In this document: piece by piece, positions 1 through 64,000 of the stretch
Numbering within the stretch: position 1 is the first letter of the stretch
Layout: every line of letters begins with the position of its first letter
From: an archaeon
GTDB taxonomy: Archaea; Asgardarchaeota; Thorarchaeia; Thorarchaeales; Thorarchaeaceae
Length of the DNA: 64,000 bases
Direction of reading: 5' to 3'
Assembly: GCA_024276825.1 (NCBI GenBank)
Contig: JAJRWI010000069.1
Span: 1 to 64,000, forward strand
Program-made: the position numbers and the translations under genes
Notes under the pieces: generated by a model
Told to the model about the DNA's origin: nothing
Databases searched by the model: none
The model's input: the letters and a program-made list of their open reading frames with translations, nothing else

Positions 1-284
1 CATCCATGGTTTATTGATGAGGGATCAATCAGGGTTATACTCAAGCGGGCCTTTCGCCCAAGGTAATAGAATAGGCGTATGAGTAGAATTCCCAAGATGA
101 TCTGAGATAAGAAAAGAAGAATAAGTCTTGCGAGAATGGGAGAAACATGGTCAACGAGGACAAAAAATGAGGAGATTAGAATGATTGAACTTAGAGCAAC
201 TAGAGATGCATTAAAATGAGTTGATGATGTGTTGAAATCGTCCAATACAATGATTTGATCTTCTGATGTGTTGACTGATCTCAT
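1..284 (-). CDS. Partial membrane protein (runs off window start)
   Basis: Read by hand: ATG at 284 downstream of AGGAG; MRSVNTSEDQIIVLDDF...LVALSSIILISSFFVLV...LILLFLSQIILGILLIRLFYY; open to base 1; two hydrophobic segments. Confidence 0.55.
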   Translation of the reverse strand, partial: MRSVNTSEDQIIVLDDFNTSSTHFNASLVALSSIILISSFFVLVDHVSPILARLILLFLSQIILGILLIRLFYYLGRKARLSITLIDPSSINHG

Positions 285-343
285 TCATGGTCTCCTATAT
301 GCTTATGAGATAACGGTCGGTTTTATCATTTCTGCTTGATTGT

Positions 344-733
344 TCAGTCAATAAAGAATATTTCACCAAGATTCTCTGTTGCAGTAATTCGAATATGCAT
401 GTCATTTTCTAATACTCTAACTGCATCAGGCACCTTTACTATAGCGATTGCATTGCTTGAGTAGGCCACAGCAGCAAGTTCTCCGATCGATTCGCCAAAT
501 TCTGCAATCACTGCTGCACAATCTGAGAACAATTTGTTGTAGTCACCCGGATTATTATTGAAATGCTCTTCAAGTGATTTGGGCAGTACAGCAATGTCAT
601 CCGACTTCCATTCTCTGTTCAAAAACTCTGGTGATTCTATAATAACGACATGACCAGAGAATACTCCTGCTTCACCTACTGACTCGCCCCGCAAAATTGG
701 GAACAACTCTACCTCATCATGGGATTCAGTCAT
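344..733 (-). CDS. Stand-alone PEP-utilising enzyme mobile (phosphohistidine swivel) domain-like protein, catalytic His absent
   Basis: G..VG.AGVFSGHVVII...DDIAVL...AAVIAEFGESIGELAAVAY...AIVKVPDAVRVL...IRI follows the swivel-domain layout; GGxTSHAAIVAR is replaced by GESIGELAAVAY. Confidence 0.6.
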   Translation of the reverse strand: MTESHDEVELFPILRGESVGEAGVFSGHVVIIESPEFLNREWKSDDIAVLPKSLEEHFNNNPGDYNKLFSDCAAVIAEFGESIGELAAVAYSSNAIAIVKVPDAVRVLENDMHIRITATENLGEIFFID

Positions 734-883
734 TGTTCACACATCCTCATCTTTCACTGTCATTACACAGAAGATATGACGCCATTACTTAAATCTGTTT
801 CAAAGCTAAGAAACCATTGATATTATTATCAATAATGTGGCCTTTGTGTCTTGATCGAGTTATTTGAAATGGAGCGAGTGAAT

Positions 884-1408
884 ATGGGAATTTACAGGTT
901 TGAGAGTCGAAGTCCAGAGATTGGAAGAAACACCTACATCAGCAACACGGCTTCGGTCATCGGAGATGTCGTTCTCGGGGAGGAGTGCTACGTCGCTCCA
1001 GGTGCCGTGGTAAAAGGGGACTATGGCACGATACGAATAGGTGATGGCTGCTCTGTTCAGGACAATGTTGTGATTCATGCCAGACCGGATGAAATAACAG
1101 CGATTGGAAGTGATGTGACCTTAGGACATGGATGCATTGTGCATAATGCGACCATCAAGGACAATGCGGTGATTGGGATGGGGGCAATTGTTTCTGATTA
1201 CGCAGTAATTGGTGAGTGGGCAATTATTGCAGAAGGCGCTGTTGTAAGGAACAACTTTGAAGTTCCTGAGAGAAAGATTGCTGCTGGAGTTCCAGCAAAA
1301 ATCATCGGTGATGTGAAAGATGAGCATATGAAACTCCTCCTTAGATACAAGCAGATCTATAGAGATTTGGCCAAGAGGTATAAGACAGGTCTTGTAAGAA
1401 TTGACTGA
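884..1408 (+). CDS. Gamma-carbonic anhydrase family hexapeptide-repeat protein (PaaY/CaiE-like)
   Basis: ASVIGDVVLG, VKGDYGTIRIG, VQDNVVIH, LGHGCIVHNA with three Zn His, AGVPAK; ATG 884 preferred over TTG 851. Confidence 0.9.
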   Translation: MGIYRFESRSPEIGRNTYISNTASVIGDVVLGEECYVAPGAVVKGDYGTIRIGDGCSVQDNVVIHARPDEITAIGSDVTLGHGCIVHNATIKDNAVIGMGAIVSDYAVIGEWAIIAEGAVVRNNFEVPERKIAAGVPAKIIGDVKDEHMKLLLRYKQIYRDLAKRYKTGLVRID

Positions 1409-1412
1409 TTTT

Positions 1413-1446
1413 CAAAAAAAAGCGGGAAGAGACCATGAAGTCTCTC
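1413..1446 (-). terminator. Putative terminator of the ABC operon
   Basis: AGAGAC/GTCTCT hairpin followed on the minus strand by a T8 tract, between convergent genes. Confidence 0.45.
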
Positions 1447-2197
1447 AGATTTGTGTTATCATGCGATCCCTGTTGAACATCCTCAATGCTAGATAGGAAG
1501 TAATCAACAGCAAAAGGATTGAAATCATGAAAGTGAGAATGTTCGTAAACCAGATGACCTGGCCAAAAGGCATGCTGCTCCCAATAAACATTGTTGGCAC
1601 AAGCATGCTGAAGATATAAACAAGAACTGAAACACCTGAAACTTGATAGGCCTCATATACCCTGCTGACTCTACCACTAATTATTATCATTACAAATACT
1701 ACAACAAATATCATTGGAGGTCCACTGGCAAAAACCAGAAAAAGACCGGGCATATCAGGAATAAGCATCATTGGAAACCCAAAGGCAAAGAGAAGAATAT
1801 TTGATGCAATCTCAGTGATGAGAGTTCCAAAAACCAAGATAAGAATAGAGGGAATGAAAGCACTGAGTGATTTCCCCACGAGTAATTCCATGTCAGTAAG
1901 AGGAGTACACAACAATGGTTCCAAAGTGTTCTGTTCACGTTCTCCCACAAATGAATTTGCGCTGATCAGAGCAGCCGGAATTATTGCAAACATTGCAAGC
2001 ATGGAGCTGATATAGGGCAGGATGAATTCTATATAGCTACTTGCATTTGGATCGAGAATATATATCATGGGAACAGATAGAACTGAAAATAGTGGGCCCA
2101 TTGCACCCATTCCCAGCACTCCAAATTTAACATATTTGTAATTCATGGCCATCTTGATATCAGCTTTGGCCACCACCAACGACTTACTCAGATTCAT
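1445..2197 (-). CDS. ABC-2 type exporter permease
   Basis: SFVGEREQNTLEPLLCTPL...LVGK motif; about 6 TM segments; 1-nt overlap with ATPase gene. Confidence 0.85.
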   Translation of the reverse strand: MNLSKSLVVAKADIKMAMNYKYVKFGVLGMGAMGPLFSVLSVPMIYILDPNASSYIEFILPYISSMLAMFAIIPAALISANSFVGEREQNTLEPLLCTPLTDMELLVGKSLSAFIPSILILVFGTLITEIASNILLFAFGFPMMLIPDMPGLFLVFASGPPMIFVVVFVMIIISGRVSRVYEAYQVSGVSVLVYIFSMLVPTMFIGSSMPFGQVIWFTNILTFMISILLLLITSYLALRMFNRDRMITQI

Positions 2198-3156
2198 TAT
2201 TGTTCCTCCTCCTTGATCACCTGAAGATAGAGATCTTCTAGAGTCATCTCTTCTTCAGCCAGTTCAATTATTGCAATATTCGCATTAAGCAATTTACGTA
2301 TCAACACAGAGTTGTTTGAAACAGGGTCCAGAATTGTAAGCATAAGTGAGTCAGACTCGATAGACACATCAAAAATAAAATCAAGACCTTCAGCAATGCT
2401 CTTAGCGGTCTCAATATTGTCAGCCACTCTTAATTTGAAAACCTGTTTGGACTGCAGTCTTCTTCGTAACTCATCAGTCCTGCCCGAGAGTAGAATCTTG
2501 CCTTCGTCGATTATTGCAATATAATCGCATAGTCGCTGAACTTCGGCAAGATTATGACTATTAATGAAGAATGTTTGACCATATTGCTTCGCCAGTTTAA
2601 GTATCAATTCTCTGACTCTTTTTGCAGCAATAGGATCAAGAGATGATGTCGGCTCATCCAATAAAAGAACAGAGGGATTATGCAAGAGTGCACGACACAA
2701 TGCAAGACGTTGTCGATTTCCAGTACTTAGCTCTCCTGCAGGATCATTCCTTCGTTCCCAGAGGTCCATGAATTTGAGAAGATCTTCAATCCGCTTTTTT
2801 GCCTCTTCTTCAGGCACATCATATAGTTTGGCAAAATACTCCAGATTCTCATAAGATGTGAGAGAGGGATAAAGAGTATGACTGCCCTCTTCAGGGAGAA
2901 CACCAGTGCATTCACGCACATTGACAGGTTCTTCGAGAATATCATGGCCAGCAACTGAAGCCGTTCCTGAATCGGGCCTAAGTAGTGTACATAAGAGCCT
3001 TAATGTTGTAGACTTACCTGCGCCGTTGGGACCAAGAAGGCCAAAGATAGAACCCGCAGGAACCTCCAGACTGACTTCATTGACTGCAACAATCTCGTCG
3101 AATCTCTTCACTAGATTATTTATAATGACTTCATTGTTTAGTTCCAATTTAACCAC
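2197..3156 (-). CDS. ABC transporter ATP-binding protein
   Basis: GPNGAGKST, LSTGNRQR, LLLDEPT, INSH. Confidence 0.92.
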   Translation of the reverse strand: MVKLELNNEVIINNLVKRFDEIVAVNEVSLEVPAGSIFGLLGPNGAGKSTTLRLLCTLLRPDSGTASVAGHDILEEPVNVRECTGVLPEEGSHTLYPSLTSYENLEYFAKLYDVPEEEAKKRIEDLLKFMDLWERRNDPAGELSTGNRQRLALCRALLHNPSVLLLDEPTSSLDPIAAKRVRELILKLAKQYGQTFFINSHNLAEVQRLCDYIAIIDEGKILLSGRTDELRRRLQSKQVFKLRVADNIETAKSIAEGLDFIFDVSIESDSLMLTILDPVSNNSVLIRKLLNANIAIIELAEEEMTLEDLYLQVIKEEEQ

Positions 3157-3236
3157 ATCCTTTTGAAAAATGTGCGTTCAATAATGGATATGGATTGGGA
3201 TTGGTGGATGAATATGAATATGACTAATTCAGTAAT

Positions 3237-3488
3237 CTAAACAGAAATCATCTTTTCAACAACAGCAGTTGAAGTCTGTTTGATTCCGGGTATCTTATGA
3301 ATTCTGTTTACAGTCACCTCATAGAGTTCTTCAAGGTTATTTACTTCAAGGAGCATTACAATATCGTATCCTCCTGTGGTCACCGCAATCCGTGTTGCCT
3401 CGTGAATCTCTCTCAACTGAGCCAAGACAGCATCAGTATGTCCCAAGACAATATTCATCAAGACATATGCTTGAACCGTTTCTTTCAT
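3237..3488 (-). CDS. Lrp/AsnC ligand-binding (RAM) domain-only protein
   Basis: AYVLMNI...TTGGYDIVMLLEV...IHKIPGIKQTSTAVV; AGGTGA SD before ATG 3488. Confidence 0.85.
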   Translation of the reverse strand: MKETVQAYVLMNIVLGHTDAVLAQLREIHEATRIAVTTGGYDIVMLLEVNNLEELYEVTVNRIHKIPGIKQTSTAVVEKMISV

Positions 3489-3493
3489 GTTAA

Positions 3494-4753
3494 TCACCTA
3501 TAATCGCGAATCACAATCAGAGTCTGAATTTCTTCTATCTCAGGTATTTGTTGAATCTTCTTTAGTATCATCGATCGTTTCTTTGTAAGGCTTCTACTCT
3601 TTATACTTAGGATATAGTCGTGTTCACCTGCAACAGCTGCTGCTTTCTCAACGCCTTTGATATCAAACAATTGTGGAAGTATATCACCAGTCTGTGGTTT
3701 CACCTTAATGAATACAAGGGACCTAACATCAGCCGCCTGCAGAGAGATGACTCCAATCATAACTAAAATAACACCCATCACTCTCAGGACCCAGATGAAA
3801 GTGTTAGCTGAAATCTCACCAAATGCACCTGGCAAAAAGATGTTTCCAATAAGTGTGATTGGAATCCCCAACAGGACAGAGATTGAGGACAGAGCATTAA
3901 CCACGGACATTGACCCTCTTGCAAGAGCTCTTACATACATAACCAATGAGATGAAGATTGAGAGTGATGATGCAACCATCAATCCCAGCAACGGAGTGAA
4001 TGAAACAAGCATCAGTTCAATGGTGTTGTTGTTGATGAATGGAATCATGAATATAGTCATTGTGAGGTTGAGAAACAGTAGAGACCATACCCGCATATTT
4101 AGAGTATCGACATGAAGCCCCTTTTTGAGCTCATAACGCTTTGTCTTCTTCTGAAAATAAGTATAGAACGCAGATGCAATATTCATAGGACCTAAGACGA
4201 TGAGCAGGGCTCCAATGTCAAACCCACCAATTACAACTCCAACCAGAAGCACTCCAAAAAGGATTGACAAAATTGAATGTATCTCAACTATTGTCGGCGT
4301 GTCCTTTTCAGCAAGGAGGTCTCCAACGAGGAGGTAGATGATTACCAATTGTCCATAAGGCAGAACTGTTGATGCATCTGTGAAACCGACAAGGATGTAA
4401 TAGAAAAATGTGGAGAGCCCTGCAAAGAGCCCACTGATCATTAAGTAAACCATTGGTCTTTTTGGCAATAGGCCAATACGACCAAAATCAGGGTCTAGAG
4501 AGGCACCCAAGGCCACAGGTCGTCCCCGTTTTGAAACACGGATGCTAAGGAATGCTACAGCACAGATAGTTACAAGCAGACTGACCCATTGTGACATTAT
4601 TCCAAATGATATTGGATCAGACAGAACAGTGTTAATCGCAACAACATCAAAGGCGACAGAAAAGGCCCTAAATATACCAGACCCAATTGCCAAAATATAG
4701 AACAGCGCTGCTGCGGACTGTTTGGCAACTGGTCTCTGGGTGCGACTGCTCAT
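3494..4753 (-). CDS. EamA/DMT-like 10-TM membrane protein fused to C-terminal Lrp/AsnC RAM domain
   Basis: Two 5-TM repeats (ALARGSMSVVNALSSIS...), then SLVFIKV...GVEKAAAVAGEHDYILSIK...IPEIEEIQTLIV. Confidence 0.75.
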   Translation of the reverse strand: MSSRTQRPVAKQSAAALFYILAIGSGIFRAFSVAFDVVAINTVLSDPISFGIMSQWVSLLVTICAVAFLSIRVSKRGRPVALGASLDPDFGRIGLLPKRPMVYLMISGLFAGLSTFFYYILVGFTDASTVLPYGQLVIIYLLVGDLLAEKDTPTIVEIHSILSILFGVLLVGVVIGGFDIGALLIVLGPMNIASAFYTYFQKKTKRYELKKGLHVDTLNMRVWSLLFLNLTMTIFMIPFINNNTIELMLVSFTPLLGLMVASSLSIFISLVMYVRALARGSMSVVNALSSISVLLGIPITLIGNIFLPGAFGEISANTFIWVLRVMGVILVMIGVISLQAADVRSLVFIKVKPQTGDILPQLFDIKGVEKAAAVAGEHDYILSIKSRSLTKKRSMILKKIQQIPEIEEIQTLIVIRDYR

Positions 4754-4805
4754 GACTAGACCTCCGAGCTAATGCAAATGAGAGGGCAGATGCTTAAGTC
4801 TATTA

Positions 4806-5921
4806 TCATTCAGAGTCTTCGGGTTCGGAGTCTTCTATGGGTGATTCAGAATCTGCAGATTCAGTCGCAACATCTTCGTTTTCGTCTTGCTCTACTTCGG
4901 CGTTTTCTTCAGACTCTTCTTCGGCAGTTTCTTCAGAAACAGTGGGTTCGGACTCTGTGGTATCGCTATCTTGAGTTTCTTCAGTAGACTGCTTCTTTTT
5001 CCGCTTCTTTGACTTCTTCTCACTACTGACCATTCTCTGGGCAAGAATGAACTCATCGAATGTCAGTCTCTTGCCAGCTTGAAGCTTCTCAATTGCGGCA
5101 TCAACTCGCTCTTGCTCATCGATCCTCTGCTTGGCCTTTTTCTCCATCCGTGCAGTATCGCGATGCTCAGACTCATACTTACGAATCTTCTTGTAAATCT
5201 CATCAATCTCTGTTCTCAAAGTCTTGAGACGTTCTTCACCCGCCTTGACCTTCTTTAGCCACTCGACAAAATTCTTGTGTGCGGTATCGGCAAGGCGTTT
5301 GTATTCTTCTAATTGAGGGCGAATTCGTACAACCTCTTGATGATGAATCTGCGATTGTTCTGAGAGCTCCAAAACTTGTTGATGAATCTCACCAGCCTCA
5401 TCCTTGAGCCTTCGTGCCATTCTTCGCAGTTCACTTATCCTGTCCTGTTTCTCTTTTTCTTGACCAATCTTGACAAGCTTGGCTTCTATCTTGGCAATCT
5501 CTTCAACAAGAGCCCGCTCATCTTCAGCAGTCAAGATCTCTGTCTGTTGACGCCATTCGAGCTCTTCAACACGACGCATCATCCGTCTTTGATCGGACGA
5601 TGGGCTTCCCACAATCTTGCCACGGAGTTCACGAATCTCATCATAGACAGCTTTCAACTGCTGATGTATTGCAGACCTTCTCTCCTTGGCGTCTCGGATC
5701 TGTGCATTAATCTTATCACGAGCCTCGCGTTCGGCCTTCACTGATTCAATCAGTGCACGGACCTCTTTGTTATGCTCATCACGTATTGTCTTATACTCAC
5801 GCATCTTGTCTCGATCGCGTCGCAACTGCTCGAGTTCTTCACGAGCTTGTGCTTTCAGTTCGCGTAATCGGGCACGAAGATACTCAATGTTTTCTGGTGT
5901 GGCTTCGACGGCTTCTGTCAA
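4806..5921 (-). CDS. Archaeal coiled-coil protein (COG1340-like) with acidic C-terminal tail
   Basis: Long heptad coiled coil, LEWRQQTEILTAEDERALVEEI, KLQAGKRLTFDE; E/D/S-rich tail. Confidence 0.75.
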   Translation of the reverse strand: MTEAVEATPENIEYLRARLRELKAQAREELEQLRRDRDKMREYKTIRDEHNKEVRALIESVKAEREARDKINAQIRDAKERRSAIHQQLKAVYDEIRELRGKIVGSPSSDQRRMMRRVEELEWRQQTEILTAEDERALVEEIAKIEAKLVKIGQEKEKQDRISELRRMARRLKDEAGEIHQQVLELSEQSQIHHQEVVRIRPQLEEYKRLADTAHKNFVEWLKKVKAGEERLKTLRTEIDEIYKKIRKYESEHRDTARMEKKAKQRIDEQERVDAAIEKLQAGKRLTFDEFILAQRMVSSEKKSKKRKKKQSTEETQDSDTTESEPTVSEETAEEESEENAEVEQDENEDVATESADSESPIEDSEPEDSE

Positions 5922-6126
5922 AATCGGCTTACCTCAGAACAGGTTTTACTAGCCCTGCAGAACAGGACGGATTCCTATACTTATGTAATGGTAGTCATTA
6001 AGACTACCTGTAATTTCTTCGCTTCGAAGCCTACTTTTAAGTCTATTCATGGGACAGAATTCTACCAGATTTCAGTAATAAAATAATAATCAGAATGCCT
6101 GTGAGATAACTGGCGGTTTAATGCTC

Positions 6127-7026
6127 CTATTGACCAAGGATAATTCTTGCAATTTTCTCAGAAATATCGAACTCCGTGATTGTCTGAAGTCCACTCCAAC
6201 CAGGTGTGGCATTTACCTCAAGAACCCAAAGGTTTCCAGATAGATCAGGAATAATATCAACTCCTACAACCCGTCCCGAAACTGCCCGTGCCGCCCTAAT
6301 TGCGATGTCATCAATGAATGTGTCATTCTTTGCAGGAGTTGCACCAGCATGTATATTATAAAGAAATCCCTGGGTACTGATTCTTCGCATTGAAGCAATG
6401 ACATGTTCATCGACAACCAATGCTCTAATGTCATAGCCTGGACTCTGAACGTACTGCTGAACCAAATACGCCCCTTTGCCATATCGTAAATTATGATACT
6501 TGAGATATTCAAGACTATGAGCAATATCAAACTCATTGCTGATTAGTTTAACACCCTGGCCACCAAAGCCTGTCAATGGCTTGAGAACGCAAGGAGCATT
6601 CTTGGTTATGAATTCGGATGCTTCTTGTATCGATTCGGTAATGAGGGTTTCTGGAACATGCACGCCAGCTCTTGCAAGATGCTGCAGTGTGCTGCCCTTG
6701 TTTCGCATGATAATAATTGATTCAACAGGATTAATGATGGATACTCCGTGATTGGAAAGGGTTGAAAGAATTCCAATTCGATTATAATATGAGCCAAGAT
6801 CTTCAGCCCCCAAGTCTATTACAAATATCATATCAAAATCAAACAGATTCTGCGAATCTGAAAACAATTCAAGTGTACCATTCGAGATATGAGTATTGAT
6901 TAGCCAGGGGACAATTCGTATGGTACTAACACCCAACTTGGAAAAGGCCCGCTCAAGAAACCTCATTCTTTGAGAGTTGGGTTCCGATGAAAATAGACCA
7001 AGGCGGAAGGATTCAAAAGAACTCAT
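6127..7026 (-). CDS. RimK-family ATP-grasp alpha-L-glutamate ligase (MptN/CofF/LysX-like)
   Basis: VPETLIT, VLKPLTGFGGQGV, VQQYV, DIRALVV, NIHAGA, GVDII, VLEVNATPGW. Confidence 0.85.
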   Translation of the reverse strand: MSSFESFRLGLFSSEPNSQRMRFLERAFSKLGVSTIRIVPWLINTHISNGTLELFSDSQNLFDFDMIFVIDLGAEDLGSYYNRIGILSTLSNHGVSIINPVESIIIMRNKGSTLQHLARAGVHVPETLITESIQEASEFITKNAPCVLKPLTGFGGQGVKLISNEFDIAHSLEYLKYHNLRYGKGAYLVQQYVQSPGYDIRALVVDEHVIASMRRISTQGFLYNIHAGATPAKNDTFIDDIAIRAARAVSGRVVGVDIIPDLSGNLWVLEVNATPGWSGLQTITEFDISEKIARIILGQ

Positions 7027-7049
7027 AGTTGTATCAATAGGGCTAGCAC

Positions 7050-7496
7050 ATGTTGACTTTTATCCCTAACGAACCTCTTTTAATGTTAAGAATGGGCTTG
7101 TACTTGAGTCAGATGTCGCTATTTTCAGATTCAGAATTTCAGCAGATCAAAGAGAGAGTATCAAAGACCTCAAAACACATCGTCATCACGTTCAGACACA
7201 AGCATGGACCTACTCAATTGCTAGAGTTATGGAGACAGCATTTGCAGAGCCTAGGGGTAAATGGGAAATGCATCAATTGGTGGTCGAGTTCCGGAACTCT
7301 TGGACTGATTGAGTGTGAAACCAGTAATGGTAGAATCATCTTCGGACAATGGGCACTTGGAGACCACAATGAGCTAATTGCAATCTTTGAGGTTGATGAT
7401 GATGAGATTGTGAATATCAAGGATGGCTTCGATGCAGGGAATGTTAGTTCTTTTGCGATGAGAGCGATTAGGATTGGAGAAACTGGTGAAGACTGA
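7050..7496 (+). CDS. Hypothetical protein (true start may be ATG 7113)
   Basis: Fills gap between rimK-like gene and glmS; plausible composition. Confidence 0.5.
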   Translation: MLTFIPNEPLLMLRMGLYLSQMSLFSDSEFQQIKERVSKTSKHIVITFRHKHGPTQLLELWRQHLQSLGVNGKCINWWSSSGTLGLIECETSNGRIIFGQWALGDHNELIAIFEVDDDEIVNIKDGFDAGNVSSFAMRAIRIGETGED

Positions 7497-9329
7497 TTAA
7501 TCAACAGTCAGTGTTTTTGATAGATTTCGTGGTTGATCGGGATTTATCCCAAGGTCAACTGAGAGGTAATAACTTAGCAATTGAAGTGGAATCACATCGA
7601 GTAAGGGGTTAAGGAGTACATCAGTCTTGGGAACTGTTAGATAATCAATCTCTTTCTTCACATAGGGCTCAAGCTTTTCTTCTTGCTCACCAACAATAAT
7701 TGTCCTGCCCCCTCTACAACTCACCTCATTAATGTGATTAATCACCATCCACGAGTCCTCAGTTGTCGTTACAAAAATAACAGGATAGTCATTAGTGACA
7801 ATAGACAGCGGGCCATGTTTGAATTCGCTCGAGTACATTCCCTCGCAGTGGTTGTAACATATCTCTTTAATCTTCAAGGCGCCCTCACGTGCTACGCCAT
7901 CAGTGAGCCCGTACCCCAAACAATAGAGGTCATTAGCATCCATCAGGGTCTTTGCAAGCATCTTAGCAAGAATTCCAGTATGATCAATGGTTTCTCTAGT
8001 CAATCTAGGAAGGTCATTTCTTAGCAAGTTCAAGAAACGATTAGCTTCACTCTCATCAAGTGTTCCGTTTCTTTTGCCTAACATCGCTGATAAATAAGCG
8101 AAGATTATGGTCTGGGAGAAATAGGTCTTTGTTGCTGGAACGCTGACTTCATATCCGCACCCCATTGGAATGTAGGAGTCAGCATTAAACATAAGTGTGC
8201 TTCCTATGACATTTACCACACCAAGAGTCTTTCCCAAGTTATTCTCTCTCACGAGATTTAGGACATTGAGAATGTCTTTTGTTTCACCACTTTGAGATAC
8301 TAGGATGCATAGTGAGTCATCATCCAAGGTTGCTCCATACATGGGAATAAACTGACCACCTATCGCTGGAAGAATAGGTAGGCCTGCAAGGCGGTTAAAG
8401 TAGTAGGTTCCGACCATTCCAGCATTATACGATGAGCCACAAGCCACAAGATAAACCCGTGATGCCTCTTCAATCAATCCAGCCCATTTCTCAATGTTTC
8501 CGCCATCTAGAATACCTAGAAGGTCTTGTGCGACTTTGGGTTGTTCATTAATCTCTTTCAACATAAAGTGTGGAAACCCACCCTTCTCAGCCGCATTTAT
8601 GTCAATATTGCTGAGTTCGACTGGACGATCCAATTCCTTTCCATCTTCAATTCTAAATACCTTGACATCATGAGGAGTCAGACGCAGCATCTCACCGTCG
8701 CGTAAATAGATGACATTTCTGGTGACCGGAAGAATTGAGGGCAGATCACTTGAAACAATTGTGATGTTCTTATCGACTCCAGCAACAAGTGATGATCCCA
8801 TCTTAACTGCATATATCTCCTGAGCATCCGCTCGACCTACAGCAAATGCAAAGGCACCCTTCAGATCGCGAGTCGAGAGTCGTACGGCCTCAAACATATC
8901 GCCAGTCTGCTCATAGTACTTGTCAACAGCGTGCACACATAGCTCACCATCATTCTCAGAACGGACTATATGACCAGTTTCGATGAGTTCTTGCTTGTAT
9001 TCATAGTAGTTGTGGATGTTCCCATTATGAGCACCATAAAACACCTCTTGGCACCCAAAATGCGGCTGTGCGTTAGTCCGCGTTGGAGCACCGTAGGTTG
9101 CCCATCTTAGTTGGATGATTCCACGGTCGCCACGCATTGAGGACAGCCCAAGGCGTTTATTGACCTCTTCAATTGTGCCGACATCTTTTCTGAGATCAAC
9201 AACATTGTTCTGAACTGCTGCAACACCTACTGAGTCGTAGCCCCGATATGTCAGCTTTCGCCCACAAGTCACCAAGAGGTCGCCAATATTATCAAGATCA
9301 AGACTAACAATCCCAGTGATGCCGCACAT
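7497..9329 (-). CDS. glmS: Glutamine--fructose-6-phosphate aminotransferase (isomerizing)
   Basis: N-terminal MCGITG (Ntn Cys), YRGYDSVG, RWAT, HNGNI, SQSGET, LKIKE, EFKHGP, PRNLSKTLTVD. Confidence 0.96.
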   Translation of the reverse strand: MCGITGIVSLDLDNIGDLLVTCGRKLTYRGYDSVGVAAVQNNVVDLRKDVGTIEEVNKRLGLSSMRGDRGIIQLRWATYGAPTRTNAQPHFGCQEVFYGAHNGNIHNYYEYKQELIETGHIVRSENDGELCVHAVDKYYEQTGDMFEAVRLSTRDLKGAFAFAVGRADAQEIYAVKMGSSLVAGVDKNITIVSSDLPSILPVTRNVIYLRDGEMLRLTPHDVKVFRIEDGKELDRPVELSNIDINAAEKGGFPHFMLKEINEQPKVAQDLLGILDGGNIEKWAGLIEEASRVYLVACGSSYNAGMVGTYYFNRLAGLPILPAIGGQFIPMYGATLDDDSLCILVSQSGETKDILNVLNLVRENNLGKTLGVVNVIGSTLMFNADSYIPMGCGYEVSVPATKTYFSQTIIFAYLSAMLGKRNGTLDESEANRFLNLLRNDLPRLTRETIDHTGILAKMLAKTLMDANDLYCLGYGLTDGVAREGALKIKEICYNHCEGMYSSEFKHGPLSIVTNDYPVIFVTTTEDSWMVINHINEVSCRGGRTIIVGEQEEKLEPYVKKEIDYLTVPKTDVLLNPLLDVIPLQLLSYYLSVDLGINPDQPRNLSKTLTVD

Positions 9330-9470
9330 TTCCATCTCTCTCGCTTTGTGAATATTATTTCTGCGGTTCAATTACAATAAAAAGTTCTTCTTGCTGCCCA
9401 TAGTCGAAAATTCGAAGCTCTTTTAATGAGGGAAACCGATTTCATTCTTCAGAAGTGTGAGGATTAGATT

Positions 9471-10157
9471 ATGGTACGACAAAAGCGTCTTTCGCTGCTC
9501 TTACATCCTATAAGGAGGGAACTCTATCAGATTCTCTGTGAGAATCCTGGCACATACCTCCTAGAGCTAGTGGAGATTCTAGAAGCCCCATTAGGCACAT
9601 TAACATGGCATCTTCGAATTCTAGAACGAGAAGGATTAGTGAAAAGCATCAAATTTGCAGGTAAAAGACTGTTCTATCCAAGAATGCTACGTACAAAAGA
9701 AGCAGAGATGGCATACCTTACTATGAGAAGCACTACAGCAAAGAAGATCTTTCAGTATATAGTCAACAATCCGGGATGCTATCAGGAACAACTTGCGGAG
9801 AGTCTTGGTGTTCATCACGACACAGTGCGGTGGCATGTGACAAGAATGGAAGATGTTGGGTTAATCAGGGTGGAACGTGAAGGAAGGAAGAAACGGCATT
9901 ATTTGGCACATCTTGGTGAAGCCCTGTTGAAAGGAAGCCTAAATACAATATCAGAAACATTTGTTATGTTCCTCATGGAGAAACTGGAGCAGGGATGCCT
10001 TAACCCCAAGATTATCGACAGAACCGAAGACCATGTTACAATCAGATTCGATTGCCCTGAAAAAGCTAAGGACTGCAGAATTACAATCAATCTGAAGGAT
10101 TGGGAGTTCACATTTGCTGATGATGAACAAAATGAAGATGTTATGGAAACAGACTAG
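9471..10157 (+). CDS. Tandem winged-helix (ArsR-like) transcriptional regulator
   Basis: Two NPG..wHTH repeats: GTLTWHLRILEREGLV and DTVRWHVTRMEDVGLI. Confidence 0.85.
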   Translation: MVRQKRLSLLLHPIRRELYQILCENPGTYLLELVEILEAPLGTLTWHLRILEREGLVKSIKFAGKRLFYPRMLRTKEAEMAYLTMRSTTAKKIFQYIVNNPGCYQEQLAESLGVHHDTVRWHVTRMEDVGLIRVEREGRKKRHYLAHLGEALLKGSLNTISETFVMFLMEKLEQGCLNPKIIDRTEDHVTIRFDCPEKAKDCRITINLKDWEFTFADDEQNEDVMETD

Positions 10158-10966
10158 ATGCTTGTTTCTAGAAATGTTTGAATCTTGTATACAACATCAT
10201 CGCAGCCGGGTTCTGAACATAATACAGCAAGCAATCTAGAGTCATCAATTTTTATGATAATTAGTCGGCCAGATTCATATCCTATTGACAGAATTTCAGT
10301 GTCCATGGATAATGTCATTCCATTGGCAAAGATTGAACTGACAAGGCCGGCCAGTTTGATTGTGTCACCAAAGCCCACGGAACTTAGGGGTAGGCCATCT
10401 GCGGTCAAGAGTAAAGCATGCTTAATCTTTGGTGAAACCGCCAGAATTCTTGTGAGAAGACTCTCCTCACTTAGGTTAGTGCTGGAACTTATTAGAAGTT
10501 CAATACGAAGCAGCAACGAGTTGAGCTGTGCCACAATTGTTTCAATCTGCATTGATGAATGAAACTCAATGCCATAAACTACAATCAATGAGAAATATGA
10601 TTGAATCACTGTTATTACAGTCTGGTCTGACATAGTATGAATCAAGTACTCAGGGGAGGGAGCACCAATCTGATTCAAAGTGGTCGAACTTGCACTGTTT
10701 ATTGCTGCTGACACGGTTGACAGAATTTGAGGGTCAAGACCAGGTTGCTTTGAAACTGCAGTGACCACAATTCCCTCATTTGTGGAGAGAATAACATGAA
10801 TTATTCGTGTATCACTCTCTAGCAGTTCTTGAAGCCAAGATGCAACTTCGCCGAGGGTTTCTAATGTCATTTCAAATACCTGCCACTTATCAACTAGAAT
10901 ATGAGCACGACTCATATTTATAACATGTTCTACAAACAAAGGGTTTATATCAAGCATGAAAATCAT
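10154..10966 (-). CDS. Tandem roadblock/LC7-like domain protein
   Basis: VILSTNEGIVVTA...LSTVSAAI and ALLLTADGLPLSS...LAGLVSSIF...GRLIIIKI repeats. Confidence 0.7.
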   Translation of the reverse strand: MIFMLDINPLFVEHVINMSRAHILVDKWQVFEMTLETLGEVASWLQELLESDTRIIHVILSTNEGIVVTAVSKQPGLDPQILSTVSAAINSASSTTLNQIGAPSPEYLIHTMSDQTVITVIQSYFSLIVVYGIEFHSSMQIETIVAQLNSLLLRIELLISSSTNLSEESLLTRILAVSPKIKHALLLTADGLPLSSVGFGDTIKLAGLVSSIFANGMTLSMDTEILSIGYESGRLIIIKIDDSRLLAVLCSEPGCDDVVYKIQTFLETSI

Positions 10967-10995
10967 CGAGGAACAACGACTATGGAGGAATAATA

Positions 10996-12126
10996 TTGAG
11001 CAGTAACTCTAAGTCGAGAATAATTACATCACTAATAATTATTGGCATTGTATTCGGTGCTGTTGGTGGCTTTCTGTATATGACAAATCCATACGAGCCA
11101 TCAAGAGTCGCTATTATTTTCATGGCCCCGGGATTTGGTGATTTCAGTATAGCAGATCAGATTCATATAGGCATGAATGACCTTCTAAGAGATGCATCTG
11201 TTTCATACTATATCCCCAATGAACTCCCAACAACTGTTGAGGAGGCAAGAACACTTCTTGAAAGTTACGCTTCGCGGACAGGATTTTATGATATGATTGT
11301 TGCAGTTGGCAATGATTTAACACCCGCATTGGCAGCTGTGGCCAGTAAGTATCCTGACCAGAAGTTTGCAATGATTGGTGGGGCTATTAATGCACCAAAT
11401 GTGGCATCAGCAACTTTTGAAACTCAAGAGGCAGCTTTTCTAGCTGGTGTACTTGCAGCTATTGTTGCTGATTCTGGCGATTACTCTGGAATAATCGGTA
11501 TCTTAGCTGCTGTTGAGGACGACTTGACACTTGAACCAATCATTTATGGTTTTAAGCAAGGTGTTGAAACCGCAAGAGACGATTTGAGTCTTAATATAAC
11601 ATTGCTCGACACTGTTTATCTTGGTGGGTTCAATGAAACTGATGCTGCAATGACTCAGACCATATCATTCTTCGACCCCTACAACACAAATGGGTCAGTA
11701 CTCTTTGCCCCTGTCAGAGCTGGCCTTAGAGGAGTCAGATTGGGCCTTGAGTATGCTAATCGGTCATGGTATAGCGGCCGAAGGCAGGGTGATAGATATC
11801 CATTGGTCATTGGTGCTGAACATGATGTCGATTGGTATGGAAACCCAAGAATTGGCGTGGCCTTAGGCCCATCATGGATCATGACTAGTGTAGTGCCAAG
11901 AACTGACCTTGCGTTCAGATTCTTCTTGAACAAGACACTATGGAACGAGTTCGATGTTGTTTCAAATAATGTGTTTGAGTATAATCTTGCCAATAATGGG
12001 GTCAATATTACTGATCTTCAATTTAGCATAGTATATTTGAGTCGTGTTCACAATGCTGTTTCGCAAGTGAAACATTATCAATCATTAATTATTAATGGAT
12101 CAATCGTAGTGAGCACTGGACCTTAA
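10996..12126 (+). CDS. BMP-family (nucleoside-type) ABC substrate-binding protein, N-terminally anchored
   Basis: PGFGDFS, YDMIVAVG, YPDQKFAMI, NVASATF..QEAAFLAG; GGAGG SD. Confidence 0.85.
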   Translation: MSSNSKSRIITSLIIIGIVFGAVGGFLYMTNPYEPSRVAIIFMAPGFGDFSIADQIHIGMNDLLRDASVSYYIPNELPTTVEEARTLLESYASRTGFYDMIVAVGNDLTPALAAVASKYPDQKFAMIGGAINAPNVASATFETQEAAFLAGVLAAIVADSGDYSGIIGILAAVEDDLTLEPIIYGFKQGVETARDDLSLNITLLDTVYLGGFNETDAAMTQTISFFDPYNTNGSVLFAPVRAGLRGVRLGLEYANRSWYSGRRQGDRYPLVIGAEHDVDWYGNPRIGVALGPSWIMTSVVPRTDLAFRFFLNKTLWNEFDVVSNNVFEYNLANNGVNITDLQFSIVYLSRVHNAVSQVKHYQSLIINGSIVVSTGP

Positions 12127-12138
12127 AGCTCAATATAA

Positions 12139-12173
12139 GGGGGCAACCTATGAATGCCCCCCCTCCATATTTT
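12139..12173 (+). terminator. Putative terminator hairpin
   Basis: GGGGGCA...TGCCCCC stem followed by ATATTTT just after the BMP gene. Confidence 0.45.
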
Positions 12174-12190
12174 AATGGGGACTGCAGGTT

Positions 12191-12763
12191 TTGAACTATG
12201 AGAATATAATTAATCTGTTTCTTAGAGTAGAAAATCTAAAGACTCTAGGCAGATGTGGATGGCACCTAGCAGGGATAGATAACTCAGAAACTGTCGCATC
12301 GCATATTTGGGGAACTTCTTTTATTTCGCTAATATTGTCAAAAATGTTGGCCGAAAGGAGAAACAACCTAGACCTAGAAAAAGTTCTCATTATGTCCATT
12401 CTGCATGATCTTCCTGAGTCTTTGGTTGGCGACATTTCCAGACGGGCAATTGATCTTGGCGGCGATGAATTCAAAGATTCTAAGAATAAGGCAGAACTGG
12501 TGGCGATTAAGAGAATTCTTGGGGAGTATGTTAATCTTAAGGACTTGATAAATATCTGGCAAGAATATCATGAGCAGCAATCAATAGAAGCCAGAATTGT
12601 TCGTGATGCTGATGTGTTGGATATGCTAATCCATGCAATCATTCTTAAGCAACAAGGAATATCAAAGAGAAAGCTGAATAACTTTTTTATTGATGCTGAA
12701 GGAACTGTTTTTGCAGACCTATTTGAAGCAGTGATTAAGAGGTTTGAAAATATGGACAGATAA
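12191..12763 (+). CDS. HD-domain 5'-deoxynucleotidase (YfbR/HDDC2-like)
   Basis: LKTLGRCGW, ETVASH, LHDLPES..GDI, EARIVRDADVLDM. Confidence 0.85.
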   Translation: MNYENIINLFLRVENLKTLGRCGWHLAGIDNSETVASHIWGTSFISLILSKMLAERRNNLDLEKVLIMSILHDLPESLVGDISRRAIDLGGDEFKDSKNKAELVAIKRILGEYVNLKDLINIWQEYHEQQSIEARIVRDADVLDMLIHAIILKQQGISKRKLNNFFIDAEGTVFADLFEAVIKRFENMDR

Positions 12764-12915
12764 GTCAATTTTATCACTTATATTCTTGTATTGTTTTTTC
12801 ATGATTACATTATGTTTTGTATACAATTTTTCAGTTCTTCGACTTTCCTATTGAAATTTGACTTGCGTGCCCTTGATTGTGCAGAGTCATCAGATTAACT
12901 TCTGGTGATAACGAG

Positions 12916-12966
12916 ATGAGCTACAACGATCCTCCAACTGGCGGACCACAGCCAGAGCCATTCTAA
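12916..12966 (+). CDS. Small ORF, 16 aa (MSYNDPPTGGPQPEPF)
   Basis: GGTGAT SD at 12904-12909, ATG 12916, TAA 12966, followed by hairpin and T-tract. Confidence 0.5.
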   Translation: MSYNDPPTGGPQPEPF

Positions 12967-12979
12967 TCCAACTCAATTC

Positions 12980-13020
12980 GAGATCATGGATCCATCCATA
13001 GATCTCCCATTTCTTTTTTT
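12980..13020 (+). terminator. Putative terminator after the small ORF
   Basis: GAGATC-ATGGA...TCCAT-A-GATCTC hairpin followed by TTTCTTTTTTT. Confidence 0.55.
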
Positions 13021-14956
13021 ACCAATTCATTCTTGCTTGAGACAGAAAGTTTGATACATTGTCATCCCATCCCCCATTTTTCCAGAGCCTAGAGAACAAG
13101 TTGGACCGATAACTGTGATATGTGACCACCGTAGATGCTGTCAAATCAATATTGAGTTCATAAGCCATTTCATTTAATGATGCACATAATTGAGAGATTA
13201 GCGATTTATGAAAGATGCCTTGAATAATTCCAATATTGCTGTCCTTAATCTTCAAAAGACTTGACGCACCAGAGTTCAAGAAGATCCCATTGGCAACTGA
13301 GAGAAGAGTTTGCTCGGGTGCATTCGCGATTATTATAATTCCCTGCAGGTCAGGAATATGAATACCCCAATAGAATGTAGCAATTACATTTTGGTCTTTC
13401 AAGTTCTGCAAGGATCCAATGAAGTCATCAATAGGAATGCCCACAATTGTCGGGTGTTCCAGATCGCTAAGCCAAAGCGTAGAACTTAAAGCATCCATCA
13501 CTCTGATATCATTATCAGTCAACGATGAACACTGACTGGATTTGAGAGGCTTGAAGCGCTTCCTAAAATAGCGGGGTGAAACATGTTTTTGAAGCGTTTC
13601 AACAATCCGAGGTATTGAGATGCTCTTCGCAGATGATAGATTATACGCATTTTTTGGGTTCACATGACGTACATACCAATCTAATTGCATTAAGTTTGGC
13701 CGCTTTTGCAATATAATATCTGCTGCACGAGCTGGCAAGACCAACTCGTGAAGGAGGGTTTCGCGGTGTTGCGAGGAAGAGGGATTATTGAATACTGTGA
13801 CATATGCGAGATGCCGGTGAGGCCATTGATGCGCCTTTCCGATGTAATAATATCGACTAAGGCCAATTGATTCGGTGTTTACTCTTCCATGAATGTTCAA
13901 TCCCCAATGATTGAGATAAAGCCGCTCCATCTTCAATTGTGGTGAGGACATGGCCTGTTCCCTTGTAATAGGAAGACCTCTGGGGATTTCATTTGTCCGG
14001 GTCAGTTTTAGAATATATTTGATAAGAACATCAAGTCCACCAATGTCATATATTGCTCCAAGAAATGGGCGACCATATATTGAGAAAGGAGACGCCGTCA
14101 TTTCAGACAGATATGCATCAGGTACTCTTGCAAATAATTGTAGCCAATTGATGGGGGTAGTTTCAAGAATTAGATGCTTCAAATGCAAAGCGAGCAAAGA
14201 GCGTAGCGTAGGAGTTGGCAGGAATTTACCAAGAAATCCAATTGGGTCGGAATCTGTATCAATTCTCTTGCGTAGTAGAATTGCAAGAAAGGCCGAGGCC
14301 TCCTCTCGAACAAGTGCACTCCACCATCGGGGTAATAATTGTTCAAGCGTTGAACCCATAGTGTCTGTGATAATTAGGTCAGGAAACTCCATTCCGCGAC
14401 AGAGCTCATACAATTCTGGCCAAGTAGGAGGAGGCTGTTCTAATAACTCTGATAGGATGTTATTTCTTTTTTCATCATCTGACTCTAAGAGCATCTCCAA
14501 GTCTGAAAGAGGGGTCAGTGCCTCAGCCTCATAGGGAAAGATAGTATGGGATTCAAGGATTTTGCCACTGGGGTAATCAATAATGGTCAACCACAACTTT
14601 CGTGAGTTCTGAATTCTTTGTGAGATGAGAATTGCTCTTTGATTGCCGACTTCTACACGGGCGTACCAATTGCCAGAGGAAGGGGGATATATGGTTTCTT
14701 TATGTTCAAATTTGCCCTGCTTGTAGAGAGCAATTTTGACTGATATGGGACGGACTTGGACCAGCAGGTCATCCGGAAGATCTCTTTCAAGAATTGCACC
14801 TGATGGATGAGCCAGGATTTCAGAACTAACTCGGAAGTGAATTGATGGATCAATCTCGTTATGGGGAATCTCATTACCAGATTTCATGATAATGAAAAGT
14901 TTATCATTGTACCAGCGATATTTTGGTGAATAATCATACCATATTAACTCACTCAT
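13019..14956 (-). CDS. Large hypothetical protein with degenerate wHTH + Lrp/RAM-like C-terminal modules
   Basis: C-terminus LTDNDIRVMDAL...DDFIGSLQNLKDQNVI...GIIIIAN...RLWKNGGWD; same pattern as 44250..45920. Confidence 0.55.
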   Translation of the reverse strand: MSELIWYDYSPKYRWYNDKLFIIMKSGNEIPHNEIDPSIHFRVSSEILAHPSGAILERDLPDDLLVQVRPISVKIALYKQGKFEHKETIYPPSSGNWYARVEVGNQRAILISQRIQNSRKLWLTIIDYPSGKILESHTIFPYEAEALTPLSDLEMLLESDDEKRNNILSELLEQPPPTWPELYELCRGMEFPDLIITDTMGSTLEQLLPRWWSALVREEASAFLAILLRKRIDTDSDPIGFLGKFLPTPTLRSLLALHLKHLILETTPINWLQLFARVPDAYLSEMTASPFSIYGRPFLGAIYDIGGLDVLIKYILKLTRTNEIPRGLPITREQAMSSPQLKMERLYLNHWGLNIHGRVNTESIGLSRYYYIGKAHQWPHRHLAYVTVFNNPSSSQHRETLLHELVLPARAADIILQKRPNLMQLDWYVRHVNPKNAYNLSSAKSISIPRIVETLQKHVSPRYFRKRFKPLKSSQCSSLTDNDIRVMDALSSTLWLSDLEHPTIVGIPIDDFIGSLQNLKDQNVIATFYWGIHIPDLQGIIIIANAPEQTLLSVANGIFLNSGASSLLKIKDSNIGIIQGIFHKSLISQLCASLNEMAYELNIDLTASTVVTYHSYRSNLFSRLWKNGGWDDNVSNFLSQARMNW

Positions 14957-15034
14957 TCTGTTTGGTCACTCCGCACTCCAGAAGTGAAGATACCAAGAGC
15001 ATATTAAAACATCGGAATAATGGCCATATGCAAA

Positions 15035-15391
15035 TCAAAGCTTGCCATTAACAATTGAGCGAGCAAGACTTTCAAACTGTGATTCTTCGTCAGGAAATTG
15101 CAATATTCTGGAGATTGTTTTTCCATTCTTTAGAGATATAATCATGTTCATCTCGTGCAATATCTGTAGCAATGCCTTTACAGAAATAAGTCTCCATTGC
15201 GACACATCTATCATTGGAGAGTCTATCGAAAACAAGTGTTTCAGAATATCTTTGAATTGAGGGACATATTTCGCCCGAAGGACTTTGCCTAAGGCATTAA
15301 TTGCATCAATTGGCATTATAGCTCCTGACTGAAATGACTGTATAATCCCCTCGATTATTTCATGAGTGGTCAAGCCAAGCCCCGAACTCAT
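15035..15391 (-). CDS. Hypothetical protein
   Basis: GGTGA SD before ATG 15391; co-oriented with neighbours. Confidence 0.55.
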   Translation of the reverse strand: MSSGLGLTTHEIIEGIIQSFQSGAIMPIDAINALGKVLRAKYVPQFKDILKHLFSIDSPMIDVSQWRLISVKALLQILHEMNMIISLKNGKTISRILQFPDEESQFESLARSIVNGKL

Positions 15392-15426
15392 ATTAATCAC
15401 CGATTGTTAAGCATTTTGTCTTCGAT

Positions 15427-16119
15427 TCAGATAGTAGCCAGGTCAACAGGAGCAGGTTGTTCTTCAATAACTTCGGACTTGTACCATGGATTGATTAAGG
15501 CCAAAGCTGCAATTATGATTGCCAATGCATCAAGAATAGATGCAACGAAATCAAGGCCTGCATGCATCAAGCTCACCCGAGAGAACTGGATGACCGTGAT
15601 AATTATCATAGAGAGAAGAAGAAGATCACTTCTGATTTCCTTCAATCTTTCAGTCTTCCATGTTATTGAGAATGTCACGATTAGCAGAAGCATGAGACTA
15701 ATTAATATTGGAACATGAAACATTATGATGAACTCCTTTGTTGGCCCAATAATTATCACAGAAACCCAATAGAGAGCCATCAGAAACAGAATTCTGATTT
15801 TCGTCTTTTGGGAGCGGCGCATCCAGATATGAAGGGAGGCACCTAACATTGGCAGAGTACACCAGAGAATTACAAATGCGCGCACTTTGAAGATGGGCAG
15901 GGTTTCTTCAATTAGTCCAATATTAATTAAATCCAAAAGAAACAAGTTGATAGCCATAGAAATAAAACTAAGACTAAACATCAGCGGCAAGTCAGTATAC
16001 AACCTATTCTCTTGAGCAAACCATCGCTTCATTAGATATAACGAGATTGCAATAGAAAAAACCGTTGCTACCAGATTAATGATAAATGGAATGTTCATGA
16101 ATGCCTGCAATGATAACAC
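15427..16119 (-). CDS. Polytopic (about 7-TM) membrane protein of unknown function
   Basis: About seven hydrophobic segments across 230 aa. Confidence 0.7.
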   Translation of the reverse strand: MLSLQAFMNIPFIINLVATVFSIAISLYLMKRWFAQENRLYTDLPLMFSLSFISMAINLFLLDLINIGLIEETLPIFKVRAFVILWCTLPMLGASLHIWMRRSQKTKIRILFLMALYWVSVIIIGPTKEFIIMFHVPILISLMLLLIVTFSITWKTERLKEIRSDLLLLSMIIITVIQFSRVSLMHAGLDFVASILDALAIIIAALALINPWYKSEVIEEQPAPVDLATI

Positions 16120-16239
16120 CTGATGGCCATTTCAAACTCAATAACATCTCTTTACTGGCATTATTAAGCACCAATAATTTTTCAAGGAGCTTTGTACTGG
16201 TTATTAAAAGACCAAGTCAAATGTAATGGGGAGAGGGCC

Positions 16240-17310
16240 ATGGTTCGAATAGCACACATCTCGGATTCACATATTGGATGCAGTATGTTTCAACTGATAG
16301 AGAGAAAAGAGGATGTAAGAGAATGTTTCAGACAAGCCGTGAAGAAGGCGATGAAATATTCACCTGACATAATCATTCATACAGGAGATCTTTTCCATTC
16401 ACCATATCCTGATAATGAAGACACAATCTGTGTATCCAAGACCTTGAAGGAATTAAAGTCGACTAAGTTCTTTGTGGTTCCAGGTAATCATGACATTCCC
16501 TTCAATTACAGGATAGCAGCTAGTCCAATCAAGATATTGGAATCCTCAGGGCTACTTCAATCTACTGGCGATAATGATTATGCAGTCATTGAAGAAACAA
16601 TAGATGGCAAAAGCATTGAGATTCACCTCATCGCCTGGACATCTCCTTCAAGGTTTCATAGCCACATCAAGAAGATACTACCTAAAAGATCACACGCGAT
16701 TCTATTTGCCCATGCGATGCAATGCAATGATATTGATGAATTGCCCTCATGTTTTGATTACATGGGCTTTGGGCATCACCATGATTTCAGTCTGGATAAA
16801 GAGAATGGCATTGGAATACCGGGGTCAACATGTCTGGTTGACTGGAAAAAGGAGAAACGAAACAAAAAGCTAATTGTAATAGATATAGATAATGAGAGCG
16901 TTGAGTACCAGACTGAAATGCTAAATGATGTTCGTGAGTTTAAACTCATTCGTAATGTGGACATTTCAGGACTTGGTCCCGAAGAGGCAAACAACAAGAT
17001 CAAGATGAGGATAGAACAACTTTCGGTTAAGAGAGGAAAGCCAATCATAATTATTGAGGTAAGTGGCATTGTTAACCATGAAACGGAGAGTAGTATAGAC
17101 CGTGCTAACTTGCTGCAATATGGTGATCGGAGGCTAGATCCTCTTTTCTTCCATATTGAGACAAATTGGATCTGTGTGGGAACAAGAAGTGTAAAGCTTT
17201 CCAAGCCATTGGATGTACAGACATCTGTCCGTGAATATCTTGAACAGACCAATCATGATCAACAAGACCTTCTCTTGCGAGAGCTGGCATCAATATTGGA
17301 GGGGAATTAG
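16240..17310 (+). CDS. mre11: Mre11/SbcD-family nuclease
   Basis: HISDSHIG, HTGDLFH, PGNHD, FAH, GHHH, PGS phosphoesterase motifs; abuts an SMC ATPase. Confidence 0.88.
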   Translation: MVRIAHISDSHIGCSMFQLIERKEDVRECFRQAVKKAMKYSPDIIIHTGDLFHSPYPDNEDTICVSKTLKELKSTKFFVVPGNHDIPFNYRIAASPIKILESSGLLQSTGDNDYAVIEETIDGKSIEIHLIAWTSPSRFHSHIKKILPKRSHAILFAHAMQCNDIDELPSCFDYMGFGHHHDFSLDKENGIGIPGSTCLVDWKKEKRNKKLIVIDIDNESVEYQTEMLNDVREFKLIRNVDISGLGPEEANNKIKMRIEQLSVKRGKPIIIIEVSGIVNHETESSIDRANLLQYGDRRLDPLFFHIETNWICVGTRSVKLSKPLDVQTSVREYLEQTNHDQQDLLLRELASILEGN

Positions 17311-18597
17311 ATGATCAAACGATTATATCTAAGACAGTTCAAGGTCTTTAGAAATCAAAAGTTTGCATTTCCAGAAGGTATTACAGCAATCGTGGGACCT
17401 AATGGTTCGGGAAAGACTACAATTCTTGAGGCCATTGAGTTTGCATTATTCAGACAAGTTTCTAGGAAGGAAAAAACTGTAAAGAGGATGGAGGACCTTA
17501 TCGAGCACAATAGGAAGAATGCTCATGTTGAGCTTGAGTTTATTGCGCCAACAAATCGAAAGAGATATACAGTTATCAGAAAGATTCACATTGGAAAGAC
17601 GACCGCAGAGCTATTCATCGAAGGAAACTCAGAGCCAATAGCAATCGGCCCTAAGAAAGTCGATAAACAGATTACCGAACTTCTCGGAATGGACCGACAT
17701 TCATTTTCAGCATTGATCTATGTCAGACAAGGAGAGATCGACAGCCTTACTCGATTGAATCCAAGTAAGAGAAGACTTCAGCTTTACAATATGATGGGGC
17801 TTGGGATTTATGACAAAACTGACTCAAAAATCAATGAGAGAATTAAGAGCTTGAGGAGTAATATCGGAAAGCTATTAGAAACTCGAAAGAAACTTGAAGA
17901 GATTCGAGAACATCTTCCGACACGTGAAGAAGTTAAGATGGCCATGGAAACAATAGAACTTCTAGACAAGCAGTACGGATCTAATTATGACTTGACAAGT
18001 ATCAGCGATTTACTGAGAAAGGTTATGACATCAGTGGAAGAGATTGAAGACCAACTAGCATCTTCAACATTGAATGAGAATTTACAGGAATTTCAGGGTG
18101 AAAAGCAACTTGCAGAGCAAATAAGAAGGATAGTTCGAACAATTCCAGAGATTGCAGAGGAGCAACTTAGACCACATATTCGCAAGGAGGCCCGAGAGAT
18201 ATTCAAGGGAATTTTTGGTGACAAGTATAGTGATCTTGACATAGATGAGAATTATGAAATATGCCTATACGATCTTCAGGGAAGGAGGGTTTCTTTAATG
18301 GCAGCGTCGGGAGGAGAGGATGTCTGTGTGAACTTTGCATTGCGGGTTGCTGTTAATACTGCCCTGCAAAGATATTCACTGGGCGGAGAACCTCCACATC
18401 TTCTGATTCTTGATGAACCTGGAGCTGGACTTGATTATCAACGAAGGCGTTGGCTGCCACAAGCCATCTCTGGTCTTGAGTCAGTCAATCAAGTGATTGT
18501 GGTGACCCATATGGATGAACTTCGAGAGTCGGCGGATCATCTCATATTATTAGAGCCCCAAGGTAAAGGAAGGCAGCCAAGAGTTGTGATTGAATGA
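17311..18597 (+). CDS. rad50: Rad50/SbcC-family SMC ATPase, unusually short, no zinc hook
   Basis: GPNGSGKTT, YVRQGEI (Q-loop), ASGGE, LLILDEP, VVTH; only 428 aa; no CxxC. Confidence 0.8.
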   Translation: MIKRLYLRQFKVFRNQKFAFPEGITAIVGPNGSGKTTILEAIEFALFRQVSRKEKTVKRMEDLIEHNRKNAHVELEFIAPTNRKRYTVIRKIHIGKTTAELFIEGNSEPIAIGPKKVDKQITELLGMDRHSFSALIYVRQGEIDSLTRLNPSKRRLQLYNMMGLGIYDKTDSKINERIKSLRSNIGKLLETRKKLEEIREHLPTREEVKMAMETIELLDKQYGSNYDLTSISDLLRKVMTSVEEIEDQLASSTLNENLQEFQGEKQLAEQIRRIVRTIPEIAEEQLRPHIRKEAREIFKGIFGDKYSDLDIDENYEICLYDLQGRRVSLMAASGGEDVCVNFALRVAVNTALQRYSLGGEPPHLLILDEPGAGLDYQRRRWLPQAISGLESVNQVIVVTHMDELRESADHLILLEPQGKGRQPRVVIE

Positions 18598-18671
18598 ACT
18601 AATATATTTCTGAAAGCATTACAACACAATGTATATGTTAGAAGCAAATCTCAAAACAGTTTGAGTTAGAC

Positions 18672-19409
18672 ATGAAAATAGACAGTTCACAAGTCAAAGC
18701 AATTCTATTTGATATGCATCATACAATCACAAAAAAGCCCAACTTTAATCACTACGAAATAATTAGGAAGATTCTGATAAGCTGTGGGCATGATGTGTCA
18801 GGCATTACTGATGAGAAACTCGATATCGGAATTAAGAAAATGGATGAGTGGATATTAAGACACCAGAAAGAGAATGATGTGCACATACACTGGGGACATG
18901 ACATCACCGACTGGATTGAACCCAGCAGAGTTCTGTCGGAAGAGATTGGACTTGGCAATTTAACTGATGAACAGATTCTAGAGATTGAAAGGAAATGGAA
19001 AGAAGAGAACAAAAAGCGAGAAATTCTCGTTGAAGATGCATTTGAAACTCTTTCAGAATTGAAACAACGAGGCTACAAGCTTGGGTTGATTACAAGGAGA
19101 TATGATGATCCAACTGAATTATTGCAGGACTTCGGAATCTATAATATGTTCTCAGTTGTAGAATGGAGCGCGACCCTAGGCTTTACCAAGCCATACCCAT
19201 ATCAACTCATTATCGCGGCTTCAAAGCTAGGTCTGAATCCGATTAGGTGTGTATATGTAGGAAACTTCGTTCATTTGGATGTGGAGTCTGCTAAGCGTGC
19301 AGGAATGATTCCAGTACTCACTGTCTGGGGAAATCCAGATGAGGCGTCAAGGGCTGATAATGATACCATTGTGATAAACAGATTGAGTGAATTACTTGAT
19401 ATCTTTTGA
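18672..19409 (+). CDS. HAD-superfamily hydrolase
   Basis: ILFDMHHT, LGLIT, KPYP, VYVGNFVHLDVESAKRAGM. Confidence 0.85.
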   Translation: MKIDSSQVKAILFDMHHTITKKPNFNHYEIIRKILISCGHDVSGITDEKLDIGIKKMDEWILRHQKENDVHIHWGHDITDWIEPSRVLSEEIGLGNLTDEQILEIERKWKEENKKREILVEDAFETLSELKQRGYKLGLITRRYDDPTELLQDFGIYNMFSVVEWSATLGFTKPYPYQLIIAASKLGLNPIRCVYVGNFVHLDVESAKRAGMIPVLTVWGNPDEASRADNDTIVINRLSELLDIF

Positions 19410-19418
19410 CGGGGTAGA

Positions 19419-20678
19419 TCAAGCTCTGCGAATCTTCTTTTCGAGACCGCGTAATCTTCTCGGATCGCCGCTTTCCTTGTATTTCTCAGCAGCCTCCTGA
19501 TATTTCAGAAGTGCCTCTCTTGATTTTCCAGATTTGGCGAGCCGATCACCCTCTTCTTCTAGCGTCTTGCCCCAGACGAAGAAACATTCACGGACCTTAT
19601 CACTGCACTTGGCTCTCTTTTTTGATTGCGTTGTAAACATGTAGAGTTGTCTTGCTTTCTTGAACTGGACAATGGCCCATTCAAACTCATGAGCTTTCAG
19701 ATGCTTTTCACCCAATGCAAAGTGCGAAGATGCCATTCCCTCATATCCCTTGTCAATCATATTCACACACTGGTCAATCAGTTTCTTGTTCTTTGCACGC
19801 TCAGCCAAGAGCTTTGCTTTTTCAAAGCATTCTATCGCAGATTCGTACTCATTATCATTCATTTTTTCTTGGCCAGCCTCAAAACGAGCCCGTGCCATTG
19901 CTTCAAATACATAAGGAGGATATGTGAAACCATCACTTGTCAATTCAGCACCACAGCTTGGGCATGTTGGAGTTTCGAGCTCGGCAAGAGGTCCCTTAAT
20001 CCTGATACGTTCTTGAGTGCCAACCACTCTATCAATGAAATCAGTGGAGGTTTCTCCACGACCTTCGGGGAAAAGGTGTTTGAAGGCATCAATGGTCACA
20101 GTTTTATCGGAAGATGGAGCTTCAGGCTTAGCCACCTCAGTATCCTCAGGTGCTACCGCTGATGGTGGCTCATCCATTTTTAATGACATGTCTTCTATTG
20201 AAGTTGAGGGTTCATCCCATGAAATGACTGCATCTCGCATTTCAACTGATGTGGGGGCATCAACAACACGAACAGGAGTCTGGAACTCCTTATCAGTGAT
20301 CACTTGCGGAGGCTCTGTCCTTCTAAAGCCCGGAACAGAGCCATCCTCGGAGTCTTCTGCGACTTGAAAGGCGCTATGGGATTGCGGAGGTGCGCTCTCA
20401 AGTTCTTCCTTTTCAGAAGCTTCAGGTGTTGATTCTATGGAAGGCGCCTCATCCAAGCTGGTGGAGTCCGAGTCTACATTTTCTGGTGATTGCCGCGATG
20501 GTGTAGATGAGGAAGTGGAGGTCTGATCATCAGATAACTCGGGTTCTGTAGATGGGCCCTCTTTCAAAATGGGTTCCGCAGGACCAGCAGTTGGTGTCAG
20601 GCGTGTGCCGCATCTAATACAGAATGTTGACCCCTTTGCTAGTCGAGCACCACAATTGGGACATGATTGACCAGACAT
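19419..20678 (-). CDS. Zinc-ribbon + low-complexity linker + TPR-like helical repeat protein
   Basis: CPNCG..CIRCG, S/P/E-rich linker, CPSCG, repeats AIECFEKA / AIVQFKKA / ALLKYQEAA; AGGTGA SD. Confidence 0.7.
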   Translation of the reverse strand: MSGQSCPNCGARLAKGSTFCIRCGTRLTPTAGPAEPILKEGPSTEPELSDDQTSTSSSTPSRQSPENVDSDSTSLDEAPSIESTPEASEKEELESAPPQSHSAFQVAEDSEDGSVPGFRRTEPPQVITDKEFQTPVRVVDAPTSVEMRDAVISWDEPSTSIEDMSLKMDEPPSAVAPEDTEVAKPEAPSSDKTVTIDAFKHLFPEGRGETSTDFIDRVVGTQERIRIKGPLAELETPTCPSCGAELTSDGFTYPPYVFEAMARARFEAGQEKMNDNEYESAIECFEKAKLLAERAKNKKLIDQCVNMIDKGYEGMASSHFALGEKHLKAHEFEWAIVQFKKARQLYMFTTQSKKRAKCSDKVRECFFVWGKTLEEEGDRLAKSGKSREALLKYQEAAEKYKESGDPRRLRGLEKKIRRA

Positions 20679-20759
20679 TTTCATTATCACCTTTTTCCGA
20701 CTTCTAAACGGTTGAAATTCTTTCATAAGGATTGTTTGCATGAACTTGTAGTATGATAG

Positions 20760-21377
20760 TCACCATAACGCCGCGTAAGTGAGCATTGTTATTATGACTC
20801 CAATTAATATTCCAACAAATGACTGAATAAAGGTATGCTGTTTGAGCTTAACACGTGACCATGCAACAATTATCCAGAGGATTACGAAAATTAATGCGGG
20901 GGTACCATATATGATAATCAATGCAGTGCTAGGACCACTAACACCAGCAGCATGAACAGAGACCTTTGTGGCAAAATTTGCCACCATCACTCCAGTTGTC
21001 ACTGTGAAATACGCTGCGGCTAGCACACGCATTACATCACATTGCAGAAGCCAATAGATAGCATAGACAGCAGCATAGCAAAACAGGGCCCATATAAAGA
21101 ATGGAGTCCGAAGTTCCTGTTGAGATATGTCTAGATCCACTTTTCCCCGTTTGGCCTCCAGGACTATGGGGGCAACGGGAGCTATAACCATGAATACTAG
21201 GCAGATGATTATGTTTGCGAATGGAGTGAGAACTGGCCCAAGCGCTACAGGAAAAACAAATGTGATAATAATGCCAGCATAGAGATTAATTAGTGGTGCA
21301 GGTGTTAAACGCGAAATGAGCCTAGCTATCTTAATCTGGTCTCCTTCTAGGCTTATGATTTCATCGCCATATTTCAC
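20760..21377 (-). CDS. PAP2-like membrane phosphoesterase family protein
   Basis: KVSVHAAG, AWSRVKLKQHT..Q; multiple TM segments. Confidence 0.75.
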   Translation of the reverse strand: MKYGDEIISLEGDQIKIARLISRLTPAPLINLYAGIIITFVFPVALGPVLTPFANIIICLVFMVIAPVAPIVLEAKRGKVDLDISQQELRTPFFIWALFCYAAVYAIYWLLQCDVMRVLAAAYFTVTTGVMVANFATKVSVHAAGVSGPSTALIIIYGTPALIFVILWIIVAWSRVKLKQHTFIQSFVGILIGVIITMLTYAALW

Positions 21378-21502
21378 TCAAAGCACCCATTTTTGCAATT
21401 ATACTATTAGTTGATTTTATCATGACAAACCTTTTCTTAGGTATTATCCTCATAACAAAACATACAAATTGTGAATTGACACCCCAAGGAAGTGTGTTAA
21501 AA

Positions 21503-21811
21503 ATGGCGATGCCGAAGAGAGAAGTCTTTGAACAAATAATCCAGCGTATTACTTCGCAGTTTCCAGACGTCTATGCAGCATTGTTTATCAGTCCTGAGGG
21601 ATTTCCTATAAACTCTTGGGGCGTCACCATGGAACGTGCTGAGGAGATCTCAGCATTGTTGAGTTCACTCATTGGGAAGACAAAGGATGTTATCTCACAG
21701 GTAAAGGAAGGTGGCGATCTAAAATTCATTCAGATTCAGACAAACATGGGCGGAATAAAGATCGCACCTCAGGAAGAGTTCATTCTTGTCACTCTGACGC
21801 ATAATGAATGA
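21503..21811 (+). CDS. Roadblock/LC7 domain protein
   Basis: ALFISPEGFPINS...ISALLSSLIGK...LKFIQIQT..GGIKIAP..EFILVTL. Confidence 0.85.
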   Translation: MAMPKREVFEQIIQRITSQFPDVYAALFISPEGFPINSWGVTMERAEEISALLSSLIGKTKDVISQVKEGGDLKFIQIQTNMGGIKIAPQEEFILVTLTHNE

Positions 21812-21880
21812 AATCCTGCTGAATTCAAGCGCAATTCAGAAAATTAAATAGATTATAGAAAATACAATTACAAGATTAAT

Positions 21881-22810
21881 TTGACAGAGATAGTGGTGAC
21901 GAAGGGGTTTTCAGTTCATTATGGAAAGATTCGTGCTGTTGACAACATAGACATAAGGGCGCCAAGAAGATCAATTGGCCTATTGGGCCCAAATGGAGCT
22001 GGTAAGACCACACTTCTTAGAGCATTGCTGGGATTTTTGAAACCAAAGAGTGGAACTGCAACAGTTCTTGGTTATGACATCTACAAGGAACTAAATGAGA
22101 TATGGGACCATGTGGGATATTCGCCCGAGTTTGCACCAAAAATACCTGACATCAGTGCGCAGAAATATGTGTCATACATTGGACAACTTGCAGGACTGAG
22201 CTCTATTGATGCCTCACAAAGAGCTTATGATTCGTTGTACTATGTAGGTCTTGGTGAAGAGAGATATCGGATGCTTGGAGAGTTCAGTCAAGGAATGATG
22301 CAAAAGGCCAAGCTTGCGGCTGCATTAGTTCATGATCCAGATCTTATTATTCTTGACGAACCAACAGATGGTCTTGACCCTGAGGGCAGAGCACAGATGC
22401 TCGAGCTGATTGAGAATCTATACAAGGATGAGGGCAAAAGCATAATCGTTTCAACACACTTGCTCTTTGATGTTCAGCGCGTGTGCGATTGGGCTTTGAT
22501 TATAGGTAATGGCAGGCTTATAGCCTCGGGAAACCTCAATCAACTGCTGAGTGACACATCAGATGTGATTAGGATTAGAGTTGCTGGCAATCTAGACACA
22601 TTACTTAATAGATTGAGAGCAAGAGGACTTGATTTCCAAGTGGACGATGAAAACAATGTTGACATCTCAAGAGTTGATAATATTGAGATGATGATACTTG
22701 ATATAATCAATTCAGAGCCATCACTGAGCATAAGGTATCTTGGGAAAAGGGAGAGAACGCTTCAGGATGTCTTTATCTCACTTGTTGAGGGAGAGAGTGA
22801 TTTAGAATGA
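21881..22810 (+). CDS. ABC transporter ATP-binding protein
   Basis: GPNGAGKTT, FSQGMMQK, IILDEPT, VSTH. Confidence 0.92.
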   Translation: MTEIVVTKGFSVHYGKIRAVDNIDIRAPRRSIGLLGPNGAGKTTLLRALLGFLKPKSGTATVLGYDIYKELNEIWDHVGYSPEFAPKIPDISAQKYVSYIGQLAGLSSIDASQRAYDSLYYVGLGEERYRMLGEFSQGMMQKAKLAAALVHDPDLIILDEPTDGLDPEGRAQMLELIENLYKDEGKSIIVSTHLLFDVQRVCDWALIIGNGRLIASGNLNQLLSDTSDVIRIRVAGNLDTLLNRLRARGLDFQVDDENNVDISRVDNIEMMILDIINSEPSLSIRYLGKRERTLQDVFISLVEGESDLE

Positions 22811-23781
22811 GCGAAGATGACGATGCATATGTAAGAGCGTTCAGGTTTCGCAGATTTGAAGGAAAGAGAAATGGCAGGCTCTATCGGGTGATGTCAATAG
22901 CGTGGTTCAATTTTAGGCATGCCATAGCCAAATCATGGTTCACTAAACTGATACTGATATTAATTGTCATGGGGCTGCTGATGCAAGCACTAATCATGTT
23001 CATCTCAGCACAGTTTTACACGATTTATTATCCTGAAAGTGACATTAATGTCCTATTTAGAAAATACTACGCCGAATCAATTCTCAATATGTTTTCGTTG
23101 ATAAACTTCATCTTAATAGAACCCAGTTTTTATTTCTTCGGATTGGCTACGATGATTACGGGAGGAGGTTTTTCTTACATTCTATTGATTTCACTTGTGA
23201 GTGGTGGATTGATAGCAGATGACAAGCTTCATCATTTTGATGAGGCGTACTTCTCACATGTGACCCGGTGGGAATATCTGTTTGGTAAGTTGTTATCGCT
23301 CATGCTATTCTCGTTCTTGTTGGTGATGGGCCCAGCATTGATGCAATTCTTCATTCTATCATCAAGCCTAAAGATCGATTTCGTTCAGCATCTTGGGCTT
23401 TTGGCATGGGCTTTAGGGTTCACTTTCATAGCCACATTGATCTTGAGTCTGTTGGCTTTGACAATTTCCAGTCTAACAACACGAAGAACAATTGCAACAT
23501 TGATTTTCTTCATGATGTTGATCATGTTGTCATTATTTCCAGCAATATTTAGCTCCTCATTATTCCAAGAAACACCAATCTTCTTGATTGATTTGATGCT
23601 TGTAATTGATATGTTTGGACTCATATTGCTTGGAGAAAGTCAGTTCAAGGTGAGTTTCAGGGACTTCAATCTGATCGATGGCGTTGGGATCGAATATATT
23701 GATGTCATGCTAGTAATTTACATTGTAATTTTGTTTACAATAATAGTCCTCTATCTTCAAGTAATAAGGAGGCGACAATGA
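22807..23781 (+). CDS. ABC transporter permease
   Basis: GLIADD...YFSHVTRWEYLFGK; multi-TM; ATGA overlap with upstream ATPase. Confidence 0.8.
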   Translation: MSEDDDAYVRAFRFRRFEGKRNGRLYRVMSIAWFNFRHAIAKSWFTKLILILIVMGLLMQALIMFISAQFYTIYYPESDINVLFRKYYAESILNMFSLINFILIEPSFYFFGLATMITGGGFSYILLISLVSGGLIADDKLHHFDEAYFSHVTRWEYLFGKLLSLMLFSFLLVMGPALMQFFILSSSLKIDFVQHLGLLAWALGFTFIATLILSLLALTISSLTTRRTIATLIFFMMLIMLSLFPAIFSSSLFQETPIFLIDLMLVIDMFGLILLGESQFKVSFRDFNLIDGVGIEYIDVMLVIYIVILFTIIVLYLQVIRRRQ

Positions 23782-24738
23782 TTGGATATTGCAGTCCTAA
23801 ATGGTGTTTCCAAGAGATATGGAGAAGTTATTGCGCTGAGCAAATTCGATATGCGAGTAAAGCAAGGGATGATCAATGGCTTTGTTGGACCAAATGGCGC
23901 GGGAAAATCAACAACATTGCGCCTGATTACAGGACTAACACTTCCAGACAATGGTATAGTGGAATTATTCGGAGCCAGTCCTATTACAGATATTCGAAAC
24001 AGAGAGAGAGTTGGCTTTGTTTCAGAATATGATGACTTGTATTCGTGGGCCAGAGTTAGAGAATTAATGCAGTATATGTGCAGGTTGACCAGACCTCTTA
24101 GCGGGAATATCAATGATAGAATTAACAACACATTGATACGCGTTGGAATGGCAAAGTTTGCGAATCGAAAAATCTCATCATTGTCAAAAGGAATGAAGCA
24201 GAGAGTAAAGATAGGACTTGCAATTCTCCATGATCCAGAGTTTCTCATTCTCGATGAACCACTATCGGGCCTAGACCCGTTAGGACGCAGAGCCATGATG
24301 GATCTGTTTAGGGAGTTGAATAGAGAGCGAGGAGTGTCTATTCTGATATCCAGCCACATACTTGAAGAGCTTGAAGATATTGTTCAACGTATAGTACTAA
24401 TTCATCGAGGACAGACCATTGCAGAAGGGAAACCTGAGAGAATCAGAGAACTCATCTATAGCTATCCTCATGAAATAGTGTTCAAGACAATACCAGAATG
24501 TGTCAAGTCAATTCTCAGTGAGATTGTACAGATAGACGGTCTAGTGCAGAGCATCAAGATTTCATCAGAAGATTCTTTTCAAAAGGTGAGTGTGATCACA
24601 GCTAATCCCATGACATTCTATGATGAGCTTGTTAGGATTGCTGTAGAGAAAAGCTCACCCATTTATCATCTTGAAGCAATATCAGAAAGTGTGGAGAAAC
24701 TGTTTGAGTACCTGATTAAGGGAGGGCATGTCACATGA
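23782..24738 (+). CDS. ABC transporter ATP-binding protein
   Basis: GPNGAGKST, LSKGMKQR, LILDEP, ISSH. Confidence 0.92.
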   Translation: MDIAVLNGVSKRYGEVIALSKFDMRVKQGMINGFVGPNGAGKSTTLRLITGLTLPDNGIVELFGASPITDIRNRERVGFVSEYDDLYSWARVRELMQYMCRLTRPLSGNINDRINNTLIRVGMAKFANRKISSLSKGMKQRVKIGLAILHDPEFLILDEPLSGLDPLGRRAMMDLFRELNRERGVSILISSHILEELEDIVQRIVLIHRGQTIAEGKPERIRELIYSYPHEIVFKTIPECVKSILSEIVQIDGLVQSIKISSEDSFQKVSVITANPMTFYDELVRIAVEKSSPIYHLEAISESVEKLFEYLIKGGHVT

Positions 24739-25493
24739 GTATAGGTGTTAATCTAAGAGATGACATTCTTCGGGGCATAATCCTAGTTCAGATCTCTTTG
24801 GTTCAGTTGATTAAGAGCAAGAGGGGACTTGCGATAATAGTGCTTAGCCTAGTGCCATCAATTCTCGCCCCACTTGCAATTCGACCAAGTAGCACTCTTC
24901 AAGCAGAGAGACTGTTTGTAACTGCTAGTAGTGTGCTGTACATTGGTGTTATTATCCCACTCATTTGTCTCATGTTGGGAGCAACCACCGTCAATGCAGA
25001 GATCGAATCGAAGAAGATCGTGCAAGTAATGGTTCGTCCAATTCGTAGAGCTGATATTGTGTTTTGGAAATACATTGGTGTCATAATTGCCGCATTCATG
25101 ATAGCAGTCATTGATTCTGCAGTACTATATAATGCATACACTGGAAATGGCACAATTTCAATAGAATTACTTTATGATGTATGGTACTTGAGCGGAATCT
25201 GCGTTGTTGTATATAGTTCAATATTCATCTTTATTAGTTTTGCAATAAAGAAGCCTCTACTATGGGGAGTGTTCATTATACTCTTTGACCGAATTGCAGG
25301 ATTTCTCTTCTTCATGTTTTCAGGGGCCATGTCAATATACAATCACATAATAAACATCGGTTCGAATCTTGATTCATTGTTTCCAAAACTGGCGGACATC
25401 TCAACACTTGACTCAAGCATATTACTCGCAATCATTACATTATCCACATTAATTTTCTCAATCATAATGTTTCAATTTAGAGATGTATTGTGA
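24735..25493 (+). CDS. ABC transporter permease
   Basis: EIESK....MVRPIRRADIVFWK; about 6 TM segments. Confidence 0.8.
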   Translation: MSIGVNLRDDILRGIILVQISLVQLIKSKRGLAIIVLSLVPSILAPLAIRPSSTLQAERLFVTASSVLYIGVIIPLICLMLGATTVNAEIESKKIVQVMVRPIRRADIVFWKYIGVIIAAFMIAVIDSAVLYNAYTGNGTISIELLYDVWYLSGICVVVYSSIFIFISFAIKKPLLWGVFIILFDRIAGFLFFMFSGAMSIYNHIINIGSNLDSLFPKLADISTLDSSILLAIITLSTLIFSIIMFQFRDVL

Positions 25494-25520
25494 AAATCAC
25501 TCGGCGAACAACTAGTGTCA

Positions 25521-25530
25521 TTTTTATATA
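25521..25530 (+). promoter_or_regulatory. Archaeal TATA box upstream of radA
   Basis: TTTTTATATA in the intergenic region. Confidence 0.55.
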
Positions 25531-25610
25531 ATCTAGCACGATTACTTCATGACCACAATATGACTGTCTTAGTGGATGATGAATAGACAGTTGATGAGGA
25601 GGTCATAGCA

Positions 25611-26642
25611 ATTCCAGCAAAGAAAGAGGAAGTCGATGATATAGATTATGAGGACTTCGAGGAAGAAGAACCTCCTATAGAAACCGCAGACGATGTTGCG
25701 CTTGAGGGATTCGAAGTCACAGATTTACCTGGCGTTGGCCCAGCAATCGGCAAACGGCTTGCTGAAGCAGGATACAAGTCCGTAGAAGCAATCGCTGTAG
25801 CATCACCAACTGAACTTGCAGCAGCGGGATCAATTGGTGAGAGCACAGCCACAAAAATAATCAAAGCAGCCAGGGAGATGCTAGATATAGGATTTGAAAC
25901 CGCAGACCTTCTACTTGAACGCAGAAAGAATGCGGGAAGAATAACAACAGGATCTAAAGCTCTGGATGACTTGTTTGGAGGGGGCATTGAAACACAGAGC
26001 ATCACAGAGATGTATGGTTCATTCCGTTCAGGTAAAACACAAATGGCCCATCAATTAGCAGTGAATGTTCAATTGCCATCCGATCAGGGAGGTCTTGAAG
26101 CCACTGCAATATACATTGATACTGAGGGCACCTTTAGACCAGAACGACTTGTGGATATGGCAGAAGCTCTCGGTCTTGACCCAGCCAAGGTGCTAAAGAA
26201 TGTGATTTGGGCCAGAGCCTATAACTCAGACCATCAGATTCTATTGTGCGATCAAGCAATGGAGATGGCATCTGAGAAGAATGCAAAACTCTTAGTAGTC
26301 GATTCGGTCACTAGCCATTTTCGTGCTGAGTATACAGGAAGAGGCACACTTGCTGCCAGACAGCAGAAATTGAACAAACACCTCCATCATCTTCAAAGAG
26401 GAGCTGAAATTAACAACATGGCAGTCTATATCACCAATCAAGTGATGGCAAGACCTGATGCCTTCTTTGGAGATCCAACAGCACCAGTAGGAGGACATGT
26501 TCTCGCGCATGTGCCGCAGACACGATGCTATTTGAGAAAGTCGAAGGGTGAAAGAAGAATCTGTAGACTTGTGGATTCCCCGAACCTTCCTGAAGGTGAG
26601 GCAGTTTTCACAGTGACTAAAGCAGGAATTAGAGACCCATAG
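25611..26642 (+). CDS. radA: DNA repair and recombination protein RadA (canonical copy); start non-canonical, probably ATT at 25611
   Basis: Frame is open upstream of the tracked ATG 25878 and encodes the HhH domain ([18 protein letters not shown]); FETA motif, [32 protein letters not shown]. Confidence 0.93.
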
Positions 26643-26658
26643 TTATAGAAACTAGAGA

Positions 26659-26693
26659 GCAGGGATTAATTCCCTGCCGCTTCAATCCTTTTT
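26659..26693 (+). terminator. Putative radA terminator
   Basis: GCAGGGA-TTAAT-TCCCTGC hairpin followed by CCTTTTT. Confidence 0.55.
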
Positions 26694-26697
26694 GTGC

Positions 26698-28056
26698 CTA
26701 TTTGAAATGAGCTTCTTGAATTACTTCATCAACTGATTTTCGCCACTGCTCAAATCTGTGGGGCGACAGCGGATATGACTGATATAACTTGTCAATCTTC
26801 TTCATCAGCCGTGCTGCTCTCTGGATGCGCCGCAACAGACTCATATTTCCAAGACCTCTCTTCAAACGTTTCATTTTTTCTAGAAATCCCATTGAGAACC
26901 CTTCGCCCCTATTTGCGGCCATTAAGTCGCCCGCCTCAAGAATTCTGTGTTCAAAGCCGAAGTTCATGTCCTCGTCATTCACATCCACAAGCAACCTCTT
27001 GAATATCTCAAGTGAAGCTAAACGTCTTCCAAATCCCGAGAGATAGCGAACATTATACCCCCACAAACCGCTAGTGCTTGTGTCCCTCTTTGCAATTGCT
27101 TCTTTGGCAATCTCTCCGAGGATTATACCCGCACGCATTCCCGCCCCCAGACCGCCACCATGAATGGGATTGACCATCCAAGCTGCATCACCAATGAAGG
27201 CAACTCCGTTAGCTACTAGACTCGGCAATGGCCTACGTACGGGTACAGCACCACCCCCACCCTCAATCAACTTGCTGCCATACAATAGTGCATACTCACT
27301 CTTAAACTTCTCATACAACGGTTTCGGGGAGCCCCGTCCCGAACCACCAGTTATTCCAATTCCGACATTAACACTCTGGGAGCCTTTCGGAAAGACCCAT
27401 GCATATCCTTGAGGCGCATATTCACCACCAAGGATAACACGAGCAACTTCAGGTTCAGCCAGTGGAATCCTTAGCTCAAGGATCTCTCGATAGCATAATG
27501 CAATATCACTCTTGTTAATTCTTTTCTCAACAAACGGATTATCAATCTTATGCCGAATAACTGATGCAAAGCCACTAGCGTCTATCACTAGCTTTGACCT
27601 GATGGTATCCGTGATGTCATTTTTCAAGTCTTTATATGAAACTCCAGATACGCAGTCATTTTTCGACAGGGGACCACTTACATGGATCTGATCCTTGAAG
27701 ATCACGCCGGAGTTTATGGCTTCAGCAAGTAGACGCTGACCAAATGCGAGTCGGTCCACAGTCCAGCCATCAAATTCATTCCAGCCTCGCACACGCAACT
27801 CATTGGTAAGGTTGGGAGGATAGACATCTGCACCCGAAATGACCGAGGATATTTCGGGGCCTTTTGGGTACTCGATTCCAGTGGCATCAAAGTGAGATTT
27901 GCTAATCTCATCGCCACATACTTTTTTCCCTACCAACTCCCTTGGCTTCTTTTCAAGGAGTAGCGTCTTTAGACCCAATTCAGCACATCGGCGAGCCGCA
28001 ACGCATCCTGCTGAACCTGCTCCAACTATAATAACATCTACTTGCTTCAATATCAA
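26698..28056 (-). CDS. Digeranylgeranylglycerophospholipid reductase (GGR family)
   Basis: GAGSAG FAD motif, KVCGD, IDASG, PQGYAWVFP, GDAA..VNPIHGGG. Confidence 0.88.
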   Translation of the reverse strand: MILKQVDVIIVGAGSAGCVAARRCAELGLKTLLLEKKPRELVGKKVCGDEISKSHFDATGIEYPKGPEISSVISGADVYPPNLTNELRVRGWNEFDGWTVDRLAFGQRLLAEAINSGVIFKDQIHVSGPLSKNDCVSGVSYKDLKNDITDTIRSKLVIDASGFASVIRHKIDNPFVEKRINKSDIALCYREILELRIPLAEPEVARVILGGEYAPQGYAWVFPKGSQSVNVGIGITGGSGRGSPKPLYEKFKSEYALLYGSKLIEGGGGAVPVRRPLPSLVANGVAFIGDAAWMVNPIHGGGLGAGMRAGIILGEIAKEAIAKRDTSTSGLWGYNVRYLSGFGRRLASLEIFKRLLVDVNDEDMNFGFEHRILEAGDLMAANRGEGFSMGFLEKMKRLKRGLGNMSLLRRIQRAARLMKKIDKLYQSYPLSPHRFEQWRKSVDEVIQEAHFK

Positions 28057-28161
28057 TCAACTGCCGTGATGATATAAATTCGATATAAATGCCTCTAAAC
28101 GTATTCTTCCTATTAGTAGACTTAGACAATGCTTAAAGCCTAATTCCCTTCAATTTGGAAT

Positions 28162-29472
28162 GTGAAGAAGATGGACTCTCTTGTTGTTATTGGCCTGCAA
28201 TGGGGAGATGAGGGAAAAGGGAAGATAATCGATGTATTGTCTGAGAAGTTTGATATTGTTGCCAGATTTCAAGGTGGTAGCAATGCAGGGCATACTATCA
28301 AGATAGGTGAAGTCACACATAAGTTTAGACTACTTCCATCAGGTGCTGTTCGCGGGAGGAAAGTAGTCATTGGCAATGGGGTTGTTGTGGATCCAATAGT
28401 GCTTAATAATGAGATTGAAGAGTTGAAAAAGCAAGGAATTGATGTGAATATTCTGATTAGCGAGAGGGCTCAAGTAATAACCCCATTTCATGTTATGCTG
28501 GATGGTCTTCAAGAGAAGTTCAAAGGCAGGTCAAAAGTAGGCACAACAAGAAGAGGAATTGGGCCCGCATATTCTGACAAAATAACAAGGGTAGGACTTA
28601 GAATATGTGATCTACTGGATAGAGATGAGAATCTAATCGAATTCTTTGAGAGATTTCAAACGGCGAGAATTGAGAAGTTGTATCAATCCCATGTTAGTAA
28701 TGCAGATCTGGAAAATATCATACGAATTCTGAATGATCTCAGACCAAATATTGGGGATTGTGGGAGGTATTTATATGATGCACTTAAAAAAGGTAAACGC
28801 ATCCTGTTCGAAGGGGCTCAAGGGACACTTCTGGACATTGATCATGGGACGTATCCATATGTGACCAGTTCAAATTGTATTTCTGCTGCAGCATCCACTG
28901 GAACAGGAATTCCACCATTTGCTATTAGGGATGTAATTGGAGTATTCAAGGCATATCTCACAAGGGTTGGAGAAGGGCCATTTCCCACCGAGATCTCTGG
29001 CCCAGTTGGAGAGAGAATTCAAACACATGGTAGAGAGTTTGGAACAGTGACCGGTCGTTCAAGAAGATGTGGTTGGCTGGACCTTGTGGCATTGAAATAT
29101 GCTATCAGACTAAATGGAGCTAAGTATCTGGCATTAACAAAACTGGACGTTCTTACAGGGATAAATCCATTGAGAGTTTGTGTTAAATACAGGCTTGATG
29201 GAACTAACACAGATAACATTCCTGCCTTTGCGCAGGACATGAGTAGGGTGAAACCAGTATACAAGGAACTCCCTGGTTGGGAGAAACCTGCCAAATCATG
29301 GGAAATTCTTGCAAGCGAAGGCATCCAATCTCTGCCAGAAGAAATGCGCAGATATATTGAATTCATAGAGAAAGAAACAGACTGCATGATATCTATAATC
29401 TCACTTGGTCCTGACAGAGATGAGACCATGATTATCAGAAACAAGATGCCTTCTTGGATCAACGATGTTTGA
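28162..29472 (+). CDS. purA: Adenylosuccinate synthetase (long form)
   Basis: GLQWGDEGKGK, RFQGGSNAGHT, EGAQG, HGTYPYVTSS, GTVTGRSRRCGWLD, TKLDVL. Confidence 0.97.
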   Translation: MKKMDSLVVIGLQWGDEGKGKIIDVLSEKFDIVARFQGGSNAGHTIKIGEVTHKFRLLPSGAVRGRKVVIGNGVVVDPIVLNNEIEELKKQGIDVNILISERAQVITPFHVMLDGLQEKFKGRSKVGTTRRGIGPAYSDKITRVGLRICDLLDRDENLIEFFERFQTARIEKLYQSHVSNADLENIIRILNDLRPNIGDCGRYLYDALKKGKRILFEGAQGTLLDIDHGTYPYVTSSNCISAAASTGTGIPPFAIRDVIGVFKAYLTRVGEGPFPTEISGPVGERIQTHGREFGTVTGRSRRCGWLDLVALKYAIRLNGAKYLALTKLDVLTGINPLRVCVKYRLDGTNTDNIPAFAQDMSRVKPVYKELPGWEKPAKSWEILASEGIQSLPEEMRRYIEFIEKETDCMISIISLGPDRDETMIIRNKMPSWINDV

Positions 29473-30007
29473 ACTCAATAGCTACAATTGACATTATTAT
29501 CAGCAGGAAGATGACACCTATGACAGGGGGCATCCAGTTTAGGAATAATTCGAAGTAGGTCAGAATGACTGATGGGTCAAGTGCAATGGACACGAGATAT
29601 GCAAAGGTTAACATGAACCCATAGATTGCAAATATTGGATAGAAGATTGGGCCTCCTGAAATAACTAAAAGAATTATAATTACTGCCAACTTGCTTCTGG
29701 TGGGATCGAGTAGGGGGATGGGAATTAGTTCTTCATCTGACAGAGTGAAATAATAGCCTATTAGAAGTGTGGGCATTCTTACTTTGATGAGTTCTAAGAT
29801 CTGAAGACCCATTTGAATTGAAAGAAGGATGAATGTGTGGATCCAGATGTAAGCCAGAAATATAAAGTTCAAAATTGGTAAATCAATTGAGAATAACTGA
29901 GTGCTTTCTACGATTCCAATGAAAACTAGAAAATTCAGAAAGAACAATGAAAAATGACCAACGATACCACGAATCAGCTTTTTCCTGTCTGCCATCGTTT
30001 CTCGCAC
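29459..30007 (-). CDS. Hypothetical membrane protein
   Basis: Four or five hydrophobic segments; directly downstream of a GTPase gene. Confidence 0.65.
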   Translation of the reverse strand: MRETMADRKKLIRGIVGHFSLFFLNFLVFIGIVESTQLFSIDLPILNFIFLAYIWIHTFILLSIQMGLQILELIKVRMPTLLIGYYFTLSDEELIPIPLLDPTRSKLAVIIILLVISGGPIFYPIFAIYGFMLTFAYLVSIALDPSVILTYFELFLNWMPPVIGVIFLLIIMSIVAIEFKHR

Positions 30008-30016
30008 TCGCTTACT

Positions 30017-30610
30017 TCAAGGCACTCTAAATGGTAATGAAGAAGTGCTGTCAGTGACAGACCTCATCTGTGAGTCCTTATGCTTTTGGATTGCCCGTGT
30101 TATCAATTGGGTGAATAAAGTGTTTACATTCTCACCTGTCTTAGCACTGGTTTCGAAATAGAGAACGTCCAGCCAGTTCTTAATCATTTCTCCTGCTTCG
30201 GGCGGAACAAGTCGATCGGCCCTGTCTATTTTATTGGCAACAACAGCCACGACAGCATTCGGACAAACGTTAATGAATTTCGTATACCACTCGCCAACAT
30301 CGAGAAATGTCTGAGGCCGAGTCACGTCAAAGACAATGATTGCCATGGAGGCACCAGCCATATAGCGTCGACGAAGTTCGTTGTAGGTCGGTTGGCCTGC
30401 CAGATCCCAAAGCACCACACGTGCGACCATCTTTCTACCTTCGGGAGTCTTGACTTCCAGTGTCTTGAGTGCAAAAGTTGTTCCGATGGTCATTATGTAT
30501 TTCTCACTAAAACTGTCCTCAGTAAAACGCTTGATGCAACTTGTCTTGCCTACAGCACCGTCACCCAGTGCAACAAGCTTGAACATGTGCGATATTGGCT
30601 CTGAGGACAC
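30017..30610 (-). CDS. Rab-like small GTPase
   Basis: GDGAVGKT, YIMTIG, WDLAGQ, NKID, ETSAK; no C-terminal Cys. Confidence 0.92.
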   Translation of the reverse strand: MSSEPISHMFKLVALGDGAVGKTSCIKRFTEDSFSEKYIMTIGTTFALKTLEVKTPEGRKMVARVVLWDLAGQPTYNELRRRYMAGASMAIIVFDVTRPQTFLDVGEWYTKFINVCPNAVVAVVANKIDRADRLVPPEAGEMIKNWLDVLYFETSAKTGENVNTLFTQLITRAIQKHKDSQMRSVTDSTSSLPFRVP

Positions 30611-30774
30611 TTGATATCAACCCTGAATTCTAGTTTTGGTTGGTACTTGTAGGAAAGTGGGGATTAACAGCATTTAATTATATTTGTTGTAGAGAATCAA
30701 GTTACCATAAATGAGTTATATCAAGCAAAGTATTTTTGCTTGTTATTTTCAATATTACATGACTGGTGATATCG

Positions 30775-31521
30775 ATGGCAGAGGAATTCATTAACCGATT
30801 AAGTCATATTGAGGAAAAGATCGACGCCCTTGGCGGCACCTTGAAACGGATGATTACAATTCTTGCAGCAATACCAGATCTCAAATCAGAAATCAAGCTC
30901 TCAAAGGAAGAGATAATTCAGACTGTTTCTGCTCAGTCGCCATTTGCCCCGTCTAGTGAAAAGGCCGATGAAACATTCAATCTTGTAAGAGCAGAATTGG
31001 CAAGTCTTGAGGAGAGAATGCAACAGAAGATTAGTGAGAGTATTGCGGGCCTTAGAGAGGAATTGAAAGGCATGCTCAATGAGATTATCGAGAAGATTCC
31101 AGAGGCCACTGAGGCTCCGCCTTTTGCACCTGTTTCAGAGAGCCCACCACCCGCGATTTCGGCAACTACAGTTACAACCACTCAAATGCCGGAACCCATG
31201 GTCGCTGAGAGTAGTGTTCCAGAAATGACTTCACGTGCATCATCTCTGCCTCCTGACAAAGCAATGAAGGTTGCAGATTATCTTGATGGTATCCTAAAAT
31301 CCTTGAAGATGGGCTGCAAAGCCAGCGATGTTCTGGAAATTATGACAGAGGCCAAGATGGAAATCACTAGGATTGTTGAGAGTGACCCAATCTTGATCAA
31401 GCTAGACAAATGGATTGGTCTTGTGGGAGCATATCCAAAGAGAAATGAGTTGAAAGCGAAAGATGTAATTGCTCTAAAGAAGGAGTTGCGTGCAGAGATC
31501 CCAAAATACAGACCTGCTTAA
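30775..31521 (+). CDS. Hypothetical coiled-coil protein with Pro/Thr-rich linker
   Basis: GGTGA SD; heptad repeats, PPFAPVSESPPP linker, helical C-terminal domain. Confidence 0.65.
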   Translation: MAEEFINRLSHIEEKIDALGGTLKRMITILAAIPDLKSEIKLSKEEIIQTVSAQSPFAPSSEKADETFNLVRAELASLEERMQQKISESIAGLREELKGMLNEIIEKIPEATEAPPFAPVSESPPPAISATTVTTTQMPEPMVAESSVPEMTSRASSLPPDKAMKVADYLDGILKSLKMGCKASDVLEIMTEAKMEITRIVESDPILIKLDKWIGLVGAYPKRNELKAKDVIALKKELRAEIPKYRPA

Positions 31522-31928
31522 TCATCATCGACAGGAACCGCATCAACCACAAGCTTGAGTGTGGCGAGTACACGAAGTACATCGGAGGAAGTGACAATGC
31601 CAATAACATCATGACCTTCAACAACCGGAAGGTGCTTTTGGCCACTCTGGTCCATTATTGCAATAGTCTGCCCGATATCTGCTTCAGGTGAGATAGTTGT
31701 GACAGGCTTGGTCATCACGTCTTTCAAAGACAGTGAGTGAAACACCTCATCAGATAGGAGAAGTGCACCCATAACATCACGTTCAGTCACAATACCTTCG
31801 AGTACATCATTACTAGTCACAATCAGACTGCCAATCTCTTCAGCCGCCATGAGCTTGATGGCTTCCACTAGTGGTGTGTCCTTGTCTACGGTTATTATCA
31901 TTGATGTCATAAACTCTCTTACTTGCAT
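31518..31928 (-). CDS. CBS-domain pair protein
   Basis: VREFMT...GIVTERD / KDVMT...HLPVV...GIVTSSD. Confidence 0.9.
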   Translation of the reverse strand: MQVREFMTSMIITVDKDTPLVEAIKLMAAEEIGSLIVTSNDVLEGIVTERDVMGALLLSDEVFHSLSLKDVMTKPVTTISPEADIGQTIAIMDQSGQKHLPVVEGHDVIGIVTSSDVLRVLATLKLVVDAVPVDDD

Positions 31929-31965
31929 ATAACATCCTCTGCCAGATTGAACTTTAAGTTGACTC

Positions 31966-32553
31966 TTACATCATTGGGGTTGAACCACCCATAAAGTCAA
32001 CAAGAATCTCCGCTAATCTTGTAAAAACGGTTTCTACTTGCTGTCCTGTCTTTGCACTGGTTTCGTAATACTCGGATTGGAACCAGTCTCTGAGCATCAG
32101 TCCCGGTTCTACTGGGACCATACGCTTATCTGAAAGATCGACCTTGTTCGCACAGATTATCAGTGGGGACTCGGGACATATCTCACGAAATAGTGAATAC
32201 CAGTTATTCATCGCCATAAAGGTTTCAGGACGAGTGACGTCGTAGATTAGCAAGGCGCCAGAGGCACCCTTTATGAACTGCCGCCTAAGTTCTCGATAAG
32301 TGGTCTGGCCACCCATATCCCATATGATGAGTCTAACGTTCTGAACATGACCATCAGGACGATGAAGAACCACATCCTTTTTCGAGAAGGTCGAGCCAAT
32401 GGTCTGTTTATATTCGGGGCTGAATGAACCATCAGTATATCTTCTAATCAAAGAAGTCTTGCCCACGCAAGTTTCACCAAGGGCAACTATTCTGAATTTA
32501 AAGCCATCAAATACTTCTCCATCGGCAGCGGAGTTGGAAGGGCCCCCACTCAT
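31966..32553 (-). CDS. Rab-like small GTPase
   Basis: GETCVGKT, YKQTIG, WDMGGQ, NKVD, ETSAK. Confidence 0.92.
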   Translation of the reverse strand: MSGGPSNSAADGEVFDGFKFRIVALGETCVGKTSLIRRYTDGSFSPEYKQTIGSTFSKKDVVLHRPDGHVQNVRLIIWDMGGQTTYRELRRQFIKGASGALLIYDVTRPETFMAMNNWYSLFREICPESPLIICANKVDLSDKRMVPVEPGLMLRDWFQSEYYETSAKTGQQVETVFTRLAEILVDFMGGSTPMM

Positions 32554-32630
32554 AAGATGTTCACCAAATTTTTTATCAGCAAATCTACATCATAGAATCA
32601 CTTCAAATGCATTCTTATATCTTTTCTGAG

Positions 32631-34292
32631 TTAATTAAACACTTTTGGAATTCGTAATTCAAAGGCCACAACAGGATAGATTATGTTGAAATTAGTAAGG
32701 ACCTCAGGGGACACCTCGCCAAAGTACCCCAGTTTTTCACCTTCTATCAGGATATCTGCAGACCTTCCATCAATGAATGAAACATCGTCGGATGCAGCAA
32801 ATTTGAACCTGCTGTCCAGTCCCATATTGCGTAATAAGAATCCAAGGTTGGTCATCAGTTCTGTCAGATTCACTTGGATGTCAGTGATCAATCCACACAC
32901 TGAAGACTGCTGACTTGACCTTGTTTCCATTGATTCATCAGGAGTCACAATATCACCAACTTCGAATATTCGAATTGGCAGGTCCGCATGTTGATTGCGT
33001 GCCACAAAGTCTAGTAGGATGGGGAGAATTGAGTTCCTTAATACAGAGAAATCACGACTCTTGGGATTGCCAGTGGTAATCAGCGGTTCATTTCTCAGCA
33101 TTTTGTCATTTAGCATTTCTGGCGAGCTCATGACAAAACTGAGTATTTCCTGATAACCCATACCTATCATGATATCACGAATCTTGTTCTTGATTCTCGT
33201 GGTGGGCAATACCTTACCTGCAGTCATCGTTGTTGGAAGAGTTGGTTCAAGATTATTGTAGCCATAGCCAATTGCCACATCTTCAATTAGATCAACAGGG
33301 TGCATGATGTCTGTTCGATAAGCGGGGACCCTGACCCTGAGTGTGTTTTTCTTTGCAACCCTAGCAGAATAACCCATCCGACTAAGACATTCAATCACAT
33401 CATTATCAGCAAATTCAATGCCTATGTATCTAGAGGTCATGTCAGTATCAAGGATCATCTCAATTGGAGCAAGGTCGGGGGTTTCATGGATAGTGCCATC
33501 AGGGTATTTTATGGTCACTGACTCAATGGAACCGCCACGTTCCGCAATGCTGGTTATCATTATGTTTAAGGCTTGCTTAACAGTGGGCAGGTGTGTGCCA
33601 GTGACTTCAACGAATATGTTTCGGGTACTAATATCGACCTGACCAAGTGTGTTGCTATTGATTATGGGCGGCAGACTGAGGATGTTTCCCGTGTCATCTG
33701 TCAACAGAGGCCATTTCCTAAAGTTAGAGATGATTGATCCGAACATCTGCCCCTTCTCATGGGTTTCAAGGATTTCGGGGCCATTCATGACCTCATCGTA
33801 TCCAAGAGGAGCAAATCTGATCTTTTCAGGAGTCTGAACAGTGTAATGAACAGGGAAAGTGATGTCATCATATACATAGAGACCAATGCTGGCCTTCTTA
33901 CGATTTCTGCCATGCGTAGTAGTCAGAGCCTCTTGAAGATGCATGTATCCTTTAATTATCTCATCAGAGGTCTTGACATCCTTGACAATTCCACATGCAA
34001 TGAATTCTCTGATCTTCTTCAAGCCCTTTGATACAATCACTTCATTTTTAGACTTCCTTACTGGATACTTTTTCAGACCAGTTTCGATGTTCAAGAATGC
34101 TCTAAGGGCCCGAGCCACACCTTCTGCTGAGAGCATGTCAGGGCGGTCAGGATTGATCTCCAACTCCATTATTCCCTCATCTATCCCCTCGACCTCAACC
34201 TTCAGCATGAACAGGGCATCCTCAAGTTTTTTGATACTCATCTTCCTTCCAGTCAATGCCAACAGATCTGTAATTCTACACTTGATGTTCAT
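32631..34292 (-). CDS. pheT: Phenylalanine--tRNA ligase beta subunit (archaeal type)
   Basis: NPDRPDMLSAEG, GRNRKKASIG, SLPPIINS, PAYRTDIMHPVDLIEDVAIGYG. Confidence 0.96.
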   Translation of the reverse strand: MNIKCRITDLLALTGRKMSIKKLEDALFMLKVEVEGIDEGIMELEINPDRPDMLSAEGVARALRAFLNIETGLKKYPVRKSKNEVIVSKGLKKIREFIACGIVKDVKTSDEIIKGYMHLQEALTTTHGRNRKKASIGLYVYDDITFPVHYTVQTPEKIRFAPLGYDEVMNGPEILETHEKGQMFGSIISNFRKWPLLTDDTGNILSLPPIINSNTLGQVDISTRNIFVEVTGTHLPTVKQALNIMITSIAERGGSIESVTIKYPDGTIHETPDLAPIEMILDTDMTSRYIGIEFADNDVIECLSRMGYSARVAKKNTLRVRVPAYRTDIMHPVDLIEDVAIGYGYNNLEPTLPTTMTAGKVLPTTRIKNKIRDIMIGMGYQEILSFVMSSPEMLNDKMLRNEPLITTGNPKSRDFSVLRNSILPILLDFVARNQHADLPIRIFEVGDIVTPDESMETRSSQQSSVCGLITDIQVNLTELMTNLGFLLRNMGLDSRFKFAASDDVSFIDGRSADILIEGEKLGYFGEVSPEVLTNFNIIYPVVAFELRIPKVFN

Positions 34293-34296
34293 TTGC

Positions 34297-35802
34297 TCAC
34301 CTCACGAAATAGGTACGACGTAGCCAATTGAGATCTCTAGTGAAGAGTTGTCGAATGTCCTTTATGTCAAGGGATGCCATATACATGCGGCCCGCCCCAA
34401 GGCCCCATGCAAGTACAGTGTTTTTAATTCCAAGAGGATATGTAACTTCTGGTCTGAATAGCCCACCAGGAGCGACTTCGATCCACCCTAAAACCTCGTG
34501 TTTGGCATAGCCCTCAATAGAAGGTTCTGTGAATGGGAATTGTCCGGGTTTCCATTTCATCTTCTTTAGTCCAACTCTTTTGCAAATCTCGCTGATGTAA
34601 CCCATCAGGTCTCTGAGTGTCAGATTGTGATCACTGATAATGCCTTCACATTGATTGAACTCTTGAGCATGGGTTGCACTAAGAGTTTCAGATCTAAAGT
34701 TTCGATCAATGATGAACATTTTCTGAGGAGGCTCTGGATATTCCCATAGATAACGCATAGAAACAGGAGTTGTGTGAGATCTCAATACAAGGCGGGTAGT
34801 CACTTCTCTTGAGAAGGGGGCTTTCCACCCGGTAGACCCCGTTTTGCCACCGTTTTCATGCGTTGCTTTGAGTTCCTTGAAATATCGTTCATCAGGGATC
34901 TCACCATGATCATAGGGAGATACAACTCGGAACTGGTCCTGAACATCACGTGCAGGATGATCCTGCGGCACAAATAATGCATCATTGTTCCAGAACTCGG
35001 TCTCCACGAATGGGCCGAACCATTCGTTGAACCCAAGACCTACAAGTATCTCCTTGAGCCAATCAATAAACTCTGCATAGGGGTGCTTCTTGCCATAGTT
35101 TGCAAAGGCGGGCTCAAGTTCAACATTAAAGGGTCGAAAAGTCTTCCCCTTCCAAGTGCCAGACATCAACATGTCCGAGGTAAGGTTAGCAATGCCTTCT
35201 GATGCTTTTGATAACATTGCCTGAATCTTGGAGCTCGATTCCTTTACTATCTCTGCGTGGAACACTTTGGTCTTTGTAATCTTGACTAGCTTCCTTTCAA
35301 TGGCCTGCTTTAGAAGCGCATTCATGTTTTTCGGGACTGCATTATTACTCTTGAGATGCTGTAGAAGGTCCCTTAGATTGGTTTCATGGCGGTCGCCCAC
35401 GACTTTCAGGTTTGGAGGACCAGCGCCCTTTTCGATCTGCAGGAGACCCTTACGCTTTGCCCAGTTCATTGCAATGCCTTTTTCTTGTTTAGAGAGCCCA
35501 GCTTCACTGACTGCGGAGTCCATTGAAGCAGAGCCGCCAAGTTTTTGTACTGCATCAAAAAGTCGAAATTCGGGGAGGTCATTCTCTGCATAGCTCAGAC
35601 CCTCATCAGTGAGAGAGTAGGATTCGAACTCATTAATGGTGAGTCTGATAAGGTCACGTTGGGCAAGCGAGTTGAGGATTGAGATTATTCGCTCCTCTTT
35701 CTGGCCAAGTGCTTCAGCAATCTCTCCTGCTGAAACAAGGCCATCTTTGCGCACGAGGTATTCAAGGACCTCTCTTTCACCTGTTGTCAACTGTTCGGAC
35801 AT
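34297..35802 (-). CDS. pheS: Phenylalanine--tRNA ligase alpha subunit (archaeal type)
   Basis: FWNNDALFVPQDHPARD, LRSHTT, EFNQCEG, FPFTEPS, GLFRPEV, AWGLG. Confidence 0.96.
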   Translation of the reverse strand: MSEQLTTGEREVLEYLVRKDGLVSAGEIAEALGQKEERIISILNSLAQRDLIRLTINEFESYSLTDEGLSYAENDLPEFRLFDAVQKLGGSASMDSAVSEAGLSKQEKGIAMNWAKRKGLLQIEKGAGPPNLKVVGDRHETNLRDLLQHLKSNNAVPKNMNALLKQAIERKLVKITKTKVFHAEIVKESSSKIQAMLSKASEGIANLTSDMLMSGTWKGKTFRPFNVELEPAFANYGKKHPYAEFIDWLKEILVGLGFNEWFGPFVETEFWNNDALFVPQDHPARDVQDQFRVVSPYDHGEIPDERYFKELKATHENGGKTGSTGWKAPFSREVTTRLVLRSHTTPVSMRYLWEYPEPPQKMFIIDRNFRSETLSATHAQEFNQCEGIISDHNLTLRDLMGYISEICKRVGLKKMKWKPGQFPFTEPSIEGYAKHEVLGWIEVAPGGLFRPEVTYPLGIKNTVLAWGLGAGRMYMASLDIKDIRQLFTRDLNWLRRTYFVR

Positions 35803-35820
35803 CTGGCACTCAAAACTCCT

Positions 35821-35956
35821 CTAGTCTGTTGCAATGAATGTACCGCATTTGGCGTCTGACATGAATCAGACAAAGTAGCCCATGGAATCAATAATGAAAT
35901 TGGCGGTACATCCAACCTTCACCTGAATATCAGAGGAGGGTATCGCATGTATAAAG
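35821..35956 (-). promoter_or_regulatory. pheS 5' leader: TATA box, SD, three tandem uORFs and a long-range stem
   Basis: CTTTATAC at 35956-35949; AGGTGA at 35924-35919; uORFs 35911-35888 (MYRQFHY), 35883-35866 (MGYFV), 35862-35821 (MSDAKCGTFIATD); inverted repeat 35838-35846/35903-35911. Confidence 0.55.
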
Positions 35957-35985
35957 ATATCGCTCATTAATTGTGGCTCATTCAA

Positions 35986-38900
35986 TCATTCATCCCAATC
36001 AGATGGTAGAGATTCAATAATGCGATTTAGACGCTTTCTAACAAATAGTCCGATTAATGGCAGGACCAGACCACCAGTAAATACAGGAGTTGTTGCAGCA
36101 TCAACCATCAGAGGAATTGGAGCGGACTCGATGACAATATTGAATGTGTCATGATAAGTGGCAATTGCGGGTATTCCAGAGATTGTAAGATTTATTGAAT
36201 AGACTCCTATCACCTCAGCATGAAATGTCAGAGATATGGAGCCCGTTGAGCCCACTACGATCTGTCCCAGTTGAGTTCTATTATCAGGTCTTGTGATCTT
36301 GTAACTCAAAAGCCCAGTCCATGACATATCAGGTCCCAGAATACTGATATTTAGGCATACTGTGCAGTTTGACCCAAGATACGGCGAGATGACCTCAGCA
36401 ACGAAAACATCAACAATTGGCTGGACTTTTATCATTCTCGTCTGATATGCTGGAGCAAAGTTGCTGTCACCATTGAATGAGAAGTTGAGGAGTATCAAGC
36501 CAGCAGGTAAGTCATGTAATTGAATAGTTGCAATGCCTCTAAAACTAGTAGGTATAGAGGTGTCAATAATACACATGCCTTCCAGAAACGCCTTGACTTC
36601 AATCTCAACATTGGATACCTTGGCAGTTGGTGATGATAGAGTAATAGTCGCTCTGACTGGGTTTCCGAAGGTGAACACCCAATCGACATCCACTTCCATG
36701 TCTGTCTGATATCGTGATAGTGTTGTAATCTGGAAGTCGCAACTGGAGATAAACTCATTGCCCTCATAAGAAACAACCAGCGAGTAATTACCAGTAAGCG
36801 TGGGGGTCCAGCTGACCTCTATAACTCCATCATTTGTTTCATACTTCGTGACTGATGACAATGGGCTACCGAGAATCTCATTGCCCAAGGGGTCGTAAAG
36901 GCTTATTGAAACATCGACCGAGTCCAGTGGGATGTCGAGTGAGTCTGTTATGATGAGTGAAATATATTGTTCATGACCAAGGATTCCATCAGCAGAAGCT
37001 TGCTGAATCATTATTTTCGAAACTGTTGTGATGTTGAATGTGAATTCGCCGTGTGTACCAATTCGGGTTGGCGTGTTGGCTACTGATATGCTCAGATGAT
37101 ATTGACCAACAGGTAATTTGAAAACTGACAACCCTGTCCAATTGTTGTCACTCATCAGACGGCTAGATACATCAATTGGATGTGTGCCATTCTCCAACAG
37201 AATTTCAATGTTCAATTGAGATGGTTCAATTGTTTCGCCCATTTCATTCAGGCATATTATTCGTACCGAAGCGTTCAGCGCCCGATCAAACGACTTGGGG
37301 GATTCAAAGGACACAGTAGTTGTTCCAAAGACGAACAGCTCTATTGCAGTGTTTGATGGATGATAATGAGCAGTGCCATTAAATATGAAGATGATTGAAT
37401 AGTTGCCCATATATGGAAATGTAAGATTGAGCTTTTCAGGCATATTACTAGATTGCATTAGTAGCCCGCCATTAACAGGACCAAACTCGGAGTGATAGAT
37501 AGAATAGCCAAGCGAGAACCCTTCAAGGGGAGCGTCATTGGAGTCGGTCAGTAATACAGAGAGAGAAACTACAGTTTCAGAGGCTATCACAGTATCTAGC
37601 TGGGCCTGCACATGAATAAGCGTGCCATATCTTGCGTCGATATTATCAGCCTCATTGCTGGAGAGATAGACACCTGCTCCATCAAAGCTAGCAATGATGG
37701 TCCAGAAACCCTGGTCGTTGATCGAAACAACCCAAGTCACATATCCAGATGAATTGGTTGTCAGGGTGACAGGGCCGATTGTCTTTGTCCCCGGACCAAT
37801 AATCTCAACAGTGAGGTCAAAGCCAGCCATGATAGAGTCCCAATAATCGGTCATTCGTACAACAATAGTGACAGTTTGACCAACTAGAATATCATAATTG
37901 GAAAGGGTGATGTTCAAGTTTATTGGACAGTAGACAGTATGGCTTGATTCGTGATATGCAGAGTGTACTGTGGTTGTTTCCTGGGACTGCAATTCAACGC
38001 GATACAGACCAGAAACTGATGGAGTAAATGTTAGATTAGCAGCCCCGTTTTCTAGCACCAGATTGATAGAATTCGACCATGTTCCAAGTTTGATTAGTAC
38101 ACCATAGGGGTCAGAAAGCCAGACCGTTACGGACACTCCAGATATGATGCCACCAAGGTCATCATGAGCTGAAATCAAGATGATCACATCATCCCCCAAA
38201 GATGGAGGGCTAGGCATGAATTGAACAGAGAGGCTGCAATTGGTCATGACAGTTAACTGAGTTTCCTGACTACCACCAATAGTGAAATATTCTTCATGGG
38301 GTTCAACTCTAAGTGTAAGCATTCCTGTAGTATGATTAGCAAAATATGTCATTCGGGCAGTGCCATTCTCATCAGTGATCGTAGTGCTAGACCATACAGG
38401 CAGAAGGTCTATGCCTAGAAGGGCAAAATCCACTTGAATATTAGAAACATCACTCTCAGCGGCCATCTGATAGACAAACTCAACTGATGTGAAGAGATCA
38501 ATATTATCAGCTGACAATGCAAGATTAGCTGACACCATTTCAAGGACCGATATATAGACATTAGTTGAATTCTCTAAGTAAAGGAATGATGGGCTATGGT
38601 AGATCATTATCCTTGCCAATCCGCGGGCCGCAGGAGTCCAGTGAGTCTGAGTTGTCCCATCATTACTTAGAAATACAGATTGAAAGACCAGTGTATCATT
38701 CATATAAATGGACATTGTCAGGTTTCTTCCAGAGATATATTGACCAAGTTTGTCGAGAATTCCAGTATCTATAGACAGGGTTTCGCCAAGAATAACTGAT
38801 GGTGCAACACTGAGTTTAAAGTTTGGCGTGACATAGACCTGCTGAATCTGAACAATCTCTGCAGGTGCATTCAGATCTGCACCCGGATAGGAAGCGGTTA

Positions 38901-41900
38901 TCATAAAGTCCCCAATATTATTGAATGTGTAAGATATAACGCATATGCCATCCGCATCAGTGATTAGTTCTGATGAGTAGATGACAGTTTCGTCAGAATC
39001 TCTTATTGAAAAAGACACTTCCGAATTGCTCAGCGGAACCCCTTGCCAATTTATTAGAGAGATTATGATACCCCGTGTGGAAGTCTGTATTAGCGGCGAA
39101 GTTGGATTAATGTTTATCTCAGTAATGCCAAGTACAGTTTTGGATATTTGGTTAGTAGAGCTCAACAGAAAGTCTTGAGAGTCGAAAGTTGAAATGACAG
39201 ATAAAGTGCCGGGATGCGAGAGTGTGAAGCTGATAATGATAATGCCATGTTCATTTGTTATGTCTGTATTATCGAAAAAGATCTCGCCATCCAAGAATAA
39301 CTGAGTTGATATACTCATATTAAAAACTGGATATCCCAGAGAGTCAACCAGTTGCACTTGAAGTGTTGCATTATCAACTGCTCTTAGAGGGCCATCCCAT
39401 TCGATAAGGAGTGCTGATGACTCACAGACCTCCACCAAATTTATTGAGCTGGCAGATTCATACCACAATTGACGAGAAGATGATGTATTGATTATTATTG
39501 AACCACGAACATCCGGAGTCCAAGAAACATTCAGATGACCATCGTCATCTGTTAGGCCCGAAATACTTAGTCCTTGGGTTGTGACATTGACAAGAATGTT
39601 CGTGACAGGAGTGCTGAGATGATTTGTGGCAAGAACATCAATCCATGATTGAATGCCAACCTGCAGATTCGTGCCCACTTCGACTGTGAGCATCAGTGGG
39701 ATATAGGTGTCTGTGTTTTTAGCGATAGAGGCAGACCCGCGAGATATGCTTCCTTCATAGATTGACTCTATCTTATACGAGCCAGCTGTGTCAGGAGTCC
39801 AGTTGTAGGCTATTGTTCCGTCCTGAGAAGTGGTCAATGTGATGTTGATTATTTGCGTTGAGGGCAAGTATGTGATTATCAAGATGAGTGTTTCTGATGA
39901 AAGAGAATAGTTCATCGAGTCCAACAGCCGTGCACCTATTAGGTAGGACTGATCTACGAGGGTATCAGATGGAATGCCGGTTAGTTGAAGATTGCTTGAA
40001 CTCCATGAAACTATATTATCATTTGAATCACAGAATTGAAGATGCAGAGTTCCAGCAAAGTTGGCATTGATTGAGTAGACACCATTCTCGCCAAGATAGA
40101 TTGTGAACTCAATTTGTCCATTGATGTCTGTAATTAAGTAGTCATCCATGATGATAGCTCCCGTCGGAGATCTAACATTGATGAGAATCTGTTCATCAGA
40201 TAGATTCTCCCCAGACAGGGTGGAGAGGGTGAGATTTACTGTGATGTTCGAATATTGGTTCTGTGATTCAACATTCTGCCAAGTTATCCGAGTTGGCTCT
40301 GAAACAATTATATCCCCACTGAATTCTGAGGACTCAATCGTTCCATTTCGGGAGAACAGAAGCCTGTAGGTGAAGGTCCCACGCGTATCAGGGGTCCAAT
40401 TGAAAGTACTGACACCCTCTATTGACTTGTCGCTTGCAGAGTACACAAGAGTAGATCCATAATAGACCTCAAAATTCACAGTCTGAGAGGCGATAAACGA
40501 GCCATTTTCTTGAAAGTGCAATGACCAGTTCACTATTGCTGATGTGGATAGTTCCGAATAAACCACGCTGTCCGCAACGAAATATGTGGGCCTAGGGGCA
40601 TTAAGAACAATAGGCTCGCTGATAAGTAGAGATTCACACCACGCCCTATCAAGTATGACATTTAAATCGTAATTTCCCTCTGTAAGGTCACTGGTGGGGA
40701 TCTCAATGTTGAATGATGAAACCTGATCGTAATAGTACCATTCCTTATAGAATGATTGATTTCCGACTCTAACAGTCAAATTCGTTGGACCTGCTGGTTT
40801 GCCTGTATCAAGAGCCCATGTGACTGTTGAGTTAATCATATCGCCAATGAGAGCAGATGAGTTGAACACTTCCAGTGATCCATTCAATGAACCTGTAGTG
40901 TTTACTTCGGTCCTTGCGAATGCCCGACAATCACCGTAGTCATTCAACATTATAGAGATGTTAGAGGAACCCAAGACATCTTGAGTTTGTGGGACTTGGA
41001 TGATTAGAGTGTCACTGTTAGCTACATTATCAAACTTGAATATTTCATTGAATGCAGATACTTGAACAGTGTGCGAAACTTTGGTTGAATTAATTGAGAT
41101 ATCAATTGACAACCCTTGTCCAATATGTGAATAACCGACTGATGTGATTGCAATGTTCTGTCCTGTAGGTTTCATCAATCTTAACCTGAGCCCAAGAATT
41201 GAAACCATTTCCAATACATCAGCTGTAAAGACTGGCTGCCAGAAATCTGTCGAGTTGAACCAGCCATCGATAAAACTATTCTGCAGGAGATCTTCTATCA
41301 GCGAGATGTTGAATATATCTAGGCTAATTGTGAACGAGGAGTTTAGTAGGGCTATTGTTGCCACATCACGGGATAGGGCCCACAGATCATCATATTGTAC
41401 CCTATTCGCTATCACTGATGCAATCTCGTTAGCCATTGCAGTGGTAATCAGATCAAGACGTAATGCAGTTCTTGTAGATAGATAGTCTATGGCAGACTGC
41501 TTTTTGGCGAATGGAAGTATAGTCCATGATTGAGAAGACCATCTTCCACTCTGATACTCGTTCATGACTGCAGATTCAAGTTGTGTTCTATAGGATATGG
41601 AATCAAGACCATCTAGAAGGTTCAATGCTTCAATAGCAGCAACAGAGTACTGCATTGATGGTGTCCAGATGAACGAGTCCATGGGTCTGAAATGTCCCGA
41701 TGATGCTTGACATTGTTGAATCTGTGATATAGCTGAAGTTCGCATTGCATTATCGAGAATAAATCCACAGGCGTTGGTCAGTTCAACGCCGAACAATTGA
41801 GACCACACACTTAGATCAAAATACTGAGTTGATGAGATATACGAGGCATATTCTTGAGGAACATGTGTTGTGATATTGACCAGATCAGGATATTCTGACC

Positions 41901-43770
41901 AGCGACTGAACATCTCAAGATAATCGGAGATTGATGACATATTTGTTATTTGAAATGAATGGGCATATCTTGCAGTCTTTGCAATCCAGTAACTCCACAT
42001 GAGAGACGGAATTGGTTCCATGTTCTCAAATCCTACTTCAGACCTGCAGGCTTCGACAAAGTCAATCAGGCCAGCAGTGCTAGCCCCAATTTCAACAAGG
42101 CATGTGGCCACAATATCAGTATGAATTAATTTGCCAACTTGGTCCCACTTATCTCGACCAAAACCTCCTGAGGGTAATTGAACCGAAGTCAGCCATGAAA
42201 TCCCATTTGTTCTGTTCTCTTCGGCCAATGTACCCAAGACCGACATTGTTGTGAGAGCATTTGCAGTTCCTCTTACAATTTCAATAGACGGAGGAATTTT
42301 GTCAGTGTAAGAGCCATCTCCATTGGAGGTCTGATCAAGTATCCACTCTGTCAGTTTATATGGATCATTGTGAGATTTTCCCAGAATTTGCAATGATAGA
42401 ACATACTGAGCTGCATAGGAATTACTTGGCGACAGAGATGATGGATTGTATGATACACCTCCCCAGAAGTCGGGATTGGGAGTATCACCCCCATCTATTA
42501 CACAGTCCCTTAACCAAGACTCGAGTGAAACTGTGTCAATTGCGCTCAGACTGCCAGAATAATTCAATGATTCAAGGACATAATAAGTGACTGTAATCGA
42601 GTCTTCAAAACCACCTTCTGGCATTTGTTTGCTTGCGAGCGTATCTGCAAGTAATGAAATATTGAAACGTTTTGATCCTATGATTGACGCAATCCAAAGG
42701 CCATTTGCTATCGATGTGTTTGTCACTTTGCCATCGATCAAAGAAGTGTAGAAGTTAGCAGTGACTCCATCATCAAGGTAGAGTCGATCAAGTGCATTTT
42801 CAATCATTCCACTATTATTATCCAGCCATGAAATCCAGTCTTGACCATTAAGGACTTCATATGCAATATGCACAGCATGATATATGGCCTCAATTCTCGG
42901 GGTGTGAAAATAGGAGAAACCTCCTTCTACAACATCTGTGTGTGAGGCTTGTGCAGATCTGACAGTTATGGATGTAGAGGACTCTTTGAGTGTAGGGACA
43001 TAGGCCAATAGATTGACAAGTAAATCAATGCCAGACTCGGTCATTCTTGTCGGGCTTTCTGCAGAGAGTAGAAACATGTCGAGCGGCCACGAGTCATATC
43101 TCAGGACAGGAAGCCTTTCAGGAGCGTCTGCGCTAGTGAGATTCACTAGTCGTGAGTGTTCGGTTTGTGCGATGTCAAGTGGCAAAGCAACTTCATTTTC
43201 TGTGGTAATCATATCACCACTTGTGATTGTATTTGGATAGTAGAAAAAGACTGCCTTCTCATAAGCCGGTGTGGTGAATAGGGTGTTTGATGAGAAGGCA
43301 GTGTGGGAGGGAGAACCTCGATTTTTGAGCCTGTGCAATATCCATGCAGAGCGGCCCAAGAGTATCAGGGGAGCATCACATTGAAGAAGAGAGGAGAGGA
43401 GAGAGTTGGAAACCAAGGATCCATTGTCAGCTCCCATACTCGCATCAAGTATTATAGCTGGAGACCCAGAGATTACTGAGGCTGTGATCTCATCTGCAGA
43501 AATAATCTTGGTCACTATTCCTCGTGCTTCGAGAACCTTTGCAATTTCAAAGCCATGAGACGTAATTGATGTGTTCAATGCTTGTATGATTATATAGGGT
43601 GTAGCATCAATAATAATTCCAGGTGTTGCACTAGTCATTGTGTTCTCGACTTGTTTGGGCCTTGAGTCATCATATGAGAATAATGAGCGTAATTGATCGC
43701 TTGCAGTCGGTTGGGATGACAATAATATCAAGAGTGCGAAGGTAAGTGCAACAATCCATTTACTATTCAT
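35986..43770 (-). CDS. Giant cell-surface protein: signal peptide, prenyltransferase/squalene-cyclase-like alpha-barrel repeats, many Ig-like repeats, C-terminal TM anchor
   Basis: QMPEGGF, QLPSGGFG, QASSGHF repeats; recurring T...G...WTP...G.Y.....Y.G beta repeats; GGLVLPLIGLFVRKR anchor. Confidence 0.8.
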   Translation of the reverse strand: MNSKWIVALTFALLILLSSQPTASDQLRSLFSYDDSRPKQVENTMTSATPGIIIDATPYIIIQALNTSITSHGFEIAKVLEARGIVTKIISADEITASVISGSPAIILDASMGADNGSLVSNSLLSSLLQCDAPLILLGRSAWILHRLKNRGSPSHTAFSSNTLFTTPAYEKAVFFYYPNTITSGDMITTENEVALPLDIAQTEHSRLVNLTSADAPERLPVLRYDSWPLDMFLLSAESPTRMTESGIDLLVNLLAYVPTLKESSTSITVRSAQASHTDVVEGGFSYFHTPRIEAIYHAVHIAYEVLNGQDWISWLDNNSGMIENALDRLYLDDGVTANFYTSLIDGKVTNTSIANGLWIASIIGSKRFNISLLADTLASKQMPEGGFEDSITVTYYVLESLNYSGSLSAIDTVSLESWLRDCVIDGGDTPNPDFWGGVSYNPSSLSPSNSYAAQYVLSLQILGKSHNDPYKLTEWILDQTSNGDGSYTDKIPPSIEIVRGTANALTTMSVLGTLAEENRTNGISWLTSVQLPSGGFGRDKWDQVGKLIHTDIVATCLVEIGASTAGLIDFVEACRSEVGFENMEPIPSLMWSYWIAKTARYAHSFQITNMSSISDYLEMFSRWSEYPDLVNITTHVPQEYASYISSTQYFDLSVWSQLFGVELTNACGFILDNAMRTSAISQIQQCQASSGHFRPMDSFIWTPSMQYSVAAIEALNLLDGLDSISYRTQLESAVMNEYQSGRWSSQSWTILPFAKKQSAIDYLSTRTALRLDLITTAMANEIASVIANRVQYDDLWALSRDVATIALLNSSFTISLDIFNISLIEDLLQNSFIDGWFNSTDFWQPVFTADVLEMVSILGLRLRLMKPTGQNIAITSVGYSHIGQGLSIDISINSTKVSHTVQVSAFNEIFKFDNVANSDTLIIQVPQTQDVLGSSNISIMLNDYGDCRAFARTEVNTTGSLNGSLEVFNSSALIGDMINSTVTWALDTGKPAGPTNLTVRVGNQSFYKEWYYYDQVSSFNIEIPTSDLTEGNYDLNVILDRAWCESLLISEPIVLNAPRPTYFVADSVVYSELSTSAIVNWSLHFQENGSFIASQTVNFEVYYGSTLVYSASDKSIEGVSTFNWTPDTRGTFTYRLLFSRNGTIESSEFSGDIIVSEPTRITWQNVESQNQYSNITVNLTLSTLSGENLSDEQILINVRSPTGAIIMDDYLITDINGQIEFTIYLGENGVYSINANFAGTLHLQFCDSNDNIVSWSSSNLQLTGIPSDTLVDQSYLIGARLLDSMNYSLSSETLILIITYLPSTQIINITLTTSQDGTIAYNWTPDTAGSYKIESIYEGSISRGSASIAKNTDTYIPLMLTVEVGTNLQVGIQSWIDVLATNHLSTPVTNILVNVTTQGLSISGLTDDDGHLNVSWTPDVRGSIIINTSSSRQLWYESASSINLVEVCESSALLIEWDGPLRAVDNATLQVQLVDSLGYPVFNMSISTQLFLDGEIFFDNTDITNEHGIIIISFTLSHPGTLSVISTFDSQDFLLSSTNQISKTVLGITEININPTSPLIQTSTRGIIISLINWQGVPLSNSEVSFSIRDSDETVIYSSELITDADGICVISYTFNNIGDFMITASYPGADLNAPAEIVQIQQVYVTPNFKLSVAPSVILGETLSIDTGILDKLGQYISGRNLTMSIYMNDTLVFQSVFLSNDGTTQTHWTPAARGLARIMIYHSPSFLYLENSTNVYISVLEMVSANLALSADNIDLFTSVEFVYQMAAESDVSNIQVDFALLGIDLLPVWSSTTITDENGTARMTYFANHTTGMLTLRVEPHEEYFTIGGSQETQLTVMTNCSLSVQFMPSPPSLGDDVIILISAHDDLGGIISGVSVTVWLSDPYGVLIKLGTWSNSINLVLENGAANLTFTPSVSGLYRVELQSQETTTVHSAYHESSHTVYCPINLNITLSNYDILVGQTVTIVVRMTDYWDSIMAGFDLTVEIIGPGTKTIGPVTLTTNSSGYVTWVVSINDQGFWTIIASFDGAGVYLSSNEADNIDARYGTLIHVQAQLDTVIASETVVSLSVLLTDSNDAPLEGFSLGYSIYHSEFGPVNGGLLMQSSNMPEKLNLTFPYMGNYSIIFIFNGTAHYHPSNTAIELFVFGTTTVSFESPKSFDRALNASVRIICLNEMGETIEPSQLNIEILLENGTHPIDVSSRLMSDNNWTGLSVFKLPVGQYHLSISVANTPTRIGTHGEFTFNITTVSKIMIQQASADGILGHEQYISLIITDSLDIPLDSVDVSISLYDPLGNEILGSPLSSVTKYETNDGVIEVSWTPTLTGNYSLVVSYEGNEFISSCDFQITTLSRYQTDMEVDVDWVFTFGNPVRATITLSSPTAKVSNVEIEVKAFLEGMCIIDTSIPTSFRGIATIQLHDLPAGLILLNFSFNGDSNFAPAYQTRMIKVQPIVDVFVAEVISPYLGSNCTVCLNISILGPDMSWTGLLSYKITRPDNRTQLGQIVVGSTGSISLTFHAEVIGVYSINLTISGIPAIATYHDTFNIVIESAPIPLMVDAATTPVFTGGLVLPLIGLFVRKRLNRIIESLPSDWDE

Positions 43771-44249
43771 TAATTCACATATCCCCCATTGTTTTGATTG
43801 AATAATTCTCAAGTTGCTGAATTGAGATGATGATCGTGCATTGTGAAATCATGATTGTTCTACAGCCTTTCACATTAGCTCCAGCAATTGATGCAAGCGA
43901 TGCATAATGCTTCATTGTTGTTCATGAGAAAATATGAGGCGGAAAAATTTCAGAGGTTCGTGAAATTACGAAAGGATAGATGAGTGAGTAAAATGCGTAA
44001 AATTTGAGCCATAACCCTTTTAATTCAGTAAACTATCATATAGGTAGATAATTTAAGTAATTTAGAAGTATTATCATACTTTATCCATAAGTTTGGTATT
44101 AAGTAGAACCATATTGCAAAATAGCATGGTACAATCATTAGTGTGCTGTTGATGTTTCTATGAGTGCGTTTGATTAGTGAACATCTGAATTGGAATATAG
44201 AGGTCTCGGGGGCTTTATATCTTTGGCTTCCCATTGGTCCCATTGAATT

Positions 44250-45920
44250 ATGACACGCGCTATTCCAGTTTCAATTGGGTGGTTAAGACAACAGACAGGT
44301 TATGACAGAATAAGGCAGACTTATGACTCATTATTGATAGAGAATCTTTTTAAATTGCATTACGGAAATAGAAATTTTAGTCGTGATGTTTTTGAGAGAA
44401 GCAACAATCTCAAGCCCATTGATCCCAAAGTACGGACAAAGAGATTGCTGGAGAGGAAGATTGGAGGACTCGATGCAAAGAACAACTTGACATTGTATGA
44501 GAAATTAAAAGGCGATAGTTTATTCGAGCAGATTCAGTCAGTCTTGCCCAAAATCGGAGAGGGCAGACGATCATTATTGCTTCTAGAAAAGCGTGATGAA
44601 CTCACGTATATCTTAGCCCGTGTGGTTGCAGGATTACTACCAAAGGGGCTTTCATGGACACTAAATTCAGAAGGGATAGATGACCTCTGCGCAGGGAGCT
44701 TTTTCCTTCTGCAGCTTGCCAAGTATTTTGATGCAAGTGTTCGCTGGCTAGAGATAATTAGGCATCCGGAGCTCTACCCAAGAAGCACAACCACAGATAT
44801 TCGAAATATCAGGCCTGACTGTGCGGTTGCCTCGCGATGGGACTTCTTCTTCTCAAAGATTCGACTGTCATTGAATACTATGAGAAAGCCCGAAGTCATG
44901 GAGTTTCACAGAAGGAGAGGAGAATACATCAGGCCCAAACAGGTGACCCATCAAGAGATAATGAACATCTACAATAGGAAGTTTTCAAAACGAACTGCGA
45001 CCACCTTAAGTGCAATATTGGACTTTTCGAGCACTGAAAAGTTTCTCCCAAATATGCCGGGTATCGGATTGCAATATCGCTATGCAATTACCGAGAGGAG
45101 AAAAATTGCTTCATTTTTCAGGGGAGGTCTCATTGAACATTATAAACTCATGCAGACATATGATAATCAGTTCAAACATGTCTTTATCTATCTTGAACCA
45201 ATCGGCACACAAACTGCGCCATTTCTAGCAGATGATGAGATCATCCAATTTGTCACTAATGACGAATCATTCAGTATAAGGCTAGACTTGTATGACAAAG
45301 CAAATAAAGATTGGAGCATAGAACCCTGGAATCAAAAAATCCCAGGGAATCCTCAGAAGAGCGATCTGTGGTTGTATCATGAGATTAGGAGTAGAGTTGA
45401 GAAGGAGAGAAGTTGGAATAAAAGGGAAATGGAGGTCATGTTCACTCTTCTCGGCCATAATGGTTCGTTTCGATCACGAGTTTCAATCATCAATCTGCTA
45501 GGATATAGCACCACAACATTTCACAGGTCTTTGAATAGCATTCTTGATGAGAAGCATGTCAGTCTGATGCATCATCCCACATTGGAATTCATAGGATTGA
45601 CTGAGGGAGTGCTCGTAATCATCCCGGATGCTCATAGCAAGTTGATCAGGAAATGTATCAAATGGTTTAGAAATTCCAATGTGTATTGTCACATACGCAG
45701 CGATTCGGAGAGAAGGAGGTTGGTTGCACATATCAGAACCCCAACCGCAAGGGCATGGATTGTGGCAAAGATCATTCGAGACATGCTATTAAAGGAAGGA
45801 TTGAGATTCGAGGAGGGTGAGTTCATATCAGCTATAATATCGGGTATGAGATATCACTACATGACACTTCCTGCCAGACTATTCGACAAGAGTGGCAAGT
45901 GTTGGAGAGATATCAAGTGA
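44250..45920 (+). CDS. Large hypothetical protein with tandem degenerate wHTH + Lrp/RAM-like modules
   Basis: PNMPGIGL...LDLYDKANKDW and REMEVMFTL...TTFHRSLNSILDEKHV...PTLEFIGL...RLFDKSGKCW; CTTTATAT box about 35 nt upstream. Confidence 0.6.
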   Translation: MTRAIPVSIGWLRQQTGYDRIRQTYDSLLIENLFKLHYGNRNFSRDVFERSNNLKPIDPKVRTKRLLERKIGGLDAKNNLTLYEKLKGDSLFEQIQSVLPKIGEGRRSLLLLEKRDELTYILARVVAGLLPKGLSWTLNSEGIDDLCAGSFFLLQLAKYFDASVRWLEIIRHPELYPRSTTTDIRNIRPDCAVASRWDFFFSKIRLSLNTMRKPEVMEFHRRRGEYIRPKQVTHQEIMNIYNRKFSKRTATTLSAILDFSSTEKFLPNMPGIGLQYRYAITERRKIASFFRGGLIEHYKLMQTYDNQFKHVFIYLEPIGTQTAPFLADDEIIQFVTNDESFSIRLDLYDKANKDWSIEPWNQKIPGNPQKSDLWLYHEIRSRVEKERSWNKREMEVMFTLLGHNGSFRSRVSIINLLGYSTTTFHRSLNSILDEKHVSLMHHPTLEFIGLTEGVLVIIPDAHSKLIRKCIKWFRNSNVYCHIRSDSERRRLVAHIRTPTARAWIVAKIIRDMLLKEGLRFEEGEFISAIISGMRYHYMTLPARLFDKSGKCWRDIK

Positions 45921-45925
45921 TCGAC

Positions 45926-46138
45926 TTAAACAGGCACTTCATCGGCCACTCTCTTAGTAATGGCTCGAATCACTTGTGAGAAGAGTGGATTTCTGCGTTT
46001 GCATTCTTCATGAACCATTCGCAAGAACTTTCTGCAGATCTCCAATAGCTCTCCGTCTGACTTTAGTAGAAAGCCTCTAACAGATATACATACATTACAG
46101 AGTTCATCATCTCTTAGTTTTGACCAATCGATTGGCAT
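45926..46138 (-). CDS. Small hypothetical helical protein, last gene of the operon
   Basis: GGAGGT SD and TAATG coupling to the nuclease stop; MPIDWSKLRDDELC... Confidence 0.6.
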   Translation of the reverse strand: MPIDWSKLRDDELCNVCISVRGFLLKSDGELLEICRKFLRMVHEECKRRNPLFSQVIRAITKRVADEVPV

Positions 46139-47127
46139 TAAAACCAAACCTCCAGAGTTGTTTGATAAGTTCCGAATCTCTTCCATGTTCTGATTATCTC
46201 ACTAGTCAGGATTTCAGCCCTGTCCTCATTCATTACTACATTCAGAATCTTGGTTAGTCGTGAACTCAATGGCGAGCGAAGTTGCAGGTCGCTGGTGTTG
46301 ATAAATAACCGATTGACTTCATCAAAAGTTTCACGCGCACGAATAAACTCTTCGCGCTCACTCTGCAGAAAGCCAAGCGATCTTAAAACATCTTCAAGAA
46401 ACCCGAATCGTTTCAGCAGGATTGCGCCCTTGCGTGGACCTATTCCTTTGACACCCGGCGAGAAATCACAACCCGATAGAATTGCCAGGTCTCTTAATTG
46501 CTCAATGTCTAGGCCTATGGATTTCAACACTGAGTCCAATGTAGTATATTCAACCTCGTCTTTCGAATAACGAATTGATTTGGAAACATGAGGACTACCA
46601 AAGAGAAGTGCATCTACATCATTAGACAAACATGTTCCTGCAAAGCCATCCTTGCATAGTAGGGCTGCAGCCATCTCAGCCTCAGTTGGAGAAGTGATTG
46701 CTGGCACGCCAATTGCAGAACAAATATCCATGATATGGTATGCCGAGAAGTACCATCGCAGAGAAGGACTATCATGGAGACTCTGAACGAGAAAAATATC
46801 CCTTGGATCTTGAGTCCTAGAGAATTCCCTATACAGGTCATTTGCAGTTCGAATCAACTCAGGGTTGGGAGAACGCTTGAGATGTTCAGGGATTCCATCA
46901 AATATGAATACAGGCAGGATATTGCTGGCAAGAGCCTTCTTTATGAAGCCAAGGACAATTGAAACATGAATAGTCGAAATTCTATCTAGAGATTGGATGA
47001 TTCTGTTCTCGATTGAACGAATTCTCTTCATCAAATAGTTAGGGGCATCAATCGCAATCACTGCTGGGTGTATAGTATTGATCTTACCGACCTGCCAGGA
47101 GATGAAGTCCCAGTTCTTAACACCCAT
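46138..47127 (-). CDS. FEN1/XPG-family structure-specific nuclease with C-terminal PIP box
   Basis: MGVK, IAIDA, FIFDG, EAE, SNDVDALLFG, GCDF, GIGPRKG (H3TH), QTTLEVWF. Confidence 0.85.
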   Translation of the reverse strand: MGVKNWDFISWQVGKINTIHPAVIAIDAPNYLMKRIRSIENRIIQSLDRISTIHVSIVLGFIKKALASNILPVFIFDGIPEHLKRSPNPELIRTANDLYREFSRTQDPRDIFLVQSLHDSPSLRWYFSAYHIMDICSAIGVPAITSPTEAEMAAALLCKDGFAGTCLSNDVDALLFGSPHVSKSIRYSKDEVEYTTLDSVLKSIGLDIEQLRDLAILSGCDFSPGVKGIGPRKGAILLKRFGFLEDVLRSLGFLQSEREEFIRARETFDEVNRLFINTSDLQLRSPLSSRLTKILNVVMNEDRAEILTSEIIRTWKRFGTYQTTLEVWF

Positions 47128-47832
47128 CTATACTACCTCCACCCCACTCTTTCTTATTCTTACAACAATTGCAGGGGGTATTCCATGAATAGGACTTTTT
47201 TCAGCAAGGATTCTATAGTAATCCCTTGTTCCCTCAAGAAGCCCCACAAGAAGGGACCAGTCGATATCGTGGGTCAGAACATTTCCACCTATGGGGATTA
47301 TCTTTCCAGAGTCCCAATTGCGTTTTGAGTGCCCCGTTAATAGAATGTGAATATCCATCGAATTGGCAAGTCCCCTCAAGCATTCAAGAGTGTTGAAGAG
47401 TTTGCGTTGCCTTTCTTTCGATCCTGGATTTCCTGATAGGTTCAGAAGATTTGTGAGGTTATCGATTATAAGAAGGAAGAGTAATTCGAATTCTCTTAAT
47501 GATTCTTTGAGCAGTTGGATATCCTCAAGATTTAGAATGTTGGTAAAATGAACCAATCTCATTACTTTCTCAGATTGAGAGGAGTTCTTGCACATGCTTC
47601 TTATTATCCTAGGGTTGTAATTCTTTCCTGAGTCAAGGAACACCACAGACTTTCCTGCCTTTGCAACTTGAACTGCAAGGTTGTGGGCCAACAATGTTAG
47701 AGGTGCTTTGTTAGGTCCGTGAATCAATGTGATCTGATGACTTTGTAGTTGGAATATGCTGTTAAGAACATGAGGCTTCAATGAGATGTTAAGATCATCA
47801 TCAGTTCTTAGTCTATCAAGTGGAATGGCCAT
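47128..47832 (-). CDS. Degenerate RecA/RadA-fold protein (Walker A lost)
   Basis: ITLIHGPNKAPLT (no GKT), VVFLDSGKNYNP, LLIIDNL, PIGGNVLTH. Confidence 0.72.
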   Translation of the reverse strand: MAIPLDRLRTDDDLNISLKPHVLNSIFQLQSHQITLIHGPNKAPLTLLAHNLAVQVAKAGKSVVFLDSGKNYNPRIIRSMCKNSSQSEKVMRLVHFTNILNLEDIQLLKESLREFELLFLLIIDNLTNLLNLSGNPGSKERQRKLFNTLECLRGLANSMDIHILLTGHSKRNWDSGKIIPIGGNVLTHDIDWSLLVGLLEGTRDYYRILAEKSPIHGIPPAIVVRIRKSGVEVV

Positions 47833-48787
47833 TCTCTCTCACCCCAGCAGGAATCATTCGAGTATCGCGGTTGATTAGTAATGAACTGATCACATTTGTT
47901 GGCAGCCTTGATACATTGTAGCCTGATACAAAGACATCGGGACATACTGCAATCAGTCCCCCAATTCGGGGAAACAATGTGACATAGTTTGCACCTTCAG
48001 TCAGAAGAACATCAATCAATTTCTGCTCCGGAATGATACAATATCGCCCATGTGCAAGTTCACCCTCATTCTCAATGAGTGGAAGAGCAAGAACAAGCTT
48101 GAGTAGGATTTGACTCCCAATCTCGTAAGGTATCTTGTTTCTTTGGAGCAGGTTATTGATTGTAGCATGCCAGTCCTCGAGATGTTTGGCTCTCAATACC
48201 AAGGCATCAAATTCATCAAGAATTGTCATTGAAACCGGAAGCATCGGACGGTCTCTCATAAGCTGAATAATCTTCATTTCATACTCTTTAGGGATTATGA
48301 ACAGGGCCAATGATGAAGTGCTAATTCTGAGCCAGCTAAAAGTATGCCCTTCCCAAACTGAGTAGAGTTTCATAACGAGAAAGCTGATAAGCGGATAAGA
48401 CCCAAATAACTGGCCCAATATCGAGATTGAACTCTGGGGGTCTTGAACTAATCGCGCTAGCAGGCCGACAAGTGCAACCGCTGCAATCATTGGGACTATT
48501 CCAAAAGGAAGTATGATCAAAGCACTTGCTATTGCCAAGAGAATGACACTTGCCCATGCGATGATGCTAATTAAATTAAACAATAGACCATCTTTATCAT
48601 CAAATTTCCCTGAAATTCGTAACAAGGCTACTGAACAGACTATCAAAACAATTAGAGGAAGATAATCGCCCAGTCTAGCAGCAATCACAATTGAGGACAC
48701 ATATCTGATTAGATGCCCACCCATGAGAATAGCAAAAGCTGCTGCAAATGATAGCCACATCAGACGAAAGCAGTACTTACTGAACAA
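47816..48787 (-). CDS. Polytopic membrane protein of unknown function
   Basis: About five N-terminal TM segments, then a soluble domain; overlaps both neighbours. Confidence 0.65.
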   Translation of the reverse strand: MFSKYCFRLMWLSFAAAFAILMGGHLIRYVSSIVIAARLGDYLPLIVLIVCSVALLRISGKFDDKDGLLFNLISIIAWASVILLAIASALIILPFGIVPMIAAVALVGLLARLVQDPQSSISILGQLFGSYPLISFLVMKLYSVWEGHTFSWLRISTSSLALFIIPKEYEMKIIQLMRDRPMLPVSMTILDEFDALVLRAKHLEDWHATINNLLQRNKIPYEIGSQILLKLVLALPLIENEGELAHGRYCIIPEQKLIDVLLTEGANYVTLFPRIGGLIAVCPDVFVSGYNVSRLPTNVISSLLINRDTRMIPAGVRENGHST

Positions 48788-49413
48788 TTCAGATCGCCCT
48801 CCTGTAAGGCACCATCAGGCCTGATAATGACAGAACCATTCTCTTGTATGAGAGTCTCTGCTATCTTATTTCCATTTACCAAGATGCTAGAGATACCAGT
48901 AGGATCTCTTCTAATTTCAAGGTCATTATCACAGAATCTCCTGATGATATCGTAGAGGAGAGGGACATTGTGATCATTGAGAAAACGCATCTCATTGATT
49001 GCAAGAATCTGAAGGTTGGAATTCATAACCAGTGAGGAAAGAGTTGGCATTACCTCTTCTAACATTTCTCTGCCCCATAATGTGGGGTCTTTTCGTCCCA
49101 AGTCCACAGTTCGTGATATCGAGTCTATGACAACTAGCCTTGTGTTGCTGTTGATCAATTTGGGTAGTCGTTGTATCTGCTCTAATGCCTGCCCATGAGC
49201 CATGACGACTGAAACATTTTCTCTCTTGCCATTATTCAGTGATATGTTGTTTCTAAGGGGGTTTAGGAATGACCATTTACCATCCGTGTTCATCCATAGT
49301 ACATGATGATTCACAGTTAGTGGGGCTGCAATGGCAATTGCGAAAAGTGTCTTTCCAGAGCCTGCATCACCCCATACATGAGTCAGGCCTTTCAAATTCA
49401 GCATCATCCGCAA
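48760..49413 (-). CDS. RadB-like RecA-family ATPase (no N-terminal domain)
   Basis: WGDAGSGKT, LWMNTDG, LVVIDSIS, AINEMR. Confidence 0.78.
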   Translation of the reverse strand: MRMMLNLKGLTHVWGDAGSGKTLFAIAIAAPLTVNHHVLWMNTDGKWSFLNPLRNNISLNNGKRENVSVVMAHGQALEQIQRLPKLINSNTRLVVIDSISRTVDLGRKDPTLWGREMLEEVMPTLSSLVMNSNLQILAINEMRFLNDHNVPLLYDIIRRFCDNDLEIRRDPTGISSILVNGNKIAETLIQENGSVIIRPDGALQEGDLNCSVSTAFV

Positions 49414-49416
49414 ATA

Positions 49417-51009
49417 TCACACCCCCTCCCCAATAGTTGCTTTCGATGTTGGCTTGCTGGATGGGTCGCTTTCTCTGTCATCTTCAACTGCACCTGCGTT
49501 TCTAATTTCGGCTAATACATCTTCAATACTGTCAAGTTCAGAGCCACCTTCAGATGCTGGTTGATCATCGGACATAGTTCCACCATTCTCTGTATCACTT
49601 GCCACAATGACTGGCAAATCGCCCTCCATCCAAGACCTAGTCTGGGCACTAATAGCTTGGATTGATTTCTCCTCGATGATGTCATCAGGGGTCTCCAGCT
49701 CTTCCTCAATTGCTTGCAGAGTATCTCGCAATGACCTGTCATTAAGAACATCATATACTCTATCACGAGCCTCAGGATCGATTAATCCTGCATTGAATAA
49801 TGAACAACTAATCTGGCCTATTATTGCAATGAGCCTTTTTTCAGTCAGGGGCGAAGTGAAATGAGAAGTGATATCGCTATAGATCAATGCAAGTTCTGCT
49901 TCTTCATTGCCATCAAGAGTATATAAAGTTCGGAAGAGACCCAAGAACTTGTCCAAGCCAGTATCGCCTGATGTACTGTGACTATCAATCAGGTTTGGCG
50001 CCGCAAACACACATTCATCTAGAATTGATGACAATAACAAAACAGTCCTCTCAATCTGTCCCGAGGATATTGACTCAGCTGATGAGATTAACAGCGGGGA
50101 TATTATGAAACTCATATCTCCTATGGCCTTCAGAATGGTCTTGTTGTTCGCAATTGCCTGATCAATGCGATAAGAATCAGATAGAGATGCAATGCATGTC
50201 AGTTCATCATTAAAGTTGTTCCAGAACGATGTGATGCGCTTACGGGAGTCCATTAGAAGCCAAGAGCCAAATGCACTGCTTGCAATTGCTGAAACAAGTG
50301 GAATGACGAATAAACTTGATCGATAGATAAATGCTGTAACCAGTGAGAGCAATCCAATTATGCCGAAGATGATTCCAAGAGCTCCATACCATCCCCTAGT
50401 TATTCCTGCTTTCAAATAGTCCCACTTTTCAGGAATAACATTTTCATAAAGATCAGATAGAAACGCTCTATTATCGCTGTTAATCGCCGGCACAAAGGTT
50501 TCTCTGTTGACAACTCTTCGAGAGTCAGTCAACCAAGAGAGATCAAAGGATGGTCTTACATCATCTATCACAACATAGACAGTCTTGGTCGGGTAAATGG
50601 CCGACCGCTTCATACTTTTGTTAGACACAAAGAGGGGGATTTTGACATTACCCAAGGGTATTCGGATTTTGAACTCATCGAGATTTATGTCCAAGTCCAC
50701 ATCAGATAATGTTTCATGAAGATTCCTGCTGATTACATCCAGCACCCTTGATTTCAGAGCAAGCACTGATCTACCGAATTGAGCTCTTTGAAGATCAAGC
50801 ACATATGTGATGTCAACATGCACTCCGCGTGTAGAAGGCATTCGGTTAAGCCTTACAGCAAGAATCAGCCCATTGTCATAAACGTTTACTCGATAGCCCA
50901 ATCGTTTTAATGATTCTTCAAGGTCATAGAGTTCGGTGTTTATGACCTCATTCTCATTTTCTAGGGCTTGGTCTTCATCAGCCCTTTCAGTTTTCTCTTT
51001 AATTTTCAT
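49417..51009 (-). CDS. Hypothetical membrane protein (central TM hairpin, acidic tail)
   Basis: GALGIIFGIIGLLSLVTAFIY / LFVIPLVSAIASSAFGSWLL; GGAGG SD before ATG 51009. Confidence 0.65.
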   Translation of the reverse strand: MKIKEKTERADEDQALENENEVINTELYDLEESLKRLGYRVNVYDNGLILAVRLNRMPSTRGVHVDITYVLDLQRAQFGRSVLALKSRVLDVISRNLHETLSDVDLDINLDEFKIRIPLGNVKIPLFVSNKSMKRSAIYPTKTVYVVIDDVRPSFDLSWLTDSRRVVNRETFVPAINSDNRAFLSDLYENVIPEKWDYLKAGITRGWYGALGIIFGIIGLLSLVTAFIYRSSLFVIPLVSAIASSAFGSWLLMDSRKRITSFWNNFNDELTCIASLSDSYRIDQAIANNKTILKAIGDMSFIISPLLISSAESISSGQIERTVLLLSSILDECVFAAPNLIDSHSTSGDTGLDKFLGLFRTLYTLDGNEEAELALIYSDITSHFTSPLTEKRLIAIIGQISCSLFNAGLIDPEARDRVYDVLNDRSLRDTLQAIEEELETPDDIIEEKSIQAISAQTRSWMEGDLPVIVASDTENGGTMSDDQPASEGGSELDSIEDVLAEIRNAGAVEDDRESDPSSKPTSKATIGEGV

Positions 51010-53191
51010 TTTCAGAAGCCTCCAATTTTCCGAATCTTCTATCAATCAACAGTTTCAATTGACGAGCATTCTCAGACACCTGTACTAGTCCACCATGTTG
51101 GGCTATGACAGATATGCAATACAGCAGCCACTTGGCATTCTCAAGAATGAATATCAGATCCCCATAGGAGATCGAGTACATCTTTGAGATGTCATGCAGG
51201 GGTATTGAAGTGGTTGCAACCTGCCCAATGAATTGTTCAAAATCAATCTCGAGCTTTTTGCCAGTTTCAAGTCGAGTCAAATGATGAACAAGCCAGAATA
51301 ATTGAGAGTTATTCTCGATGATTGGCAATATAACAATCATCTCACGAAAAGTATTCGTGCGTAAATAGAGTTTATTTACAAGACGTCCAAGATGAGTTGG
51401 TCTCAGTTTACCATCAATCGAACCCTCGACTAGACCCAACCTTATCAGACTTCTAGCTGGGCTTGATTCACTTAGCGCTAGGGGGATGATATAATTAGCA
51501 TTGTCGGGATGCTGTTGAACTGCGGACACACCAAGTGAAACCAGATGCGGGCAGAGAATGCCATTCTTCATTAACGGTTGTCCGCATGAGCAGGTTGGTC
51601 CTTCGATTAGATTATTGGAGGAGGTACGGATTGAGAATCTGCAAGTCACACTGCCTCCCGGAATGCCCGAAACCAGTCCCCCAATAACGGTGGGACTGAT
51701 CTCGCGAATCTCCACTCGTCCTAGAACACCCTCTTTTGCCGCTTTTAGAGTCGATGATATACTATGGCGTTCTATGGCCTTAATTGCAGTGATTTCACCA
51801 AGTTCGAGTATCCGAGATGGAGAGTTGATATCACGAACACTGGTAAATGCAAGAAATGAGTTTCCAAGAAAGCCATGTTCTATTGAGTCAAGAGTCGATT
51901 CACCAACAAAGTCAAGAGCGACGAGCAATTGGTCGGTGAGGTCATTTGCAATCTGACTGTGAATCTGTTCATATTTTGGAATCAGAATTATATTTCCTGC
52001 ATCATCCTGAACATTGTCAAAATATGACTCAACGATTCTTTGAGCTTCGCCCCTGCTGCCAGCAAGAATAATGCCAAAGCCCTTTAGATCCTTTCCAGGC
52101 CGTCCTGCTCTTCCCAGCATTTGATGAACAAGATTTGCAGGCAACAATTGAGTGCTGACACCAGGCTGGTTCACATTAGTAATCACAACTGTTCTTGCGG
52201 GCAGGTTCATTCCAGCAGCAAGAGTTGTAGTTGCGCTGATGACCTTAATGAGACCTCTTTCAAACAGGTCTTCAATAAATAAGCGAGTTTTGGAATTCAT
52301 TCCCGCATGATGGAATGCAACACCATCATGGATCAGTGGAGTCAAATCAGGAGCAATCTGAGAACCCCAATTAGACACACCACCGACTTCACTATCGAGC
52401 TCTATTTTTTCCCTACGGGTCAGTTGTCTGCCAACTTCATTAGCAATACGTTTCGCTGTTGCTTCGGCCTCTCGTCTGGTTCTGTTGAAGATTATCAATT
52501 GGCCATTGCTCTGAACGGTAGTCATTATGATTTCCCGAGCCAGACGGGTTCGGTCTGAAGTCGAAATGACCCTATTAACAAGTGGTACTGGTCGTTCTGT
52601 ATGAGTAATGAGCTTGCAGTCAAGCCATTCAGCAAGCTCATCTGGAGCAGCAATTGTTGCTGATAGCGCAATAATCTGAACATCCGATATTATACGTTTC
52701 AACCGAATAATCAGGCTTTCAAGACGTGATCCTCTCTTGCCTTGAGAGAGAGTCTGTATCTCATCAATCACAACTGCACCAATCTCAGATAGCCAAGAGG
52801 TTCTGTGGCGAAATAACGAGTCGGCCCTCTCATATGTCATCACTATGATGTCATTATCTGCCAGTTCATCACCATTCATGTAATAATCGCCCGTTGAGAG
52901 AGCAATCTTGATCTGCTCGCTGGCATACTTTGCCCATAGCTCATTAGCAATCTGTGTAGCCAATGCTCGTAATGGGACAAGGTAAATGCCTTTGGAACCG
53001 TCAATTACTGCACGCAACAGGGCCATTTCACCAATGAGGGTCTTGCCTGAACCAGTGGGAGAGCAAATCATTAGGCTCTCGCCATCAAGCACTCCTTCCT
53101 CAATCGCTCGCACCTGCACTCCTCTGGGAGTGACCCCTATTGTACTTAGTATTCTTTTGATCTCTTGAGCAGTGTCAATTACGGCCACCAA
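50999..53191 (-). CDS. Hel308/Ski2-like SF2 helicase with inserted SWIM zinc finger
   Basis: SPTGSGKT, VPLRALA, TYE, DEIQ, ALSAT, FHHAG, TLAAGMNLPA, QMLGRAGRPG; CSC-x10-CPH; PTHLG. Confidence 0.85.
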   Translation of the reverse strand: MVAVIDTAQEIKRILSTIGVTPRGVQVRAIEEGVLDGESLMICSPTGSGKTLIGEMALLRAVIDGSKGIYLVPLRALATQIANELWAKYASEQIKIALSTGDYYMNGDELADNDIIVMTYERADSLFRHRTSWLSEIGAVVIDEIQTLSQGKRGSRLESLIIRLKRIISDVQIIALSATIAAPDELAEWLDCKLITHTERPVPLVNRVISTSDRTRLAREIIMTTVQSNGQLIIFNRTRREAEATAKRIANEVGRQLTRREKIELDSEVGGVSNWGSQIAPDLTPLIHDGVAFHHAGMNSKTRLFIEDLFERGLIKVISATTTLAAGMNLPARTVVITNVNQPGVSTQLLPANLVHQMLGRAGRPGKDLKGFGIILAGSRGEAQRIVESYFDNVQDDAGNIILIPKYEQIHSQIANDLTDQLLVALDFVGESTLDSIEHGFLGNSFLAFTSVRDINSPSRILELGEITAIKAIERHSISSTLKAAKEGVLGRVEIREISPTVIGGLVSGIPGGSVTCRFSIRTSSNNLIEGPTCSCGQPLMKNGILCPHLVSLGVSAVQQHPDNANYIIPLALSESSPARSLIRLGLVEGSIDGKLRPTHLGRLVNKLYLRTNTFREMIVILPIIENNSQLFWLVHHLTRLETGKKLEIDFEQFIGQVATTSIPLHDISKMYSISYGDLIFILENAKWLLYCISVIAQHGGLVQVSENARQLKLLIDRRFGKLEASENEN

Positions 53192-53192
53192 C

Positions 53193-55493
53193 TCACACCC
53201 CTCCCTCAACTGTTAGCGCCTGACGAAGTGCCATGGTACCTTTCAGAGTAATGCGATAGTTCGAATAGTTCACTCCATTGAGAAACTCGTGTCCACGCAA
53301 GATCATGTTTGCCTGTTCCAGTTGAATAAGCAGGCTTTCAATATCATCAATCTCTACGCCACTAGTTTGAATGAACTTCTTGAGCGCCTCAACTGTGAGG
53401 GGCTCGTACCGTTCGAGAAGCTGTAGAACTTGAGCTGCAAGATTAGATCTCTCACCAGTGACAAATGCAAGTACACCTGATTCTGCCGCCATTGATGGTT
53501 GTTCTGAAGTTCCAATCATACTCAAGCGTCTGGACGTGATGTCTGACTCAGAGGGAGTGTGCAACTTTAATGGTGGACCAAGCTTTAAAGGAACACATGT
53601 ATCAGGGTTCGAATCTACGAGAAGTGCATGCTCCTTTTTCATGGTGCGCAGATAAGAGCTCTCACGTGATGATATTCGTGCCTTACTATGAATCGAGTCG
53701 ACCACCGACAGGCCTAACATATCAGACATGACCTTGATGTCTTGAGAACTCTTCAGCCTGAAGGCAAGGCAAGAACTGAACAGATCTAATAGATGTTGAA
53801 GTTCCGATGGATTTCTTATGCTTAACATTAGAGGGCCACGCCTGAGCATGTCAGTGATCAATCTATGAGTCCATAAACCCCGACTACGGTCATGCAGTTT
53901 CAGCAGAAGATTTAGAGGTTCGTCTAGAATTATTACGACATTCTTGTCCTTTGTGAGGGCTGATATCTTTATCATGAAAAGGTCCCATGCAAATGTGTCA
54001 AGTTCATTGGAGTTCAAGTCTATTAGCATGACAGTAAGTGGGAACTCGGTCAACTTAGCCATCTTTGCAGTCTGGATACCATAAAAGGCACGAGCCCCGA
54101 TTCCGCGATGGAGAACACGGACTGCCTCAAACCCATCAAGTGAGGCCCTGGAGGGAGAGTCATCCGCTGTTATCGTGGGTTGGTCTTCATTGTGGAGAAG
54201 AGTGATGTCTGCTACAGTTCCTCCGTTCAATGCCACAGCTCTGCTTAGGGCATCCTCAAAGTGTGATGCAGAACTGAGTGCTGAAGAGCATATCACTTCA
54301 AGTGCGGTTTTCAATCTGGGCACAAACTCGTGCCTTGGAATGTTCTCAGCATCAACGGGATTCAAGACAAAGTCTTTTCCCAGGGTCAGACCAAGTGAAT
54401 TGTTGGTCAATGATAATAGAGACATTGCTCTTCTGTTATTTGTCAAAATTATCACATGCTTTCCGGACCTCAATATCTGAGGAATCAAAAGACTGTAGGC
54501 ATGAAATCTATCAGACCACTCACCACCAGTAATTAGAACTCCATTCAAGAGGTCATCATCTGTGAAGCCTACTATAGGCCCAGTCTGCAATGTTTCGGGA
54601 TTGATTATCACACCCAATTGATAGTCGCACTGCTTGGCACGAACGGGCGAGATGAATTCGCCAGGAATATTGGCCCCCACTTCCGGAGCGAGTTCTGAAA
54701 CCAATTGAATGGTCCATTCTGATAACTCACGACCGAGAGCATAGAATCGTGGTGTACCATCTAATATCCTGCATTCATTCACCCATTTGGCAAGCCGCTT
54801 GCCGCTCATTCTCTTCAGCCCGTGCTCAGGAATGGAGCCTCGAACTGCAGAGTCAAAGTATCGAGTTTCGTTCTCATTCAATGTTTGACCAAGTATTGTA
54901 AGACCTGTCTTCCACAAACCACCCTTCGAAATAATGATGTCTGATGGTGCCCTATGAAAACGCCTACTAAAAAATGGCAGTGGAAAACGCTTCAGTTTAT
55001 TTCTGTTGACAATTACTGCATTGTTCTCAGGTACCAAAGAAACAGTGAATGAGAAGCCAGAACTTGTATCAAGTGCTCTAATAAGCTTGGACAGGTTTCC
55101 TGCTAGGCGGGGAGGTTGCTTAAGTTCTAGGCCAAGTAAAAGAGTCTGAGGACCTGCACCCTCGAACTCTACCTCTCTTTTTCTAGGACCAAGGAATATC
55201 TCAGACACTTTCAAGTTGCATAGGCCAGCCTCTTGAAGCTTGGACTCGTCAGACCTCATTCGAAGACTAAATAGAAACATAGTGATTGCAGTTGCAAATA
55301 ATAGGACAACAACATGATTTAATGTTATAAAGATGAAACTATAGATGGATGCTACAAGCAATAGATCGAAGAGTGGGTTGCTTCTGATTCGTCTATCGCA
55401 CAACCGAGCCTTTCCAGAGGGTCTTAGTTGCATCCTGCCCTCATAGGTTATCTCGTGAGTGTCTATCAATGACGAGTTCCATCTAGATATCAT
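53193..55493 (-). CDS. Membrane-anchored VirB4/HerA-like P-loop protein with degenerate Walker A and C-terminal wHTH
   Basis: N-terminal TM pair; GVLITGGEWSDRF at the Walker A position, GKDFVLNP, VIILDEP, SIRNPSEL...AFRL; YRITLKG wing. Confidence 0.65.
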   Translation of the reverse strand: MISRWNSSLIDTHEITYEGRMQLRPSGKARLCDRRIRSNPLFDLLLVASIYSFIFITLNHVVVLLFATAITMFLFSLRMRSDESKLQEAGLCNLKVSEIFLGPRKREVEFEGAGPQTLLLGLELKQPPRLAGNLSKLIRALDTSSGFSFTVSLVPENNAVIVNRNKLKRFPLPFFSRRFHRAPSDIIISKGGLWKTGLTILGQTLNENETRYFDSAVRGSIPEHGLKRMSGKRLAKWVNECRILDGTPRFYALGRELSEWTIQLVSELAPEVGANIPGEFISPVRAKQCDYQLGVIINPETLQTGPIVGFTDDDLLNGVLITGGEWSDRFHAYSLLIPQILRSGKHVIILTNNRRAMSLLSLTNNSLGLTLGKDFVLNPVDAENIPRHEFVPRLKTALEVICSSALSSASHFEDALSRAVALNGGTVADITLLHNEDQPTITADDSPSRASLDGFEAVRVLHRGIGARAFYGIQTAKMAKLTEFPLTVMLIDLNSNELDTFAWDLFMIKISALTKDKNVVIILDEPLNLLLKLHDRSRGLWTHRLITDMLRRGPLMLSIRNPSELQHLLDLFSSCLAFRLKSSQDIKVMSDMLGLSVVDSIHSKARISSRESSYLRTMKKEHALLVDSNPDTCVPLKLGPPLKLHTPSESDITSRRLSMIGTSEQPSMAAESGVLAFVTGERSNLAAQVLQLLERYEPLTVEALKKFIQTSGVEIDDIESLLIQLEQANMILRGHEFLNGVNYSNYRITLKGTMALRQALTVEGGV

Positions 55494-55780
55494 GGGCCCC
55501 TCCTAATCATCGATTGCGAGAGGATCTCAAGAATACGGCTGAAATGCCTTACATGATTCTCATCACCATCCCAGATGAACAGCTTGCGATGGATAATTGA
55601 GATTGAAGGCATATTATTCTTTGACGATTCTCCATGAGCGACAATTTTGGGTAGTTTAACCAGTACTCTCCAGCTATAACCATGACCTGATTGCAGTACT
55701 GACATCAGTTGATCAATGTCGAGAAATGGCGAGATATCAAGTGCTTCACTAGCATTTGACTTCAATCTCAACACCTCCAT
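55490..55780 (-). CDS. Small hypothetical protein
   Basis: Overlaps both neighbours in the operon (ATGA coupling at 55490-55493). Confidence 0.55.
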   Translation of the reverse strand: MEVLRLKSNASEALDISPFLDIDQLMSVLQSGHGYSWRVLVKLPKIVAHGESSKNNMPSISIIHRKLFIWDGDENHVRHFSRILEILSQSMIRRGP

Positions 55781-56339
55781 TAACCATGAGCATCATCTGA
55801 TCGAGTGTGGCCTTAGTGATGGGAGTATGAGGATAAGCAGCTCTCATCGCACCCTCCAGAACATAAGACACAATCTCAATTTTCTTCACTAACGAGTCAA
55901 GAAACCTCCCCACCCCAAATATACGGGAAGTTCTTCCAATAACCATCATTCCAACGGTAGTACTCGAAGAGCTCATTGGTCTTACCACTACAAACCTGAG
56001 CTCAAACTTCGCCCAATCTTTGGCGTGAAGACTCATTGCCTCAAGAACCTTCGCTGAAGAATGTGACAGGTCTATGCCAATTGGTATACTACTGAATATC
56101 CGTGCGCTATATACTTCGATATGCCAAGGACGAAGATTTACCAGCATTTTGCCGCCCTTGTCCCAAAATATCACAGAACGACCGCCATGCTTCCTGTAGA
56201 TATAGGCCACTAGAAAGAGGCCAGTTAGTCCCAAGGAACTCTCAATAAGTCCCATTATACTGCTCAATATCAGAGAGCGGAGAAGTAATGCAGAAGCAAT
56301 AAAACCAAGTAGATATTTCGCAGAGAAAGTCCTCGACAT
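55749..56339 (-). CDS. Two-TM membrane protein with soluble C-terminal domain
   Basis: Two N-terminal hydrophobic helices; abuts helicase stop. Confidence 0.65.
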   Translation of the reverse strand: MSRTFSAKYLLGFIASALLLRSLILSSIMGLIESSLGLTGLFLVAYIYRKHGGRSVIFWDKGGKMLVNLRPWHIEVYSARIFSSIPIGIDLSHSSAKVLEAMSLHAKDWAKFELRFVVVRPMSSSSTTVGMMVIGRTSRIFGVGRFLDSLVKKIEIVSYVLEGAMRAAYPHTPITKATLDQMMLMVNGGVEIEVKC

Positions 56340-58301
56340 TCATATCGACCCCCTGTTGCCGCTAATGAATGTTTCAATAGCAGACACCATCTCATCCTTA
56401 CTCTCAAAGGGCCAAATATCGGAGATAATGTCAGATCCGAAAACATTCAGATAATTGTGAAATCGTTTATCGAAGAGGATCACTATTCCTCTATCTGTGG
56501 GGCTACGCCGTAGGCGGCCAATTAGTTGAGCAACTCGGCGTATTGACGGGACTACTATGGAATAGTAATAGCCCGAACCAGATCCATACCGTTCGTCAAA
56601 CCATAACTGAAGTGCCCTATGAAAACTAGTAGGTGGAGAAAAGGGTATACCAACACCAATGATGAGGTTAATCTGTGATGAACCATCCTTTACTAGATCG
56701 ATACCCTCGCTGAACTTCCCGCCATAGACTGCGAAGATTGCATGCGGTGTTTCATCAACTGCCCTCCGCAGATCATCCAATTGTGCCTTGGGATCCTCTA
56801 CAATTCTGCTTCTGTGCCCGCAGTCAATGTTATAGCTGAGAACCTCATTCATTATTCTATAGCTTGGGAATGCAACCAGTGCGCTCTTATTAGCTGGAGT
56901 AGTCGTTAATGCAACGCTTATTCGTTCTGCAATGGCACGCCAGAGTTCAGAACCTCGTTCGGTATACTTGGTGGTCAAGTGCTTGTCAAGCAATACTAAT
57001 CGAGTTCCTTTCTCATAAGGGCTCGTGAGATGTGCTGTACGGGCACTTGGAATCCCAAGGAGTGATGCATAATGATTTAACGGATTAAGAGTGCCAGACA
57101 TCAAGAGAGCTGACCGGGCACCTCTCAGTATTGGTGTTGTGAATCCCATTGCATTAAGAGGACGGGCTTTTAACACTGCATTCTCAATTGAGACCGATCT
57201 ATCCCATGAACGTGATAGTTCTATTGTGATGTGCCAGTCATTACTCAGAGTCGCCCGATGTCCAGCCTGAAGAATATCAAACAATCGTTCCAGTGGAGTG
57301 CTCGAATACGACTCGCCATCCGTTGGATCAGAATTGTCTTGATTTCTATAGAGCAATTGAGCAAGCTCATCCATATCCACAAATCGGGGCAATATCTCCC
57401 AGCGATTAAGAGCATGTTCGTTCTTGTTCCGGATCTTGTCGAGATTCAGCATGAATGTTTCCCAGAGAAAATCAATGACATCGAATAGCCACGAGGCATT
57501 CGTAGTCACATCGAGAGCATCACGGTTCTCTTTCAACCATAGAAGATCCTTGCCTGAAATCTGGGCAGATTCTACCTCCAGAACATGATCAGCAAGGTTG
57601 TGTGCCTCATCAACAATGAGGTCTATGTCTGACAGATCGACATTTAGAGCCCTCAGAAACGCATTTCTAACTCGCTCTTGAAACAAGTATGAATAGGGAC
57701 CAATTACCACCCTGCTATTGCGTGCTGACCACCGAAGAACTTCGTAGGGACAATAGCCAGATGAGAATGAGAGGTTCTCAGCGGTTTCTTGGGTGACAAC
57801 GTCGCCATTCAAAGTATTGACAAGGTCATCCCTAGCGGACTCTCTGAGCTTCAGATTGCCTGAGTTCGAGTTCCCAATAAACATGTTATAATAATAGTTG
57901 CATTCACCTGAACGTATCATTGCAGCACAGCCACGGGTGAATCCTGCCACAGAAGTCTGCTGAATCTCAGCCTTCATAGGACAGACATGGATTCTCGAGA
58001 CCATGCTTGTTGCTGTCAGATGAAATGAGAGTTTCTTCGCTGCTTCTGTTTCATTCAACACACGAAGTTCGGACTCAAACACGCAGGCCTGAGAATGAGT
58101 TCGTGTGAGTACTATTAACTTGGACTCGGGATCATTTGCACGTGCTGCAAAGTAACCCGAGAGAACCGCAATTGTCTTGCCAACACCACAATCTGCTGAG
58201 AGCAAGCCCACTGTCTTCTGCTTAAATACCTGTGTGGCAAAGCGAATTGCATGGTCTTGATGAGGACGGGGTTTGTATGGAAACCATGCCATTGCATCCA
58301 T
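56340..58301 (-). CDS. XPD/Rad3/DinG-family Fe-S helicase
   Basis: FPY.PRPHQ, ADCGVGKT, RTHSQ, four Fe-S Cys (VCP, GC, EC, YCPY), IVDEAHNL, MSGTL, FSEGID, QLIGRLRR. Confidence 0.9.
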   Translation of the reverse strand: MDAMAWFPYKPRPHQDHAIRFATQVFKQKTVGLLSADCGVGKTIAVLSGYFAARANDPESKLIVLTRTHSQACVFESELRVLNETEAAKKLSFHLTATSMVSRIHVCPMKAEIQQTSVAGFTRGCAAMIRSGECNYYYNMFIGNSNSGNLKLRESARDDLVNTLNGDVVTQETAENLSFSSGYCPYEVLRWSARNSRVVIGPYSYLFQERVRNAFLRALNVDLSDIDLIVDEAHNLADHVLEVESAQISGKDLLWLKENRDALDVTTNASWLFDVIDFLWETFMLNLDKIRNKNEHALNRWEILPRFVDMDELAQLLYRNQDNSDPTDGESYSSTPLERLFDILQAGHRATLSNDWHITIELSRSWDRSVSIENAVLKARPLNAMGFTTPILRGARSALLMSGTLNPLNHYASLLGIPSARTAHLTSPYEKGTRLVLLDKHLTTKYTERGSELWRAIAERISVALTTTPANKSALVAFPSYRIMNEVLSYNIDCGHRSRIVEDPKAQLDDLRRAVDETPHAIFAVYGGKFSEGIDLVKDGSSQINLIIGVGIPFSPPTSFHRALQLWFDERYGSGSGYYYSIVVPSIRRVAQLIGRLRRSPTDRGIVILFDKRFHNYLNVFGSDIISDIWPFESKDEMVSAIETFISGNRGSI

Positions 58302-58316
58302 TGCAGCGACAATCAG

Positions 58317-58934
58317 TCAGGCTCCCCCCATTCTAATGCATGACTCGGTACGATGCACTCTGAAACGTATTGAAAAATAGGAATATAGGAGATTATAGAA
58401 CTTCATTAATAATGTTGGTGAGTCATAGAATCGCTCTTTTCGAGCCATCCTCTCAACTATTCTCTTGCTAAATCCGTTCTTCTTTGCAGTTTCCCAGAAG
58501 TAGACCTCTATATCCTTCATTGTTGACAGATGATGGACGATTGTCTTCACTAGGAGATTAGTCAATAGTTCAATGGCCTTTCTTGCATTATGCGGTAAAT
58601 TAGATGCTCTTATGCTCATGGGCAAATAGACTGGTACACCATCAAGACTATCGTAATAAATCTCCCGTGGCACACCCTTGCTGCTTCGTAAGGTTTCCAG
58701 CAGTGAGAGTATTCTTGGAAGTTGGGGCAAGATTGGTTTTGATATGTCACGATCGCGCCACTCAATCTTCGTCAAGACGTGCAGCTCTGGGTCAGGCTCT
58801 TGTTCAGCATCAATTGCAAGTACAGTTATTCTATGATTAGTGTCTCTCAATTGAAGGTTAATCAGATTCAGAATTGAGATCCATGAGTGTGAAGTATCTC
58901 TTACAAATGCATCATGTTTCACCGCAACACTCAA
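58317..58934 (-). CDS. Hypothetical protein
   Basis: Coupled to neighbours in the operon. Confidence 0.6.
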   Translation of the reverse strand: MSVAVKHDAFVRDTSHSWISILNLINLQLRDTNHRITVLAIDAEQEPDPELHVLTKIEWRDRDISKPILPQLPRILSLLETLRSSKGVPREIYYDSLDGVPVYLPMSIRASNLPHNARKAIELLTNLLVKTIVHHLSTMKDIEVYFWETAKKNGFSKRIVERMARKERFYDSPTLLMKFYNLLYSYFSIRFRVHRTESCIRMGGA

Positions 58935-59377
58935 ACAATCTCACCCCGCACAATTCCAATAAGATTATCATCCTTGAACAGGACTTCTTCCTCTATGAGT
59001 TTGTGAAGCATTTTACTTGACTTTGTAAGCGAGAATCCAAGAATGGTGGCCTCTCGTAGGACATCTTCAATGGGCACAGGCCAGCCACGGTTGAGTTCGA
59101 GCAGGGACTCGACAATCTCAATCAATGTTCGTCTTATCCCAAGACCATAGTGAATCTTGGGGGCTTTCCGTTCCCTCCTCTTCTGATGAACTAGGTCCCG
59201 GACCAGTTCTTCAGCTTCAATGGTTGTTGCAGCATAGAGTGTCCCAGGCTCGTCGATAATTACAGCGGAGCAGAGAGAACAGTGTGAAGACTCGTGCTCG
59301 TTCTCAATTCTTACAAAACCAATATTGTTGCATTTGGGACATTGATATACTCTGAACATTCCCCGCTCCTGATGCAT
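58931..59377 (-). CDS. Zinc-ribbon + C-terminal winged-helix protein
   Basis: CPKC...CSLC; IEDVLREA..LGFS...MLHKLIEEEVLF. Confidence 0.7.
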   Translation of the reverse strand: MHQERGMFRVYQCPKCNNIGFVRIENEHESSHCSLCSAVIIDEPGTLYAATTIEAEELVRDLVHQKRRERKAPKIHYGLGIRRTLIEIVESLLELNRGWPVPIEDVLREATILGFSLTKSSKMLHKLIEEEVLFKDDNLIGIVRGEIV

Positions 59378-60420
59378 TAGGCAACTGCCTCCTGCTCGAT
59401 CTCTTTAAGCACAGCCTGATGGTCGCATCCCCTAGATCTCAGATACTTCAGAATTGCGTCCTGCATGTTATCCTTCTCTTTTGCATTCTCATAAAACCCC
59501 CCCCAACCTAGCTTGAGAGTCAGCTCAAACTCAGGCACTCCGGCATTATCCTGTAAAGCGATCTTTCTCTGATCATCCTTTCCAACCTTTAGATTAAACC
59601 TATAGTCAGAAGCATGCGAAAGAATGTGACCCCCAGATGGTGCATTAAGGCTGGATGAAAACTGTGAGATTTTGGACATCACTTGATTTGTATAAACGAA
59701 TATTGCTTCGGTTGCAGCGGCTGTTCTTCGCATTAGACTCAGCAGCTTATTCATCTTTTGCTGTCGTATTCTAAGGCTGTCAAGACCTGTGTACTCCGAA
59801 CGGAACAGTCCAGTAAATGAGTCGATTATGACAAGCTTGTAATTCTCACGAGCTAACAGGTTTGGGATGTTTTCGAAGCGCTCTTGAATTTGTGAACTGT
59901 CTATTATCGTGGCATGTCCAATATTTCCCAGAGCTACTTCTGGGTCTAGACCACGTCGATAGGCCATCGCCCTGATAATCCATGGTTTGAATGCCCTTTC
60001 AGTGTCTAGCCACAACACACGGCCTTCAAGCCCACCATCTTTGAGAGGAAGCTGTACCATAATAGCAAGCATTGCGCACCATTGCGTCTTTCCAGCACGT
60101 GCTTTGCCAAATAGTTCAACAATGGATCCTAACTCAATGCCACCCCAGAGGTGTTTATCGAGTTTGCTAACCCCTGTTGACAACCGTGGTTTTAATTCAA
60201 GTTCGCGCTCAACTTCGAGACCTGAACGAAATTCAAATTTGCCAATGACCTTTCGCGCTGCCCTTACTATTGAGACCGCTTTGCCAGGTCCAATATTAGT
60301 TCTGGCATTGAGCTCATCAGGGTTCTGCACGGCCAGCAATTCTGCTGTGGTGATGAAGGCGGCCTCTAGCTTCTTGGCAATAGCGGGACCTATGCCAGGT
60401 ACTGCTTCAAGCTCGGTCAT
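59377..60420 (-). CDS. Full-length RadA/Rad51 paralogue (second recombinase-like protein)
   Basis: HhH VPGIGPAIAKKL, FRSG, GKARAGKT, WLDTERAF, IIDSF, TNQV, GGHILSH. Confidence 0.88.
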   Translation of the reverse strand: MTELEAVPGIGPAIAKKLEAAFITTAELLAVQNPDELNARTNIGPGKAVSIVRAARKVIGKFEFRSGLEVERELELKPRLSTGVSKLDKHLWGGIELGSIVELFGKARAGKTQWCAMLAIMVQLPLKDGGLEGRVLWLDTERAFKPWIIRAMAYRRGLDPEVALGNIGHATIIDSSQIQERFENIPNLLARENYKLVIIDSFTGLFRSEYTGLDSLRIRQQKMNKLLSLMRRTAAATEAIFVYTNQVMSKISQFSSSLNAPSGGHILSHASDYRFNLKVGKDDQRKIALQDNAGVPEFELTLKLGWGGFYENAKEKDNMQDAILKYLRSRGCDHQAVLKEIEQEAVA

Positions 60421-60878
60421 GGCAATGCCTCCATGATGTCGTCAAAAAGCGGGCCAATTATTGTGACCAAGTTGAGAAATCCTTGGAGAGCATCAAAAAG
60501 AACAAGAACATCATCATTGTTAATGACAACAAGGTCAGACAGGAGCATAAGCAAGTCAGAGTGGTATTCACCTGCTATTCCCAACTTGATGCCAATGTCT
60601 GTAAGTGTGCCTGCTACGCTCACATAGCCACCAATGTAGTCAAAAAGAGAACCCTGCAAGTATCTGTTCAATAACGCGTTTTCGGGACTGATTGGATCAA
60701 TATCATCCCACCAATTTACGAAACTCTCAACTTCAGAATAGAATTGCATCCATTCTTTGGAGAACTTTAGATGCTTCATTTCAGCCAGTGCAGTCTTTGC
60801 GCCAATTAACCAAGCTTCAGGCAGGCCCAACTCCATGTGGTTCCCCATTGCGTGTTTGGCATATCTAGCAAACATCAT
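60417..60878 (-). CDS. Hypothetical helical protein
   Basis: GGAGG SD; ATGA overlaps at both ends. Confidence 0.6.
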   Translation of the reverse strand: MMFARYAKHAMGNHMELGLPEAWLIGAKTALAEMKHLKFSKEWMQFYSEVESFVNWWDDIDPISPENALLNRYLQGSLFDYIGGYVSVAGTLTDIGIKLGIAGEYHSDLLMLLSDLVVINNDDVLVLFDALQGFLNLVTIIGPLFDDIMEALP

Positions 60879-61636
60879 ATCGCCTCCACGGGTGAACTTG
60901 TACATTTGGACGAATGAGTTTCAATTGAGAGTTCATCCAACCAGTATAGGAGTTCTTGAACAAGAGGGGTTTCAATCTCATCTCGCGAAAGAACAGAGTA
61001 GATTAGGCCCTTTGCCGCATTCTTCACTGTTTGAAGAGCTAGACACCGCTCACCATCATCTAGATGGGGATATCGTGGACCCGTTTCAAAGTTCGAAACC
61101 TCCCCAAGAAAGTCACGCCAATCCAGATGCCAATAGCCAACATAAGGGTCATTATTGAGAATGCGTTCAAGAATCTTTGAGAACTCTTCCCACTTGTTCA
61201 TAAAGCGAATAACAGATTGTGCAAGAGTCCTGGCCCAGTTCTCTTTTTTTGTGGTTGCTGCCTGAAAAACGAGTTTGACATAGGTTCCAGAAGAACGGGT
61301 TTCGAGAACAGCCATTTGCAGATTGCGTGGATGCTTAGAGGCAATCAATGAGATAAGTGGAACTATACCAAAAAGATTGCAGAGAACAAACGAATACTTG
61401 CTTAGATCAATAACGGTGGTATCATTCACAAGAATACAATCTCGCAGCCCAAACACCAGACTGACCATTCCGGTATTGTCATTTTCATCAATTACATAAC
61501 GCGCAGACTCGAGATACCAATCGCCGCGAGAGAACGGAATTGCAAACCCCAGAGTGATGTCATACTGGCCATCCACCAATCTTCCTTTGCGGTCCATGAA
61601 TATATGTTCAAGATCGTCTATCAATAGCTCACCCAC
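60875..61636 (-). CDS. Hypothetical protein, first gene of the operon
   Basis: 253-aa ORF after a 212-nt AT-rich gap containing GTATAAAA on the minus strand. Confidence 0.6.
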   Translation of the reverse strand: MGELLIDDLEHIFMDRKGRLVDGQYDITLGFAIPFSRGDWYLESARYVIDENDNTGMVSLVFGLRDCILVNDTTVIDLSKYSFVLCNLFGIVPLISLIASKHPRNLQMAVLETRSSGTYVKLVFQAATTKKENWARTLAQSVIRFMNKWEEFSKILERILNNDPYVGYWHLDWRDFLGEVSNFETGPRYPHLDDGERCLALQTVKNAAKGLIYSVLSRDEIETPLVQELLYWLDELSIETHSSKCTSSPVEAI

Positions 61637-61848
61637 ATTACCATTCCATTTGTGATAATTTTCGAATTTTCATCATTCCCAATAATTGACTAATCGATTA
61701 AGAAGGCAAAATAGAGGAATTTTATACTAAAATGATGGATAAACACCAGTCATAAAGTCCCACTATTAGGATAAACGAATATTATTACCACATCAATCAT
61801 CATTTGGGAATGGGTAGAACCATAGCCAATAATACTGTGGTATGAGTG

Positions 61849-63690
61849 TTACGCTTCTTGTCGCTTGCGAGTGAGGATTATTGTTCCGATGAGGATTATT
61901 GAGGATGAAGCAATAATTGACCCAGCTAGAGTGGGGGCTATATTAGGCCCGCTAATACCTGTAGTGGAGTAAATCGGTTTTAGCTGGCACTGCGGAACTC
62001 CAAAGAAGTAATTATTATTATTTTCCAGAATAATCAGTTCGGTGGGATTATATGAATTAAGGATGAATGGACCTGATGTCACTAATGTAGGATCATTTGG
62101 CAGTGGCTCCCAATCATTCCATTCCCCATGTTCAAAATCAACGAAGATGTGTTTAGGCAGGATGGGCATGTATGCAATAGAGTGAAGATGCCAGAAGGAC
62201 TCGGTATTGAATCTAAATCTTACTCGATAGTCAGTCATTGCTACTGCCTGTGTCATATTCCAAAGATCTGGCAAATACTTGGATACGGATTCGTCGCGAT
62301 AATAATTCATTGTGAATGCCACATCTTCTGCAGTTAGTTGATTTCCATCGCTCCATGTTATATTCTGGCGTATATCGAATGTGATCTGGGTATATCCTTC
62401 GGGAACTGAGGGATTATCAGCATGAGTTTCAATAATGTACGATTCAGCCAGCCAAGGGATGTCTTCACCATTAGGACCAATTTTAATCAGACTGTCATAT
62501 AGCAGATATTGAATATCCAATTGCCCATAATTGGTCAGGATTCTCATTGTGTTAAAGGATTCAACATCTGAAAGTGTGCATATCCGAAGCGTTCCGCCAA
62601 TGGGAGTATCGCCTTGTTTGAGATGAACTCTCTGCCATGTCCACCAACCAAAACTGCCCTCGTTGATATCTGGAATGAACCCCTCGAATTTATCTGTCCG
62701 ATATGCTGAAATAATAAAATTCTGACATACCACTATTTCTGGACATTGATAGACTAGAATTTTCTGAATCTCAAAAGCTGCTTCTCTCACTGCATCTGAA
62801 TCAGTGGATCTTAGGAGCTCATCAATATATGTATCCAGCGTATCATTCGAGAACCGCGCAGTGCTAAAGCCATATAAAGTACGGCTAGATGAAGAGAATT
62901 CATGAGCAAGCCAGTTCACATCTAAAGTGGGAAAAGATCGAACAAGATATGCCACATCATAGCTATGTAATGCATAGATTCTAGTTAGATATCCATAGTA
63001 TTGCTCTTCAACTCCAAAAGCATTAATTCCAATCGCCTGAAGGGCCGAAACTGCAAGGTCTACTGTGGCAGCTCCCCCGGCAAGTATATTGCAGTATGAT
63101 ACTTCCACATCAAAATCCATACCATTGGGCGCTTCGCGATAGCCATCAGAATCAATGTCTAGAAAGCCTGCATTATCAAGAAGCTGAATTGCATAACTAA
63201 AGTTTGCATCATAATAATGATAGTCCATTATCTCCTCAATTGAATATGGATTATTACGTGGCACACAGGAGTCCAGAGGGAAGGCAAGATCATTCCAAAC
63301 ATTATGAACTAATGCGGTCTTATCAAATGCAAAGGCAAATGCACGACGAAATTCAGTGATATTGAATGGATATTCTTCAGTGTTAATTGAAAAATAGAAA
63401 TAGCCATTCCTTAGTACCTTTGATGTTTCGATTGACTCAGCATCGTTAAGCTCATATAGATAACTAGGGCTGATCGAATTCGCTATGACATCAACCTCAT
63501 CATTCAGCAATGCGCTGACTTGAGAGGAAATGGGAGAGATGGGTTTTGACATAATCTCGCTTATGAAAGGGCCGCTGTATTTGTGTCCAGGAAGAAGCAT
63601 TTGCGAGTTGACAAGGGATATACTTGAAGTGATGATTATCGAAACAATAATAATTGCTGATACTCCCTTTAATCCTCGTAATCCTTTCAT
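61849..63690 (-). CDS. ABC peptide/nickel substrate-binding protein (family 5), circularly permuted, with C-terminal TM anchor
   Basis: PFNITEFRRAFAFAFD precedes GGTLRI...PWLAESY...WSDGNQLTAEDVAFT...TSGPFIL. Confidence 0.82.
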   Translation of the reverse strand: MKGLRGLKGVSAIIIVSIIITSSISLVNSQMLLPGHKYSGPFISEIMSKPISPISSQVSALLNDEVDVIANSISPSYLYELNDAESIETSKVLRNGYFYFSINTEEYPFNITEFRRAFAFAFDKTALVHNVWNDLAFPLDSCVPRNNPYSIEEIMDYHYYDANFSYAIQLLDNAGFLDIDSDGYREAPNGMDFDVEVSYCNILAGGAATVDLAVSALQAIGINAFGVEEQYYGYLTRIYALHSYDVAYLVRSFPTLDVNWLAHEFSSSSRTLYGFSTARFSNDTLDTYIDELLRSTDSDAVREAAFEIQKILVYQCPEIVVCQNFIISAYRTDKFEGFIPDINEGSFGWWTWQRVHLKQGDTPIGGTLRICTLSDVESFNTMRILTNYGQLDIQYLLYDSLIKIGPNGEDIPWLAESYIIETHADNPSVPEGYTQITFDIRQNITWSDGNQLTAEDVAFTMNYYRDESVSKYLPDLWNMTQAVAMTDYRVRFRFNTESFWHLHSIAYMPILPKHIFVDFEHGEWNDWEPLPNDPTLVTSGPFILNSYNPTELIILENNNNYFFGVPQCQLKPIYSTTGISGPNIAPTLAGSIIASSSIILIGTIILTRKRQEA

Positions 63691-63782
63691 TTTTGAATCG
63701 TGGAGAATTATGACGAGATTAATACTAACTCTTATTGTGTAAACTCGGACACCAGAATGCCATTTGTGGAATAGTGCAATTT

Positions 63783-64000
63783 CTAAATCCAATCGCCAGT
63801 TTCTAGCTTTCTAGGTAGATACTCATCAGTAAGGAATTGGAATGAATGACTTGCAAATGCCTGAATCTCTGCCTTCTCCTTCATCTTGAGCATGAGCTTG
63901 AGATCCTGCACCCATTCCTTATTAGCCTGTACGAAGGGTTCTTTCAGCATGTCCTTCACACGTTTGATGTCAGCAGGCTCCATTGGAATCCTCACGGCCT
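63783..64000 (-). CDS. top6A: DNA topoisomerase VI subunit A (Spo11 family), C-terminal fragment
   Basis: DIKRVKDML.EPF...EW..DL..ML..KEKAEIQA...FL..EYLPRKL...DW matches the Top6A/Spo11 C-terminus; runs off window end. Confidence 0.8.
   Translation of the reverse strand, partial: AVRIPMEPADIKRVKDMLKEPFVQANKEWVQDLKLMLKMKEKAEIQAFASHSFQFLTDEYLPRKLETGDWI

Follow-up and report, generated by a model that had tools for sequence, protein, structure and literature searches.

A 15-gene operon from a Thorarchaeaceae genome is a candidate module for processing DNA on the recipient side of a CedD-type system of DNA exchange between cells, a reading to which we give an even chance. The operon lies on the minus strand within 45926-61636 of the analysed window, the 64,000 nt of the forward strand of contig JAJRWI010000069.1 (GCA_024276825.1), and the genes originally predicted there are:

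g1, 60875..61636, minus strand: conserved soluble protein of 253 aa, first gene, with 21 syntenic orthologues
g2, 60417..60905, minus strand: small conserved protein
g3 (RadA2), 59377..60420, minus strand: full-length, fast-evolving second RadA, HhH and ATPase, GKT intact
g4, 58931..59377, minus strand: Zn-ribbon and winged-helix-like protein with two conserved CxxC
g5, 58317..58934, minus strand: conserved protein with 25 orthologues
g6, 56340..58301, minus strand: second XPD-type Fe-S helicase (DEAD_2/Helicase_C_2/HBB)
g7, 55749..56339, minus strand: 2-TM protein (TM 9-25 and 31-47) with a soluble domain
g8, 55490..55780, minus strand: small conserved protein
g9, 53193..55493, minus strand: 2 TM, alpha/beta N-domain, VirB4/HerA-fold pseudo-ATPase and C-terminal PadR-like winged helix
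g10, 50999..53209, minus strand: second Hel308-type helicase with an inserted SWIM Zn finger
g11, 49417..51045, minus strand: beta-domain, TM hairpin and helical domain (predicted model)
g12, 48760..49413, minus strand: RadB-like short RecA paralogue, Walker A (GKT) intact
g13, 47816..48787, minus strand: 4-TM protein with a soluble C-domain
g14, 47128..47832, minus strand: RecA-fold paralogue without Walker A, mediator-like
g15, 46138..47127, minus strand: second FEN1-like flap nuclease, the operon's last gene
g16, 45926..46186, minus strand: last gene in the original prediction, probably outside the system

All 16 predicted ORFs exist, co-oriented on the minus strand with tight junctions of -49 to +15 nt. 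The gene order was kept in 26 family loci of Thorarchaeia, which upholds the operon for g1 to g15 but not for g16; a homologue of g16 was absent from every related locus compared, and the operon was therefore counted as 15 genes. No flanking repeats typical of a mobile element were found around the operon, no relaxase or integrase was among the Pfam hits of its genes, and the RadA2 tree follows the genera, in agreement with the prediction that it is not a mobile element. The dN/dS was about 0.1-0.3 in close pairs for every gene, the catalytically dead g9 included, and the 15-gene unit is under purifying selection and vertically inherited. Membrane and repair genes co-occur: among 85 genomes, g9 and g3 were both present in 48, both missing in 27 and found singly in 10, and the two kinds of gene are joined again in other Asgard families and in Thermoproteota. 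The system is patchy, with 53 of the 85 genomes positive for g9. The outcomes named beforehand as speaking against the original prediction (gene order not conserved, membrane and repair genes occurring apart, membrane proteins of unrelated known function) were not observed.

The limits first drawn for the block, 45926-61636, did not hold, the block reaching a giant surface-protein gene. This and other features around the operon are:

35986..43812, minus strand: giant surface-protein gene, 2,608 aa, membrane-anchored
44092..44131, no strand assigned: copy 1 of the motif TTTGG-N6-GTAGAACCATA, upstream of the giant gene
44250..45920, plus strand: convergent conserved gene, between operon and giant gene in most Thorarchaeia
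61803..61842, no strand assigned: copy 2 of the motif, 167 nt upstream of g1

The giant gene comes after the operon in all 6 loci that were extended, is present in 51 of the 53 g9-positive genomes and is missing together with g9 in 20; g9, g3 and the giant gene are all missing from 19 genomes, among which is a chromosome assembled as a single contig. The giant surface protein belongs to the block. Pfam assigned to it a prenyltransferase-like alpha/alpha toroid and Ig-like repeats, and it is a candidate adhesin. The convergent gene had no Pfam match and is regulator-like by position only. The motif, weak and found post hoc, has only two copies genome-wide and is not conserved in relatives, in which no conserved upstream motif rose above shuffles. 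An HhH-Top6A/Top6B pair 2 kb upstream of g1 was rejected as part of the system, being a core pair that lies near the housekeeping radA in relatives.

Since housekeeping RadA, RadB, XPD, Hel308 and FEN1 are encoded separately in the same genome, the operon enzymes are a second, accessory recombination set, as had been proposed from a canonical radA elsewhere (at about 25.6 kb). The g3 protein (Rad51 Pfam, E 6e-56; 38% to housekeeping RadA) has an N-terminal HhH, intact Walker A/B and the RadA core; it is called a paralogue because it scores below the equivalog cut-offs, and its scores against archaeal RadA exceed those against Rad51 or Dmc1. The system-linked RadA copies of 5 families separate from other RadAs in the tree (support 92/98). 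In g6 the four Fe-S cysteines are conserved (26% to housekeeping XPD), and the SWIM motif of g10, CxC..CxH, is invariant where aligned (C540, C542, C553, H555) and missing from housekeeping Hel308. XPD-family helicases have 5'-3' polarity and Hel308-family helicases 3'-5'. A related-locus search by g10 alone returned unrelated Hel308 genes only. Moreover, g12 matches TIGR02237 (E 4e-9) with G15, G20 and K21 invariant, g14 has a RecA fold devoid of Walker A, and g15 (29% to housekeeping FEN1) retains the catalytic acidic residues and a PIP-like tail and scores to FEN1 rather than to GEN1/EXO1/XPG. The families first assigned to these genes (RadA paralogue, XPD Fe-S helicase, Hel308-SWIM, RadB-like, degenerate RecA, FEN1/XPG) were thereby confirmed.

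In g9, the Walker A Lys is replaced by Arg329 and the Gly by Asp/Glu, and no aligned member of its family has a Walker A at the P-loop except the canonical outlier P0145. Because the motif is missing throughout the family, g9 is, as judged from its sequence, a pseudo-ATPase that cannot be an ATP-driven translocase. Its predicted structure aligned with VirB4 (4ag5; Z 28.0, rmsd 2.6, 320 aligned) and with HerA (Z 24.0), the wHTH part giving Z about 13, and Foldseek placed full-length TrwK/VirB4 on top, aligned over about 590 columns; by fold the model is closest to VirB4. Of the TM-anchored VirB4/HerA-like translocase originally proposed, the fold and the membrane anchor stand and the translocase does not. 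A single clade (SH-aLRT 100) holds the dead ATPases of many Asgard families and some Thermoproteota, and it may be sister to CedD-like proteins (support 47). The g9 protein itself had no NCBIfam match; its dead Thermoproteota relatives matched CedD best (E 3e-18 and 3e-11), yet family relatives stay below the curated cut-off, and the nearest active relatives matched CedD at E 1e-54 to 1e-73 versus CedB at 6e-9 or not at all. A relationship of g9 to CedD is thus suggested, and comparison with CedB and VirB4 returned a VirB4/CedD-like protein.

The g9 family recurs beside RadA paralogues, Hel308-SWIM, RadB-like and FEN1-like genes, and several Asgard families and Thermoproteota have a RadA/RecA paralogue next to the dead ATPase. 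In one locus (L078) active, dead and RecA-like genes are adjacent, and a close relative is found in Bathyarchaeia (L228). RadA2 is no neighbour in Loki-type loci, whose Hel308 is without SWIM and some of which have no recombination gene beside g9; in other families the system genes lie in several directions.

Family-averaged hydropathy gave 2, 2, 2 and 4 TM helices for g7, g9, g11 and g13, respectively. The soluble domain of g7 is homologous to TM+N-domain proteins that precede a split pseudo-ATPase elsewhere (iterated profile E 1e-15 to 1e-4); the link to g9 rests on these intermediates because direct hhalign of g7 with g9 was not significant. The helical domain of the g11 model is loosely HEPN/NTase-substrate-binding-like, with Z 8.9-9.6 to HEPN/NTase-associated domains, which is within the chance range for common helical folds; a conserved RxxxxH motif is absent, and Foldseek gave no match at E<=0.001. 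Orthology of Loki-type HhH membrane proteins to g11 was not supported. In several Asgard families a gene of the g13 type is found behind a RadB-like one (87.9% and E 3e-6 by hhalign against these neighbours); an Atlas search with g13 gave no usable match, the predicted g12+g13 complex was uninformative at a score of 0.00, and PDB profile searches with g7, g11 and g13 returned nothing informative. No Pfam or NCBIfam match was found for g1 and no usable family match for g5, for which the Atlas search gave a phosphatase-like lead at sub-threshold level only. Two genomes that belong to the same genus have an extra RecA-type paralogue in place of g2. Homologues of g4 adjoin RadB-like/Hel308 genes in other Asgard families, and its wHTH part is inferred from Pfam matches of a paralogue.

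None of 301 Asgard genomes yielded CedA (NF041796) at E 1e-4, with a positive S. acidocaldarius control, a search that a very divergent channel could escape; g7, g11 and g13 had no CedA match. CedA1 (NF041797) had no match in the own genome at E 0.1 and none in the operon, although profiles easily miss short pilins. TrbL/VirB6 (PF04610) was not found in the own genome, nor was ComEC (PF03772) in this 98% complete genome (10 controls positive). A 5-TM gene that precedes the giant gene in relatives was rejected as a channel, being M50/DUF3267 protease-like. Because g9 is dead and none of the operon's membrane proteins resembles CedA/VirB6, CedA1 or ComEC, the operon cannot import DNA alone, and the original proposal of DNA uptake does not stand in that form.

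An active 2-TM CedD-like ATPase with intact Walker A is encoded unlinked, on another contig of the same genome. Genes for a T2SSE ATPase and a TFB paralogue lie next to this Thorarchaeia paralogue (support 79/85; the genome's best CedD match, E 1e-23); the active genes compared with CedD and CedB above come after a pilus-ATPase cassette. The neighbourhood is comparable to Ups and Ced, which are controlled by TFB3 (PMC11823120). Of the genomes that lack g9, 29 retain the active ATPase. Here the operon is intact, while an in-frame TAA interrupts both the active ATPase gene and that of the TFB paralogue.

In the proposed mechanism, the giant Ig-repeat protein and an unlinked pilus locus of the Flp/Tad type, which has a TFB paralogue of its own, would make cell contact, and DNA would cross the membrane by some channel, driven by the unlinked active ATPase. 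The g9 protein, with g7/g8, would serve as a non-catalytic subunit or as a docking ring on the cytoplasmic side; a Bathyarchaeia locus has an active copy next to a dead one. At the inner membrane face XPD2 and Hel308-SWIM would unwind or remodel the incoming DNA, the RadB-like pair g12/g14, beside the membrane protein g13, would load the dedicated RadA2, and the FEN1 paralogue would trim flaps once strand exchange is done. Counted against this recipient-module reading are the failed searches for CedA (301 Asgard genomes) and for CedA1, TrbL/VirB6 and ComEC (own genome), the active ATPase in those 29 genomes and its in-frame TAA here, the support of 47 for the sisterhood of dead clade and CedD-like proteins, and the differing Loki-type loci.

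The dead motor, an operon devoid of channel and pilin, its intactness beside a candidate active partner with a premature stop, and an enzyme set that fits generic double-strand-break or crosslink repair would also suit membrane-tethered inducible repair or handling of the cell's own chromosome, in which the dead ring anchors DNA and enzymes and no outside DNA enters. We consider this unlikely: the co-inherited 2,600-aa extracellular protein and the CedD affinity stay unexplained, housekeeping copies are already there, and 19 genomes do without g9, g3 and the giant gene. Quite improbable is a donor-side or bidirectional chromosome-transfer machine whose enzymes ready ssDNA for export without a relaxase. 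The VirB4/TrwK architecture of g9 fits it, helicases of both polarities with a nuclease could make the substrate, and for Ted loci with HerA/Rad50 an end processing that needs no relaxase has been suggested (PMC9905601); however, a dedicated full-length RadA with mediator-like paralogues suits integration better, and CedD mutants lose import, not export (PMC11868833). A system sensing and processing invading DNA at the membrane in defence or surveillance is very improbable. HerA-family and HEPN-like domains do occur in defence systems, and patchy presence (53/85), fast divergence (46-64% against 85-95% for housekeeping RadA) and the HEPN-like domain of g11 would agree with it, but that match is weak and lacks RxxxxH, inheritance is vertical and genus-congruent with fixed order, and loading RadA serves recombination rather than destruction. 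Least credible are two unrelated modules (repair paralogues; membrane/secretion scaffold) sharing a regulon and collected into one operon, as the scattered directions in other families and Loki-type g9 without recombination neighbours might suggest, since the genes of the two supposed modules are interleaved, stop codons overlapping start codons, and distant lineages with differing gene orders couple the dead ATPase directly to a RadA/RecA paralogue.

Beyond the recipient-module reading, an ancient Asgard/TACK cell-contact chromosome exchange, with a recombinase and accessory enzymes of its own physically attached to a pseudo-ATPase in the membrane, is conceivable but somewhat doubtful; it would be a functionally 'DMC1-like', exchange-specific programme of recombination in the prokaryotes most closely related to eukaryotes, by analogy and not orthology. 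A literature search, thin in subscription papers, found no description of the operon or of Asgard DNA exchange, which bears on the origin of eukaryotic sex. The operon gives part of the RadA duplication in Asgard trees a genomic context, hence a candidate role, reveals a pseudo-ATPase maintained across two phyla, and names proteins assayable without host culture (RadA2, RadB-like pair, Hel308-SWIM, XPD2, FEN2, the dead CedD-like subunit, the giant protein).

Bacterial competence comprises a type IV pilus, ComEA/ComEC, DprA and RecA; the proposed model would share pilus contact, membrane passage and dedicated recombinase loading, whereas ComEC is missing and the operon enzymes are archaeal/eukaryote-type paralogues including a separate recombinase. 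As in conjugative T4SS (VirB3/VirB4/VirB6/VirD4 plus relaxase), g9 aligns with full-length TrwK/VirB4, but its Walker A is dead, TrbL/VirB6 was not found, the 15 genes include no relaxase or integrase, and inheritance is vertical. The HerA-NurA-Mre11-Rad50 end-resection operon likewise has a HerA-superfamily fold beside recombination genes; g9, in contrast, is membrane-anchored, dead and nearer VirB4/CedD, its operon is without NurA, Mre11 and Rad50, and separate soluble HerA-type genes exist in the genome. The eukaryotic recombination network comprises RAD51 paralogues, HELQ, Shu-SWIM, FANCJ-type and XPG-family proteins, plus DMC1. The parallel originally drawn with it holds in that the same families occur together with a second specialised recombinase, but by family only, g3 being nearer archaeal RadA and g15 nearer FEN1; in published trees the duplication that gave Rad51 and DMC1 postdates the split from Asgard (PMC12722695). 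Finally, Ced of Sulfolobales (CedA, A1, A2, B, D, E) and Ted of Thermoproteales import DNA (PMC11868833, PMC11823120, PMC9905601), CedD being essential for this in Sulfolobales (PMC11868833, PMC11823120). Like them, the operon system is chromosomal and non-mobile, g9 is membrane-anchored with TM, N-domain and HerA/VirB4 fold and its family's best curated match is CedD, and the genome has two ATPase paralogues with a pilus ATPase and TFB paralogue beside the active copy; recombination genes (herA, rad50) are likewise part of Ted loci. Unlike them, its subunit g9 is ATP-dead with a winged helix, CedA/VirB6 and the CedA1 pilin were not found, and RadA, the RadB-like pair, XPD, Hel308-SWIM, FEN1 and the giant Ig-repeat protein are no Ced/Ted parts. 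With CedA, CedA1, VirB6 and ComEC not found it is therefore not a Ced member, and because it falls outside Ced, T4SS and competence, which lack counterparts of most of its genes, the system is set apart as a new kind; were it merely an add-on to a CedD importer, a variant of a known system would be the fairer description.

Sixteen ORFs, numbered g1 to g16 from the 61636 end, follow each other on one strand, spaced by -49 to +15 nt, and GGAGG-type sites lie upstream of most of them. The region contains:

45926-61636, minus strand: the operon
35986-43812, minus strand: the giant gene, encoding a 2,608-aa surface protein with an alpha/alpha toroid, Ig-like repeats and TM segments at both ends
25596-26642, plus strand: housekeeping radA, with no ATG, GTG or TTG in its first ~90 codons
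63783-67957 of the contig (window 63783-64000 and beyond), minus strand: Topoisomerase VI-A and VI-B; VI-A has 709 aa and a long N-terminal extension that contains two HhH domains

The enzymes named in the original prediction were recovered by Pfam and motif checks: g3 is a full-length RadA paralogue (RadA2), g6 an XPD with its four Fe-S cysteines, g10 a Hel308 with a SWIM finger, g12 a RadB-like ATPase, g14 a RecA fold without Walker A and g15 a FEN1-like nuclease. Two TM helices each were found in g7, g9 and g11 and four in g13; g11 has a beta-domain and a TM hairpin besides a helical domain, whose resemblance to HEPN is only weak. The proposed sixteen-gene operon stood with regard to its ORFs and tight junctions, whereas g16 was dropped because no homologue of it occurred in any fetched locus. 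Housekeeping RadA, RadB, XPD, Hel308 and FEN1 are encoded separately in the same genome and share just 26-39% identity with the operon copies, which upheld the view of an accessory set. The start codon of the housekeeping radA, as read from the sequence, is probably non-canonical: an in-frame ATT lies behind a GAGGAGGT site, and an ATT/ATx start is common to many Thorarchaeia radA genes, others having ATG. The HhH-containing Topoisomerase VI pair, one of three pairs in this genome, is found near the housekeeping radA in relatives.

Among 26 Thorarchaeia loci, compared as far as their contigs extend, one gene order was found in all 26. The genes g1-g15 were complete and in order in 14 of them, and elsewhere only single losses or replacements were seen, with the exception of G001, a single-contig chromosome of the same genus, which is without g1-g3. 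In one genus (L041, 2605-3603, and L042) an extra HhH + RecA paralogue takes the place of g2 directly upstream of RadA2. The genes g9 and g3 were each present in 53 of 85 genomes, together in 48, and both missing from 27. Membrane and repair genes co-occur; because of their linkage, the co-occurrence does not count as independent evidence for function. The absence of g9, g3 and the giant gene from 19 genomes looks real, because a control gene (79/85 genomes) was present in every one of the 19. A contig titled 'Desulfuromonadales bacterium' (L138) carries g9 at 47% identity and is probably a mis-binned Thorarchaeia fragment.

In close pairs, dN/dS was ~0.1-0.3 for every operon gene including g9. 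Across the order, RadA2 is 46-64% identical, compared with 83-95% for the housekeeping RadA. In the RadA2 tree the sequences clustered according to genus and the sister family branched outside them, and no flanking repeats of the operon were found; therefore the operon is a vertically inherited chromosomal system and, as had been proposed, not a mobile element.

The giant gene follows the operon in all six extended loci and is present in 51 of the 53 g9-positive genomes. In relatives it is preceded by a 5-TM gene, missing from the genome studied here, which encodes an M50/DUF3267 protease-like protein; its HExxH motif is kept in the other Asgard copies aligned and lost in Thorarchaeia. An M50/DUF3267-like membrane protease accompanies the system in L095-L100, L036, L054, L056, L058, L080, L204 and L215. 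In several other Asgard families (L051/L052, L062, L066) the neighbouring large surface protein has an M28 peptidase domain, not toroid/Ig. A 40-nt repeat, 70% identical and with the core TTTGG-N6-GTAGAACCATA, occurs at 44092-44131 and 61803-61842 of the window; it is unique to the regions upstream of the giant gene and g1 and is not conserved in relatives.

In the model of g9 (53193-55493; pLDDT 76), two TM helices and an alpha/beta domain are followed by a P-loop-fold domain, with a winged helix at the C-terminus. Full-length TrwK/VirB4 ranked first in Foldseek, and comparison of the model (VIA) gave Z 28.0 with VirB4 4ag5 (rmsd 2.6, 320 residues), Z 24.0 with HerA and, for the winged helix, Z ~13 with PadR-like winged helices. 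A translocase motor had been predicted here. The Walker A site reads GG..xxER-like, no member of the family has GK[ST] there, and Walker B has eroded as well; g9 is therefore a conserved pseudo-ATPase and not that motor.

Of 400 Asgard genomes, 136 matched the g9 profile; matches were weak in the Loki-type family and absent from several other families. Other Asgard families have a different gene order and a recurrent set of neighbours, namely Hel308, full-length RadA paralogues, a FEN1 paralogue, XPD, an M50-like gene, large surface proteins, and a RadB-like gene with a g13-like membrane gene behind it. SWIM is present in the adjacent Hel308 in eight loci and absent in Loki-type loci. In an unrooted tree with one long branch, a 92/98 split had the system-linked RadAs from five families on the same side; a sixth linked copy was left unplaced. 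In the Loki-type loci L057 and L059-L061, g9 is a ~1,280-aa fusion with 3-5 TM helices behind other membrane genes, one of which has an N-terminal HhH DNA-binding domain in three loci; Hel308 is divergent there.

A wider profile detected a TM protein, a dead ATPase (without Walker A), a small gene and a full-length RadA in a row in three Thermoproteota genomes, and these dead members scored best against CedD. Active, dead and RecA-like genes are adjacent on one contig from a metagenome, to which a Bathyarchaeia genome is closely related. The 31 dead ATPases tested, all picked by profile, fell into one clade (SH-aLRT 100), for which the same tree settled no sister group. The nearest active relatives matched CedD at E 1e-54 to 1e-73 and sit directly behind a pilus-ATPase cassette.

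A 2-TM ATPase of ~1,250 aa, encoded in Thorarchaeia without linkage to the operon, has kept its Walker A and is a candidate active partner. It shares the ATPase and winged-helix layout of g9 (hhalign 86.7%, 428 columns) and is the top CedD match of the genome studied here. Its locus is conserved in relatives and rearranged here:

G000 C28:34779-50510 (L071): Ig surface proteins, the active CedD-like ATPase, a T2SSE pilus ATPase, a small Flp-like pilin candidate and a TFB paralogue

The link between this ATPase and g9 is weakened because the ATPase is kept in 29 genomes that lack g9 and because it and the TFB paralogue each contain one in-frame TAA here. The chromosome G001, which has no match to the ATPase and also lacks g1-g3, hints at decay in this genus.

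Starting from parts and a linkage that were observed directly, we infer each step of a recipient-side module, a reading with about an even chance of being right. Contact would be made via the giant protein and a pilus, and passage would be of CedD type, with g9 as a non-catalytic docking subunit. The DNA would then be unwound, the RadB-like pair (g12 and g14) would load RadA2, and strand exchange would be followed by trimming of flaps. Uptake requires a DNA channel; CedA was not found in 301 Asgard genomes, nor were CedA1, TrbL/VirB6 or ComEC in this genome. The same proteins could instead repair the cell's own DNA while tethered to the membrane, which we hold to be unlikely, and DNA export by them appears less likely again. 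A role in defence is improbable, and mere co-regulation of the genes a shade more so.

RadA duplications in Asgard archaea have been recorded (PMC12722695), with no mention of their gene neighbourhood in a term search of that paper, and no description of the operon was found in the literature searched. The parallel with eukaryotic recombination proteins holds by family only: g3 is nearer to archaeal RadA than to Rad51/Dmc1 and g15 nearer to FEN1 than to GEN1/EXO1, consistent with PMC12722695. In Sulfolobales, Ups and Ced are controlled by TFB3 (PMC11823120), which is paralleled here by the TFB paralogue and T2SSE beside the CedD-like ATPase. The operon belongs neither to the T4SS nor to the competence systems; it may work like Ced, yet it is not a member of Ced.
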